Shown here: piece after piece, positions 1 through 64,000 of the stretch
Layout of the letters: each line of letters begins with the position of its first letter
Position numbering within the stretch: the stretch's first letter is position 1
From: Elusimicrobiota bacterium
Lineage (GTDB): Bacteria; Elusimicrobiota; Elusimicrobia; F11
Reading direction: 5' to 3'
Assembly: GCA_044221725.1 (NCBI GenBank)
Contig: JBGAON010000005.1
Coordinates: 64,001 to 128,000 of the forward strand
Length of the DNA stretch: 64,000 nt
The notes under the pieces: model-generated
The model's database searches: none
What the model was told of the DNA's origin: nothing
What the model saw: the letters and a program-made list of their open reading frames with translations, nothing else
Made by a program: the position numbers and the translations under genes

Positions 1-594
1 CTTTTAAAAATTCGTGTGCACAATTTGAGAGAGTGGTCGGACGATAAAAGGCATCGAAAGATTGATGATCGTCCGTATGGCGGCGGAGCGGGTATGGTGT
101 TCCGGCCGGAACCGATTTACCAAGCGTTGAAAGCGCTGGGTGGTTTAAAGAAAGGCAAATCAGCGCCGTGGGTTGTTTATCTTTCGCCGCAGGGCAAGAT
201 GCTCACCCAAAAGTTGGCGGAAAAAATTGCCACAAAGAAAAATTTGATTCTGTTGTGCGGGCATTACGAAGGTGTGGATGAGCGTGTGATGGACTTCGTT
301 GATCAGGAAATTTCGATCGGCGATTATGTTTTGACCGGCGGAGAGCTGCCGGCGTTGGTGTTGGTGGATGTGCTGGCCCGGTTTGTGCCGGGCGTGGTGG
401 GGGATCCAGATTCGGTAAGAAACGATTCGTTCTCCACCGGCATTTTGGATCACCCGCATTACACGCGACCCAGTGAATGGCGCGGAAAGAAAGTGCCCAA
501 TGCGCTGCTGTCTGGAAATCATCGTGAGATCGATGCGTGGCGAAAGAAAGCAGCCTTGCAACAGACAAAGCGGAAAAGACCAGATTTGATTTAA
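1..594 (+). CDS. trmD: tRNA (guanine37-N1)-methyltransferase, 5'-truncated by the window edge
   Basis: Motifs [32 protein letters not shown] and HYTRP; frame is open to position 1; lies upstream of rplS. Confidence 0.97.
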
Positions 595-597
595 ACC

Positions 598-628
598 TGA
601 CTCCTAGCCATGAATGCCGGGATGACGA
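598..628 (+). repeat. Degenerate half copy (3' arm) of the family-1 palindromic repeat
   Basis: ATGCCGGGATGACG resembles the TGCCAGGATGACG end of the copy at 48252-48350. Confidence 0.5.
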
Positions 629-647
629 CAAAAAGGATGAAATGATT

Positions 648-1097
648 ATGAACAAACAAGAAATTCTTAACTACGTTGATAAGAAATACGAAAAGAAAGA
701 AGCCAAAGAATTTCGCGTCGGTGATACCGTACGCGTGTCTGTTCGAATCACCGAAGGTGGCGCTACCCGCGTTCAGGCGTTTGAAGGAACGGTCATTTCA
801 TTCAAAGGTCACGGCGGAGCTCGAACCTTCACGGTCCGGAAAATTTCATTTGGTGTGGGTGTGGAACGGTGCTTCCCGCTGACGTCGCCGACACTCGATA
901 AAATTGAAATCGTTCGTTCGGGCCACGCTCGCCGTGCAAAACTTTATTATCTGCGTGACCGTATCGGGCGTGCTGCGAAACTTGAAGATAAAGACGCGCT
1001 TCAGGCCGACCTTAAAAAAACGGCCGCGGCAACCGCCGACGCAAAAGCGGCTCCTTCGGCTCCTCAACAGGAACTGGCTGCCGCCATCAAAAAATAA
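648..1097 (+). CDS. rplS: 50S ribosomal protein L19 with Ala/Lys-rich C-terminal tail
   Basis: [22 protein letters not shown] and RRAKLYYLR; start placed at ATG 648 (642 possible) after AAGGA. Confidence 0.97.
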
Positions 1098-1112
1098 CGT
1101 AACGGCGTTTTT

Positions 1113-1736
1113 GTGCAGCAGCTGGACGAATACGAATTCGATTCAAAAATCCTTTCCAGCTTAAACCTCTCAAAAATCCCCGCGCTCGCCGGCGTCGATG
1201 AAGCTGGCCGTGGTCCACTCGCGGGTCCCGTGGTTGCAGCGGCTGTTATCCTCCCGTTCGACTCTCGTATTGAAGGTCTTCGCGACAGCAAAGTTGTGCC
1301 CGTTGAACAGCGAGAAGCCTTGTTTTGCGAAATTCAGGAAACCGCTCTCGCTTTTGAAGTTACCGTGGTCCCCCATGAACTTATCGATTGTCTGAACATC
1401 CTCGAAGCGTCGCTTTATGCGATGCGACGCTCCGTGCAGGCGCTTTCCATGAAACCTGACATTGTCGTTGTGGACGGAAACAAAAAACCGGGAAGTGGTT
1501 TTCTTGAGCAAGCGATAATTCAAGGGGACGGTCAGAGCGCTGCCATCATGGCCGCCAGCATCCTTGCGAAGGTAACGCGCGACCACATTATGACGGAATT
1601 CCATGAGCTTTATCCGATGTACGGATTTGACGAACACAAAGGGTACAGCTCTGCGCAGCATTTGGAAGCGTTGCAAAAATTCGGTCCCTCCCCGATTCAT
1701 CGGCGAAGTTTTGAGCCGGTTCGGGTAGCGGGATGA
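1113..1736 (+). CDS. rnhB: Ribonuclease HII
   Basis: GVDEAGRGPLAGPV, DSK, AASILAKVTRD and HRRSF motifs. Confidence 0.96.
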   Translation: MQQLDEYEFDSKILSSLNLSKIPALAGVDEAGRGPLAGPVVAAAVILPFDSRIEGLRDSKVVPVEQREALFCEIQETALAFEVTVVPHELIDCLNILEASLYAMRRSVQALSMKPDIVVVDGNKKPGSGFLEQAIIQGDGQSAAIMAASILAKVTRDHIMTEFHELYPMYGFDEHKGYSSAQHLEALQKFGPSPIHRRSFEPVRVAG

Positions 1737-2101
1737 CGAAAACCAAAAAGTATTTCGGCGCTCACGGCGAGCAACAGGCAAAAAACTTCCTGATTGAGAA
1801 AGGCTACCGCTTTGTCGAAGAAAACTTTTGCATCCGCGGCGGCGAAATCGACCTCATCATGGAAGATAAGAAGACGCTCGTTTTTGTTGAAGTGAAGTAT
1901 CGAAACAATTTTGTACAAGGTCCCGCCGAAGAAGCCATCACGCCGAACAAAATCCATTTTGTTACGCGAACCGCGCTCCTCTACATCAAAGCGCGCGGCT
2001 TTCTGGAGCGCGCGATTCGTTTTGACGTGGTGATCATCGATAATAACGGTGTGAAGCATTACCCGGATGCGTTTCAAGCGAGAGGGAATTACTATTATTA
2101 A
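1733..2101 (+). CDS. yraN: YraN (UPF0102) PD-(D/E)xK nuclease
   Basis: GEIDLI..LVFVEVKYR and RFDVV; usual rnhB-yraN order; ATGA overlap. Confidence 0.92.
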   Translation: MTKTKKYFGAHGEQQAKNFLIEKGYRFVEENFCIRGGEIDLIMEDKKTLVFVEVKYRNNFVQGPAEEAITPNKIHFVTRTALLYIKARGFLERAIRFDVVIIDNNGVKHYPDAFQARGNYYY

Positions 2102-2107
2102 TGAACC

Positions 2108-2656
2108 ATGTTGATACGAAAACTTTTTAAAGCCGAGATGGCGCACACCACGGTCGGTGCGTACACCAAGCGATGCCACCATATTCACGGACACAGTTAT
2201 CGTTTCGAATTGTTCCTAAAAAGCACGAAGCCGAATCCCGCTATGATGGTTTCCGATTTCCGCGCCGTTAAAGATGTCGGCATCAACGATTTTTTCGATT
2301 CGTTCGACCACGCCGTGACGATTTGGCATAAAGACCCGCGCGCGAAAATTATTCGTCAGATCAATCCCGATCGGCATATTCTCGTGCCGTTTAATCCGAC
2401 CGCGGAAATGTTATCGAAGGCCTTTTTTGTGGTTGCCGAGAAAATCCTAAAGGTGGGGGAAAAACTTAGCGGTGAACAAGATGTGTCGGTGTCGCACGTG
2501 ATCGTGCATGAAACCGATACGGGCTTTGGAATGTTCAGCGCGCAAGACGTGGCGTTGGATGGATTTCCTGACGTGAAACTAAAAGATTGGGTTTTCTCTG
2601 ACGGAATTCAATCCGAATGGGAAAACAAGCGCTGGCACAAAAAAGTTTTTCGGTAA
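2108..2656 (+). CDS. queD: 6-carboxytetrahydropterin synthase (QueD/PTPS family), long form
   Basis: AH..CxxIHGHSY, DF, FDHA, NPTAE and ET motifs. Confidence 0.85.
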   Translation: MLIRKLFKAEMAHTTVGAYTKRCHHIHGHSYRFELFLKSTKPNPAMMVSDFRAVKDVGINDFFDSFDHAVTIWHKDPRAKIIRQINPDRHILVPFNPTAEMLSKAFFVVAEKILKVGEKLSGEQDVSVSHVIVHETDTGFGMFSAQDVALDGFPDVKLKDWVFSDGIQSEWENKRWHKKVFR

Positions 2657-2659
2657 TGC

Positions 2660-3109
2660 TCAGTAACTCGACCACGGACTCGATTTGGTGTCCGGATGGC
2701 TGCAGTTAACGAACACGCTTCCTTCGTATGGATTTCCCGGCAGGGTGTAGTACCACGCACCGCTTGCGGAGTCATCGAATGTGCTCGTAATTCCGGTTTT
2801 ATTGTCATGTCCGGACGAGGGAACGCCGCTAACCGCGGGAATTGAATAACTTGGAATAGAGTCGATGTACTTTTCGTCGGTTAGCAATGCGGTTGGAAGA
2901 TCATCCGGATAGGCCTGGACATCGGAATAATAAATGCTGATTGCGCTTCGGAGCGCTCCCAGGCCCGCTTTTACCTTTGATTCTTTCGCTTTCGTAACAA
3001 GCTCGGCAAATTTTGGAATCGCCACGGCGGCTAGCACACCTATGATAGCCACCACGATCATAAGTTCAATCAGCGTAAACCCATTGATTCTTGGGGTATT
3101 TCGTTTCAT
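2660..3109 (-). CDS. Type IV pilin / pseudopilin
   Basis: Class III signal G|FTLIELMIVVAIIGVLAAVAIPKF. Confidence 0.92.
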   Translation of the reverse strand: MKRNTPRINGFTLIELMIVVAIIGVLAAVAIPKFAELVTKAKESKVKAGLGALRSAISIYYSDVQAYPDDLPTALLTDEKYIDSIPSYSIPAVSGVPSSGHDNKTGITSTFDDSASGAWYYTLPGNPYEGSVFVNCSHPDTKSSPWSSY

Positions 3110-4953
3110 TTCATAGCGAGTGTAACCAAAAAAATGGCGGTTACAAATGTAATTAGCGCTCCGATGCGAAATGAATTCGGCACATACGCAAAGGTGACGG
3201 AGTGACTCCCTGCTGGTACGTCCACACTGAGGAACGTGTTTTCATAGGGTGTTAGTGCTGCGGGCACCCTGTCTACCCAAACCTTCCATCCCGGAAAAAG
3301 AGTCTCGGTAAACACCACTTTCACGGGACCTATTGCTTGCAATGCGATGCGACTTTCATTCTGTTCAATGATGTTCACTTTTTGATTCGGAATAGTGACT
3401 ATGTTCGCTAAAAAATCCGCGTTGTCGAACACTACCACGTCATTCCAATCTGGGATTGGTTTTCCTAAGGCACTATCTTTCAAATCGATAATCTTGCTGA
3501 TTCCGGCCAAATCAAATAAGCGAGATTCCGGCGCCGCCGAACTGAGTCGACTAATAAACCGGCCTGCGCGTTTGCTCAAGAGGATATCGTAGCTGATGGA
3601 TTCGTTAATCCCAGCACCTGCCGCAATGGATGGTGCCAGAATGCTTTTAATAAACATCAAGTCCTGCCTCGTCTCGACACGCCAGGTATGAATGGTGTTG
3701 GTAATCGCTGATGAATGAAACACTCGACTGCCCGTGGGAATGGATTGAAGTTCCGCGCGCGGCGCGTAGAGTTGAGTGAAAAACGCTTCGCTGGTCCAAG
3801 CGGTGTGAAGTGGGAAACTGTAAATCAAAAAGTCCAAAGCCACGAGGCCGACAATCGAACACGCAAATTTCTGGCTATTGAAATGCTTAATCCCGTTAAC
3901 TGCAACAAGAACCATTAAAGTGGTTGCAACAAGCAGCCAGTGTGCGGGGAACCGGAATACACTGATAAAGGGGATAAAACGGTAAACAGGATTGTACTTC
4001 CCGAGTGCAAGCGAGAACGCCATGAGCGATGCCGCCGCAAGTATTCTTTCTTGCCGGCCGCCTTTGGTCACCGCCCATACAAAAAGAAGCAACATTATTG
4101 GACCCACATAAGAGCTGACAATAGCGGGATCCGAGTTGGTTACCGGTGTGAGGCGCGACAAAAGAAAACCAGGCATGAATATTTGCCGAAATAATTCGAG
4201 CGGGTGTAACGAGAACTCGAATGCTTGATTCGAAGACACCAATACTGGTCGGATCGATTCCCTGAGCATTTCGAAAAATGGAACCCACTGAATAGCGCAG
4301 ATTCCGAGCATCACGCATAACGCTTTGGATAAAATCCGCCAATCTATACGAGGGTAAGACTCCGAAAAAGAGATGCTCAATAAAATAAAAATGGACAGAA
4401 TGAAAAATGGAGGGAAACCTGCCATCCATTGACACGACAAAAGCAGACCTAATGTTATTGGCTTTTTTTCCATCTCCGCCCAAATGAGTGCGGGCACCCA
4501 CGCCATCGCCGCGAAAGGTGTCATAAGAGTAACTCGAGCAAGAAACATTCCGCCAAATGCAAATGCAACGACGGCCAGCGCCCCGCCCGATTTGTTTTGT
4601 GATATTTTCTGCCCGATCAAAAAGGAAAACATCGCGGCCAATAAAACATGCGCGACAATGAACACCCGTTCATAATCAAGGAAACCAAAAGCGACCGAGA
4701 GAAATCGAAACGGGTACAGTGCTTGATTTTGGGGATCAGCTAGGAAGGGTTGTCCGAAATTACGAGTCGGATCCCACAGAAAATTCCAATCCAACAGAAA
4801 TCGTTTCCCAATGGACCAGGACGGATAGAAAAACCGAAGAGTATTGCCATCGAACGGGATCAGCGAGCGTAACAACAAGCGGTGCCAATAAACCAAAACG
4901 TAACTCGTTGCAAGCAGCGTCACTGTCAGCGTTTGCTTGTATCTTGGGCGCAT
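3106..4953 (-). CDS. YfhO-like polytopic membrane protein, GT-C glycosyltransferase candidate
   Basis: D..FFYP, LWDP..GQPFLADPQ..LYP, FRFP and C-terminal PGWKVWVD..VPAGSHSVTFAY; start placed at the ATG at 4953 (ORF track gives 4962). Confidence 0.8.
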   Translation of the reverse strand: MRPRYKQTLTVTLLATSYVLVYWHRLLLRSLIPFDGNTLRFFYPSWSIGKRFLLDWNFLWDPTRNFGQPFLADPQNQALYPFRFLSVAFGFLDYERVFIVAHVLLAAMFSFLIGQKISQNKSGGALAVVAFAFGGMFLARVTLMTPFAAMAWVPALIWAEMEKKPITLGLLLSCQWMAGFPPFFILSIFILLSISFSESYPRIDWRILSKALCVMLGICAIQWVPFFEMLRESIRPVLVSSNQAFEFSLHPLELFRQIFMPGFLLSRLTPVTNSDPAIVSSYVGPIMLLLFVWAVTKGGRQERILAAASLMAFSLALGKYNPVYRFIPFISVFRFPAHWLLVATTLMVLVAVNGIKHFNSQKFACSIVGLVALDFLIYSFPLHTAWTSEAFFTQLYAPRAELQSIPTGSRVFHSSAITNTIHTWRVETRQDLMFIKSILAPSIAAGAGINESISYDILLSKRAGRFISRLSSAAPESRLFDLAGISKIIDLKDSALGKPIPDWNDVVVFDNADFLANIVTIPNQKVNIIEQNESRIALQAIGPVKVVFTETLFPGWKVWVDRVPAALTPYENTFLSVDVPAGSHSVTFAYVPNSFRIGALITFVTAIFLVTLAMK

Positions 4954-4960
4954 TGTCGGC

Positions 4961-4969
4961 ATTGTAACA
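4961..4969 (-). promoter_or_regulatory. Extended -10 element TGTTACAAT, 7 nt before the ATG (leaderless geometry)
   Basis: Minus strand reads TGTTACAAT-GCCGACA-ATG; no SD. Confidence 0.55.
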
Positions 4970-5072
4970 TGGACCGATTTGCCTTTCTGAAATTAGATTT
5001 ATTAGAGTGCTCGCCCTTCTCCAACGCCCTCCGTCGGATAACTGTTGTCGATCCCCTTCAAAGGCTGGCATT

Positions 5073-6602
5073 ATGCTTTCTCATGTATTAACCGCTTCGG
5101 TGTACGGTGTGGACGGTTACGCGGTTACCGTCGAAGTCGATTTTCGAGCGGGACTGCCCTCGTTCAATATCGTTGGTTTGCCGGATGCGAGTATTCGCGA
5201 GTCTCGTGAACGGGTTGTTGCGGCGATTAAGAATTCGGGTTTTGTTTTTTCTCCGCAGCGGATCACCGTTAATCTTGCGCCGGCCCATTTAAAAAAGGAA
5301 GGGCCCGCTTTCGATCTGCCAATCGCGATCGGCATCCTTGTGGCCGCGGAAATAATAAGCGCCGATGTTTTGTCGGGGTGTGCGTTCCTCGGGGAGCTCG
5401 GTTTGAATGGGGACCTGCGCGCCATTCGCGGTGTGTTGCCTTGCGCCATCGGCTTGCAGAAAAAAGGTGTTTCCCGGTTGGTGCTACCCGAACGAAATGC
5501 CAACGAGGCAGCGGTTGTTCAAGGGATTGAGGTGCTTCCGTTTCGAACTCTTGCCGAAGTGGTGGCCTATCTCCAGGGCGAGATCAACAAGAATCCGCAT
5601 GAGATCGATCGAGCGAATATTTTCGAGCGCTCGCTGGCCCACAACGTGGATTTTTCTGACGTAAAAGGACAGGTCATCGCAAAGCGCGCGCTGGAAATAG
5701 CGGCTGCCGGAAATCATAACGCGATTCTCGTCGGGCCTCCAGGTTCCGGAAAGACGCTTCTTGCGAGACGATTCCCGAGTATTTTGCCTGACATGGAATT
5801 TGATGAAGCATTGGAAACCACCAAAATTCATTCCGTCGCCGGATTGTTGCGCGAATCCACGCAGCTGGTTGCAACCCGGCCTTTTCGAAGCCCTCATCAC
5901 CAGGTAAGTAATGTTGCCTTGATCGGTGGTGGTAGCAATCCCAAGCCCGGGGAAGTATCGCTGGCTCATCGCGGCGTTTTGTTTCTCGACGAATTTCCAG
6001 AATTTGGCCGAAGCGTTTTGGAGGGTCTGCGGCAACCATTGGAAGACCGTTTCGTTACGATTGCCCGGATTTCAAATTCGGTTCGATACCCATCCGATTT
6101 TTTGCTGCTGGCGGCAGCGAATCCGTGTCCGTGCGGTTATTGGGCCAGTGGTGTGCGGCCGTGCTCCTGTGCGCCGACGCTGGTTCAAAAATACAGGTCG
6201 AAGATGTCGGGGCCGCTTCTGGACCGGATCGATCTTCACGTGGAAGTCCCGGCTCTCAAGCTCGATGAGATTACCGATGCCGAGAGCAGCACCGAAGCAT
6301 CCGCCGCCGTGCGCGAGCGCGTCATTCGCGCGCGTTTGATTCAAAAAAACAGATTCGCGGGCCTTGGAATTTATGAAAATAGCCGAATGTCGGTGCCTCA
6401 TATCAAAATGTTCTGTCGTCTCGATGGAAACGCGAGGAAACTGCTGAAGGATGCTATTCGACGTCTGGGTCTTTCCGCGCGCGCGTACGACCGAATTCTC
6501 AAAGTGTCTCGAACTATCGCGGATCTCGAAGCCCAGCCAGATATAACAGCTGCGAATGTCGCGGAAGCCATTGGATTTCGGTTTTTGGATCGGCCCACAT
6601 GA
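5073..6602 (+). CDS. comM: ComM/YifB Mg-chelatase-like AAA+ ATPase
   Basis: IVGLPD..ESRERV, NLAPA, Walker A GPPGSGKT, RPFRSPHH, LFLDE, NPCPCG and LSAR. Confidence 0.95.
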   Translation: MLSHVLTASVYGVDGYAVTVEVDFRAGLPSFNIVGLPDASIRESRERVVAAIKNSGFVFSPQRITVNLAPAHLKKEGPAFDLPIAIGILVAAEIISADVLSGCAFLGELGLNGDLRAIRGVLPCAIGLQKKGVSRLVLPERNANEAAVVQGIEVLPFRTLAEVVAYLQGEINKNPHEIDRANIFERSLAHNVDFSDVKGQVIAKRALEIAAAGNHNAILVGPPGSGKTLLARRFPSILPDMEFDEALETTKIHSVAGLLRESTQLVATRPFRSPHHQVSNVALIGGGSNPKPGEVSLAHRGVLFLDEFPEFGRSVLEGLRQPLEDRFVTIARISNSVRYPSDFLLLAAANPCPCGYWASGVRPCSCAPTLVQKYRSKMSGPLLDRIDLHVEVPALKLDEITDAESSTEASAAVRERVIRARLIQKNRFAGLGIYENSRMSVPHIKMFCRLDGNARKLLKDAIRRLGLSARAYDRILKVSRTIADLEAQPDITAANVAEAIGFRFLDRPT

Positions 6603-8101
6603 GGCTAAACCGAATCTTTGTCGGTTCGTTTTTTGTTGGCGTTGCCGCACTCTATTGGGTGTGTCGGAACGCGTACTTTGTTGGGTTCTTCAACGATGAC
6701 GCTTTTTATCTCATCGGTGCACGATCACTCTTGCTCGGAAAATATGTCGCTTTGAACGAACCAACCGAGCCGATGCTGGGCTATATGCCCGGCTATTCGA
6801 TGCTGCTCGCGCCAATCAGTTTCTTTGCGCGCAGTTGGTTTCTGCCGCATCAGATTTTTTCGATCTTGCTGAGTATGCTCTCGCTGGTCGCCTACCGATT
6901 CTTCCTCAATAAGAAAATGCCCGCAGCCACGATCAACGCGGCGTTAATAATTGCGGCATTAAATCCTCTTGCGGTCTCGCTTTCGGGTACAATTTTGTCG
7001 GACGTTCCATATTTGCTTTTTTCCATGATCATCGTGTTGTGCTCCGAACGAGCGTGGAACGCGGAAAAAAACGTCGTCGCCGATTGGTTCGTGCTTTTCG
7101 TTTTGTGTGTTTACGCGGCGATGCTGCGTCCGTCCGGTGCGGCGTGGGGCATCGCTGTGGCGGTCGCGTTGGCAATTGACAAAAAATGGACCAGATTTGC
7201 CGCTTTTTCGGTGGCGTACGTCGTTATGGTGTTCGCGATAGCATGGCCAGAAATCAGGCGTTATCTATTCGAATTAGGTTCAGCGGACACGCTTCACAGG
7301 GTATCGAGTGCGCCAGCCGAGTACGTGGTAAGGAACATACGTTTCTATTTGCACGAACTGTTCGTGCACAACTTAATTCGTTCTGGAAATCCCATCTTTC
7401 AGTTTTCAACAATTGTCGTTTGCTTCGCACTGATGGTAACCGGTGCGTGGCGATACGGAGTTAATGGTCAGCGAAAAGTACTTCTCATTTATTTGGCTCT
7501 CTACGCACTCATTCAGCTTGCCTGGCCGAAACAATCCGGCAGATATGTTTACGCAGTTTTTCCGTTTGTGGTTTTCTTTATCTCGTTAGGATTGGTTCGC
7601 ACGGATAGAACTAAAACCTCTGCGCTCGTCTCTATGTTCCTCGGGCTCACGCTATTCTGCATTGTTCCGCCAATTCGCGCGATTGTGCGTTCGTCCGTAT
7701 CTCGCGATACGCCACTCAGTTCACCGCCGTCTGAGATGTTGGAATGGATTTCGAGAAACACCGCCCGCACGGATATATTTGCGGCAGAATTGGATGGAGC
7801 CTTTTATATTCAAACGGACCGAAAAACGTATCACCTTCCGAAGATTTTTCACACGGATGAGTTTTTCCGTTGGTGTGAGCAGCGGGCGGTTAAATATGTT
7901 GTGTTCGATTCAAGGGATTTTATTATGCGAACACCCGGCGGAAATACAGTGCACGACCCCTTTCCGAACGAAGAATTGGCGAGAATTCTATCGACCCCCG
8001 ACGCATTTAAGGAAGTATTCCACTCGTCGCAGGGTGAACAACGGATTTATCGCGTCAACATTCTTAAAGCGTCCCTTGACACAGGCACGTTCACAACTTA
8101 A
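6599..8101 (+). CDS. ArnT/PMT-like (GT39/GT83-type) GT-C membrane glycosyltransferase
   Basis: Acidic DD..Y loop after TM1, PGY, SDVPY, many TM segments, RY..P and a periplasmic C-terminal domain. Confidence 0.7.
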   Translation: MRLNRIFVGSFFVGVAALYWVCRNAYFVGFFNDDAFYLIGARSLLLGKYVALNEPTEPMLGYMPGYSMLLAPISFFARSWFLPHQIFSILLSMLSLVAYRFFLNKKMPAATINAALIIAALNPLAVSLSGTILSDVPYLLFSMIIVLCSERAWNAEKNVVADWFVLFVLCVYAAMLRPSGAAWGIAVAVALAIDKKWTRFAAFSVAYVVMVFAIAWPEIRRYLFELGSADTLHRVSSAPAEYVVRNIRFYLHELFVHNLIRSGNPIFQFSTIVVCFALMVTGAWRYGVNGQRKVLLIYLALYALIQLAWPKQSGRYVYAVFPFVVFFISLGLVRTDRTKTSALVSMFLGLTLFCIVPPIRAIVRSSVSRDTPLSSPPSEMLEWISRNTARTDIFAAELDGAFYIQTDRKTYHLPKIFHTDEFFRWCEQRAVKYVVFDSRDFIMRTPGGNTVHDPFPNEELARILSTPDAFKEVFHSSQGEQRIYRVNILKASLDTGTFTT

Positions 8102-8162
8102 CTTTAGTGGGAGTTTTCATAATTGCATCGAAATAGTGTGGTGTTCCGGAGGTTTTCGAAAA

Positions 8163-8744
8163 ATGAAAAAGGTTCTTATTAGATTTGGACTTGCGTCCAC
8201 CTTCGTTTTGTCTCTGTATTTCATGATTACGCGGTCCCAAGCGGAAGACACGAATGTGATTGTTGAAGATGAAAGCGCGGCACAGCCTGCCGCCGCCGCT
8301 GCCGATACCGCTGAAGCTGTTCCGGCCGAAAAGGTTAAAGAGGAAGAAACTCCCGCCGAGGAAACTCCGGTCAAACCAAAATCAACGAAACCAGCAAAAC
8401 GAACGGATCGCGCAGATGCTTTTGTGGCAGGCGCCGATTGGGAATTTGATGGATTTGTCGCTGGCGGACAGGATTCCAATGTTCGGAGCATGTTTTACCT
8501 GAACGACCTGATTTATGTGAATATCGGTTCTCAGCAAGGGGTGGGGACGGGCGATAAGATCGGTATTTATAAGAGAGGCGATCGGTTGCGCGATCCACAG
8601 AGCGGAAAATTCATCGGCTACGAAGTTCGACGGGCGGCAATCGCGCGTGCCACCGATCGCGTCGAAGATGAGACCGCGGCGCTGCGGATCACGAACACGT
8701 ACGAACCTGTTGAGATTGGTGATCTCGTTCGCCGGGAACAGTAG
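8163..8744 (+). CDS. Exported protein with FlgT-C-like domain (TsaP-like, no LysM)
   Basis: SD GGAGG; signal peptide; acidic Ala/Pro linker; DLIYVNIG..GDKIGIY..DP.SG..IG..GDLV. Confidence 0.6.
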   Translation: MKKVLIRFGLASTFVLSLYFMITRSQAEDTNVIVEDESAAQPAAAAADTAEAVPAEKVKEEETPAEETPVKPKSTKPAKRTDRADAFVAGADWEFDGFVAGGQDSNVRSMFYLNDLIYVNIGSQQGVGTGDKIGIYKRGDRLRDPQSGKFIGYEVRRAAIARATDRVEDETAALRITNTYEPVEIGDLVRREQ

Positions 8745-8747
8745 TCG

Positions 8748-9119
8748 TTGCGAAATTTTTTCATTTTCGTTGTTGTGCTCGTCGTCGGCGTGAAGTTTGG
8801 AGCCGATTATTTGCTATCCGACAAGTTCGAGGATTACGCAAACCAAACAAAAGAACCCATGACCTGTCAGTTTGAAAACACGCTTGGCTATTTGCATATG
8901 ATGATGAGCGAATACAAAAAAGGGTATTACCGGTTTTCTCACACTATTGATCGGTGCCCGGATACCCCGGTCGCGGAAACCGCCGAATTTAATCTTGCTC
9001 GATGCCTCGAAGGCATGGGCGAGCGCGACAACGCCGTCAGGGCGTACGACGCTTTTGCGAAGAAGTATCCGAACTCGGATCGAGCGAAAATAGCGTATAG
9101 AGCGTCTGGCACGTTGTAA
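8748..9119 (+). CDS. Membrane-anchored TPR protein
   Basis: N-terminal TM; AEFNLARCLE..A..AY..KYPNS TPR pattern. Confidence 0.65.
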   Translation: MRNFFIFVVVLVVGVKFGADYLLSDKFEDYANQTKEPMTCQFENTLGYLHMMMSEYKKGYYRFSHTIDRCPDTPVAETAEFNLARCLEGMGERDNAVRAYDAFAKKYPNSDRAKIAYRASGTL

Positions 9120-9158
9120 TCGTTTTCCATTCTCCCCTCCAACCTTAGGAGGGGTCTT

Positions 9159-10265
9159 ATGTTCACAGAAGAAGTATATGCGTCGTTGCTGTTAAACAGC
9201 ATTCCCGAAATTGGGCCGAAGCGGTTTCAATCATTAATCGAAATTTTTGGATCCGCACACTCCGCGCTCAAAGCGCGTGCAACAAATTGGCGATCGGTTC
9301 CATTTTTCGAACAACACATTCTTGAGAAAATAGAAAGTCAGTTTGTCGATATTCAACGCGCGGCTGAGAATGATCTCGAAGTCGTCAACCGATCCGGTGT
9401 TAAAGTGTTTCTGGCGCATCAAGGGGATTACCCGGCGCTTTTGAAACAGACGGTAAACCCTCCGCCGGTTCTGTACGTAAAAGGAGCCGATATCTTAGCT
9501 CAGCAGCCTGCGATAGCAATGGTGGGAAGTCGGCGGTGCAGTTATTACGGCGAAAAAATGGCGACGACGCTGGCGGGCGATCTCAGTGCTTTTGGCATCA
9601 CGACCATCAGCGGCCTTGCCCGTGGAATTGATACGTTTGCGCATCGCGCTTCCCTGGCCGCCGGCGGAGAGACATGGGCTGTAATTGGCGCGGGCCTTTC
9701 TCGAATCTATCCTCCGGAAAACAGCAATCTGGCGGCTGAGATAGAGAAGCGCGGGGCGATTATTAGCGAGTTCCCGATGGCGACGCGCCCGCTTCCTGCT
9801 AATTTTCCCCGCCGAAATAGAGTAATTGCCGGTTTCGCTCAGGCAACGATTGTGATTGAAGGCACCGCGCGGAGCGGCTCGCTGATCACCGCGCGGCTTG
9901 CGGCCGAACAGGGCCGCGATGTTTTTGCAGTTCCGGGTCCCGTCACGTCGCCACTTAGCGAAGCGCCGCATCAATTGCTGCAGATGGGAGCCGCGATGGC
10001 GGTTTCGGCGGAACAAGTGCTTCGCGATTTGGGAATTTCGGTTCAAAAGCAAGCCGCGATGGCCATCGATAAAAGGACCGGGGACGCGAGGCATTCCGAA
10101 ACTTTTCGACGGGTTCTTTCGTTTCTCGGAGAAGAAACGGTGCCGCGAGAAATTTTGGCGCAGAAGTTGAATTGCACGACAAGTCAGCTATCCTCCTTAT
10201 TATTACAGATGGAAATGGCTGGAATTATCCGATCGGTTCCGGGCGGAGGCGTGCTTAAATCTTGA
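9159..10265 (+). CDS. dprA: DNA processing protein DprA
   Basis: PPPVLYVKG, VGSR, SGLARGID, FPRRNR, SGSLITA and VFAVPG; C-terminal winged helix; SD AGGAGG. Confidence 0.96.
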   Translation: MFTEEVYASLLLNSIPEIGPKRFQSLIEIFGSAHSALKARATNWRSVPFFEQHILEKIESQFVDIQRAAENDLEVVNRSGVKVFLAHQGDYPALLKQTVNPPPVLYVKGADILAQQPAIAMVGSRRCSYYGEKMATTLAGDLSAFGITTISGLARGIDTFAHRASLAAGGETWAVIGAGLSRIYPPENSNLAAEIEKRGAIISEFPMATRPLPANFPRRNRVIAGFAQATIVIEGTARSGSLITARLAAEQGRDVFAVPGPVTSPLSEAPHQLLQMGAAMAVSAEQVLRDLGISVQKQAAMAIDKRTGDARHSETFRRVLSFLGEETVPREILAQKLNCTTSQLSSLLLQMEMAGIIRSVPGGGVLKS

Positions 10266-10271
10266 CTTAGT

Positions 10272-10280
10272 TGTTACAAT
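10272..10280 (+). promoter_or_regulatory. Extended -10 element TGTTACAAT, 9 nt before the topA ATG
   Basis: TGTTACAATGCC is identical to the element upstream of the YfhO-like gene; no SD. Confidence 0.55.
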
Positions 10281-10289
10281 GCCAAACCT

Positions 10290-12452
10290 ATGGAAGCGTT
10301 AGTAATAGTCGAATCTCCTACCAAAGAACGAACCATTGGTAAATTTTTGTCGAAAAAATTTACCGTGAGAAGTTCCTATGGTCATGTTCGTGATCTGCCA
10401 CAGCGAAAACTTGGGGTGGATATTGATCATGAATTCGAGCCGAGCTACGTCATTCTTCCACGCGCAAAGAAATTATTGCCCGAACTGAACAAGTCGGCCA
10501 AACAGGTGAAAACAATTTTCTTAGCGACGGACTACGACCGCGAAGGGGAAGCCATCGCGTGGCACTTGGCGCAGATGTTGAAAGTCCCCGAAGAGAAACT
10601 TAAACGAATAACCTTCCATGAAATTACGCCGGATGCGATCAAGGCTGCTCTGGCGAGCCCCCGAGAATTGGACCCGCATTTGGTGGACGCACAGGTAGCA
10701 CGGCGCGTGCTTGATCGGCTTGTGGGTTACAAGCTCTCTCCTCTTTTGTGGCGAAAAGTAAAGCGAGGGTTATCCGCGGGCCGCGTTCAATCTGTCGCGG
10801 TACGAATTATTTGTCAACGCGAAACCGAGATCGAAAAGTTTGTTCCGCAGGAATATTGGACTCTCGGCGTGCAGCTTGAAAAGGGAAGTCATCCGCCGTT
10901 TTGGGCTCACATTCATTCTAAAGGATCGCACAAGTTTGGTCGCCTCGAACTGAGCTCCAAAGAAGCGGTCGATAAAATTTTAGCGGAACTCGAATCCGCC
11001 ACATACGAAGTTGCGAAAGTAGAATCAAAAGAACGGCGCCGCCAGCCGCCGGCACCGTTCACTACCGCGGCGTTGCAACAAGAGGCGTCCCATCGTCTCG
11101 GTTTCCGCGCGCAGCGCACCATGATTGTTGCTCAACAGTTATATGAAGGTCTCGCGCTGGCCAACGGAGAAACGGTCGGACTTATAACCTACATGCGCAC
11201 CGATTCCACGTTCGTGGCGAAGACGGCCCAGGACGAGGCGGCGAAGTACATTCAAGGTAAATTTGGGAAAGAATTGTTGCCGGCGAAGTTTCGTGTTTTT
11301 AAGACAAAGGCCAAAGGCGCCCAGGAAGCTCATGAGGCAATCCGTCCGACCTCGGTGTTTCGTGATCCCGAGAGCGTGAAAGATTACTTAACGCCCGAGC
11401 AGCTACGACTATATAAATTGATCTGGGAGCGTTTTGTTGGCAGTCAAATGACCGATGCGCTGTACGATACGTTGACCGTGGATATTTCCGCAAAACCGTC
11501 TGACATAATTTTCCGCGCCAACGGGCGCACCCTAAAGTTTCCGGGTTTTCTCATTCTCCAGGGAAAAGAATCGACGCCAGAATCTGAAGCCCCGAAAGAA
11601 GAGGACGACGATTCGCAAATTGCCGCGTTACCGCCGTTGGCAGTGTCCGATCAATTAAAGAAGAAAAGCCTCAAGCCCGAACAGCATTTTACGGAGCCGC
11701 CGCCGCGATTTAACGAAGCAAGTCTCGTTAAGACCATGGAGGAGTTGGGCATTGGGCGACCATCGACATACGCTCCTATTATCCAGACAATCTTGGCTCG
11801 CGGCTACGTTCGTTTTGATGAAAGGCGTTTTATCCCGACGGAACTCGGAAAAACGGTCGATCAACAACTCGTCGATAATTTTTCGGAAATCGTCGATGTA
11901 AATTTTACAGCGGGCATGGAGAACATGCTCGATGCGGTGGCCGATGGAAAAGCAAAATGGCAATCCGTAATTCGGAATTTCTGGACGCCGTTTTCAAAAA
12001 AATTATCAACGGCCGAAACCGACATGAAAGTCACGAAGCCGAAAGTTCAAGAGACCGACGTGAAATGCGAGAAATGCGGTGCCATGATGGTTATTCGCGA
12101 GAGTCGCTTCGGAAAATTTCTCGCGTGCTCCACGTATCCAACGTGTAATTACAAAGCATCGCTCGACAAAGAAGGCAATGTTGTAAAGCCTCAAGAAACC
12201 GGAGAAGCCTGCCCGGATTGCGGGAAGCCGATCGTTCAGCGAATGGGGCGACGCGGAAAATTCCTCGCTTGCTCGGGATACCCGAATTGCAAATTTACGC
12301 GATCAATCGCTACGGAGAAAGTTGCGCCGCAGCCCACCGGAGAAAAGTGCGAAAATTGTGGAAAAGATATGGTCATGAAGCGTGGTCGTTTCGGCGAATT
12401 CATGGCGTGCTCCGGTTACCCCACCTGTAAAACAATAAAGAAAGCTGCTTAG
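10290..12452 (+). CDS. topA: DNA topoisomerase I with three C-terminal Zn ribbons
   Basis: IVESP, DREGE, SAGRVQS, ITYMRTD, AHEAIRPT and three Cys4 repeats. Confidence 0.97.
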   Translation: MEALVIVESPTKERTIGKFLSKKFTVRSSYGHVRDLPQRKLGVDIDHEFEPSYVILPRAKKLLPELNKSAKQVKTIFLATDYDREGEAIAWHLAQMLKVPEEKLKRITFHEITPDAIKAALASPRELDPHLVDAQVARRVLDRLVGYKLSPLLWRKVKRGLSAGRVQSVAVRIICQRETEIEKFVPQEYWTLGVQLEKGSHPPFWAHIHSKGSHKFGRLELSSKEAVDKILAELESATYEVAKVESKERRRQPPAPFTTAALQQEASHRLGFRAQRTMIVAQQLYEGLALANGETVGLITYMRTDSTFVAKTAQDEAAKYIQGKFGKELLPAKFRVFKTKAKGAQEAHEAIRPTSVFRDPESVKDYLTPEQLRLYKLIWERFVGSQMTDALYDTLTVDISAKPSDIIFRANGRTLKFPGFLILQGKESTPESEAPKEEDDDSQIAALPPLAVSDQLKKKSLKPEQHFTEPPPRFNEASLVKTMEELGIGRPSTYAPIIQTILARGYVRFDERRFIPTELGKTVDQQLVDNFSEIVDVNFTAGMENMLDAVADGKAKWQSVIRNFWTPFSKKLSTAETDMKVTKPKVQETDVKCEKCGAMMVIRESRFGKFLACSTYPTCNYKASLDKEGNVVKPQETGEACPDCGKPIVQRMGRRGKFLACSGYPNCKFTRSIATEKVAPQPTGEKCENCGKDMVMKRGRFGEFMACSGYPTCKTIKKAA

Positions 12453-12458
12453 GGCTTG

Positions 12459-12495
12459 CCCTCCGTAGCTCGAACGAAGTGAGAGCGTAGGAGGG
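12459..12495. repeat. Short palindromic element CCCTCCGTAGCTC...GAGCGTAGGAGGG
   Basis: Imperfect inverted repeat immediately after the topA stop. Confidence 0.5.
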
Positions 12496-12542
12496 AAAAA
12501 ACGAAGGGCCCACCGCCGTCCCCTCCAACGTGGTGAGCCCTT
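12496..12542 (-). terminator. Rho-independent terminator on the minus strand
   Basis: AAGGGCTCACC...GGTGGGCCCTT followed by CGTTTTTT; a G.U pair favours the minus strand. Confidence 0.7.
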
Positions 12543-12650
12543 GTACCTGTCAAAGACGTCTTAACAAGTGCGCACACTATAGCGCGAAGAGCCTGCGTCC
12601 AATGTCAGCTGTGTGTAAGTTAATTGTAAATTCTTCGACGGAAAAACCAA

Positions 12651-13361
12651 TTAAGAGTCCCGACGGAGCGCTTCGTTCTCGTCGATTTTTGGGGGGCGGA
12701 ACTGCGGTTTGATCGGATTTTTGTAGGTGGTTTTATCGAGCAGCCCCGCCAATAGAAAGGCACGGCGTCGCTCAGCGCATTTGTTGCATACGCCGCAATG
12801 GATATGGCCCTGCGGGTTAATGCACGAAAACGAATATTGCAGCGGCAGTTGCTGGTATCGTCTAAGAATCTGTGTTTTTGTGAAATTTCGGAAGGGCGAG
12901 ATAACTTTTATTTTTTTCCGAAAACTTTTTTGGAGTAGTTTTTCCATCGTGTGAAAGTAGGCGGGTGTGGCATCCGGAAATGGATTTCCTTTCAGTGTGC
13001 CGATGGCAATCTCCCACACATTTTTTGGCGAGAGGGCGAGAAGTGCTTTAACAGTGAGCAGAAGATTTCTTGCCGGCAAAAAAACTTCCTTGTCGTCGCT
13101 TGTGGCATTGGGCGTGTGGCCGCGTTGGCTCCAATTGCTTTTGTACGCCCCTTCCAAAAGCAATCGAATGGGGAGAATTGGTTTTACGCGGTTAGAGCGA
13201 AGCGATCGAAGAAATCGTTTTGCCCAGTATTTCTCTGTTTTTTCCCAGGGGAGTTTGCACGAAACATACACGGGGAAAACCGTGTAATTTTTTTCCACCA
13301 AATGGCCCACGAGCGTGGCGCTATCGAGACCGCCGGAGTACAGGACTCCGATTTTTCTCAA
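12651..13361 (-). CDS. queC: 7-cyano-7-deazaguanine synthase family (QueC-like)
   Basis: PP-loop SGGLDS, PARN, PD, K..I and C-x8-C-x2-C-x2-C zinc motif; TTG start inferred just after the folB stop. Confidence 0.85.
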   Translation of the reverse strand: MRKIGVLYSGGLDSATLVGHLVEKNYTVFPVYVSCKLPWEKTEKYWAKRFLRSLRSNRVKPILPIRLLLEGAYKSNWSQRGHTPNATSDDKEVFLPARNLLLTVKALLALSPKNVWEIAIGTLKGNPFPDATPAYFHTMEKLLQKSFRKKIKVISPFRNFTKTQILRRYQQLPLQYSFSCINPQGHIHCGVCNKCAERRRAFLLAGLLDKTTYKNPIKPQFRPPKIDENEALRRDS

Positions 13362-13371
13362 GGCGTCACCG

Positions 13372-13728
13372 TCATGATCGTCTTCGCGTGATGCATGCTC
13401 CGATCCCCGCAATATCGGCAAACACTTTCTTGGAGGCTTTCACTTCAACGGCATCGATCCGTTTGTCGGAAAGAACAATTTCGGCAATTCTTTCGGCAAG
13501 CGTTTCGACGAGAAAAAAAGTCTCCGATTTTGTTGTTTCCTTGATATGGGAGACGATCGCTGCGTAGTCGACGGTGTCCTTGATGTTGTCGGTTTTGGCC
13601 GGCTTTTCGAGAGGAAGAAATAGTTTTAGGCAAACGGTTACGATTTGTGGGAACGCCTTTTCCTCGTCGGTAATTCCGATTCTGCACGGAACTTGGAAGT
13701 CTTCGATGAACAAAAAATCACTGGACAT
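13372..13728 (-). CDS. folB: Dihydroneopterin aldolase
   Basis: IG...EE...Q, D.I.DTVDY, LVETLAE and V...K motifs. Confidence 0.9.
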   Translation of the reverse strand: MSSDFLFIEDFQVPCRIGITDEEKAFPQIVTVCLKLFLPLEKPAKTDNIKDTVDYAAIVSHIKETTKSETFFLVETLAERIAEIVLSDKRIDAVEVKASKKVFADIAGIGACITRRRS

Positions 13729-13842
13729 ATTTTCTCTTTACAAGATTTTCAATATTAATGTAGAGTACCGCCGGTTTCGATGAGAGCAATTCCACGTTAC
13801 CAATTTCTAAAAGCGAGTCGTTATCTTTAGGAAATTTTGTTG

Positions 13843-13881
13843 TTGACTTAGTATCAACGTTTAAGATATAAAGCCGGTCCC
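13843..13881 (+). promoter_or_regulatory. rRNA operon sigma70-type promoter
   Basis: TTGACT-18 nt-TATAAA, AT-rich upstream tract and GC-rich discriminator GCCGGTCCC. Confidence 0.7.
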
Positions 13882-13892
13882 GAAATAATTTT

Positions 13893-13942
13893 CCCCGCGA
13901 AGATTATATTGCTTCGCGAGGCCATTTTTTTGTTCTTTGACA
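13893..13942 (+). promoter_or_regulatory. boxB-like hairpin and boxA antitermination signal
   Basis: CGCGAAG...CTTCGCG hairpin, then TGTTCTTTGACA; second boxA-like TGTTCTTTA at 16157. Confidence 0.65.
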
Positions 13943-14295
13943 TAGACACCATATAACGCTTCCAGCTTAGCTGGAGGTACTGGCCGATAATTAAAATTAT
14001 CGATCAGTGCGCAAGCGGGTGAGTGCCCTTGAGTCATGGGAAACCATGGGATTCAAGAGCCTCTAATTAATGGGTAAGACAGAACGTCTTATCTATATTT
14101 GGTGTGTGTATAACGATGGAAACCATAAAGAGGCCCGTTTATCGAAAGATAGACAATCTTTATGGTGAAACAAATGTCTCGATGCCCTCAAGCGCATCGG
14201 GACAGCCAACGTTGAACTTTGAAGTATAAAGTAATTGTAGAGCCAATTAAAAAACCTCTGATGAAAACCGGTCTCTTAACCCGAGGCTGTAAATT

Positions 14296-15853
<1,558 letters not shown>

Positions 15854-15951
15854 GTTTTTTTTCTGCAAAGAAAGAAAACAGGTCGATCTCTTGAATACAC
15901 ACAGGGGTACTCACTCGCTTGCGCAAATAATATACATACAGCAAAAATTTA

Positions 15952-16024
15952 GGGGCTGTAGCTCAGCTGGGAGAGCGCCTGCTTTGCAAGCAGGAGGTCG
16001 CCAGTTCGATCCTGGTCAGCTCCA
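15952..16024 (+). tRNA. tRNA-Ala(TGC), CCA not encoded
   Basis: Cloverleaf GGGGCTG/CAGCTCC, anticodon loop TTTGCAA, TTCGA loop. Confidence 0.97.
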
Positions 16025-16051
16025 GGATTAAAAGAATCAGCCAAACCATTC

Positions 16052-16125
16052 GGACCCATAGCTCAGCTGGTTAGAGCGTACGCTTGATAAGCGTAAGGTC
16101 GGTGGTTCGATCCCACCTGGGTCCA
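16052..16125 (+). tRNA. tRNA-Ile(GAT), CCA not encoded
   Basis: Cloverleaf GGACCCA/TGGGTCC, anticodon loop TTGATAA. Confidence 0.97.
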
Positions 16126-16341
16126 TTTCTATTTCGGTGTCTATAAACAGATTTCTTGTTCTTTACATATTTGTCTTATTTTTCGTTCTGTTCTCAAAAG
16201 CCGTCCGGCTCCACGCGATGGAGGTAGGATTCCTTGAGGAGGATTCAGTCGAACGAAATAATAACTTAAGGGAAAAAAATTAAGAAATAAGCGTCAATAG
16301 GATAGACGGATTTTAAACCGATCCGTCATATTCATTAATGC

Positions 16342-19375
<3,034 letters not shown>

Positions 19376-19473
19376 TATTGATGAATAGAATGTTCGCCAT
19401 CCTTTTGGCGAACGCCTGTTGGCGCTTATTTTTTAGTTTTTTTCCGAGTTAAAAGATTTTTTAGAGGAACGAA

Positions 19474-19591
19474 TGCTGGTGGTAATTCCAAAGAGGTCAC
19501 ACCCGTTCCCATTCCGAACACGGCAGTTAAGCTCTTTAGGGTCGATGGTACTTGTACCGCAAGGTACCGGAAGAGTAGATCGCTGCCAGCA
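19474..19591 (+). rRNA. rrf: 5S rRNA
   Basis: TGCTGGTGG...CACCCGTTCCCATTCCGAACACGG...GCTGCCAGCA. Confidence 0.97.
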
Positions 19592-19611
19592 TTGGTTCCT
19601 CTGGAAATTTG

Positions 19612-20412
19612 ATGAGACATTTGAAATTCGGTTTCGTAGTTATCGGAACTTTTTTTCTAATCAGTAAAACTCAAGCAAGCGAGGTTTTTTCATCGGCCGA
19701 TTCGATGGAAGCCAAGAGCTGGAGTTTTTCTGCTTTTGGTTCGACCAGTAGACTCGAGCCAAAGGTGAAAGTCACGAATAACGGATCGGTTCAGGTGCCA
19801 ACGTCAGGTGGCTCTACTTCGGTGTTCGGGACAACGAACGCTGAAATAAAAATGGAGCAAGAGTCGGAGCAGGTTGTGGGACTCTTTGAATTTCAGCCCC
19901 ATGACGGTCTGAAATACAGATTTAAGATCGGGCAAGTTCGAGAGTTTAATCTTGAGTTTTCATCCGGAAGCCAGACCAACAAGTTGGAAACCACAGGAAG
20001 CGGTTTTGTGTGGGGTGTCGGCATCGGTGGAAGTTTGGCCCCAAGTTCGATTGTTAGTTTAGGAATCCGCTGGGATGTGGCGTACGCGCAGACGAATGTA
20101 AATTTGGACCGGTTGCAAGGTGGTCCGGCCGCGTATGCGGTGGATCAAGATTTTCGACAAGAAGAGATTCAGGGCAGCTTGACACTGAGTCGACGTTGGA
20201 AAATGGTTGAACCGTACGGTGGAGTTAAAGTTTTCCATTTGATGAATCGTCTCGTTGATAACGGGACGAAAGAGAAAATTAAGGGCACGAATGACGAGGT
20301 GAGCCCGTTCGTTGGTTTGCAATGGATGGTCGCCGAGAAGGATAGTTTGGTGATAGAAGGTTCTTTCGTTGGAGAAAAGTCGTTGTCCGCGGGATTTAAA
20401 GCACAATTTTAA
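19612..20412 (+). CDS. Outer-membrane beta-barrel protein, function unknown
   Basis: Signal peptide ending TQA, alternating amphipathic strands (EPYGG, SPFVG), C-terminal LSAGFKAQF beta-signal. Confidence 0.75.
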   Translation: MRHLKFGFVVIGTFFLISKTQASEVFSSADSMEAKSWSFSAFGSTSRLEPKVKVTNNGSVQVPTSGGSTSVFGTTNAEIKMEQESEQVVGLFEFQPHDGLKYRFKIGQVREFNLEFSSGSQTNKLETTGSGFVWGVGIGGSLAPSSIVSLGIRWDVAYAQTNVNLDRLQGGPAAYAVDQDFRQEEIQGSLTLSRRWKMVEPYGGVKVFHLMNRLVDNGTKEKIKGTNDEVSPFVGLQWMVAEKDSLVIEGSFVGEKSLSAGFKAQF

Positions 20413-20426
20413 ATTGAGGGAAAAAT

Positions 20427-20954
20427 ATGGCGAGTGCAGTTAAAGAAAAACAAGTTGCGAGTTTGGCCGAAGAGTTGAAAGCGTCTCCGCATGTGGTGAT
20501 TACCCAATACCAGGGAATGACAGCGGAGCAGTTTGATGCTTTGCGGGCAGCGCTTCGTCCTCTTGGCGCGAAGTACAAAGTCGTGAAAAATCGCTTGGCC
20601 AAAATTTCTTTCAATGAAACCGGTTACGGTGATCTTAAAGACCTTATGAAAGGTCCGTCGGCTATTGCATACAAGGGAACCGATGGAGCTGCGATCGTCA
20701 AAGCCCTTTTCAAATTTGGTGAAGCCAATACGAATTTTAAAGTTAAAGCTGGACGTCTTTTTGGAATCACAGCGGATGTTAAAAACCTAAAAGCGATGGC
20801 GGACTTGCCGTCGCGTGAAGTACTCCTAGCCACGCTGTTGGCTCGTTTGAACGGGCCACTGACCAGCCTCGTTACAACGATGAACGAACCCTTGCGCTCG
20901 CTGCATGCCGCGATGAGCGCCCTTGCTAAGAAGAAAGAAGCGAAGGCAGCATAA
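20427..20954 (+). CDS. rplJ: 50S ribosomal protein L10
   Basis: VVKNRLAKI, LPSREVL; directly upstream of rplL. Confidence 0.96.
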   Translation: MASAVKEKQVASLAEELKASPHVVITQYQGMTAEQFDALRAALRPLGAKYKVVKNRLAKISFNETGYGDLKDLMKGPSAIAYKGTDGAAIVKALFKFGEANTNFKVKAGRLFGITADVKNLKAMADLPSREVLLATLLARLNGPLTSLVTTMNEPLRSLHAAMSALAKKKEAKAA

Positions 20955-21048
20955 TTTTCAAATCATAATGTCCGCCATTAAGATTGGCGGGCGCTATCGC
21001 GCAAATCCGTCGTGTGGATCATGGCGTTAGTTGATAAGGAGGAACAAA

Positions 21049-21435
21049 ATGGCACAAGTTACTGTTGAAGACTTCGTCGAATCTCTCGAAAAGTGGACGA
21101 TTCTCGATATCAGCAAAGCAGTTAAATCAATCGAAGAAAAATATGGAATTTCAGCCGCCCCTGTTGCTGTCGCCGCCGCACCCGCCGCTGGTGGCGCTGC
21201 TGGTGGAGCCGCTGCAGAAGAGAAAACCGAATTCACGGTGATGTTGACCGGCGCCGGCGCCAATAAGATCCAAGTGATCAAAGTTGTTCGTGAATTGACC
21301 GGACTTGGACTCAAAGAAGCGAAAGACCTCGTTGAAGGCGCACCAAAACCAGTGAAAGAAAACGTGGACAAGAAAACCGCGGAAGAACTGAAAAAGAAAC
21401 TCGTTGAGCAAGGCGCGACCGTAGAAATTAAATAA
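21049..21435 (+). CDS. rplL: 50S ribosomal protein L7/L12
   Basis: [38 protein letters not shown]. Confidence 0.98.
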
Positions 21436-21448
21436 ATAAGCTGTTGTA

Positions 21449-21507
21449 GGCTGTAAGCCATAAGCCGTAAGCGTTGAGCTTATAGCTTAGGGCTTACAGC
21501 TGTTTTG
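21449..21507 (+). repeat. Inverted heptamer-repeat hairpin (GCTGTAA-type) with T-tail; possible rplL-rpoB attenuator
   Basis: GCTGTAA-GCCATAA-GCCGTAA-GC / GCTTATA-GCTTAGG-GCTTACA-GC, then TGTTTTG. Confidence 0.75.
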
Positions 21508-21550
21508 TCGTTAACGAAGTAATTTTGAAGAACGTTTCAGAGGAGCTACC

Positions 21551-24500
21551 TTGAAAAAGACATCATTTGCTCGGATTAAGCCAGTTATCGAAATTCCCCA
21601 ATTGCTTGAAATGCAACGGGCCTCGTACCGTGAATTTTTGCAAGACGAAGTTCCGGTGAAAGAGCGGAAGATTCAAGGTCTTCAAGCGTCCTTCATGGAC
21701 ATTTATCCGATCATCAATGGCGACGAAAGCCTCGCTCTTGAATTTGTTCAATACAATCTCGGCACACCGAAGCACACCATTGAAGAAGCCATTGATAAAG
21801 ATGGCACCTACGCGGCCCCTCTGAAGGCTGTCATGCGTTTGGTTCACCGCCAGCCCTCCGGAAAACCAAAAGTCCTCACCGAACAAGAAGTTTATCTTTG
21901 CGAGTTGCCGCTCATGACCGAAACCGCTTCCTTCGTTATCAATGGTGCGGAACGCGTTGTTGTCAGTCAGCTGCACCGTTCGCCGGGCGTTATTTTTGAA
22001 GAAGACGAAGAGAAAAATATTTCGTCGTACGGTAAAAATCTTTTCTTCGCGCGCATCATTCCTTATCGTGGCGCTTGGGTTGAATTCGAATTCGATTTGA
22101 ACAACGCGATCTTCGTCCGCATCGACAAGAAACGCAAATTTCCGGCCACCACGCTTCTGCGCGCTGCCGGTATTGAAACCAACGCACAAATTCTTGAACT
22201 CTTCTACGACACCGAAACCTTGCCGGTTGAAGGCGGTAACCTCGCGGGCCGCGTGCTTGCCGACGATGTTGTTGAAAATGAAACCGGCGAAGTGTTGCTC
22301 GAAGCAAACGCCGAAATTTCGAAGGAATCCGCGCTGCGCTTTCAAGAAAAGAAAATTAAGAACGTGAAAGTTATCATCACGGACCCAGCGCTCAACGACA
22401 TTGCGATCCGCAACACGCTGCTCAAAGATCCGGTCCGCAGCCGCAAAGAAGCGATCCATCAAATCTACCGCGTCGTCCGTTCGCAGGAATTTATTGTTCC
22501 GGAACAGGCTGAAAATTATCTCGACACGCTACTTTTCAAATCCATCCGTCACTACGACTTCACAAAAGTCGGACGCTTCAAAATTAACCGCAAACTCCTT
22601 CCGCTCTATTCGAACCTCATTAAGAAGAAAGGCTTCGGTTTTGAAATTCCAGCGGAACGCCGCCGTACGTTGAGCTTGGAAGACATTATCGTGACGTTGC
22701 AATACGTGATCGCGCTCAACAACGGTCAAACATCGATCAAAGTTGGCGACGATCAGATTAAAGTTGAAGTCGACGACATCGACCATCTTGGAAACCGCCG
22801 CGTTCGTGGCGTGGGCGAATTGCTCGAGAACCAAATCCGTATGGGCTTGGCGCAAATGTCCCGTATGGCGCGCGACCGCATGAATCTGCAAGACGAACCG
22901 AACCCGACGCCGCGCTCGGTATTAAACACCGCGCCCGTGGCTGCCGCGGTCCGCAAATTCTTCGGATCGAGTCAGCTGTCGCAATTCATGGATCAAACAA
23001 ATCCTCTTTCGGAGCTTACGCACAAACGTCGTATGTCGGCTCTTGGCCCGGGCGGTTTGCACCGGAAACGCGCCGGCTTCGAAGTGCGTGACGTTCACCA
23101 TACTCATTACGGACGTATCTGTCCGATCGAAACTCCGGAAGGACCGAACATCGGTCTCATTACGTCGCTGGCTTGCTTTGCGCGTATTAACCAATATGGT
23201 CTTATTGAATCTCCGTATCGCGCCGTGAAGAAAGGAGAAGTTTCCGACGAAGTCGAGTACTTAACCGCGGACAAAGAGGACGATTACACGGTTGCACAAG
23301 CAAACGCGGCGATCGACAAAAGCGGGAAATTCCAAGCCGATCTCGTGGCGTGTCGTTTCCGTGGCGACTTCCCGCAGAAGAATCCGAACGACATTAATTT
23401 CATGGACATCTCACCCGCCCAGGTGGTCTCTATTTCCACCGCGCTCATTCCGTTTCTTGAGCATGACGATGCGAACCGCGCTCTCATGGGCTCGAACATG
23501 CAACGGCAAGCAGTTCCATTGCTCGTTCCCGAAGCACCGTTCGTTGGAACCGGCATTGAAGCGGCTGTTGCGCAAGACTCTGGCGCCGCGCTTGTGGCGC
23601 GTCACGCTGGTGTTGTGACATCCGTGTGGAGCGATCAAATTGCAATTTATACCGACGAAGGCGATGTGGACATTTACCGCCTTCGCAAATACGCGCGTTC
23701 GAACCAAGATACCTGCGTAAACCAAATTCCGTATGTGAAAGTTGGTGACCGCGTGAAAAAAGGCGACGTGGTTTGCGATGGTCCGTCCACGGATCAAGGG
23801 GAGCTCGCGCTCGGCAAAAATCTCACCGTGGCGTTCATGCCGTGGGAAGGGTACAACTTCGAAGACGCTATTCTTTTGAATGAGAAACTGGTTCGCGAAG
23901 ATCTTTTTACATCGATTCATATTTCCGAATTCCAAATCGAAGCGCGCGACACAAAGCTCGGTGCCGAAGAAATTACGCGCGATATTCCAAACGTGGGCGC
24001 CGATGCGCTTGTGAATTTGGACGAAAACGGAATCATCCGCTCGGGCGCCGAAGTCGGACCCGGCGATATTCTCGTCGGTAAAGTTGCACCGAAAGGCGAA
24101 CAACAAATCACGCCGGAAGAGCGCCTCCTGAAAGTTATCTTCGGTAAAAAAGCCGAAGACGTGATGGACGCTTCGCTGCGCGTTCCGCCGGGAATCCATG
24201 GAAAAATTATTGCGACACGTTCGTTCATCCGCAAAGAGAAGCTGAGCAAGAAAGAAGAAAACAAGCGGATGAAAGACATCGAGACCGAACTCGAAGACAA
24301 GCTCGCTTGGATTCGTGAGCAGAAAAAAGAACGTCTCGCTCGCTTGGACAAAGAACTCGACGCGAAAGAAATTTCCCCGAAGCAAGCGTCGGAAGGCAAA
24401 GACGAAGCCAAGGCGTTGGCTCAGAAATTGGAATCCGAGGCGCGCCTTGAAGCTGCGCGTCTCAAAGAAAATCTTAAACATGGCGATGACTTGCCGGTGA

Positions 24501-25369
24501 CCGTGAACCGCGTTGTGAAAGTGTTCATCGGAATGAAACGCAAAGTGCAAGTCGGCGATAAGCTCGCCGGTCGCCACGGAAATAAAGGTGTGGTTGCGCG
24601 CGTGATGTCGCCGCAAGACATGCCGTACATGCCGGATGGAACCCCGGTCGACGTGGTTCTTTCGCCGCTTGGCGTGCCATCGCGTATGAACGTTGGACAG
24701 CTCTTGGAAGTCATGTTGGGTTGGGCTGGAAAAACGCTCGACACGCACATGATTACGCCGGTGTTCGATGGTGCGAAAGAAGAACAGATTCTGGATGCGG
24801 TTCGTCAAGCGAAAGACAGCTTGCGCAAATCCGGCGTCCGCGAAGATTATCTGCCCGGCGATTATTGCGACATGACTCTTTACGATGGTCGCACCGGTGA
24901 ACCGTTTAGTGAAAAAGTGACGGTCGGTGTAATGTACATGCTGAAACTCGCGCACATGGTAGAAGACAAAATCCACGCGCGCTCGACCGGCCCGTACTCG
25001 CTTATCACGCGCCAGCCGCTCGGTGGAAAAGCGCAGTTTGGCGGTCAACGCTTCGGTGAAATGGAAGTGTGGGCGATTGAAGGTTATGGCGCCGCGCACA
25101 TCCTGCAAGAATTCTTGACTGTTAAATCCGACGATGCGAACGGCCGTACGAAAATGTACGAAGCCATTATCCGCGGCGAATCCGTGACCGAGCCGGGTAT
25201 CCCCGAATCGTTCAAGGTGTTGGTCCGCGAGTTGCAATCGCTCGGCGTCAATGTTGAACTGCTCCGTCAAAAAGATGGTACGTCCACACAAGCACTGGAC
25301 TTGACGGACGAAACCCAGAAAGAACCGGAAGCCTCTGCTATAGGCGGAGCTGCGAAGGAGAGGGAATAA
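21551..25369 (+). CDS. rpoB: RNA polymerase beta subunit
   Basis: [21 protein letters not shown] and [12 protein letters not shown] start after AGGAG. Confidence 0.99.
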
Positions 25370-25372
25370 GTC

Positions 25373-28300
25373 ATGGATACAATTACAATCGATAAGAAAA
25401 AAGATCTTCCGCGCGCCGGCAAAAAGAAAGGCGTTCCGGCCGTAAACTTCTCGGACTTCGATTCGATTCGTTTGTCCGTGGCCAGCCCCGAAGAAATTCG
25501 GTCGTGGTCGCACGGCGAAGTGCGCAAACCAGAAACCATTAACTACCGCACGTTCAAACCGGAACGCGACGGTCTTTTCTGTGAACGCATATTCGGCCCG
25601 GTCCGTGACTGGGAGTGCGCGTGCGGAAAATACAAATACATTAAATACAAAGGCACCGTCTGTGATCGTTGCGGCGTTGAAGTCACCGAAGCAAAAGTTC
25701 GTCGCGAGCGCATGGGCTCCATCGAGCTTGCTGTGCCAGTCGCACACGTTTGGTATCTGCGCAAAGCGCCGTCCCGTATTGGTTCGCTGCTCGGCATTCG
25801 TCTCACGGATCTGGAGAAGATTTGTTACTACGCGCGTTTCGTCGTTTTGGAAGATATTAAGTCCGAAGACGGCAAAGTAAAATTCCCAGCCAAAACCCTT
25901 TTGACGGACGAGGAATATCACAAAGTCCGACAAGAGTACGGCGAAAAAGTAAAAGTTGGAATTGGCGCCGATGCGATTCGCCAGCTCCTTGAAAGAATTG
26001 ATTTGCCAGGCGAAGTGAAATACATCCGCGAACGCTTCAAGAACATTGAATCCGAAGCCGAGCGCAACAAACTTATTAAACGTCTTCGCATCGTCGAAGG
26101 ATTTTTGCATTCGAAGAGCCGTCCGGAATGGATGGTTCTGACCGTGCTGCCGGTGATTCCACCGGACTTGCGCCCACTCGTGCCGCTCGAAGGTGGTCGT
26201 TTCGCAACCTCCGACTTGAACGATCTTTACCGTCGCATTATCAACCGCAACAACCGGTTGAAACACATCGAGTCGCTCCGCGCTCCGGAAGTCATGATTC
26301 ACAACGAAAAACGTTTGCTGCAAGAAGCGGTGGACGCGCTCATTGAAAACGGCGCCCGCGGCAAAGTGGTCGTTGGTGCGGGTGGACGTCCGCTCAAATC
26401 TCTGTCGGACATTCTCAAAGGAAAACAAGGCCGCTTCCGTCAGAACTTGCTCGGTAAGCGCGTCGACTATTCCGGCCGCTCCGTTATCGTCGTCGGTCCG
26501 AACTTGAAAATGAATCAGTGCGGATTGCCGAAGGAAATGGCGCTCGAACTTTTCAAGCCCTTTATTATTCGTGAGCTCATGAAACGTGAGAACATCACGT
26601 TGAAAGCTGCGAAGCGTATGTTGGAACGCGTGAAACCCGAAATCTGGGACATTCTCGAACAAGTGACGAAAGACCTCCCGATCTTGCTGAACCGCGCTCC
26701 TACGCTGCACCGTCTCGGCGTGCAAGCTTTCATGCCGGTCTTGATCGAAGGTAAATCCATTCAGTTGCACCCGCTCACCTGCGCCGCGTTCAACGCGGAC
26801 TTTGACGGTGACCAAATGGCCGTGCACGTGCCGCTCTCGATTGAAGCGCAGCTCGAAGCAAAGCTTCTCATGCTCGCATCCAACAACATCTTGTCGCCTG
26901 CGTCCGGTAAACCCATCGCGGTTCCGTCACAAGACATGATTCTTGGTATCGCTTACATGACGAAGATGAAACGTGGCGTTCTCGGCGAAGGCCGTTTCTT
27001 CGCGACGCGCGAAGAAGTGACGTCCGCGTTCCAGAACGAAACGATCTCGCTCCACGCCCGCATCAAAGTGGCCGGCATCAACAAACTTGTTGAAGACGGT
27101 CTCTCTGAAGACGATCAACGCAACCCCGACAAATGGACGTCATGGACGACCGTCGGTCGCGTGATCTTCAATGGCATTGTTCCGCCGGAGATGGGCTACA
27201 TCGACGTGAACATCACAAAGAAAGAAATTTCAAAACTCGTGGACCGTGCGTACCGTGAACTTGGTGCGTATCGTACGTCCACCTTCTTGGATCAAATCAA
27301 AAAGCTTGGTTACACCTACGCAACGAAAGCCGGTCTGTCGATCTCCGTTCAGGACTTCCACATTCCGTCTCAGAAAAACGAACTCGTGACGAAAGCGTTC
27401 GCGCAAGCGAAAGAAATCGCGAAGCAAGCGAAGATGGGTATCATCACCGACTCCGAGCGCTACAACAAAATCATCGACTTGTGGACGCACGTGACGGACT
27501 CCATTGCTGATCACATGTTTGATCAGATGCAAAAACAAGAAGCCGACAAATTAAAAGAAGGCGCGAAGAAGTTTAACCCGGTGTTCTTGATGGCCGACTC
27601 CGGTGCGCGCGGAAGCCGCCAACAAATCCGTCAGCTCGGTGGTATGCGTGGTCTCATGCAGAAACCGCAAAAGAAGCTGACCGGTGCCGTCGGTGAAATT
27701 ATCGAAAACCCGGTTATCGCGAATTTCCGCGAAGGCTTGTCGGTTCTCGAGTACTTCATCTCGACGCACGGAGGCCGCAAAGGTTTGGCCGATACCGCTC
27801 TTAAAACAGCCGACGCCGGTTACTTGACGCGCCGTCTCGTTGACGTCGCGCACGACATTGTCGTGACCGAAGAAGATTGCAAAACCATCAACGGCGTGTC
27901 CGTCGGAACGCTGATGACCGGAGAAGACGTGATCGAAACACTCGAAGAACGCGTGATCGGTCGCGTGACGCTCGACAATATCGTTGATCCGCTCACGGAC
28001 GAAGTGATCGTGAAAGCGAACGAAATGATCTCCGACGAGCAAGCGAAGAAAATTACGAAAGCCAGCATTGACCGCCTGCGCATCCGCTCGATCCTAACCT
28101 GCGAAGCGAAGCACGCGGTTTGCACAAAGTGTTACGGACTGAATCTCGCCACCGGCCGCATGGTCGAAGTCGGCGAAGCGGTTGGAATCATCGCCGCTCA
28201 GTCGATCGGTGAACCTGGTACCCAGCTGACGCTGCGAACCTTCCACATCGGTGGAACCGCCAGCCGCGTTATTCAACAGTCGCAAGTGCTCGCGAAAGAA

Positions 28301-29521
28301 AGCGGCGCCGTTCGTTACCATGGCGTGCGCACGCTGACGAACCGCGAAGGAAACGAAATCTGCGTGTCGCGAAATGGTTTCTTATCCATTCGTGAAACCG
28401 GCGGAAAAGAACGCAACCATTACGAAGTTCCGTACGGTGCGCGCGTGAAAGTGGCCGAAAATAAGCACGCTGAGAAAGGCGACCTGCTCGTTGAGTGGGA
28501 CCCGTACTCGCTTCCGATTATTACGGAAGAAGAAGGAACCGTGAAGCTCGAGGACGTCACCGAAGGTATCACGCTCCACGAAGAAAAGAACCGCATCACC
28601 GGTCTTATCGAAAGAAAAATTATTGAACACCGCGTGGAAGCTTTGCATCCGCAAGTTGTCGTTATCGGCAAATCAGGCAAAGCGGTCGCAACGTATCCGC
28701 TGCCGGTTGACACAAACCTCGTCGTTCAAGACGGCGACAAAGTGAAACAGGGCGATATCGTGGCGAAGATTCCGCAAGAAATCTCGAAGTCGAAAGATAT
28801 CACCGGCGGTCTGCCGCGCGTTGCCGAATTGTTCGAAGCGCGCAAACCGAAGAGCCCGGCCGTTATCTCGGAAATCGAAGGAACCGTGAAACTTGCTTCG
28901 ACACCCAAAGGTGGCCTCAAAGTCATCGTGACGAACGAAGACACGGGCTTGCAACGCGACTACAACGTGCCGCAAGGCAAACACTTGGTCGTGTACGAAG
29001 GGGACCGCGTCGGTGTTGGTGAGCCCATCGTGGACGGAGCAATCAACCCGCACGACATCTTGAAAGTCAAAGGTGCCAAAGAAGTGCAGGAATTCCTCGT
29101 GAACGAAATTCAAGAGGTGTACCGTCTGCAAGGCGTTATCATCAACGATAAACACATTGAAATCATCGTGCGCCGCATGTTGTCGAATGTGGCCATCACG
29201 AAATCCGGAGCAACAGATTTGTTGGCCGGAGAAATTGTGCCGCGCACGCGTTTTGCGGCGCTGAACAAAGGCGTGAAACGCGGTGAGCAGGCCGAAGCGC
29301 AGCCGGTGCTTTTGGGTATCACGAAAGCATCGTTGGCGTCCGAGTCCTTTATCTCAGCAGCCAGCTTCCAAGAAACGACGCGCGTGCTTGTGGAAGCGGC
29401 AACGACCGGTGCGGTTGACGAACTGCTTGGTCTCAAAGAAAACGTAATCATCGGTCATTTAATCCCGGCGGGAACGGGCTTCTATGAACGGAAACTAATT
29501 GAAGAGTCGGAGAAGAAATAA
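25373..29521 (+). CDS. rpoC: RNA polymerase beta' subunit
   Basis: Catalytic NADFDGD and N-terminal Zn finger. Confidence 0.99.
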
Positions 29522-29910
29522 TGCCAACAACCAGTCAACTCATTCGCGGTATTCGCGAAGCACAAACCAGCAAAACAAAATCTCCGGCGCTTGAGAATTG
29601 TCCGCAGCGTCGCGGAGTTTGCACGCAGGTAAAGACAACGACACCGAAGAAACCAAATTCCGCGCTTCGAAAAATCGCGCGTGTGAAATTGACCACCGGT
29701 GTTGAGGTGACCGCCTACATTCCCGGTGTCGGTCATAACTTGCAAGAACACTCGATCGTCATGATTCGCGGCGGCCGCGTGAAAGACTTGCCCGGTGTGC
29801 GTTATCACATCATTCGCGGTGTGCTCGATTCCGCTGGGGTGACCGACCGCAAACAAGGTCGTTCCAAATACGGAGCGAAGCGACCCAAAGCCAAAGAAGG
29901 AGCGAAATAA
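29521..29910 (+). CDS. rpsL: 30S ribosomal protein S12
   Basis: [11 protein letters not shown] and [10 protein letters not shown]. Confidence 0.99.
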
Positions 29911-29913
29911 GCC

Positions 29914-30393
29914 ATGCCACGCAAAGATTTAAAAGCAAAAGATCGTCGCTCGGGACCGGGTCCAGATCCGGTTTACAAATCGGTGCTGGTCTCCCAGCTC
30001 GTGAACAAATTGATTTATGGCGGCAAGAAATCAACGGCCGAACGGATCATTTATGGTGCGTTGGAAAAGATTAAAGAAAAATCCGGCGAAGAACCGATGG
30101 CAACGTTCAACCGTGCGATCGAAAATGTTCGTCCGTTGCTCGAAGTGAAAGCCCGCCGCGTCGGTGGCGCAACATACCAAGTGCCGTCCGAAGTAACGCC
30201 GGCCCGCGGAACTGCTTTAGCGATGCGTTGGATCTTGACATTCTCTCAGTCCAAAACGGGTAAACCGATGAAAGAACGTTTGGCCGAAGAGCTTTTGGCG
30301 GCCAGCAAAAAAGAAGGACTTTCTATTAAGAAGCGCGAAGACACGCACAAAATGGCGGAAGCCAACAAAGCGTTCGCGCATTACCGTTGGTAA
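29914..30393 (+). CDS. rpsG: 30S ribosomal protein S7
   Basis: [11 protein letters not shown] and [13 protein letters not shown]. Confidence 0.99.
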
Positions 30394-30402
30394 ATTAATC
30401 CC

Positions 30403-32496
30403 ATGGCCACAGCGACAAAAGAAAAAGAAGTAGAAAAATCCAAAATCCGGAACATCGGAATCATTGCGCACATCGACGCGGGTAAAACCACGACGACCGA
30501 GCGTATCCTTTACTACACGGGGCGTATTTACAAGATCGGCGAAGTTCATGAAGGCAACACCGTCATGGACTGGATGGAGCAAGAACGTGAACGTGGTATT
30601 ACCATCACGTCGGCTGCCACGTATTGCACGTGGAAAGAATGCACGTACAACATTATCGATACCCCCGGCCACATTGACTTCACGGCCGAAGTGCAACGCT
30701 CGCTGCGGGTGTTGGATGGTGCGGTTGTTTTGCTCGACGGTTCGCAAGGTGTCGAGCCACAATCCGAAACCGTTTGGCGCCAAGCCACGGAATACCATGT
30801 GCCGCGCATTGTTTTCGCGAACAAAATGGACAAGCTCGGTGCGGATTTCTACATGTGTCTTGACTCCATCCACTCGAAGCTCGGTGCGAATGCGGTGGCG
30901 ATTCAGTTGCCGATCGGTATGGAATCAACGTTCAAAGGCATCATCGATTTGATCAAGATGAAAGCGCTCGTGTGGACCGGCGAAGAGCTCGGAGCAAAAT
31001 TTGAAGAAGTCGAAATTCCCGAAGACCAGCTCGAGCAAGCAAAAAAATATCGCGAGACGATGATTGAAAAGCTCGCGGACTTCGACGATGAGTTGGCACA
31101 CAAATATCTCGACGGCAAAGAAATTACCGTTGATGAAATTTACAAGGTCATGCGCAAAGCAACGATCACTGGAAAATTTTTCCCGTTCATGTGCGGCACA
31201 TCGTTCAAGAACAAAGGTGTTCAGCCGTTGCTTGATGCGGTTAATATGTACCTGCCATCGCCAGTAGAAGTTCCGACGTTGAAAGGGACCGATCCGGATA
31301 ACGGTGAAGAAGTAACGCGCGAGAAAATTGATTCAGCGCCGCTCACCGCTTTGGCATTCAAAATTCAAACCGACCCGCATGTCGGAAAATTAACGTTCGT
31401 TCGCGTGTATTCGGGCAAGCTCACCGCGGGCACCGAAGTTTATAACTCGACCAAGAAAACGCGTGAGCGCATCGGTCGCATCTTGCGCATGCACGCCGAC
31501 AAACGCGAAGAAGTTCAAGAAATCACCGCCGGTAACATTGGTGCCGTGATTGGTCTCAAAGGGGTAACGACCGGTCAAACCATTTCGGATGAAAACAAGC
31601 CGATTGTTATCGAGCCGCCGAAATTTCCAGAACCCGTGATCTCTCTCGCTATCGAACCGAAGTCGCAAGCCGATCAAGAGAAGCTTGGTATCGCCTTGGG
31701 TCGACTTGCCGAAGAAGATCCGACGTTCAAAATCCGAACCGATCAAGAAACAGGCCAGACGATTATTTCCGGTATGGGCGAACTGCACTTGGAAATTTTG
31801 GTCGACCGCATGAAGCGCGAATTTAAAGTCGAAGCGAACATCGGTAAGCCGCAAGTAGCGTACCGCGAAACCATTCGCAAGCAAGTGGAGCAAGAAGGCA
31901 AGTACATTAAACAATCCGGTGGTCGTGGTAACTATGGTCACGTTTGGGTCACGATTGAACCGAACGAAACCGGCAAAGGTTACGAGTTCATCGACAAGAT
32001 CAAAGGCGGACGTATTCCGAAAGAATATATTCCGTCCGTTCAGAAGGGATTGTTGGGTGCGCTCGACTCTGGCGTCGTTGCTGGATACCCGGTGGTCGAC
32101 GTGAAAGTGACGCTTTTCGACGGAAGCTTCCACGAAGTGGACTCGAACGATATGGCGTTCCAGATTGCCGCATCGATGGCCTTCAAAGACGGATGCAAAA
32201 AAGCGAATCCGTATTTGCTCGAACCAATCATGCGCATTGACGTCGTGACGCCAAAAGATTACATGGGCGATGTGATCGGCGACTTGAACCGTCGTCGCGG
32301 TCGTATTGACAACGTCGAAGACAAAGGCGTGATTCAATACATTCACGGTTTCGTTCCGTTGTCGGAAATGTTTGGGTACGCGACCACGATTCGTTCGTTG
32401 TCGCAAGGCCGCGCTTCTTACTCAATGGAGCCGAGTCACTACGAAGAAGTGCCGCGAAATATTGCAGAGGAGTTAGTCGCAACAGCAAAAGTTTAG
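30403..32496 (+). CDS. fusA: Elongation factor G
   Basis: [23 protein letters not shown] and GMGELHL. Confidence 0.99.
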
Positions 32497-32499
32497 AGC

Positions 32500-32591
32500 C
32501 GTCATCCTGGCACGTTTTTAGCCAGGATCCATTTTTACTTCAGGTAAAGTGGGCCCTACATCCTAATCGATAAATAAGGTTGTAGGCGACG
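32500..32591 (+). repeat. Family-1 three-hairpin palindromic repeat (REP/MITE-like)
   Basis: CGTCATCCTGGCA..GCCAGGATCCATTTTTAC..GTAAAGTGG..GGCGACG; homologous to copies at 48252, 54177 and 54970. Confidence 0.85.
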
Positions 32592-32606
32592 AATTTAGGA
32601 GAAGAT

Positions 32607-32954
32607 ATGGCAGATAGAGCAGCAACTACTTTAGACGCGCAGAGAATTCGCATCAAATTGCGAGCTTACGATTATCGTATGTTGGACGATTCGTTGGCCA
32701 AAATTGTGGACACCGTTCAACGGACCGGTGCGAACTTGTCGGGACCTGTTCTCTTGCCAACTTCCATAAAAAAGTATACAGTGCTGCGCTCTCCACACTC
32801 GGACAAGAAATCGCGTGAGCAGTTTGAAATGCGAATTCATAAAAGATTGGTGGATATTGTAGAGCCAACACCTCGAACGGTAGAAGAGCTTCGAAAACTC
32901 GATTTGCCCGCCGGTGTCGACGTCGCTATTCAACTCCCTAGAATAGACTTCTAG
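32607..32954 (+). CDS. rpsJ: 30S ribosomal protein S10
   Basis: [10 protein letters not shown] and [12 protein letters not shown]. Confidence 0.98.
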
Positions 32955-32990
32955 AGGAGATTTTTGCTGTTTTTTTAAAAAGAAAAATTT

Positions 32991-33746
32991 ATGGGTCAAG
33001 AAACGAAATTAAATAACGAAGAACAAAAAACCGGGGATGCCGGAGCAGCCGCTGCTGTTGAAGCAGCTCCGCTCAAAGGAATTGTTGGTACAAAAATTGG
33101 CATGACACGCGTGTTTGTGGATGATTCGCGCATGGTGCCAGTGACGGTAATTTCAACCGAAGGCAATGTTGTGACGCACGTGAAAACGAAAGCGTCCGAC
33201 GGTTACGACGCCGTGCAGGTTGGTTACGGCGATGTAGCGGATAAAAAACTTTCGAAAGCCGAAGTGAATCACCTGACGAAAAAAGGTTTGACATCGAAAC
33301 GCTGGCTCAAAGAGTTCCGCGTGAGCGATGTGTCTCCTTTTAAAGTGGGCCAGCCGGTTCCGGTCACGGTGTTCACGAAAGGCGAATGGTTGCAGGTGTC
33401 GGGCACAACGCGCGGCAAGGGGTACGCCGGTGTTATTAAAAGACACGGTTTTGCCGGTCTTCCGTATAGCCATGGTAACGGCGAATATCGTCGTCACCCG
33501 GGCACAAACGGTGCGCAAGGTCCGCAACATGTTCTTCCGGGAACGCGCAAGCCTGGTCACATGGGTGTTGTGTGGTCCACGGTCCCCAAAATCGAAGTTG
33601 TGGATGTTGATGCCGAAAGAAATTTGATTCTTCTCCGGGGATCGATCCCTGGTCCAAACGGAAACCTCGTTGTTCTTAAACCAACGAGCCGCGCTGTGAA
33701 GGTCTCAGTCCAACCTCAGCAAGCCAAGCCGAAAGCGAAGAAATAG
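32991..33746 (+). CDS. rplC: 50S ribosomal protein L3
   Basis: KIGMT, DGYDAVQ, GKGYAGVIKRH and GHMG. Confidence 0.97.
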   Translation: MGQETKLNNEEQKTGDAGAAAAVEAAPLKGIVGTKIGMTRVFVDDSRMVPVTVISTEGNVVTHVKTKASDGYDAVQVGYGDVADKKLSKAEVNHLTKKGLTSKRWLKEFRVSDVSPFKVGQPVPVTVFTKGEWLQVSGTTRGKGYAGVIKRHGFAGLPYSHGNGEYRRHPGTNGAQGPQHVLPGTRKPGHMGVVWSTVPKIEVVDVDAERNLILLRGSIPGPNGNLVVLKPTSRAVKVSVQPQQAKPKAKK

Positions 33747-33783
33747 TTTTAACCCAAAATCCCAGAGTTGAGATAAAGAATTT

Positions 33784-34419
33784 ATGGAACTTAAAGTTAT
33801 TGATAATTCAGGTAAACAAAGCGGCAGCGTGCAATTTGATGAAGCGCTCGTGACAACCAAAACATCGCCAGCGTTGTTGCACGAAGTTGTTGTCGCTTAC
33901 CAAGCAGGCCTTCGACAAGGTACCCATTCCGTGAAAACACGGTCGATGGTGTCCGGCGGTGGTCTTAAGCCATGGCGTCAAAAGGGCACCGGTAATGCGC
34001 GTTCGGGTTCAACGCGGTCCCCGCTCTGGCGCAAAGGCGGCGTTATTTTTGGTCCGGTCTCGCGCGATTACACACAGGCTCTTCCGAGAAAGAAAAAGCA
34101 AATTGCGTTTAAGATGGCCGTGAAAGCATTGATCGAAGACAATCGCATTCAAGTGGTTGATCCAATTAAGCTCACCGAAGCAAAAACGAAACACGTGGCC
34201 GCCGTGTACGCAAAGTGGCAAGCCCCCACCAATTCCATTTTCCTCGTAGAAAAATCCGATTCAAATTTCGCAAAAGCATCCCGCAACATTTCGAACGTCA
34301 CGGTGTCCGATGTCGCCACGTTCAACGTGTACGATTGTTTGCGCGCGCGCCGCGTGTTTATCACAAAAGCGGCGCTCGAACAGCTCACCGCGCGGATCTC
34401 CGCAAAGGCAGAAAACTAA
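33784..34419 (+). CDS. rplD: 50S ribosomal protein L4
   Basis: KPWRQKGTGNAR and GGVIFGP. Confidence 0.98.
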   Translation: MELKVIDNSGKQSGSVQFDEALVTTKTSPALLHEVVVAYQAGLRQGTHSVKTRSMVSGGGLKPWRQKGTGNARSGSTRSPLWRKGGVIFGPVSRDYTQALPRKKKQIAFKMAVKALIEDNRIQVVDPIKLTEAKTKHVAAVYAKWQAPTNSIFLVEKSDSNFAKASRNISNVTVSDVATFNVYDCLRARRVFITKAALEQLTARISAKAEN

Positions 34420-34420
34420 C

Positions 34421-34702
34421 ATGTCTGAAGTTTTGAGAAAACCTCTCGTCACTGAAAAATCCACGCGCATGCGCGAGGGCAACCAATACGTGATCGAAGT
34501 GGACACAGCGGCCAGCAAAGGTGCCATCCGTTCGGCCATCGAACAACGCTTCAAAGTGAACGTCGTGAGTGTTCGTACCGTGAAAGTTCTTGGAAAATAC
34601 CGTCGCAAAGTGGGACCGATGGGCGGTTATCAACCGGATCGCAAGAAAGCGATTGTGAGTATAAAAGAAGGCCAAACCATTAAGTGGGAGGAAGTAGCCT
34701 AA
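34421..34702 (+). CDS. rplW: 50S ribosomal protein L23
   Basis: PLVTEKS and KKAIV; operon position. Confidence 0.96.
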   Translation: MSEVLRKPLVTEKSTRMREGNQYVIEVDTAASKGAIRSAIEQRFKVNVVSVRTVKVLGKYRRKVGPMGGYQPDRKKAIVSIKEGQTIKWEEVA

Positions 34703-34717
34703 GGCTCCTGAAATTTT

Positions 34718-35566
34718 ATGCCATTGAAAACATTTAAACCTTATACACCCAGCCGTCGATCAATGTCCGTCGAGGACTTTTCGTGGTTGACAAAGAAAGA
34801 ACCTGAAAAACGTTTGCTCCGTCCGCTGCCGAAAACCGGCGGTCGCAACAACACGGGACAAATCATGGTGCGCCACATTGGTGGCCGTCACCAACGCCGT
34901 TATCGCGTGATCGATTTCCGTCGCGACAATTGGGGCATTCAAGGTCGCGTTGTGGCGCTTGAGTACGACCCGAACCGCACGGCGCGCATCGCATTGATTC
35001 ATTTTGTGAATGGCGATAAGCGCTACATCATTTATCCCGAGGGCCTTAAGGTCGGCGACAAAATTTCGGCTGGTCCAAACGCTGAAATCAAAGTCGGTAA
35101 CGCGCTTCCTCTGCATGCGATGCCCGAAGGTAGCGTGATTCACAACATCGAACTCGTGCCCGGCAAAGGCGCACAAATCGTTCGTTCGGCCGGTGGTGCG
35201 GCTCAGTTAATGGCGAAAGAGAGAGAGTTTTGTCAGGTCCGGCTTCCGTCCGGTGAAATTCGTTTGATTCCGTCCACAGCGATGGCGACGATCGGACAAG
35301 TTGGAAATTTGGAACATGAAAATCTTTCGTGGGGTAACGCCGGTCGTTCGCGCCACATGGGTGTGCGTCCGACGGTTCGTGGTACGGCCATGAACTCGGT
35401 TGATCACCCGCACGGTGGTGGTCGCGGCCGTTCGAAAGGTAACAATCAACCGCGTTCGCCGTGGAATCAGCCCGCGAAAGGTTACAAGACACGCACGCGG
35501 CAACACACGGACTGGCTGATCGTTCGCGATCGCCGTGCCAACAAAGCCGTCGTGGCAGCTGCATAA
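34718..35566 (+). CDS. rplB: 50S ribosomal protein L2
   Basis: EYDPNR and [17 protein letters not shown]. Confidence 0.99.
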
Positions 35567-35592
35567 TTTAGGAATTCCGGAGGAACACTCAC

Positions 35593-35880
35593 TTGAGTCG
35601 CTCAACAAAGAAAGGCCCGTACATCGATCAAAATCTCATCGAAAAGATTGAGAAGATGAAAGAGAAAGGCGAAAAGAAAGTCATTAACACATGGGCCCGC
35701 AACTCGGACATCTCGCCGGATTTCGTCGGTTTCACGATCGGAATTCACAACGGTCGCAAATTCTTGCCGATTTATATTTCGGAACAAATGGTTGGACACA
35801 AACTCGGTGAATTTGCGCCGACCCGTTTCTTCAAAGGTCACGGCGCCGCTCACACGAAAGAAGCGTCCTCGCTTACATAA
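35593..35880 (+). CDS. rpsS: 30S ribosomal protein S19
   Basis: SRSTKKGP and [16 protein letters not shown] start. Confidence 0.98.
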
Positions 35881-35888
35881 AGGGAATC

Positions 35889-36227
35889 ATGGAATCTATT
35901 GCTATTGCCAAACATCAACGTTTTTCGCCCCGCAAGGTGGGCCAAGTTCTGGGTCTCATCCGAGGGAAATCGGTCGCGACCGCTTACAACATTTTGCCGA
36001 CCGTGCCTCGCGCTGCCGGTATCATGGTTTTCAAAACATTGAAAAGCGCATTCGCGAATTCCGGCGCCGGCGATGCGAACACGATGTACGTGAAAGAAGC
36101 GTGGGTGGACAATGGTCCGGTGCTGAAGCGCGTCATGCCGATGGCCATGGGCGCACGCGGCATCATGAAGCGAAAGACGTGTCACGTTACGATCCGGTTA
36201 TCGGATCAGAAACCAAAGAAAAAGTAA
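35889..36227 (+). CDS. rplV: 50S ribosomal protein L22
   Basis: SPRK, SAFAN and VDNGP; operon position. Confidence 0.95.
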   Translation: MESIAIAKHQRFSPRKVGQVLGLIRGKSVATAYNILPTVPRAAGIMVFKTLKSAFANSGAGDANTMYVKEAWVDNGPVLKRVMPMAMGARGIMKRKTCHVTIRLSDQKPKKK

Positions 36228-36245
36228 AAAGTTTAGGAGAAGACA

Positions 36246-37031
36246 TTGGGTCATAAAATATCGCCAAAGGCACTTAGAGTCGGTTATATCCAGGATTGGG
36301 AATCGCGTTGGTACGCGCCCAAGGACATGCCGGATTTGATCGAAGAAGATTTTCGTATTCGCGCTTTCTTGAAAGAACGGTTCCGCATGGCGGCCTTGTC
36401 GAAAGTGACGATTGAGCGGACGGGAAAATATGTTCGTGTGAATTTGCACACGGCGCGTCCGGGTGTGATCATCGGTAAAAAAGGCGCGGATATTGAGGAA
36501 CTCAAGAAACAAGTTCAAGATATGACCGCGTCGGAAGCGACGATCAATGTTGTTGAAATTAAACGTCCCGAACTTGATGCTCAGCTCGTTGCTGAAAGCG
36601 TGGCGTTCCAATTGGAAAAACAAATTGCGTTTCGCCGTGCGATTAAACGTGCCATTGAACGAACCATGCAAGCGGGTGCTGGTGGAGTAAAAATTATGGT
36701 GGCCGGACGTCTGGGTGGCGCCGAAATCGCGCGCACCGAATGGGCCATGGAAGGCCGCGTGCCGCTTCACACGTTCCGTGCGGACATCGATTACGGATTT
36801 ACCGAAGCGCATATCACGATGGGCCGTATCGGCGTGAAATGCTGGATCTTCAAGAAGGAATTCTTCTTGAAATCCGAGAAAGATTTGCTCAAAGAAGCAG
36901 AAGTGACGCCGCTCACGGCGCCGACGCCAGTGGAAGTGGGCGTTGCGGCCGGAGTGGCACCGACCCCGGTAGAAGAAGCAGTGCTTTCGGCCGGTGAAAC
37001 CACCGAGAAAGATTCTCCGATTGAGGGATAA
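36246..37031 (+). CDS. rpsC: 30S ribosomal protein S3 with acidic C-terminal tail
   Basis: ARPGVIIGKKG, GRLGGAEIAR and PLHTFRADIDY. Confidence 0.98.
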   Translation: MGHKISPKALRVGYIQDWESRWYAPKDMPDLIEEDFRIRAFLKERFRMAALSKVTIERTGKYVRVNLHTARPGVIIGKKGADIEELKKQVQDMTASEATINVVEIKRPELDAQLVAESVAFQLEKQIAFRRAIKRAIERTMQAGAGGVKIMVAGRLGGAEIARTEWAMEGRVPLHTFRADIDYGFTEAHITMGRIGVKCWIFKKEFFLKSEKDLLKEAEVTPLTAPTPVEVGVAAGVAPTPVEEAVLSAGETTEKDSPIEG

Positions 37032-37037
37032 GATTTT

Positions 37038-37460
37038 ATGTTGATGCCAGCACGAGTTAAATTTCGCAAAAGCCATCGCGGTCGCTTGAAAGGTTCGGCT
37101 CACAAGGGTTGCACGCTTGCTTTTGGTGAGTATGGATTGCAGGCGCTTGCCAACAAGTGGATTACCGCTCGTCAAATCGAAGCGGCGCGGGTGGCGCTGA
37201 CGCGCTACACGAAAAAAGGCGGAAAGATGTGGGTCCGCATTTTTCCAGACAAACCAATTTCACAGAAACCAGCGGAAACCCGCATGGGAAAAGGAAAAGG
37301 CGACCCGGCGTTCTGGGTGGCTGTTGTGAAACGCGGTCGGATTCTTTTCGAGATGGAAGGAATTACCTCCGTCGAGGCCAAGCAAGCAATGAAAGTGGCT
37401 TCCGATAAATTGCCGATCCAGTGTCAGTTTGTTGACCGCGTCGGCGTATCAAGGATTTAA
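37038..37460 (+). CDS. rplP: 50S ribosomal protein L16
   Basis: RQIEAAR and RMGKGKG. Confidence 0.99.
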
Positions 37461-37463
37461 GTT

Positions 37464-37688
37464 ATGGCGAAAGAAAAAGAATTTAATTACAAGCAGGCGA
37501 GCGAAGGCGATCTTCGTGCGCGCTTGCAAAAAACACAACAGGATCTGTTTAAGCTCCGTTTCCGCGCGGCATCCGCTCCCCTCAAGGATACGATGGCGAT
37601 TCGCAAATTGCGTCGTGAAGCGGCCCGCATTTCCACTTTTATGAATCAGAATGAGAGAGCTGCCGCTGCGCAGGGGAGTAAAAAATAA
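37464..37688 (+). CDS. rpmC: 50S ribosomal protein L29
   Basis: LFKLRF..IRKLRREAARI; operon position. Confidence 0.93.
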   Translation: MAKEKEFNYKQASEGDLRARLQKTQQDLFKLRFRAASAPLKDTMAIRKLRREAARISTFMNQNERAAAAQGSKK

Positions 37689-37972
37689 TGAGCGAAGAAA
37701 CACGATCGTCACGGCGAGTTCTTGAAGGCTGGGTTGTGTCGGACAAAATGGACAAAACCCGCGTTATCGCGATTCGGTGGTCCAAGCGCGATTCGCACTA
37801 CGAAAAAGTGCAACGCGTCACCACAAAAGTTTACGCACACGATGAGAAGAACGAAACACACGAAGGCGACAAAGTGCGCGTGATGGAAACTCGTCCCCTT
37901 TCTGCGAAGAAAAGATGGCGCATCACCGAAGTGTTGGCCAAGAATCCGGCAGCGTTGGCGGCGGTGAAATAA
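37688..37972 (+). CDS. rpsQ: 30S ribosomal protein S17
   Basis: [13 protein letters not shown] and ETRPLS. Confidence 0.98.
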
Positions 37973-37973
37973 C

Positions 37974-38342
37974 ATGATCCAACAACAAACATATTTAACG
38001 GTTGCTGATAATTCGGGCGCGCGTGAGCTCATGGTTATTCACGTGTCCGGTTCGTCCGGCCGTCGGTACGCCGGCATTGGCGACAAAGTTGTGTGCGCGG
38101 TGAAAGATGCTCTTCCGGGCGCCACGATTAAAAAAGGTGACGTTGTGAAAGCGGTTGTGGTTCGTCAGCGCAAAGAATCGCGTCGCGTCGATGGAAGCTA
38201 TATTCGATTTGATGACAATGCCGGTGTCGTGATCAACGACGAAGGCGAGCCGCGCGGCACGCGTATTTTTGGTCCCATCGCGCGTGAACTTCGTGAAAAA
38301 AATTATTTGAAAATTATTTCGCTCGCACCGGAAGTGTTATGA
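37974..38342 (+). CDS. rplN: 50S ribosomal protein L14
   Basis: ADNSGA and GTRIFGP..SLAPEVL. Confidence 0.99.
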
Positions 38343-38668
38343 ATTCAATTCGAAAGCACGACAAAGTAAGAATTCTTTGGGGCAAGGATCGCGGAAAGGA
38401 AGGCGAAGTGATCCTCGTTGAACCAAAGAAGAGTCGCGTTTTGGTGGCGAAGATCAATTTGGCAAAGCGGCACACGCGCCCACAGGGCCAGGCCGAAGGC
38501 GGAGGAATTAAAGACAAAGAGCTTTTCTTGCCGCTCGCGAAAGTGATGTTGATTGATCCGGACACAAAGAAACCAACGCGACCAAAGTTTGATCGGTTAA
38601 CGGACGGAACGAAAATCCGTCTGTGCCGCGCAACGGGCACCGTGATTCAAGAGCCAAAGAAACGATAG
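38339..38668 (+). CDS. rplX: 50S ribosomal protein L24
   Basis: KOW motif GKDRGKEG; operon position. Confidence 0.96.
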
Positions 38669-38685
38669 TTTGAGGAGATGTTTTT

Positions 38686-39273
38686 GTGAGCGCAGAGAGC
38701 AAATCAACTAATACAACACCACGGTTAAAAGAAGCCTTCGTCGCCGCTGGCGTGAAGATGCTTCAAGAGAAGCTGGGAAAAACGAACGTAAACGCGGTTC
38801 CGCGTTTGGAAAAAATCGTTATCAACATTGGCGTTTCGGCCGCACGTGAAAATATCAAAGCGTTGGATATCGCGACCGAAGAGTTGGCCCAGATTACCGG
38901 CCAAAAACCCACGGTTCGTAAATCCAAGAAGTCCATTTCCGCGTTCAAACTTCGTGAAGGAATGCCGATCGGTGTTGCTGTCACGCTGCGTGGCGCGCGC
39001 ATGTACGAATTTTTGGATCGGTTTATCTCGATCGCCGCGCCGCGTATCCGCGACTTCCGCGGGCTGAATCCGAGCGCATTCGATGGCGGCGGAAACTACA
39101 ATTTGGGAATCAAAGAGCAATATATTTTCCCGGAAGTGAACGTTGAAAAGTCCGACGCTCCCCGCGGCATGAACATCACGTTTGTGACGAGCGCACAGAG
39201 CGATAAGGATGCTTACGAGTTATTGAACGTGCTCGGATTGCCGTTCGCGAAAGATAAGAATAAGAAGAATTAA
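38686..39273 (+). CDS. rplE: 50S ribosomal protein L5
   Basis: FKLREG, PRIRDFRG and IFPE. Confidence 0.98.
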   Translation: MSAESKSTNTTPRLKEAFVAAGVKMLQEKLGKTNVNAVPRLEKIVINIGVSAARENIKALDIATEELAQITGQKPTVRKSKKSISAFKLREGMPIGVAVTLRGARMYEFLDRFISIAAPRIRDFRGLNPSAFDGGGNYNLGIKEQYIFPEVNVEKSDAPRGMNITFVTSAQSDKDAYELLNVLGLPFAKDKNKKN

Positions 39274-39281
39274 ATTTCATT

Positions 39282-39355
39282 ATTCCCTCTCCCTTTAGGG
39301 AGAGGGTAGGGTGAGGGAAAGCCCTCCCCTAGCCCCTCCGTAAACGGAGGGGAAT
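39282..39355. repeat. Family-2 CCCTCTCCC/GGGAGAGGG three-hairpin repeat
   Basis: CCCTCTCCCT-TT-AGGGAGAGGG; TAGGGTGAGGG/CCCTCCCCTA; CCCCTCCGT-AA-ACGGAGGGG. Confidence 0.8.
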
Positions 39356-39372
39356 TCAAGGAGAACACATTA

Positions 39373-39558
39373 ATGGCTACATATGCTTGGATGGCAAAAA
39401 TGCGCAAGCCCCAGAAATTCGCAACGCGGTTTCACAATCGTTGCCGCTTGTGCGGACGTGCCCGCAGTTTCTATCGCGATTTTGGACTTTGCCGAATCTG
39501 CTTTCGGAACCTCGCGCACAAAGCGCAAATCCCAGGCATCTTGAAGTCGAGCTGGTAA
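39373..39558 (+). CDS. rpsZ: 30S ribosomal protein S14, type Z (zinc-binding)
   Basis: 61 aa; CRLC...CRIC; ends SSW. Confidence 0.97.
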   Translation: MATYAWMAKMRKPQKFATRFHNRCRLCGRARSFYRDFGLCRICFRNLAHKAQIPGILKSSW

Positions 39559-39566
39559 GGAGATTT

Positions 39567-39956
39567 ATGGACCCGATTGCAAATATGTTGACCCAACTTT
39601 CGAACGCGAACCACAAGTTTAAAGAAACCGTGGATATCCCCGCATCGAAAGTGAAGACCGAAATCGCCCGTGTGTTGAAAGAAGAAGGATACATCAGCAA
39701 TTTTCGAGTTTCGCAAGACAAGCGCACGAACACCATTCGCGTCACGATGAAATATTCGCCAGCGAAAGAACGTGTGCTTCAAGGCGTGAAGCGTATTTCG
39801 AAGCCAGGTTTGCGGGTTTACCGCAAATGGTCAGAAATTCCGTCTGTTCAGAATGGTCTCGGAACCGCGATTGTATCGACGTCGAAAGGCGTTTTGGCTG
39901 GTCAACGCGCAAAAGAGAAGAAGCTCGGCGGCGAAGTGCTTTGTTTCGTTTGGTAG
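39567..39956 (+). CDS. rpsH: 30S ribosomal protein S8
   Basis: MDPIANMLT, SKPGLRVY and GGEVLC. Confidence 0.98.
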   Translation: MDPIANMLTQLSNANHKFKETVDIPASKVKTEIARVLKEEGYISNFRVSQDKRTNTIRVTMKYSPAKERVLQGVKRISKPGLRVYRKWSEIPSVQNGLGTAIVSTSKGVLAGQRAKEKKLGGEVLCFVW

Positions 39957-39982
39957 TTCGAAAGATTAATTAAGGATTTCAT

Positions 39983-40603
39983 ATGACGACTGTAGTTGAA
40001 AAAACAAAAAAAGAAGCGCCGTTATCCCGATTGGGCCGCAAGCCCGTTGAGATTCCGCAGGGCGTGAAAGTCACCGTTAACGCGGGCACGGTTCAAGCGG
40101 AAGGTTCGCGTGGAAAATTGAGTTGGACATTGCCGAGTTTGATCACGGCCAAAGTGGAAGGAAATTTGGTGAAACTTTCTCCGGTTGAAAACACCAACCA
40201 GAGCAAAGCGCTCCATGGTTTGTCGCGCAAGCTCGTGCTGAACATGGTGGAAGGCGTCACAAAAGGTTTTCAGAAAAGACTCGTCATTGAAGGTGTCGGT
40301 TTTCGTTCGGCGGTTGCCGGAAATAAACTGACGATGACATTGGGTTTTTCACATCCGGCGGTGTTCGAAATCCCGAAGGACATCAAAATTATTACAGATC
40401 CCAAAGCGCCAAGCTTTTTGGTGATTGAGGGCAACGACAAACAGCGCGTGGGCCAAGTGGCAGCGCAGATTCGATCGATTAAGAAACCGGAACCATACAA
40501 AGGAACCGGAATCCGCTACGAAAACGAAGTGATCAAACGCAAAGCCGGTAAAGCAGCGGCCGGTGCGGCTGGCGCAGGTGCAGCGGGTGGAGGGAAGAAA
40601 TAA
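39983..40603 (+). CDS. rplF: 50S ribosomal protein L6
   Basis: LGFSH and PEPYKGTGIRY. Confidence 0.98.
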   Translation: MTTVVEKTKKEAPLSRLGRKPVEIPQGVKVTVNAGTVQAEGSRGKLSWTLPSLITAKVEGNLVKLSPVENTNQSKALHGLSRKLVLNMVEGVTKGFQKRLVIEGVGFRSAVAGNKLTMTLGFSHPAVFEIPKDIKIITDPKAPSFLVIEGNDKQRVGQVAAQIRSIKKPEPYKGTGIRYENEVIKRKAGKAAAGAAGAGAAGGGKK

Positions 40604-40956
40604 TGAAGGTTAAATCTCGCGCCGAGCGTTACAACTTCCGGAAACTGCGCGTTCAACAGCGGATTCGCAACGCCTCACTAAATCCTCGTTTGTCGGTGTA
40701 TCGCAGCTTGAAACACATTTATGCGCAAATCATTGATGATGCGCAAGGCAAAACGATTGTGTCGGCGTCATCAAAAGAAAAAGGTTTTTCAAAAGCCAGC
40801 GGTATCAAAGCAGCGACGATGGTCGGCGAAAATCTTGGTAAGAAAGCCGTGCAGAAAGGAGTTTCTGCGGTGGTTTTTGATCGCGGCGGTCGCCCGTATC
40901 ACGGCAGAGTAAAAGCGCTCGCTGATGGAGCGAGACAAGCAGGACTAAAGTTTTAA
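40603..40956 (+). CDS. rplR: 50S ribosomal protein L18
   Basis: PRLSVYRS and FDRGG..YHGRV. Confidence 0.98.
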   Translation: MKVKSRAERYNFRKLRVQQRIRNASLNPRLSVYRSLKHIYAQIIDDAQGKTIVSASSKEKGFSKASGIKAATMVGENLGKKAVQKGVSAVVFDRGGRPYHGRVKALADGARQAGLKF

Positions 40957-40965
40957 GGGACGAAC

Positions 40966-41496
40966 ATGAATAAAATTGATGCAAGCAATCTCACATTAAC
41001 CGAAACCGTCATCAAGATTGGCCGCGTGGCCAAAGTGGTGAAAGGTGGAAAACGTTTTTCGTTTAACGCGCTCGTCGTTGTTGGTGACGGCCAAGGTCAC
41101 GTCGGCGTCGGACTTGGAAAAGCGAAAGAAGTCCAATCGGCGATCAAGAAAGGCGGCACGCAGGCCACGAAAGATGTTGTGAAAGTCGCGTTGTCCGGCA
41201 CGACGATTCCCCACGATACGATCGGGAAATTTGGTTCCGGAGAAATTTTGCTGAAACCCGCAGCGCCCGGAACCGGTGTTATCGCCGGAGGTTCGGCGCG
41301 CGCGGTGCTTGAGGCGGCCGGCGTGAAAGACGTTCTCACGAAATCCCTGGGCAGCCGCAACCATTTCAACGTGGTGTACGCGACGCTTATGGGTCTCAAA
41401 AATTTGAAGCTTCCTGAAGACGTGTCGCGTCTTCGCGGCAAAACCGTGGAAGCGGATCGCAAGTTCGTACAGGAGCCTGTCAATGCAGTTGCATAA
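40966..41496 (+). CDS. rpsE: 30S ribosomal protein S5
   Basis: [11 protein letters not shown] and PGTGVIAGG. Confidence 0.98.
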
Positions 41497-41929
41497 TTTA
41501 AAACCCGCGCCGGGTTCACGTCCGGCCAAACACATCGTCGGTCGCGGCGAAGGCAGTGGTCTCGGTCAAACGGCCGGTAAAGGCCAGAAAGGACAATCGA
41601 GCCGCACCGGCGACACGATCATGCTTGGATTCGAAGGCGGTCAAACGCCGCTTTTCCGTCGTATTCCAAAACGTGGATTTAATCATCCGTCGAAAATTAC
41701 CTACGAAGCGATCAATTTGATTGTGCTCGAAGAGAAATTCAAGGCCGGTGAGCAAGTGGACGCAGAGGCGTTGTTCAAGAAAGGCCTCATCAAAACGGCC
41801 GCCGTTCCTTACAAAATTTTGGGTGTTGGAAAACTGACGAAGTCTTTGAAGATCACAGCGAACAAGTTTTCGAAGTCCGCGGAGAAAGCAATTAAGGCCG
41901 CGGGTGGTACGTCGGCAGCGGTGAAGTAA
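41483..41929 (+). CDS. rplO: 50S ribosomal protein L15
   Basis: GRGEGSG and [16 protein letters not shown]. Confidence 0.98.
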
Positions 41930-41947
41930 GCTTCGGTTCCGGTTTTC

Positions 41948-43288
41948 ATGATCCAGTCCGTATTCGATCTTTTCAAAATTAAAGAGCTGCGCAAGCGCAT
42001 ACTCATTACGTTGGGTGTGATCGCGCTTTACCGTCTCGGTGTTATCATCCCGATTCCCGGTGTGAACGCGGACGCGCTGTCGGTTCTTTTTAAACAGCAA
42101 GCAAATTCGTTGTTGGGCTTTCTCGACGTTTTTTCGGGCGGTGCGCTGTCGCGGATGTCAATTTTCTCGATGGGCATCATGCCGTACATCAATGCATCGA
42201 TCATCATGAGTTTGTTGCAGGGCGCGCATGTGATTCCGTACTTGGATCATTTGGCAAAAGAAGGAGAAGCCGGTCGGAAACGTTTGAATCAAATCACGCG
42301 TTACGCCACGGTGGCCTTGGGGTTCATTCAGTCGTTCGGACTAACACAGTTGATTTCGCGTTTGCCGCTTCCGGGAGATATTCCGGTCGTTCTCAATCCG
42401 GGTATTGGCTTCACGCTAATGACGATGATTACACTTGTAACAGGCACCGTGTTTGTCATGTGGCTCGGTGAACAAATCACCGAATTTGGAATTGGAAACG
42501 GAATTTCGCTGATCATTTTTACGGGAATCGTGGACCGGTTGTGGCCTGCGATTCATAATGTCATTCGTGAAGTTTTTGAGTTGCAACAGCGCAGCTTGTT
42601 TGGTGCGGTGTTGGTTTTGGTTGTCGTGTTGGCCGTCACGGGACTTGTTGTATGGCTTGAAACCGGTCAACGAAAGATCCCGGTGCAATACGCAAAGCGC
42701 GTTGTTGGGCGAAAAATGATGGGTGGACAAAGCACGTTTTTGCCACTCAAAGTCGATCAGTCTGGCGTCATCGCGGTGATTTTTGCGGTGTCGCTGTTGT
42801 CGTTCCCGGTAACGATTGCATCGTTTTCGCCGCAGTCGGCGTGGGCGCATAAGATGAACGATGTGTTCAATCACGGTGCGTGGTGGTACAACCTGACCTA
42901 TGCGGCGCTTATTATTTTCTTCTGCTATTTTTATAACTCGGTGTCGTTTAATCCGAAAGATATCGCGGAAAATCTGAAGAAGTGGGGTGGTTTTGTACTC
43001 GGAATTCGTCCGGGCGAACAAACCGCTGCGTATTTGGAAAAGGTGATGGAGCGCATTACGCTCGGCGGCTCGTTAGCCGTGGCACTTTTAGCGGTGTTGC
43101 CAACAATTTTGCAACAAAAATTTAATGTGCCGTTCTTTTTCGGTGGTACGTCGATTTTGATCGTGGTGGGTGTTGCTCTCGACACGGTAAGCCAATTGGA
43201 ATCGCATTTGATTATGCGGCACTACGAAGGATTTAGCAAAACTGGCGCTGTCACGGGACGTGGCCGCGGTCGGTGGTATTCCGCGTAG
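41948..43288 (+). CDS. secY: Preprotein translocase SecY
   Basis: GIMPYINASI, WLGEQIT..GIGNGISL, GIRPG and GGTSILIVV. Confidence 0.99.
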   Translation: MIQSVFDLFKIKELRKRILITLGVIALYRLGVIIPIPGVNADALSVLFKQQANSLLGFLDVFSGGALSRMSIFSMGIMPYINASIIMSLLQGAHVIPYLDHLAKEGEAGRKRLNQITRYATVALGFIQSFGLTQLISRLPLPGDIPVVLNPGIGFTLMTMITLVTGTVFVMWLGEQITEFGIGNGISLIIFTGIVDRLWPAIHNVIREVFELQQRSLFGAVLVLVVVLAVTGLVVWLETGQRKIPVQYAKRVVGRKMMGGQSTFLPLKVDQSGVIAVIFAVSLLSFPVTIASFSPQSAWAHKMNDVFNHGAWWYNLTYAALIIFFCYFYNSVSFNPKDIAENLKKWGGFVLGIRPGEQTAAYLEKVMERITLGGSLAVALLAVLPTILQQKFNVPFFFGGTSILIVVGVALDTVSQLESHLIMRHYEGFSKTGAVTGRGRGRWYSA

Positions 43289-43926
43289 TGAATATTGTTT
43301 TTCTCGGTCCGCCGGGTTCTGGAAAGGGAACTCAGGCAAAGGGCGTAGCGGACAAATTTAATTTGGTTCATTTGTCGACGGGTGATGCGTTTCGCGAAGC
43401 GATCGCGAACCAGACGGAACTTGGCAGAGAAATTAAAGGTTTTGTTGACAGCGGGAAGCTGGTTCCAGACGAATTGGTTTCGCGTGTTGTTTTTGAAAAA
43501 GTGGGTTCTTTAAAAAAGGGATTTTTGTTGGACGGGTATCCGCGAACTGTTGATCAGGCGAGAGCGCTTGATCAATACGCGAAGACAAAAAATATTTCGC
43601 TGGACGCGATTGTGTTCTTTGATGTGGACTTTGCCGAGCTTGTGAAACGACTGTCGGCTCGACGTCAGTGCCAGAGCTGCAAAGAAGTCTACAATCTCGT
43701 GAACAAAGCACCGAAAACGGCCGATGTGTGTGATAAATGTGGTTCGACGTTGTTGCACCGTCCCGATGATCAACCCGCGGTCGTCGAAGAACGTTTAAAA
43801 ATTTACACGCTGCAAACAGCTCCCGTTTTGGATTTTTATAAAGCACGAGCGGGTTTTCACCAGGTTAACGCTGCACAGCCAATTGAGAAAGTAAGCGCGG
43901 ACATAAAAGCAGCGCTGTCAAACTAA
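43288..43926 (+). CDS. adk: Adenylate kinase with zinc lid
   Basis: GPPGSGKGT, LDGYPR and two CxxC in the lid; GTG start overlapping the secY stop. Confidence 0.97.
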   Translation: MNIVFLGPPGSGKGTQAKGVADKFNLVHLSTGDAFREAIANQTELGREIKGFVDSGKLVPDELVSRVVFEKVGSLKKGFLLDGYPRTVDQARALDQYAKTKNISLDAIVFFDVDFAELVKRLSARRQCQSCKEVYNLVNKAPKTADVCDKCGSTLLHRPDDQPAVVEERLKIYTLQTAPVLDFYKARAGFHQVNAAQPIEKVSADIKAALSN

Positions 43927-43928
43927 AC

Positions 43929-44702
43929 GTGGGAAACGTTTCGGCCAAGGGTCAGGCAATCGAGTTAAAAACGAAAGCCGAGCTCGAAAAGATGCGGCAG
44001 GCGGGCAAAGTGGCCGGAGCAACGCTAAAAGCAGTGGTTGCCGCTATCGACGCGGGTGTTACGACAAAAGATTTGGACCGCGTTGCGGAAAATTTTATTC
44101 GCAAGAACGGCGGAATTCCGACGTTCATTGGATATCGTGGATATCCAGCTTCGTTGTGTGTCTCAATCAATAACGAAGTGGTTCACGGAATTCCGGGAAA
44201 CCGGAAATTGAAAGCCGGCGATGTGGTGAGTGTGGACGTGGCCGCAACCGTTGATGGATTTGTTGGAGACACGGCGACAACGGTCATCGTGCCTCCGGCG
44301 AAGGCGGACGCTCAAAAGCTCGTGGAGGTTTCGGAACGTTCGCTGCAAGCCGCGATTGATGCGATGAGGCCGGGAAACCGGCTGGGCGATGTTGGATTTG
44401 CGGTGCAGAACGTTGCCGAGTCAAACGGATTTGGAGTTGTCAGAGATTTTGTTGGCCATGGAATCGGACGCCGTATGCACGAGGAACCTGCGGTGCCGAA
44501 TTATGGAAAACCCGGGTCGGGAATGCGGTTGGAAGCGGGACTTGTTTTGGCCGTTGAACCGATGGTGACAATGGGCGATTGGCATGTGCGCGTGTTGGCC
44601 GATGGTTGGACGGTTGTGACGATGGATGGATCGCTCGCCGCGCACTTTGAACACACGATTGCGATCACGGAAAGTGGGCCAGAAGTTTTAACACGAGTTT
44701 AA
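43929..44702 (+). CDS. map: Methionine aminopeptidase type I
   Basis: VHGIP, GHGIG, EPM and HFEHT. Confidence 0.98.
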   Translation: MGNVSAKGQAIELKTKAELEKMRQAGKVAGATLKAVVAAIDAGVTTKDLDRVAENFIRKNGGIPTFIGYRGYPASLCVSINNEVVHGIPGNRKLKAGDVVSVDVAATVDGFVGDTATTVIVPPAKADAQKLVEVSERSLQAAIDAMRPGNRLGDVGFAVQNVAESNGFGVVRDFVGHGIGRRMHEEPAVPNYGKPGSGMRLEAGLVLAVEPMVTMGDWHVRVLADGWTVVTMDGSLAAHFEHTIAITESGPEVLTRV

Positions 44703-44711
44703 AGGAAAGTA

Positions 44712-44930
44712 ATGACGAAAGAAGACAAGATCGAAGTCGAAGGGACAATTTTGGAAGCGTTACCGAACGCGATGTTTCGCGTTGAGATGGAAGGCGGGCA
44801 CAAGATTTTGGCGCATATCTCAGGAAAAATGCGCATGCATTACATCAAGATTTTGCCGGGAGATAAGGTGAAAGTGGAATTGTCGCCGTACGATCTTACG
44901 AGAGGAAGGATTACTTACAGAGCGAAGTGA
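44712..44930 (+). CDS. infA: Translation initiation factor IF-1
   Basis: [13 protein letters not shown] and SPYDL. Confidence 0.99.
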
Positions 44931-44997
44931 TATTCCCTCTCTCTTTAGGGAGAGGGAAATCCCTCATCCCAACCTTCTCCCTAAAGGGAGAAAGAGA
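44931..44997. repeat. Family-2 CCCTCTC/GAGAGGG repeat, second copy
   Basis: TATTCCCTCTCTCTTTAGGGAGAGGG matches the copy starting at 39281; then CCCTCATCCCAACCTTCTCCCTAAAGGGAGAA. Confidence 0.8.
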
Positions 44998-45016
44998 CGA
45001 GAAAAAAGGACGATTT

Positions 45017-45130
45017 ATGAAAGTCAGAGCATCCGTAAAAAAATTGTGTGACAAATGCCGCGTTATTAAACGGCACGGCAAAGTCTATATTGTTTGCGCA
45101 AACGCGCGGCACAAACAGCGCCAGGGATAA
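45017..45130 (+). CDS. rpmJ: 50S ribosomal protein L36 (zinc ribbon)
   Basis: [14 protein letters not shown]...C...HKQRQG. Confidence 0.98.
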
Positions 45131-45189
45131 CACTGTGGAAAATCAGTGTCGTAAATTAATTCAAATCGTAGAAACGGGGAGAAAATAGA

Positions 45190-45573
45190 ATGGCTCGAGT
45201 AGCAGGAATCGATTTACCGAAAGCGAAACGCGTTGATATCGCGCTTCGCTACATTTACGGAGTGGGGCCGTTTCGTGCGAACCAATTGCTCGAAGCCACG
45301 GGCATTAACCCAGCGACGCGCGTGAAAGATTTAACCGAAGGCGACGTTTCGAAGATTAATACCGAAATCACGAAATCGTTTCGTGTCGAAGGTGATTTGA
45401 AACGTGAAGTGCAAGGAAACATTCGTCGCCTCATCGAAATCAATTCGTACCGCGGATTCCGCCACCGACGCAACTTGCCGGTTCATGGACAACGCACAAA
45501 ATCGAACGCTCGTACCCGTCGTGGACGTCGTCGTACCGTTGGTTCGGCAAAAGCCGAAGCCGCAGCAGCTTAA
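45190..45573 (+). CDS. rpsM: 30S ribosomal protein S13
   Basis: MARVAG and YRG.RH..LPV.GQRT. Confidence 0.99.
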
Positions 45574-45585
45574 TTAAGAGGAATT

Positions 45586-46065
45586 ATGGAAGAGAAAAAA
45601 CCAGAAGCAAAAAAATCTGCGAAGCCAGCCGAAGGCGCGGCCGAGGGAAAAGCAGCAGCGAAAGCCGCTGGAGCAAAGCCGGCCGATAAACCGGTAAAGA
45701 AAAAGAAAGTTCAGCGCGACGTGAGTTTCGCGCGCGCGTACGTGCAGTGCACGTTCAACAACACAATCATTTCGATTACCGACGACCACGGAGGTGTTAT
45801 TTCCTGGGCGTCCGCCGGCAGCTCGGGGTTCAAAGGAACAAAGAAAGGCACCCCGTTCGCGGCGCAGGTGACGGCCGAGAAAGCCGCCAACAAAGCAAAG
45901 GAAATGGGCGTGCGCCAAGTCATGGTGTTTGTGCGCGGCCCAGGATCCGGACGCGAAACCGCCATTCGGGCGCTTCAAGCGGCCGGGTTTTCAATCAGTT
46001 TGATTCGAGATGTGACGCCGATTCCGCATAACGGATGCCGTCCTCCGAAACCAAGGAGAGTATAA
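45586..46065 (+). CDS. rpsK: 30S ribosomal protein S11 with Lys/Ala-rich N-terminal extension
   Basis: TFNNT, GPGSGRE and [12 protein letters not shown]. Confidence 0.98.
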
Positions 46066-46749
46066 GTGGCTAGATATATAGGAGCAGTCTGTAAGCTTTG
46101 TCGCCGCGAGGGCACGAAGTTGTTTTTGAAAGGAGAACGGTGCTACTCGAAATGTCCTATTGATAAACCGACCGGAGCGCTTGTTCCGGGGCAGCACGGA
46201 AAACGGCGTTCAAAAATTACCGAATACGGCAAACGGCTCCGCGAAAAACAAAAAACGAAACGGATTGCCGGTCTTCTCGAGCGGTCATTTTATTCATACT
46301 TCGATCGCGCTACCCACGAACCGGGCAAAACCGGTGAAGCGTTGCTTCGATTCTTGGAAACCCGTTTGGACAACGTTGTGCGCCGCCTGGGTTTTGCCAC
46401 CTCCATGGCCGCTGCTCGTCAGTTGGTTAATCACGGTCACATTTCTGTTAATGGCAAACGTGTGAACACCGCGTCGTACAACACAGCGGTCGGCGATGTG
46501 ATCACGCTGGCCGAAGGTTTGAAAGGCAACGTGCGCGTTCAACGCGCGATTTCGACGCAGCTCCATCGCCAAATTCCGGCGTGGCTCGAACTTAATCCGG
46601 CGGTGGCCGATGCATTGGGTCGCTCGAAGGACTTGCCGGTGGACTTGAAAGATTTGAAAGTTGAAGGGACGGTGAGACTTCTGCCGACGCGCGAAGAAAT
46701 GTCCTACCCGGTCAACGAACAGTACATCGTCGAACTTTACTCGAAATAA
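46066..46749 (+). CDS. rpsD: 30S ribosomal protein S4 (zinc-binding type)
   Basis: CKLCRREG, LETRLDN, ARQLV.HGH and IVELYS. Confidence 0.98.
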   Translation: MARYIGAVCKLCRREGTKLFLKGERCYSKCPIDKPTGALVPGQHGKRRSKITEYGKRLREKQKTKRIAGLLERSFYSYFDRATHEPGKTGEALLRFLETRLDNVVRRLGFATSMAAARQLVNHGHISVNGKRVNTASYNTAVGDVITLAEGLKGNVRVQRAISTQLHRQIPAWLELNPAVADALGRSKDLPVDLKDLKVEGTVRLLPTREEMSYPVNEQYIVELYSK

Positions 46750-46837
46750 AAATTTCATCGGTATCTGCGGAAAGGCTGGACCCGTCAATTGAAAACGGCG
46801 GACCATGTCGTTGCAGAACCAAATTAAGGAGAAAAAA

Positions 46838-47824
46838 ATGACAACTCACATTACCCAAGGCCTCGTGCTTCCTCAACGCCTCGAAATTGACAACGCGACA
46901 CTGACGGACCGTTACGGCCGTTTCGTCGCAGAACCGTTCGAAAAAGGTTACGGTCACACGATCGGAAATTCGCTTCGCCGCATTTTGCTCTCGTCGCTCG
47001 AAGGAGCGGCGGTGACCGGTGTTCGTATCAAAGGCGCTCTGCACGAATTTACGGCGCTCAAAGGCGTGCGCGAAGACGTAATCCACATTATTCTCAATCT
47101 CAAAAAACTCCGTGTGAAACTTTACAGCGCGGGCCCCGAAACGCTTCGCCTCAAGATTCGTCGTCAAGGCGAAATCATGGCGAAAGACATTGAACCGAAC
47201 AATCAGGTCGAAATTCTCACGCCAGATTTGGTGATCGCGACAATTGATGACGGCGTCGAGCTCGATATGGAAATCGAAGTGTCGAAGGGTCGTGGATACA
47301 TTCCAGCGGATCGTTTGAAAAAAGACGGCCAGCCGCTCGGCACAATTCCGGTGGACGCGCTTTTCTCGCCGGTGTCGAAAGTTCACTACGAAGTGGAAAA
47401 CGCACGCGTGGGTCAGATGACCGACTACGACAAACTCATTGTCGAAGTCTGGACCGATGGTAGCGTGACGCCGGGCGATGCGCTCGCGTATTCCGCAAAA
47501 ATTCTTAAAGATTCGCTCACGACGTTCATCACGTTTGACGAACAAGAAGTGGCGCCGATTCAAGCACAAGCTCGCACCGAAGAATCCGCAAAGATGGAAG
47601 AACTTCTTTCGCAACCCGTTGAAATCATCGAACTTTCCGTTCGTGCATCGAACTGCTTGAAAGTTGCGAAGATCAAAACGATCGGCGAGCTCGTGAGCAA
47701 ATCCGAAGACGAGCTCTTGTCGTACAAGAATTTTGGAAAAAAATCCTTGGACGAAATCCGCGATCGGCTAAAAGAGATGGGACTCAATCTCGGTCGTTCG
47801 TCCGCTCAGCCGGCGAGCGTCTAA
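46838..47824 (+). CDS. rpoA: RNA polymerase alpha subunit
   Basis: GHTIGNSLRRILLS and LSVRASNCL; start after AAGGAG. Confidence 0.99.
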   Translation: MTTHITQGLVLPQRLEIDNATLTDRYGRFVAEPFEKGYGHTIGNSLRRILLSSLEGAAVTGVRIKGALHEFTALKGVREDVIHIILNLKKLRVKLYSAGPETLRLKIRRQGEIMAKDIEPNNQVEILTPDLVIATIDDGVELDMEIEVSKGRGYIPADRLKKDGQPLGTIPVDALFSPVSKVHYEVENARVGQMTDYDKLIVEVWTDGSVTPGDALAYSAKILKDSLTTFITFDEQEVAPIQAQARTEESAKMEELLSQPVEIIELSVRASNCLKVAKIKTIGELVSKSEDELLSYKNFGKKSLDEIRDRLKEMGLNLGRSSAQPASV

Positions 47825-47850
47825 TAGCCGGATAAGGAAAGGAATTTACT

Positions 47851-48204
47851 ATGGCAAAAACAGGCGCTGGGCGTAAACTTGGTCGTAAGACGGGGTTCCG
47901 ATTTGCGTTGCTCCGAAATTTGGCGACCGATTTGATTCGCTACGAGCAAATTCAAACAACGTTTCCAAAAGCAAAAGAGTGTTCACGTTTCACCGAGCAT
48001 TTGATTGCGGTGGCAAAAAAAGGCGACATGAACGCGCGTCGCACCGTGGCAAAAGATATTCGAGATGGTGACGTCACAAAGAAACTCTTCGAAGTTCTTC
48101 CGCAGCGCTACGCCACACGCACCAGCGGTTTTACGCGGGTGTTCCGTCTTCAGAACCGTCAGGGTGACAACGCTCAGATGGCGCTGATTAAACTGATTGC
48201 CTAA
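47851..48204 (+). CDS. rplQ: 50S ribosomal protein L17
   Basis: RKLGR, TT.PKAKE and R.GDNA. Confidence 0.97.
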   Translation: MAKTGAGRKLGRKTGFRFALLRNLATDLIRYEQIQTTFPKAKECSRFTEHLIAVAKKGDMNARRTVAKDIRDGDVTKKLFEVLPQRYATRTSGFTRVFRLQNRQGDNAQMALIKLIA

Positions 48205-48251
48205 AAGCAGATAAATAGATACAAAAGTCGTCGCACTGGATTTTTTTTTGA

Positions 48252-48350
48252 CGTCATCCTGGCATGTCTCAAGCCAGGATCCATTTTTGCCTTAGGGAAA
48301 CATGGGCGCTGGATAGAAACATTCCAGAGCGACGGCCTGCCAGGATGACG
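48252..48350 (+). repeat. Family-1 palindromic repeat with perfect 13-bp terminal inverted repeats
   Basis: CGTCATCCTGGCA at 48252 and TGCCAGGATGACG at 48338. Confidence 0.88.
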
Positions 48351-48361
48351 CAGAGGTTAGA

Positions 48362-49402
48362 ATGTTCAATTACATCCTCGGACTTTTTTCGAACGACATG
48401 GGCATTGATCTTGGAACAGCAAACACGCTGGTCTATGTGAAGGGTCAAGGTATTGTTCTCCGTGAGCCCAGCGTCGTCGCCATTGACCGATCCACTCGCG
48501 AAGTTCTCGCGTTTGGTGCCGAAGCGAAGCGCATGCTTGGTAAAACTCCCGCCAATATTCAAGCGGTTCGGCCTCTTCGCAACGGTGTCATTGCCGACTT
48601 CGAAGTGACCCAGGCAATGATCAAATACTTCATTCGAAAAGTTCACAACCGCCGAAGCTTGTTGCATCCGCGTATTGTTATCGGAATTCCTTCTGGTATC
48701 ACCGAAGTTGAAAAACGCGCCGTTCGTGAGGCCGCCGAGCAAGCGGGCGCGCGTCAAACCGAACTGCTTGAAGAACCAATGGCCGCGGCCATTGGCGCGG
48801 ATCTGCCAATCTCCGAGCCGCATGGAAATATGATTGTCGATATCGGTGGCGGAACCACGGAAGTTGCCGTCATTTCGCTTTCGGGAATGGTGGTTTCAAA
48901 GTCCATCGATGTGGCCGGCGACGAGATGGACGAAGCGGTGATGCAGTATTTCCGACGCAAGTACAATCTCGTTATCGGCGAATCAACAGCCGAGCAAGTG
49001 AAGATTCGTGTTGGAAGTGTTTTTCCGTTGCCCGAAGAAGAATCAATGGAAGTAAAAGGTCGCGATCAAGTTACCGGCTTGCCGCGCACGATTACCGTAA
49101 CGTCGGAAGAGATTCGTCAGGCGTTGTCGGAACCCGTGAAACTCATTGTTGATACCGTGAAAGAAGCGCTTGAAGAAACGCCGCCCGAACTTTCTGCCGA
49201 TCTCGTGGATCGTGGCATCATGATGGCGGGAGGCGGAGCGCTGCTTCGCGGATTCCCTGACTTGTTGGCTCAAGAAACAGATTTGCCTGTCCATGTAGCG
49301 GCCGATCCCCTAACCGCCGTCACTATTGGTTGCGGTCGCTATTTGGAAGAGTTGGACAATATTAAGCGTCATCGCATCATGCTGTCGTCGCCACAATCCT
49401 AA
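48362..49402 (+). CDS. mreB: Rod shape-determining protein MreB
   Basis: [16 protein letters not shown] and DIGGGTTE. Confidence 0.99.
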
Positions 49403-49559
49403 CGATCATGAATACAACCACCGATTTCGTATCACATTTTAACCCGGAGAAAAGAACTCTTCGTGAACCAATTTTTTTGTTCACCTTTACGTCCTCGCCG
49501 AACACACCAACCACACCTCGTAACTGATTTCCTTTCTCCATCCATAGGGGTCAAGCGCC

Positions 49560-50411
49560 GTGTTGCTTGAATTTTTCCAGCGTCACCGCGCTGGCGTTCT
49601 CATGCTCGGGTTTGCGGCCTTTTCGTTTCTGTGCATGGCGCTTCGCGTCGCGGCAACCGTGAACGCGCTGAAAGCGAGCGCGTGGTTTCTCGTTTCGCCA
49701 GCGGTTGTCGAAAGCGGAGACTTTTTCAATACGCTCGATTCGTCGGCAGCGCGTTTCTTTGGACTTATCCGCGCCGAAGCAGAGAACACCATCCTCCGCG
49801 AACAAAACGCCCAGCTTTCGAAGCGCGAAGTTGAGCGTGACGCGCTCGAAGAGGAAAACAATCGGCTTCGCACGCTGCTCAATTTTAAACTGCATTCGTT
49901 TCCACAAGGAATTCCGGCGGAACTCGTGGGGCGCGACATGCGCGATTGGTTTCGCGCGATTTCAATCAACAAGGGGGCGGCCGATGGTGTGACGTTGTCG
50001 GCGGCGGTGGTGTCAGGAACCACCGAGAAACCAACGCTCGTCGGTCGCATTGCAGAAGTGAGGGAAGGTTCGAGCAAGGTCCTGTTGTTGACGGATTCGT
50101 TATCAGCGATCTCGGTCACCGATACCCGCACCGGTGATATGGGACTTCTTGAGGGCCAGAACAAACCCACGGCGAAGCTTAATTACTTGCCACACCTTTC
50201 AAGCGTGCTCGTCGATGATGTGGTTGTCACGGCGGGGTTGGGCGGTATTTTTCCACCCGGGGTTCCGGTTGGGCGAGTGATCAGCGTAAAAGACTCTTCC
50301 GATGGATTCTTCAAAGAAGCGGTCGTTGAGCCGTTTGCAAATTTCGGTTCGCTGCGGGAGTTGTTGGTGTTGGAGAGGCGCGAGCTCACCGGCGAGAAGG
50401 TGCGCCCGTGA
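49560..50411 (+). CDS. mreC: Rod shape-determining protein MreC
   Basis: TM, coiled coil ENNRLR, INKG..DG and TAGLGGIFP.G.PVG. Confidence 0.95.
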   Translation: MLLEFFQRHRAGVLMLGFAAFSFLCMALRVAATVNALKASAWFLVSPAVVESGDFFNTLDSSAARFFGLIRAEAENTILREQNAQLSKREVERDALEEENNRLRTLLNFKLHSFPQGIPAELVGRDMRDWFRAISINKGAADGVTLSAAVVSGTTEKPTLVGRIAEVREGSSKVLLLTDSLSAISVTDTRTGDMGLLEGQNKPTAKLNYLPHLSSVLVDDVVVTAGLGGIFPPGVPVGRVISVKDSSDGFFKEAVVEPFANFGSLRELLVLERRELTGEKVRP

Positions 50412-50905
50412 TACGTTTTCTGTTTGTGTGCGTCACGATTGTTGTCGGCGTTCTTATGCAGATTGTTCTCGGCCGCTACCTGTCGCTGTATGACGCAGCA
50501 CCGCAGGTTTTTCTGCTGCTGACGATAACGCATGGTTTTGTGTTTGGTCCGGTGCTTGGCGAAATTTTGGGTTTCTCATGGGGACTTATTAGCGATGCGA
50601 CCGGAATACGATTGTTTGGGTTAAATGCGTTGTTGTTGGCGTTGGCGGGTTACTTGGCGGGCAAACTCCGCCGACGTGTGGCCAGCGAGCGCATGACGGC
50701 GCAAGTCATCATCTCGCTTGTTGCGACGCTTTACTACATGATCGGCGTTTCAACGCTTTACAGTATATTCGACGAAAGCCCCGGGCGGTTTTCGGTCACG
50801 CACTTCATTATTGAAGCGATTTACAACGGCGTGTTCGCGGTGGCATTTTTCATGTTCACCGAACGGTGGACGGCGCTGTGGGGAATTCAGAGTGAACATA
50901 TTTAA
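50408..50905 (+). CDS. mreD: Rod shape-determining protein MreD
   Basis: Hydrophobic protein with GLI.D..G motif between mreC and mrdA. Confidence 0.88.
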   Translation: MIRFLFVCVTIVVGVLMQIVLGRYLSLYDAAPQVFLLLTITHGFVFGPVLGEILGFSWGLISDATGIRLFGLNALLLALAGYLAGKLRRRVASERMTAQVIISLVATLYYMIGVSTLYSIFDESPGRFSVTHFIIEAIYNGVFAVAFFMFTERWTALWGIQSEHI

Positions 50906-50973
50906 GAGGCGGAATCCTCAATCGTCACGCATCCAACCCTCAATCTATTTGTTGAGAGTTTGGTATTTGAGAA

Positions 50974-52815
50974 TTGGAGCTTAACCGAATGTGGGTTGGC
51001 GGTAACACAGATACATTTTCCGAGAAGCGGTTTCGTGGGCGGGTGCGCGCGATGAGTGTTTTATTTGCCGTCGGCTACGCGATCATCGCGCTGCGTTTGT
51101 TCGATTTGCAGGTGGTGCGTGGAAACGACTTCGCGCACGTGTCCGACTCGAACCGAACCCAGGTCATTTTTTTGCGCGCGCCGCGCGGCGATTTTTTTGA
51201 TCGCAAAGGGCGTGTGTTTGTGACGAATCAACCGAGCTGGTCGCTCGTGTATTCGGTACCAGAGAAATCCACGGCGTCGCGCGCGATGGTGGAAGACACG
51301 TTGCGCCCGTTTCTCGAGCCGTTTCCGCAGTACTGGATGAAGCGTCTTCAAAAGGCGTTTGACAGCAAACAAATGGTTCGGCTCGTCGAAAATGTGCCCA
51401 ACAAAGTTGCGTTTCTTATGCGCGAAATGGAATTGCTTCTGCCCGGCTTGCGTGTGGTCATGGAATTTCGCCGTGGATATCCGTTGGGGCTCGCCGCGCC
51501 GCATTTGATCGGTTACTTGGGCGAAGTTGGCGAAAAAGAAATCAAAGGAAATCTTAAGCCTGGGGATCTGGTCGGAAAAATGGGACTTGAGCGGATCGAG
51601 GACGACAAACTGCGCGGCCAGGACGGTGGCATGATGTTGGAGGTCGACTCGGTGGGGCGGCTCAAGCGTGTCGTGAAAGAATTGCCGTTTCAGAAAGGAA
51701 GCGATGTGCATCTCACGTTGGATTTGGATGTCCAGCGCGTTGCCGAAGAGGAGTTGGCGAAAACGGAGAGCCGCAAAGGCGCCGCCGTTGCCATCGATGT
51801 GAACACCGGTGCGATATTGGCGTGGGCCAGCGCCCCCGCGTTCGATCCGTTCAATTCGATGGCCGCCGATCTCAAAGATCCGAACTCCCCGTTTTTGGAC
51901 CGCGTGTATAAAGGCGCGTATCCGCCGGGTTCAACGTTCAAAATTATTACCGCCATCACGGGATTTGAAAAAAACACAATTCGCACGTCCGAGCGCGTTA
52001 ATTGCGTCGGATTTGTGACGTTGCCCGATGGAAAGGGCGGCGAGAAAAAATACAAGTGTTGGAAACGCCACGGATCTGTTGACTATTGGCAGGCCATGGC
52101 GGAATCGTGCGACAGTTACTTCTACACGTTGGGACAGAAACTGGGCTCGCAGGCAATTTCGGAAACGGCGCAATCGTTTGGGTTCGGTCAGCCCGCGCAA
52201 GATGTGATGTCGGGCGAAAACAAAGGTGTTCTTCCGAGTCCCGCTTGGAAACGAAAAATGGGTCTTGGCGGTTGGTCGACCGGCGACACGTACAACATGG
52301 CGATCGGCCAAGGTTTTGTAACCGCGACACCTCTGCAAGTAGCGACGATGATGATTGGTGTGGCCACGCAAGGCGTGATTCGTCGGCCGTACGCGCTTGA
52401 TTACATTTTGGACGTCAACGGTCAGTACAAATATAAAAGCAAAGAATCGATTTTCCGAACCATTCAGTTGAAGCAAACCACGTGGGACAATCTCACGCGT
52501 TCGCTTGAGAATGTTGTTACGCAAGGAACCGGTGGTGCCACGCGCATCGCGCGTCTCGACGTGCGGGGAAAAACCGGAACTGCTCAGAACCCGCACGGCG
52601 AAGATCATGCGTGGTTCGCTGGCTACGCCGGATACAAGGGCGAGAAACCATTGATTGCCATTTGTGTATTCGTTGAGAATGGCGGTCATGGCGGCGCCGT
52701 GGCCGCACCAATTGTGCGCCGGATGCTCGAAACCGCGTTGCCTGATCGCGATGCGAAACCAGCGGCGCCCGCGGCTTCTGCGGCCGCCGAAGACGCACAG
52801 GAGACCGTGCAATGA
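50974..52815 (+). CDS. mrdA: Penicillin-binding protein 2
   Basis: APRG, PGSTFK (SxxK), SCD and KTG; start uncertain (50974 or 50989). Confidence 0.96.
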   Translation: MELNRMWVGGNTDTFSEKRFRGRVRAMSVLFAVGYAIIALRLFDLQVVRGNDFAHVSDSNRTQVIFLRAPRGDFFDRKGRVFVTNQPSWSLVYSVPEKSTASRAMVEDTLRPFLEPFPQYWMKRLQKAFDSKQMVRLVENVPNKVAFLMREMELLLPGLRVVMEFRRGYPLGLAAPHLIGYLGEVGEKEIKGNLKPGDLVGKMGLERIEDDKLRGQDGGMMLEVDSVGRLKRVVKELPFQKGSDVHLTLDLDVQRVAEEELAKTESRKGAAVAIDVNTGAILAWASAPAFDPFNSMAADLKDPNSPFLDRVYKGAYPPGSTFKIITAITGFEKNTIRTSERVNCVGFVTLPDGKGGEKKYKCWKRHGSVDYWQAMAESCDSYFYTLGQKLGSQAISETAQSFGFGQPAQDVMSGENKGVLPSPAWKRKMGLGGWSTGDTYNMAIGQGFVTATPLQVATMMIGVATQGVIRRPYALDYILDVNGQYKYKSKESIFRTIQLKQTTWDNLTRSLENVVTQGTGGATRIARLDVRGKTGTAQNPHGEDHAWFAGYAGYKGEKPLIAICVFVENGGHGGAVAAPIVRRMLETALPDRDAKPAAPAASAAAEDAQETVQ

Positions 52816-54170
52816 GCATGCGATCGTACGGAACATCGGCCGCGCAGCACGTGTCGCTCTTTTCGCGTGGGTTTCACATTGATCTCGTGCTTCTGCTGAG
52901 CACCGTGTTCACGGTCGTGACCGGAATTCTCACGATTTATTCGACCGAAGCGGGCCAAGGCGTGGGCTATGTGTTGCGGCAGTCGACGGCGGCGCTCGTG
53001 GGGCTGGTGGGCCTCCTGATGCTCACCGTGTTGCCGTATCAGGTGTTCCGCGCGTACGTGCGACCTATTTACATTTTTATGATTTTCGTGCTCATCGGTG
53101 TGCTTGTGTTTGGATCAAATCTTCGCGGCACGCGGGGGTGGTTTCATTTGGGGCCGGTTTATATTCAATCGTCCGAAGTGACAAAGCTAACGTTTGTGCT
53201 CACGCTCGCGGGGCTTCTCGATCGGCGCATTCAGTGGTACACGCCGAAATCGCTTGTTGTTCCGCTGCTGCTGGCGATGCTGCCCATCATGCTGATCATT
53301 ATTCAACCGGATTTTTCATCGAGCCTTGTTTATTTTCCGATTACGCTCGTGATGTTTTTCGTGGCCGGTGCACGCGCGATTCATTTGATCTCCCTCTGCG
53401 TGGTGGGGGCACTCGCTGCTGGAATTCCGCTGTTGTCCACTTATTTGGCGTTGCTCGGTGATTCGCTACACAAACGGCCCGTTCTCTTTTTTATCGCGAA
53501 AGCAATTAAGGGCGGTTGGCCCAGTGTTTGGCTTTTCGTTGGCATTTGCGTCACGATGATAATCGTCTGGTGGTTTTTGAAAAAAATGCGCATGTACATT
53601 CCGTCGTTGTATTTGTGGGTGAGTTTGTCGCTGCTGGCAATGGGGGCGTTGGGAGCGATGGCCACCGATCGCGTGATCAAGGTGTATCAACGCAAGCGTC
53701 TCGTGGCGTTCGTGAACCCCGAGTTGGATCCGTTGGGCGGGGGCTACAATGTGCGACAATCGCAAATCGCCATTGGTTCCGGACGCATCCTCGGAAAAGG
53801 TTACGGCAACGGCACGCAGTCGCGGCTCGGTTTTTTGCCGAGCCGTCACACGGATTTTATTTTCTCGGTTATTGGCGAAGAGCTTGGTTTTTTTCGGTCT
53901 TTAATCGTTCTTTCATTTTATTTTCTCATCGTGTGGCGCGGGTACGAAATTTCGCTCGTCGCGCGCGACCGCTTCGGTGGCCTCGTTGCCGCGGGTTTCG
54001 CCACGATGTTTGGTTTTTACGCGTTGCTCAATCTCGGAATGACGATGGGCATGGCGCCCGTGGCCGGCGTTCCGCTTCCGCTCGTCTCGTACGGCGGCTC
54101 GTCGGTTGTAAGCTCGATGTTCGCCGTTGGAATTTTGCTGTCCATTCACTGGCGGAGGTACATGCTGTGA
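52812..54170 (+). CDS. rodA: Rod shape-determining protein RodA (SEDS)
   Basis: QPD, HTDFIFS..GEE.G and PLVSYGGSS. Confidence 0.96.
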   Translation: MSMRSYGTSAAQHVSLFSRGFHIDLVLLLSTVFTVVTGILTIYSTEAGQGVGYVLRQSTAALVGLVGLLMLTVLPYQVFRAYVRPIYIFMIFVLIGVLVFGSNLRGTRGWFHLGPVYIQSSEVTKLTFVLTLAGLLDRRIQWYTPKSLVVPLLLAMLPIMLIIIQPDFSSSLVYFPITLVMFFVAGARAIHLISLCVVGALAAGIPLLSTYLALLGDSLHKRPVLFFIAKAIKGGWPSVWLFVGICVTMIIVWWFLKKMRMYIPSLYLWVSLSLLAMGALGAMATDRVIKVYQRKRLVAFVNPELDPLGGGYNVRQSQIAIGSGRILGKGYGNGTQSRLGFLPSRHTDFIFSVIGEELGFFRSLIVLSFYFLIVWRGYEISLVARDRFGGLVAAGFATMFGFYALLNLGMTMGMAPVAGVPLPLVSYGGSSVVSSMFAVGILLSIHWRRYML

Positions 54171-54176
54171 ACAAGG

Positions 54177-54261
54177 CCGTCAGCCTGGCACGTCTTAAGC
54201 CGGGATCCATTTTTACTTTAAGCCAAAATGGCCCCTGGATAGAAACATCCCAGGGCGACGG
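54177..54261 (+). repeat. Family-1 palindromic repeat
   Basis: CCGTCAGCCTGGCA..GCCGGGATCCATTTT..AAAATGG..CCCTGG..CCAGGGCGACGG. Confidence 0.85.
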
Positions 54262-54267
54262 TATGTT

Positions 54268-54957
54268 ATGAGTGTAATTACGCTGCAAAGAATGCGTTTG
54301 CGATTTCGGCGGTGGGGGGTGGGGGCCAATCTCACGCACCTTCAGCAGATTGATGCGATCCGCAAAGCGCTTGAGGGAGCCGCGTGGCCGCTCGCGAAAT
54401 CCGAAGGGAAAAAAGCGAAAGCAAAGGTGGCGTTTGGTCCGGCCGTTTCGGTCGGTTACGAATCGGAAGCCGAATATTGCGACGTGGAAATGGCGGCGCG
54501 TGTCATCATGCCGACCGCCGGCGAGGCACTTCAAAAGAAATTGCCGGAAGGTTACGCGCTTATGAACGCGAAATCGATTCCGCGCTTCTTCCCGTCGCTC
54601 GATCACACGTTGAACGCGGCGTCGTACGAAATTGTTTCACCGTTGCTTGCGGGAACGGAAGACAAATGGAACGCATTTTCGGCACAAGAACATTTTCTCG
54701 TAGTAAAGAAAAAAGAGAGCGGTGATGTGGTGATCGACGCGCGCCCCTGCGTACGGCAATGGCAACTCGAAGGCGATCGCTTGCTGCTTGATATTCGTTT
54801 CGGACCGGGCCGAACATTAAAACCGGAACGTATTATGCAGGCCGTGTTGGGTTTGGAGGACGCGCAGGTTCAAATGGGGGCCGCCAATCCGACACTGAAA
54901 GTAAAAAGACAAAAGCTTTATTTAGAAAAAGATAACGGGGATTTAATCGAACCCTGA
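54268..54957 (+). CDS. TIGR03936/DUF2344 radical-SAM-linked protein
   Basis: R.RF..HL..RKA..FGPA.SVG.ESEAEY..LPEG; usual position between rodA and rng. Confidence 0.85.
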   Translation: MSVITLQRMRLRFRRWGVGANLTHLQQIDAIRKALEGAAWPLAKSEGKKAKAKVAFGPAVSVGYESEAEYCDVEMAARVIMPTAGEALQKKLPEGYALMNAKSIPRFFPSLDHTLNAASYEIVSPLLAGTEDKWNAFSAQEHFLVVKKKESGDVVIDARPCVRQWQLEGDRLLLDIRFGPGRTLKPERIMQAVLGLEDAQVQMGAANPTLKVKRQKLYLEKDNGDLIEP

Positions 54958-54969
54958 ATTTAAAAAACA

Positions 54970-55080
54970 TCGTCGCCCAAGTCGTCGTCCTGGCATGCTT
55001 TAAGCCAGGATCCATTTTTACCTGAGGTAAAGTGGGCCCTGGATAAAGACATTCCAGGGCGGCGAAATGCCGGGTGACGA
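54970..55080 (+). repeat. Family-1 palindromic repeat nested in an outer inverted repeat
   Basis: Core 54983-55064 plus outer TCGTCGCCC/GGGTGACGA. Confidence 0.85.
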
Positions 55081-55095
55081 ATAGAAAGGAAAAAC

Positions 55096-56529
55096 ATGAA
55101 ACCAGTAAAAAAACAAATTCTTGCGAACACGACGCCCGATGAAACGCGCGTTGCGATCATCGAGAACGATCAGTTAGCCGAATTCTTCATCGACCGCCAC
55201 ATTGGCGGCAACGACAAAGTGGTCGGAAACATCTATCAAGGAAAAGTGGAAAACGTGCTGCCCGGAATTTCGTCGGCTTTTATCGACGTCGGTCAGGAAA
55301 AGAACGCGTATCTCTACATTTCCGATGTGTTGTCCGATAACAACGAGCGCGATATCAGCAAGATTTTAAAGAAAGGCACGCCGATTCTCGTGCAAGTCGC
55401 AAAAGAAGCGATCGGAACGAAAGGCATGAAGGTCACCATGGATATTTCGTTGCCGGGCCGCTTTCTTATCTTGATGCCGCTCTCGCAGCACGTCGGCGTT
55501 TCTCGGCAAGTAGAAGAACACAGCGAACGGGAGCGGTTGCGGAAGATTGTTGAGTCGCTCAATCCCCCGGGCGGCGTGATCGTGCGCACCGAAGCCGAAG
55601 GCGCCGATGAACGGGCGTTGCGCCGCGAAATGAAATATTTGACGCGGCTGTGGGACACCATTAAGAAGCGGCAAGAAAAAGTGAACAAAGGTTTAATCCA
55701 CAAAGAGCTCGGCCTCACGTTCCAAGTGGTGCGTGACATCTTGTCCGAAGATGTCGAAGCGTTCCTGTTGGACAGCCGGCAGGAATACGAGGATGTGAAA
55801 GGTTTCGTCGAAATGCTCGCTCCGGAACTCGCGGACCGCATCAAGCTTTACGAAGGTCGCACGCCGATTTTCTCGTCGTTTAATATCGATCCGGAGCTGG
55901 CGAAGCTGCGCAACGCGCGCATCGATTTGCCGTCGGGTGGCTATCTGGTGCTGCAAGAAGCGGAATCGCTGTGCGCGATTGACGTGAACACCGGCAAATT
56001 CACCGGAAAAAATTCACAAGAAGAAACCGTGACGGCCACCAACATTGAAGCCGCCGTGGAAGTGGCCCGTCAGCTGCGCCTGCGCAACATCGGAGGCATT
56101 ATCGTCATCGACTTTATAGACATGAAGAAGCGGCGCAACCGCGACAAGGTGATGGAAGCGCTCGCGCGCGCCACGCGCAACGATCACGCGAAAATTAAGA
56201 TTTTGCCGATCACGCGATTGGGGCTCGTCGAAATGACGCGCGAACGCCGACGCGAATCGTTGCAATCGATGACGTGCGAACCGTGCGCCGAGTGTTCGGG
56301 CAGTGGCTGGGTATTCTCGCGCGACTCCATGTTCCTCAAGATTCGCAAAGAGATCATCGAGCTCACGCAGGGACGCCCGGACGGGCATTTGAAAATTTAT
56401 CTTCAAGCCGCGATTTCCACGTATTTCCGTGAGAACAAAGATCGTTTGGAAAAACAAATCGGACGTTCGGTCGAGATCTTCGATGATGAAACGCTGCCAT
56501 GGGAACATTACAGAATCCTCTTAGAATAA
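55096..56529 (+). CDS. rng: Ribonuclease G/E family
   Basis: GNIY.G.V, QVAKE, IDVNTG, RQLRLR..GGII.IDFIDM and CxxC. Confidence 0.95.
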   Translation: MKPVKKQILANTTPDETRVAIIENDQLAEFFIDRHIGGNDKVVGNIYQGKVENVLPGISSAFIDVGQEKNAYLYISDVLSDNNERDISKILKKGTPILVQVAKEAIGTKGMKVTMDISLPGRFLILMPLSQHVGVSRQVEEHSERERLRKIVESLNPPGGVIVRTEAEGADERALRREMKYLTRLWDTIKKRQEKVNKGLIHKELGLTFQVVRDILSEDVEAFLLDSRQEYEDVKGFVEMLAPELADRIKLYEGRTPIFSSFNIDPELAKLRNARIDLPSGGYLVLQEAESLCAIDVNTGKFTGKNSQEETVTATNIEAAVEVARQLRLRNIGGIIVIDFIDMKKRRNRDKVMEALARATRNDHAKIKILPITRLGLVEMTRERRRESLQSMTCEPCAECSGSGWVFSRDSMFLKIRKEIIELTQGRPDGHLKIYLQAAISTYFRENKDRLEKQIGRSVEIFDDETLPWEHYRILLE

Positions 56530-57281
56530 CGGCGATTCTGGTCATCCTGCTGTTGGCGGGCGTGCGTCGTGTGCTGGCCGCGGGCGGCATCTATCTTGAT
56601 ACGCTCGCCGAAGCGAAAACCGAGCAGGTCATTAAGCTAAATCCGCTGGATTTGGGTGGCGAATCAAAGTGGCAAAACGATCCACTCTTAAAACAAAAGA
56701 AAGGCCATGTGATATGGCTTTGGACGGCGACGGGCCCCATGAAAGCCGTTTTTGATCGCATCGTGATCACGCAAGCCGAAGGCGATTTTCATTTTTTGTT
56801 CCGCGGTTCCATTAACGTGGTCGTTCGCGCATCCAAACCAATCCCGGCGGGCCGCGTGCTGGTATCGCTCAAAGCACTGCCGGAACAAACATGGAAAGTC
56901 CTTGAACCGCGCGACGAGGACAAAACGTTTGCGTACGCGGACCTCGTCAATTTGGAAGGCCAGTCTTACATCGTAAATTCGAGCAGCGTCTCCATTCGTG
57001 TGTTCGAAACAAAAAAAGGGACGGGATTTATGATCGTACGCTATCCACTGCCGCCCACCGAGGTTCCCGGAGAAAGTTTTCGTACGGTCGTTTACAAAAG
57101 GGACCCGGCACAGCCGTGGGTTCTCTACAAAAAATTTGATGATGCGATGGTGGAGCCGTGGTTCGATGTGGACGGCGACGGTGTTCCCGAGCTTGTTGGG
57201 GAAAGCGGCTACGATTCGTTTGGCATAAAGGCGTTCCACCCTTACACGAAAATTTTACAGCAAAGCACGGCCGGCACCTGA
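56499..57281 (+). CDS. Exported hypothetical protein with a DxDGDG Ca-binding-like motif
   Basis: Signal-peptide-like N terminus; DVDGDGVPELV; fills the rng-rplU gap; start uncertain. Confidence 0.65.
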   Translation: MGTLQNPLRITAILVILLLAGVRRVLAAGGIYLDTLAEAKTEQVIKLNPLDLGGESKWQNDPLLKQKKGHVIWLWTATGPMKAVFDRIVITQAEGDFHFLFRGSINVVVRASKPIPAGRVLVSLKALPEQTWKVLEPRDEDKTFAYADLVNLEGQSYIVNSSSVSIRVFETKKGTGFMIVRYPLPPTEVPGESFRTVVYKRDPAQPWVLYKKFDDAMVEPWFDVDGDGVPELVGESGYDSFGIKAFHPYTKILQQSTAGT

Positions 57282-57337
57282 CGAAATACTGCGAGATAAC
57301 AAGGCGTTTTTTCGTCGATTTCCAATAATTTTTTTGC

Positions 57338-57367
57338 TGGACGAAACGGGATTCAAACAGCTACAAT
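57338..57367 (+). promoter_or_regulatory. Promoter of rplU-rpmA-obgE, near-leaderless
   Basis: TGGACG-18 nt-TACAAT, GC-rich discriminator, ATG 9 nt later, no SD. Confidence 0.6.
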
Positions 57368-57376
57368 CCGCGCCTT

Positions 57377-57703
57377 ATGAATTCCTATGCTATTGTTCAA
57401 ACCGGCGGTAAACAATACCGCGTATCCGAAGGCGACACGCTGAAAGTTGAAAAATTAGAAGCGAAGGCCGGCGAAGAAGTAAAAATCGATAACGTGCTTT
57501 TCGCGCGCATCGAGCAAAAGTCCATCACGGGCAAACCAAAAATCAGTGGCGCGAGCGTGACAGCCGAAGTTGTTCGGCAATTGCGCGGCCCGAAAATTTT
57601 GGTCTATAAAGAAAGACAGAAAAAAGTTTATAAAAAGACGCAAGGTCACCGTCAGTGGCTGACCGAGCTCCGCATCAAATCAATATCCCTACCGAAGCTG
57701 TAA
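57377..57703 (+). CDS. rplU: 50S ribosomal protein L21
   Basis: YAIVQTGGKQYRV and GHRQ. Confidence 0.98.
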   Translation: MNSYAIVQTGGKQYRVSEGDTLKVEKLEAKAGEEVKIDNVLFARIEQKSITGKPKISGASVTAEVVRQLRGPKILVYKERQKKVYKKTQGHRQWLTELRIKSISLPKL

Positions 57704-57757
57704 GCTTTAAGTTTTATAGGAATAATTTTATTGGCTTACAGCTTATAGCTTACGGCT
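57696..57757. repeat. Inverted heptamer repeat (GCTGTAA/GCTTACA), same family as 21449
   Basis: GCTGTAA-GCTTTAA ... GCTTACA-GCTTATA-GCTTACG; contains the rplU stop codon. Confidence 0.75.
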
Positions 57758-57771
57758 CAAAGGAATAAAAA

Positions 57772-58080
57772 ATGGCACACACAAAATCACAAGGCTCGAC
57801 AACCAATGGACGCGACTCCGCCGGGCAACGGCTTGGAGTGAAACGCTACGGAAGTCAGCTCGTTAACGCGGGCGAAGTTTTGGTTCGCCAAAACGGAACC
57901 CATTTCCATCCTGGTTTTAACGTCGGTATCGGATCCAACGACACGTTGTTCGCAAAAATTGCGGGCACCGTGAAGTTTGAATGGATGAGCAAAACCCCCG
58001 GACGTTGGGGCGGACGGCAGAGAGTGTCCGTTTATCCGCAAGCGGCAGCAGCTGCTAGCAAAAAATCCTCCCAGAAATAA
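57772..58080 (+). CDS. rpmA: 50S ribosomal protein L27
   Basis: GS..NGRDS..RLGVK and DTLFA. Confidence 0.97.
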
Positions 58081-58107
58081 GTCTTCTACCCCATCTGAAT
58101 TGAAAAG

Positions 58108-58186
58108 GTACTACGTACGTCGTACTTAGTACTTCGATTAGTTGTTTTAACGAGGTACGAAGTACGTTGTACGAGGTACGTTTTTT
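58108..58186. repeat. Inverted GTACnnn heptamer array with T-tail
   Basis: Four GTAC at 7-bp spacing on each arm, then TTTTTT abutting the obgE ATG. Confidence 0.8.
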
Positions 58187-59485
58187 ATGTTTATCGACAA
58201 AGCCCACATAACAGTTCGAGCCGGCAACGGCGGTGACGGCAGCGCCGCGTTTCGGCGCGAAAAATTCGTTCCGAAGGGCGGTCCCAACGGCGGCGACGGT
58301 GGCAAAGGCGGCGACGTTTATTTGCTGGCGGCCTTGCGGCTTCGCACGTTGCTCGACTTTGTCCGAAAACCCAATTACGAAGCAAAGAGCGGCGAGCCCG
58401 GAAGCGGTTACCACAAATTTGGATTGAGCGGGAATGATCTCGTTCTCGAAGTTCCGTGCGGAACCTCCGTCTATCAAGGGCCCACCTTAATCGCCGACAT
58501 GCTGAACCCAGGAGACAAATTGCTCATTGCGCGCGGTGGCCGTGGTGGCCGCGGCAATGTTCATTTTAAAAACAGTGTTCGCCAAGCGCCGCGCATTGCC
58601 GAGAAAGGCGAGCCGGGCCAAAAAGTTGAACTCAATTTAAAACTGAAGGTTATTGCGGACGTCGGACTCATCGGAATGCCAAACGCTGGGAAATCCACGC
58701 TACTTTCGCGGCTCACGCGTGCCACACCAAAAATTGCGGCCTATCCGTTCACCACGCTCTATCCAAACCTCGGCGTCGCTATCTATCATCACCGCGAAAT
58801 TGTGTTCGCCGACATTCCTGGGCTGATTGAAGGCTCGCACACCGGCAAAGGTCTCGGGCACGAATTTCTGCAGCACATTGAGCGCACGCGCGTGCTTGTG
58901 CATGTGGTCGATCCGCTTGGTTTCGCCGACAAAGATCCGAAAACTGCCATCAAAGTCATTAACAACGAGCTAAAAACCTATTCGCGCACCCTCGGGAAAA
59001 AGAAACAAATTCTCGTTATTAACAAGCAAGATCTGGCCGAAGGGGAAAAAGTTTTTAAAGCGATCAAGAAGGCGTTCAAAGCACAGACGGTGCTTGCCGT
59101 GTCGGGTGTCACGGGCGCGGGGATCCCGGAATTGCTGGCCGCTGTTGCAAAGTTGCTTGATGCCACGCCGCACGAGAAGCAAGTGGCGATAGCGCCCGCC
59201 ATTCACGTGAAGCTCGAACCGGATTTTTGGGTCGAGAAAGACAGCGACGGGCTTTATAGCGTAAAGGGGAAGAAAGTCGAGCGGCTTGTCGCGATGACAA
59301 ATTTCAAATTGCCGGAAGCCGTTCAACGCACGCAAAATATTTTGAAAAAGATCGGCGTCGAACGCGAGTTGTTGGCATCGGGCGCAAACTCCGGCGACGG
59401 TGTCCGTATTCTCAATTTCGAATTTGAATTCCAACCGGAAGTCGGTTATCAAACACCGGCTCCCCGAATGCCTCCGAGAAAGTAA
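58187..59485 (+). CDS. obgE: GTPase ObgE
   Basis: Gly-rich Obg domain, GMPNAGKST, YPFTT, DIPG, NK.D and C-terminal OCT domain. Confidence 0.98.
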   Translation: MFIDKAHITVRAGNGGDGSAAFRREKFVPKGGPNGGDGGKGGDVYLLAALRLRTLLDFVRKPNYEAKSGEPGSGYHKFGLSGNDLVLEVPCGTSVYQGPTLIADMLNPGDKLLIARGGRGGRGNVHFKNSVRQAPRIAEKGEPGQKVELNLKLKVIADVGLIGMPNAGKSTLLSRLTRATPKIAAYPFTTLYPNLGVAIYHHREIVFADIPGLIEGSHTGKGLGHEFLQHIERTRVLVHVVDPLGFADKDPKTAIKVINNELKTYSRTLGKKKQILVINKQDLAEGEKVFKAIKKAFKAQTVLAVSGVTGAGIPELLAAVAKLLDATPHEKQVAIAPAIHVKLEPDFWVEKDSDGLYSVKGKKVERLVAMTNFKLPEAVQRTQNILKKIGVERELLASGANSGDGVRILNFEFEFQPEVGYQTPAPRMPPRK

Positions 59486-59494
59486 AATCCGCGC

Positions 59495-60268
59495 ATGCTT
59501 CTGGTTATCAAAACCGGGTCTGCGACTCTTTCCAAGAAAAATGGCGGCTTGAACGCCGCGTCCGTTCGGCGTATCGCGCGACAGCTCGCGTACGCCCACA
59601 AGAAAGGACACAAAGTGATTGTGGTAAGTTCGGGTGCGATCGCCGCCGGCGTTGGCCGCCTCCATTTAAAAGAACGTCCGAAAGCGCTTCAAGAAAAACA
59701 AGCAACCGCCGCGGTTGGCCAGGTGGCGCTCATGCACGAGTACGAGAAAGCTCTTTCGTCCTACCGTATTATTCCGGCGCAGCTGTTGCTCACACGAGAA
59801 GATCTTATGGACCGAAAGCGTTACATGAATGTCCGCCAGACACTTTTGCACTTGCTCGCTCACCGCACGATTCCAATTATCAACGAAAACGATTCCGTGT
59901 CCACGGACGAAATACAGTTCGGTGATAACGATGCGCTGTCATCCATTGTTGCGACGAAAGTGAACGCCGATAAGCTCATTTTGCTCTCCGACATTAATGG
60001 CCTTTACGAACAAGACCGAAACGGCGAACTCACGTCGCGCGTGATCCCGATTGTGAAAAAAGTGACCAGCGCCATGCAAAAAAAAGCGAACGCGCATCGT
60101 GGTTCAAAGCTATCGGTGGGCGGCATTGTGAGTAAACTGGCGGCCGCCAAGCGGGCGACCGCCGCCGGCATCGAAACGTGGATTGCGTCAGGAACCGCGT
60201 CCGATTCCATTCCGCGCATCTTGAGAAACGAATCCGGCGCCGGCACGCGATTTCTTCCCAGACGATAG
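59495..60268 (+). CDS. proB: Glutamate 5-kinase, no PUA domain
   Basis: VIK.GS, VSSGA, AAVGQ, NEND and FGDND. Confidence 0.95.
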   Translation: MLLVIKTGSATLSKKNGGLNAASVRRIARQLAYAHKKGHKVIVVSSGAIAAGVGRLHLKERPKALQEKQATAAVGQVALMHEYEKALSSYRIIPAQLLLTREDLMDRKRYMNVRQTLLHLLAHRTIPIINENDSVSTDEIQFGDNDALSSIVATKVNADKLILLSDINGLYEQDRNGELTSRVIPIVKKVTSAMQKKANAHRGSKLSVGGIVSKLAAAKRATAAGIETWIASGTASDSIPRILRNESGAGTRFLPRR

Positions 60269-60293
60269 CGAAGAAGAGAGGGACCACATTTTT

Positions 60294-62276
60294 GTGAGTT
60301 TCTTACCGCTGGTTCCGCTCTTGGCTGTGTTCGGTTTTTATCTGATCGGGGTCTCTCCAGCGATCGATGGCGGAGACTCCGGCGAATTTATTGCGTCGTC
60401 GTTCACTCTCGGGATTCCACACGCGCCAGGGTATCCACTCTTTCAATTGATCGGTAAAGTTGTCTATTCGATCCTACCGTTCTCGAGCATTGCCTACCGC
60501 GCGCACGTCTTGTCGGCTCTTATCGTTGTTGCGACACTTGTTTTGTTTTTCAAACTCCTCGAAAAGGTTCTTGGAAGCGGCAATCGTTGGTTCATTTTCC
60601 TCGCAACACTTTTTCTCGCGACACGTCCACTCATCACCCAGCAAGCCCGCGTCTGCGAAGTGTTCGGTTTAAATGCGCTTTTCGCGTGCGCGGTTTTGCT
60701 TTGTGTGGCGCGCGGCGACATTTTGCTCGCCTGGTTTTTGTTTGGGCTAGGGCTCGGAAATCATCATACCCTACTCGTGCTTTTTCCGGTTTTACTGATC
60801 CCCACCCTTCTCTCCCCAATGACGAGGCATGGGGAGGGATCTCCGAATTCCCAGGAACCTGCACCGACACTTATTCGGAGGTTTGGTGGGGGGCTTTCTT
60901 TTTTCGTGCTGGGGTTAACGGTCTATTTGTACTTGCCCATTCGGGCCCACGCGTCGCCGCCGGTGAATTTTGGAAATCCGGAAACGTGGCAAAGTTTTTT
61001 GGCCGTCGTGACACGCAAAGAATTTGGTTCGCTGTCGTTGCACCCCGCCGCGCTGCCGTTTCGAGATCTGTCTCTTACGCTCGCGCAAACAAAAGTGTTT
61101 GCTTTGCGCGTTTACGAACAACTGCATCTCGGTGGATTGATTCTTGTGACAATCGGATTTTTTGTGGGAATCCGTCGCCCCGGTACGCGGTTGTGGACAC
61201 TGCTTGCTCTGTGTTGGTTCCTTGGGCTCGGTTTGGGTTTTGAAATTTTTTCGAACCTTTCACCGACGAGCGACATCGGTCAATGGCGGCTCGAGCGATT
61301 TCTTGTTCTGCCACTCCTCGCGGCGTCGGCGTTGGTGGCGTTTGCGTTCACAACGGCACCCACCGGGGGGGCCGCCTACAGAAACATCGTTTTTCTCGGA
61401 TGTTGGTTGGCGGCCGTCGCCACGCCATCGCCGATAAACAATTTTCGGCGTAACCTCGTGTTTCGCGATTTCGCTGTATCCGTTTTGCGTTCCGCGCCGA
61501 AAGACTCTCGCATCGTGATCGATCGTGTGTTGTTTGATGAACCAACATCCGCGCTTCTTGTTACGACCGTCGTGGAAAAAAAGCGACCGGATGTTCATTT
61601 TTATTATCGACCGGGCACGTTGTTTGAGCCGGTGTACGGTAAAGATGTGCTTCGGTTGACGTGGGGTCAGCGCTTTGAACGACAACGCGCGGTGGAACAA
61701 AGAGAGTTGACGAATGGGGACAAGCCGGTGCGGTATCTCGGATTTGAAAAGGCGAACGCCCCTTTTGAAAATCCAAAAATGGACGGATTGTTGTACGCGC
61801 CGCACGAGAATCCCGGACTCGGAATATTTTTACTCCAGCGGGAAGGAGCAACGGACTATCCGTCCCGTTTGATCGCGGCGCACACGCCGTACTTTTTCGG
61901 GAAAGCGGCGCTTGAGCGAAACAACGTCGTGTCTGCCAATCAATGGTTCAATGCTGCGCTTGCGCGTGGTGGTCGCATGGCATGGTTGGCTTCGAACCTC
62001 GGCGGCATCTATGTTCAGAACAATTTGTTTGACGACGCCGCGCGGCTGTTTGATCGCGCGGTCTCGTGGGATCCCTATTTCGCGAACGCACAATACGGAA
62101 AAGGGTTCATGGCCTATCAGCGAAACGATGTCCCGACGATGCGCGTCGCCTGGAGAAAATATTTGGCTCTTGAGCCCCATGGTAAGATGGCCGACGGAGT
62201 GCGACAACAATTGGACCGTGACAACCGGTCGCGTACGGATCCATTAAATTTAAATCGTCGAAACGGGAGGAAATGA
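60294..62276 (+). CDS. DUF2723/TMEM260-like GT-C membrane protein with C-terminal TPR
   Basis: GDSGEF..LGIPHAPGYPLF, EV..L, G...NHHT, YLPIRA..P..NFGNP and TPR repeats. Confidence 0.88.
   Translation: MSFLPLVPLLAVFGFYLIGVSPAIDGGDSGEFIASSFTLGIPHAPGYPLFQLIGKVVYSILPFSSIAYRAHVLSALIVVATLVLFFKLLEKVLGSGNRWFIFLATLFLATRPLITQQARVCEVFGLNALFACAVLLCVARGDILLAWFLFGLGLGNHHTLLVLFPVLLIPTLLSPMTRHGEGSPNSQEPAPTLIRRFGGGLSFFVLGLTVYLYLPIRAHASPPVNFGNPETWQSFLAVVTRKEFGSLSLHPAALPFRDLSLTLAQTKVFALRVYEQLHLGGLILVTIGFFVGIRRPGTRLWTLLALCWFLGLGLGFEIFSNLSPTSDIGQWRLERFLVLPLLAASALVAFAFTTAPTGGAAYRNIVFLGCWLAAVATPSPINNFRRNLVFRDFAVSVLRSAPKDSRIVIDRVLFDEPTSALLVTTVVEKKRPDVHFYYRPGTLFEPVYGKDVLRLTWGQRFERQRAVEQRELTNGDKPVRYLGFEKANAPFENPKMDGLLYAPHENPGLGIFLLQREGATDYPSRLIAAHTPYFFGKAALERNNVVSANQWFNAALARGGRMAWLASNLGGIYVQNNLFDDAARLFDRAVSWDPYFANAQYGKGFMAYQRNDVPTMRVAWRKYLALEPHGKMADGVRQQLDRDNRSRTDPLNLNRRNGRK
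60800..60891. repeat. Palindromic element inside the DUF2723 coding sequence, in frame
   Basis: CCCCACC/GGTGGGG enclosing TCTCTCCCCA/TGGGGAGGGA and CTCCGAAT/ATTCGGAG. Confidence 0.65.
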
Positions 62277-62277
62277 A

Positions 62278-63348
62278 GTGGAAATAGGAATCGTTGGGCT
62301 GCCGAACGTCGGCAAATCATCCCTTTTTAATGCGTTGACCGCGGCCGGTGTGGCGTCGGAGAATTTTCCGTTTACGACCATCGAGCCGAACGTGGGTGTG
62401 GTGCCGGTGCGCGACGGGCGGTTGGATCAATTGGAAAAATTGTACGCGGCTCCGAAAAAGGTGCCGGCCGCAATTCGGTTTGTGGATATTGCGGGCCTCG
62501 TGCCTGGTGCCAGCAAGGGCGAAGGGCGCGGCAATGACTTTTTGGACGACATTCGAAACGTTGATGCGATTGCCCAAGTTGTGCGCTGCTTTGATGATGC
62601 GGATGTCATCAATGTCCTCGGCGACTTAAACCCTCGCAAAGATGCGGAGGTTATTTCGCTCGAACTTTTGCTGGCGGATTTGGGCCAGGCCGAAAAACTG
62701 ATCGAGAAGTATCGCGGGCCCGCCAAATCCGGCAACGAAGAGGCGAAGAAAAACTTTGAATTTCTCGATGGGATTCGAAAAAAACTGGAAGAAGGAGTGC
62801 CCCTGCGGCGGCAAAATATTTCTGCGGCCGCGCTGAAGAATTTCAATTTTCTCACGATCAAGCCTGTTCTGTATATCGCGAACGTGAACGAAAAAACGCC
62901 GCCCGCGGTCGTGAACATTGTGCGCGAATACGCGCAACAAGAAGGCGGCGACGTGGTGGAAATCAACAACAAACTGGAAGCCGACGTAATGATGTTGCCC
63001 GAAGAAGAACGGGCCGCTTTCCGTCAAGAGTTGGGAATTAAAGAATCCGGTTTGGACGCGTTAGCCAAAGCCGGAGAAAAGCTTCTCAGTCTCATCACGT
63101 TTTTCGCGGCGGGCCCAAAAGAAGTGCACGCGTGGCACATAACAAAGGGAGCCACCGTTCCGCAGGCCGCCGGAAAAATTCACTCGGATCTGGAGCGCGG
63201 TTTTATTCGGGCCGAAGTTTTTTCTTATGAGGATCTAATTGAGGCCGGATCCGAAGCGGCTCTTCGCGCCAAGGGCAAGATCCGGATGGAGGGGAAGGAC
63301 TACGTCACCCGCGATGGGGACGTTTTGCACATCCATTTTAAGGTTTGA
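62278..63348 (+). CDS. ychF: Redox-regulated ATPase YchF
   Basis: GIVGLPNVGKS, TIEPN, DIAGLV.GA and IHSD..RGFIRAEV. Confidence 0.98.
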   Translation: MEIGIVGLPNVGKSSLFNALTAAGVASENFPFTTIEPNVGVVPVRDGRLDQLEKLYAAPKKVPAAIRFVDIAGLVPGASKGEGRGNDFLDDIRNVDAIAQVVRCFDDADVINVLGDLNPRKDAEVISLELLLADLGQAEKLIEKYRGPAKSGNEEAKKNFEFLDGIRKKLEEGVPLRRQNISAAALKNFNFLTIKPVLYIANVNEKTPPAVVNIVREYAQQEGGDVVEINNKLEADVMMLPEEERAAFRQELGIKESGLDALAKAGEKLLSLITFFAAGPKEVHAWHITKGATVPQAAGKIHSDLERGFIRAEVFSYEDLIEAGSEAALRAKGKIRMEGKDYVTRDGDVLHIHFKV

Positions 63349-63705
63349 TCCAATCAATTTTCGCTCAAACTCGTGCTTGAGCGCTGGCGCGATGTAGGTC
63401 CAGTGAATAACGCGCAATCCATAAATCATTCCCAACGTCGTTTCTCTTTTCCAGATCACCTCGGTAATGCATAGAGAGGTATCTTCTTCATGCTGAATGC
63501 TGAGGCAAAACCGTGTTCCAACCGGCGCATCGTGCCAAACCCTTACGCGCATTCCGTTTTTGGAAATATCCAGAAGTTCCGTGGAAATAACCTGACTAAG
63601 CGCGGATTCACTCGAATCGACAAGTTGGGCCGGAAGATTGACCGAACAACGGGATTCTCGGCGGCGTTCGTGGTCCGGTAGGTCAGGGTCTCTGGGCAAC
63701 GTCAT
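63235..63705 (-). CDS. Stand-alone PilZ-domain protein
   Basis: RxxxR (ERRRESR) and DxSxxG (DISKNG) c-di-GMP motifs; 3' end overlaps ychF. Confidence 0.8.
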   Translation of the reverse strand: MTLPRDPDLPDHERRRESRCSVNLPAQLVDSSESALSQVISTELLDISKNGMRVRVWHDAPVGTRFCLSIQHEEDTSLCITEVIWKRETTLGMIYGLRVIHWTYIAPALKHEFERKLIGSNLKMDVQNVPIAGDVVLPLHPDLALGAKSRFGSGLN

Positions 63706-64000
63706 GAAACAAGCATAGCCCGCTTTTCCGTCGGAATCATGGGAATTCCAGGGGGTGTGACGAAGATCACGATTCTTTACAGATTGGTTACGAGGAATTA
63801 ATAGGTTCTTAAACCTTTTTTTGTTTTATCGATTCGTGAGATTTTCGAGGCGTTTTTCTTCAATTTTCGCGGTCTTTATAAGCCTGCTGGTTTTTTCCAG
63901 CGGTTCCGTTTTTTCATATTCCGCAGAAACGAATTCATTGACGAGACTTCTGCGCTTTACCGTCTTTCACATCCACGATGTCCATAAAAACCATCAAGCC

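Follow-up and report, generated by a model that had tools for sequence, protein, structure and literature searches.

The junction between the rRNA operon and the rplJ-to-rplQ cluster in Elusimicrobiota: gene order, comparative signals and possible read-through

The rRNA operon and the genes that follow it

The DNA analysed here (hereafter the window, meaning the whole stretch of 64,000 nucleotides) is part of a 2.82-Mb Elusimicrobiota genome in 5 contigs, 94% complete, and carries the sole rrn operon of this genome, midway along a 333-kb contig. The phylum follows from L10 proteins of two same-class relatives, which bear the name Elusimicrobiota. All features described below lie on the forward (+) strand. 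The predicted sigma70 promoter of the operon (TTGACT-18-TATAAA, 13843..13872) is the best site in the 130 nt 5' of the leader boxA; its position and its -35 element are unchanged in two family relatives, with scores of 8.6, 11.9 and 14.8. The boxA-like antitermination motif of the leader (13931..13942) was found with a regular expression built on the boxA consensus, which also matches the leader in 15 of the 19 relatives whose 16S is complete at the 5' end. Then come the 16S rRNA gene (14296..15852, single copy in the genome), tRNA-Ala(UGC) and tRNA-Ile(GAU) (15952..16125), a second boxA-like motif in the 16S-23S spacer (16158..16167) and the 23S rRNA gene (16342..19376). With boxA in both leader and spacer and with NusB encoded in the genome, the operon has the antitermination features of a canonical rrn operon. 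The 23S gene is bordered by the arms of a long processing stem (16262..16345 and 19371..19455), which cofold at -93.3 kcal/mol. The 3' arm contains a U-rich run, and this stretch (around 19417-19445) was rejected as a terminator because its pairing partner is the 5' flank of 23S.

The only 5S rRNA gene found (19475..19591) lies between the 5' arm of a pre-5S stem (19458..19474) and a 20-nt spacer (19592..19611), which holds the 3' arm, up to 19607. The initial annotation had described this stem as AGAGGAAC (19463-19470) pairing with GTTCCTCT (19595-19602) and ending 9 nt before an ATG at 19612, and these coordinates are confirmed. When G-U pairs are included, the stem extends to 19458-19470/19595-19607 and leaves 4 nt to the ATG. 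It masks a weak Shine-Dalgarno (SD)-like GGA at 19603-19605, and there is no other SD-like GGA in this place. The ATG opens a gene for a protein of 266 aa (19612..20412, stop codon at 20410-20412), called OMP below; the rplJ ATG (20427) follows 14 nt after its stop, a spacing also verified from the earlier description. In same-genus relatives, a homologous OMP gene likewise follows 5S, with its ATG 14 and 15 nt past the 5S end.

The OMP protein displays an N-terminal signal-like helix and a C-terminal Phe. Its AlphaFold2 model has a pLDDT of 87 (48-sequence alignment), and the top Foldseek matches of this model are omptin-fold barrels, at 8-12% identity and a TM of about 0.55. The ESM Atlas assigns it with 0.98 to outer-membrane barrel clusters, and comparison with the porin 9oq7 gives E = 1e-4. 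No Pfam family matches OMP at E<=0.001, none of the 48 homologues matches the omptin Pfam family, and a word-based search retrieved 18 homologues only. From its modelled fold, its signal peptide and its C-terminal aromatic residue, the predicted protein is an outer-membrane beta-barrel, and its likeness to omptin appears to be a resemblance of fold only. Codon adaptation places OMP at the 22nd percentile, versus 87-99.7 for rplJ, rpoB and rpoA. The earlier statement that OMP has no SD is approximately right, its SD duplex being weak (-3.3 kcal/mol), but it makes a weak argument, since pairing is as weak or weaker for five genes of the cluster itself (fusA, rplC, rplN, secY and rpoA).

Downstream of OMP lie rplJ-rplL (20427..21435), identified by Pfam matches to L10 and L12 and displaying no detectable L10 leader, and then rpoBC-rpsLG-fusA-S10-spc-secY-adk-map-infA-rpmJ-alpha (21551..48204). 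From rplJ to rplQ, at least 27 ribosomal protein genes are present, rplJL included, for about half of the proteins of a ribosome. Names from rpoB to rplQ rest on NCBIfam matches for 32 of the 33 scanned ORFs; an L29-sized ORF was placed by position, and S10 matches Pfam. The cluster carries no tuf after fusA, and the block tRNA-tuf-rpmG-secE-nusG-rplKA is found on another contig of the genome. Genes had been described as co-oriented to rplQ (48204) and beyond, and this holds: all called genes of at least 450 nt are on the + strand up to 69039, past the window end.

Terminator and promoter signals around the junction

A first terminator caller was dropped because it took long imperfect hairpins in signal-peptide codons, and a stricter, de Hoon-type score d was used instead, with a lambda of 0.144 from PMC1187862 and three other coefficients. 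The 20-nt 5S-OMP spacer contains no terminator. In this respect the initial annotation, which saw no terminator hairpin after 5S, was correct, but it overlooked a weak hairpin followed by U7 in codons 7-15 of OMP (19631..19657, d = 0.75, -6.1 kcal/mol). This is the best score after 5S, where a canonical rrn operon would have a strong intrinsic terminator, and it is the better of two d>0 sites, both weak, in 19592-48400. Its score is matched by 1 of 100 synonymous recodings, and d>0 occurs in 10 of the 352 signal-peptide-like gene starts of this genome; the 89-nt region around the hairpin folds no better than shuffles. The hairpin-U7 could be taken as a candidate partial terminator, a putative throttle, which is not conserved. 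Intrinsic terminators are rare throughout this genome: d>0 is reached by 9 of the 274 convergent gene ends and by 24 of the 521 tight junctions on one strand. Since Rho is encoded as well, as in 149 of the 150 phylum genomes, the missing terminator after 5S, earlier taken as an argument for read-through, carries little weight.

Promoters were sought with a generic matrix made from E. coli frequencies, which is a blunt scan. Under this matrix, intergenic promoter-like sites score 8.6 before rrn, 9.5 before tuf and 9.5 before rplU. No promoter-like site above 3.9 occurs in the gaps before rpoB, rpsJ, rpmJ, rpsM and rpoA or in the gap after rplE. Inside the OMP gene, a promoter-like TTGACA-17-AATGGT (20179..20207) reaches 9.8 (shuffle p = 0.275) and outscores the genome's own rrn promoter; it does not overlap the hairpin-U7 at 19631, as far as such blunt scans can locate either. 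Other sites are found in the 23S-5S spacer (8.6) and between rplJ and rplL (7.4). A model trained on the upstream regions of the genome's tRNA genes was set aside as a main test, since its score for the rrn promoter is only 6.1 and coding background reaches 12.3; under this genome-trained model, an AT-rich candidate at 19430-19458 scores 10.5. In a comparison of 8 family loci, the in-OMP candidate and that of the 23S-5S spacer had no conserved position, and no family-conserved sigma70 promoter was detected between 23S and rplJ.

RNA was considered through four metatranscriptomes from three studies, as unstranded contigs in which gaps in cover carry no meaning. One of them (X7) contains an adapter-flanked fragment, 19580-19718, which joins the last 12 nt of 5S through the spacer to 107 nt of OMP; its depth is 3.5, its 12 nt of 5S fall below the 31-nt rule, and it could be DNA. 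Another X7 fragment spans 23S, spacer and 5S, and contigs of X7 and X14 bridge OMP and rplJ. In X20 and X19, which come from the two other studies, RNA contigs start at 19610 and 19620, positions that fit a processed end and a new start site equally; the DNA run X4 gives no cover at the junction. Depths of the RNA contigs are about 3-8 and DNA carry-over is possible; these contigs fit read-through and prove nothing.

Gene order and locus classes across the phylum

Among 150 phylum genomes, L10 is matched in 132, 5S is found above cut-off in 116 (three sub-cut-off matches being left out) and both in 114. In 103 of the 114, 5S lies upstream of rplJ on the same contig, co-oriented and within 16 kb, the distance being at most 3 kb in 88 genomes and at most 500 nt in 33. 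Of the remaining 11, nine have 5S and rplJ on separate contigs, and two have them far apart and in opposite orientation. A linked genome occurs in all 27 families for which both markers were scored; two families make up 89 of the 150 genomes sampled. The rplA gene was not found within 2 kb of rplJ in any of 131 genomes. The synteny check proposed with the initial annotation thus gave a clear answer: 5S upstream of rplJ occurs far beyond chance, and the 5S-(OMP)-rplJ order is real and near-universal in the sampled phylum.

To compare what lies between 5S and rplJ, 85 loci hand-picked for family spread were sorted into classes. OMP abuts rplJ in class A (31 loci of 15 families, this genome included); OMP is followed by an L10 leader in class B (5 loci); 5S abuts rplJ, within 170 nt, in class C (10 loci); a leader without OMP defines class D (22 loci); class E gathers the 8 loci of family f7, with inserts of more than 1 kb; and 9 other loci form class F. 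Since the loci are related and hand-picked, class counts are not independent, and since the class rules use gap size and leader pattern, leader counts by class follow partly by construction.

The kink-turn L10 leader expected of an rplJL operon was not found at our locus with either of two models. The Rfam model RF00557 has 0 matches in the genome. A phylum-specific covariance model, built from 15 phylum leaders, recovers 10 of 13 held-out class D loci at E<=0.01 and gives no match in the window, in the genome or in any locus of classes A, C and E. Rfam independently calls L10 leaders in four class B and two class D loci.

Promoter and terminator signals also vary with class. A promoter score of at least 10.5 within 300 nt 5' of rplJ is found in 1/31 loci of class A, 1/5 of B, 2/10 of C, 9/22 of D and 8/8 of E, a contrast that partly reflects coding versus non-coding sequence; loci better than shuffles at p<=0.05 number 0, 0, 2, 6 and 4 in the same classes. 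When alignment columns are compared within families, the best conserved promoter column of f1 has a median of 5.2 and corresponds to a universal 5S sequence; the median is 2.7 for a group of five related families and 3.9 for f14, versus 12.5 in f10 and 12-13 in f7. Strong terminators (d>2) after 5S occur in 1/31 class A, 0/5 class B, 0/10 class C and 3/22 class D loci, versus 6/8 in class E, where the f7 scores are 2.6-6.5. Sites with d>0 resembling the hairpin-U7 are present in 7 of the 31 class A loci, 5 of which stand out from synonymous recodings at p<=0.01; class C has none (0/10).

In f14, the rplJ ATG follows the end of 5S by 24-124 nt, the extreme (24 nt) being locus L058; no terminator (0/6) and no conserved promoter were found in this family, and a gap promoter is present in 1 of 6 loci (L073). 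In f10, a clear promoter lies 16-38 nt after 5S in 3/3 loci. Taken together, where rrn and rplJ are pushed apart, terminator and promoter both appear, whereas in tight arrangements neither is seen. However, the phylum-wide order alone does not require read-through, since some lineages keep a post-5S promoter (f10) or an L10 leader.

A rough L10+L12 tree (299 columns from 77 of the 85 loci, rooted at the midpoint) implies six leader-state changes; in it, f1 stands beside f10, which bears the leader, and f7 falls within lineages that lack it. This topology tentatively suggests a repeated loss of the L10 leader and a later uncoupling in f7.

Proposed read-through from the rRNA promoter and its place among known systems

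From these comparisons, we find it somewhat probable that the rrn promoter supplies most of the rplJL-rpoBC-str-S10-spc-alpha mRNA by partial read-through. The proposal that rrn reads into the ribosomal protein genes was already made in the initial annotation, and it now has comparative support from synteny, from the lack of leader and conserved promoter in tight lineages, from the f7 contrast and from one RNA fragment. Among its premises, gene order and pre-5S stem stand, whereas the terminator and SD arguments are weak and the promoter candidate within OMP scores as high as those of rrn and tuf. The antitermination features invoked at that time are present, but the supply of mRNA by read-through is supported in part.

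The proposed pathway would be as follows. Antitermination is likely, given boxA at 13931 and 16158 together with NusB, and RNA polymerase so modified would pass 5S, as the unpaired stretch before the ATG, about 4-9 nt, is too short for Rho to load. RNase III and/or RNase E/G, both present in the genome, would cut the pre-5S stem and free 5S; RNase M5 (rnmV, TIGR00334) has 0 matches in this 94%-complete genome, and no match above cut-off was obtained for RNase J or RNase Y. Such a cut would leave the mRNA with a processed end no more than about 20 nt from where OMP starts and also expose the weak SD of this gene. Most polymerases might then be shed early in the weakly translated OMP, by the combined effects of hairpin-U7, weak SD, low codon adaptation and Rho, and this early release would scale rRNA-level flux to mRNA-level flux. 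The remaining polymerases would transcribe rplJ and onward. Under such coupling, the L10 leader and a dedicated rplJ promoter may become dispensable, and they were apparently lost several times.

A broader version is possible rather than probable and we put it forward tentatively. In much of Elusimicrobiota, a single promoter would serve rRNA, at least 27 ribosomal proteins, EF-G, SecY and core RNA polymerase; the mRNA would be cut out of pre-rRNA, with OMP acting as throttle, coupling would have repeatedly replaced L10 feedback, and f7 would later have been uncoupled via a terminator and a new promoter.

Alternatively, the operons may simply be concatenated, rrn ending by Rho or at the weak OMP hairpin, and rplJL-rpoBC onward being expressed from a hidden promoter, non-consensus or species-specific, in OMP, 5S or the 23S-5S spacer. 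We judge this rather unlikely, though far from negligible. The site at 20179, which scores like those of rrn, tuf and rplU, and the candidate at 19430-19458 under the genome-trained model could provide such a promoter; the sister family f10 has one just after 5S, Rho is nearly ubiquitous in the phylum, and overlaps of terminators and promoters are known in the Salmonella cluster (PMC6735719). But neither candidate keeps its position among the 8 family loci and the 20179 site does not stand out from shuffles, while the real rplJ promoters of f7 and f10 are near-consensus and conserved. Moreover, the short f14 gaps between 5S and rplJ harbour a promoter in a single locus, and OMP itself would still require read-through or a start inside 5S.

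An unthrottled unit is also conceivable, in which nearly all rrn polymerases would traverse the whole cluster, about 34 kb as far as rplQ and as much as about 55 kb of co-oriented genes, mRNA level being set by rapid decay and translation initiation. BoxA antitermination resists Rho, which would favour such long runs, as would the scarcity of d>0 sites (two weak ones to the end of the cluster, none in class C) and the failure to find RNase J. This nevertheless seems improbable to us: rRNA is needed in far more copies than ribosomal protein mRNA, so most elongation would be wasted, and the weak SD and low codon adaptation of OMP invite polarity. Finally, misassembly at a collapsed rRNA repeat can practically be dismissed: rRNA operons often break metagenome assemblies and many relatives' contigs end at rrn, but here a single rrn lies well inside its contig, genomes of the same genus have a homologous OMP gene after 5S, and independent assemblies, single-contig ones among them, show the same order in 103 of 114 phylum genomes.

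In textbook bacteria, rRNA and ribosomal proteins are balanced indirectly, through separate promoters and through ribosomal proteins repressing their own mRNA when rRNA is scarce. If partial read-through from the rrn promoter is true, it would represent a direct alternative to this autogenous control, both halves of ribosome production being tied to one promoter, and the dispensability of the leader under cotranscription would become testable. Elusimicrobiota place their only rrn directly upstream of the ribosomal protein and RNA polymerase cluster, and they hold coupled, intermediate and uncoupled versions of this arrangement; their cultured members are likely of the uncoupled or leader-bearing types. 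Whether or not read-through occurs, the near-universal order 5S-(OMP)-rplJ can serve in binning as a marker linking 16S/23S/5S contigs to ribosomal protein contigs.

Standard rrn operons with boxA antitermination end in strong terminators after 5S, such as T1/T2 of E. coli rrnB. The locus described here resembles them in its 16S-tRNAs-23S-5S order, its two boxA motifs, its long processing stems and NusB. It differs from them in that no strong terminator follows 5S and an ORF starts 4 nt past the extended pre-5S stem.

In Gammaproteobacteria, rrn lies upstream of the transcription-translation supercluster, an old arrangement with tufB-secE-rplKA in between, and the Salmonella supercluster consists of contiguous operons with their own promoters overlapping terminators (PMC6735719, whose text as consulted does not mention Elusimicrobia). 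As in that supercluster, rrn is here co-oriented upstream of rpoBC-str-S10-spc-alpha, in a contiguity long kept. Unlike it, tufB, secE-nusG and rplKA do not separate rrn from rplJ: this block is elsewhere and OMP fills the gap. There is also no tuf after fusA, and neither a conserved promoter nor a conserved terminator was found here. The L10(L12)4 autoregulatory leader (RF00557) is widespread and belongs to the rplKAJL-rpoBC operon (Fu et al. 2013, PMC3616713). With this operon our locus shares the rplJL-rpoBC order, and many Elusimicrobiota lineages keep the leader after OMP or 5S; on the other hand, rplA never adjoins rplJ in the genomes surveyed, and the leader was not found in this genome or in tight lineages.

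In a literature search limited to the main texts of accessible papers, neither the 5S-OMP-rplJ order nor a read-through from rrn into rplJ was found described, and PMC4227106 and PMC5174739 have no bearing on this order, which is apparently undescribed. The locus stands outside the intact supercluster, the L10-regulated operon and the terminated rrn operon. Cotranscription of rRNA and mRNA is otherwise known from plastids, mitochondria, the ribosomal protein gene linked to rrnC in Haloarcula and murA-rrn in Mycobacterium. In these cases, protein genes share the rRNA transcript and have processed ends, and they concern organelles or single genes. Elusimicrobiota differ from them in that the proposed cotranscript would involve the main ribosomal protein and RNA polymerase cluster of a bacterial phylum.

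Position of rplKA relative to the rrn operon

In the window, fusA is separated from rpsJ by a gap of 110 nt, without tuf between them (32496-32607). The sole tuf of this genome resides instead in a tRNA-tuf-rpmG-secE-nusG-rplKA block on another contig (tuf at G000:C5:188742-189932), in which rplA is the last gene and is followed by a gene that, judging by its sequence, is of Rieske type.

Among relatives of family f7, which carry large inserts between 5S and rplJ, one genome (G068, locus L111) has rplA co-oriented with 16S and ending about 2.4 kb ahead of it, and in 10 genomes of the family rplA is found 11-61 kb upstream of rplJ. These positions upstream of 16S and of rplJ suggest that the old junction between rplA and rplJ is the place where the rrn operon came to lie. 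In another genome of the phylum, G144, rplA is located 16 kb downstream of rplJ (G144:C4:57930-74558), a position that recombination between two tuf genes would give.

Termination and RNA processing

Intrinsic terminators are almost absent genome-wide: terminator-like sites (de Hoon-type score d>0) were detected at 9 of the 274 convergent gene ends and at 4 of 49 tRNA or tmRNA flanks. Searches of this 94%-complete genome for RNase J, RNase Y and RNase M5 detected none of the three. The genome also carries a second, shorter Rho-like ORF matching model positions 135-412 only (G000:C1:43615-44448), and such second matches are present in several genomes of the same class.

Sequence elements of the cluster and of related rrn loci

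The larger gaps of the cluster are filled by short palindromic repeats (window positions 32501, 48253, 39283, 44933 and 21455), of which three patterns have 22, 9 and 4 matches in the genome; they might serve in mRNA stabilisation or punctuation. Just downstream of 5S, its 3′ half is partly duplicated at four loci (L068, L075, L089 and L091). In family f16 (L044, L049, L053 and L092), the L10 leader, the autoregulatory RNA preceding rplJ, is placed about 60 nt after 5S yet 0.7-1 kb before rplJ, with an unrelated ORF in between in three of the four loci. At locus L005, which shows no 5S, a c-di-GMP-I riboswitch lies upstream of the gene encoding the outer-membrane beta-barrel (L005:325-402), and one relative harbors a group I intron within 23S (L003:2597-2826). 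Finally, the spacer tRNAs of the rrn operon in the window are arranged in the order Ala-Ile (15952-16125), whereas Ile-Ala is the more common order.
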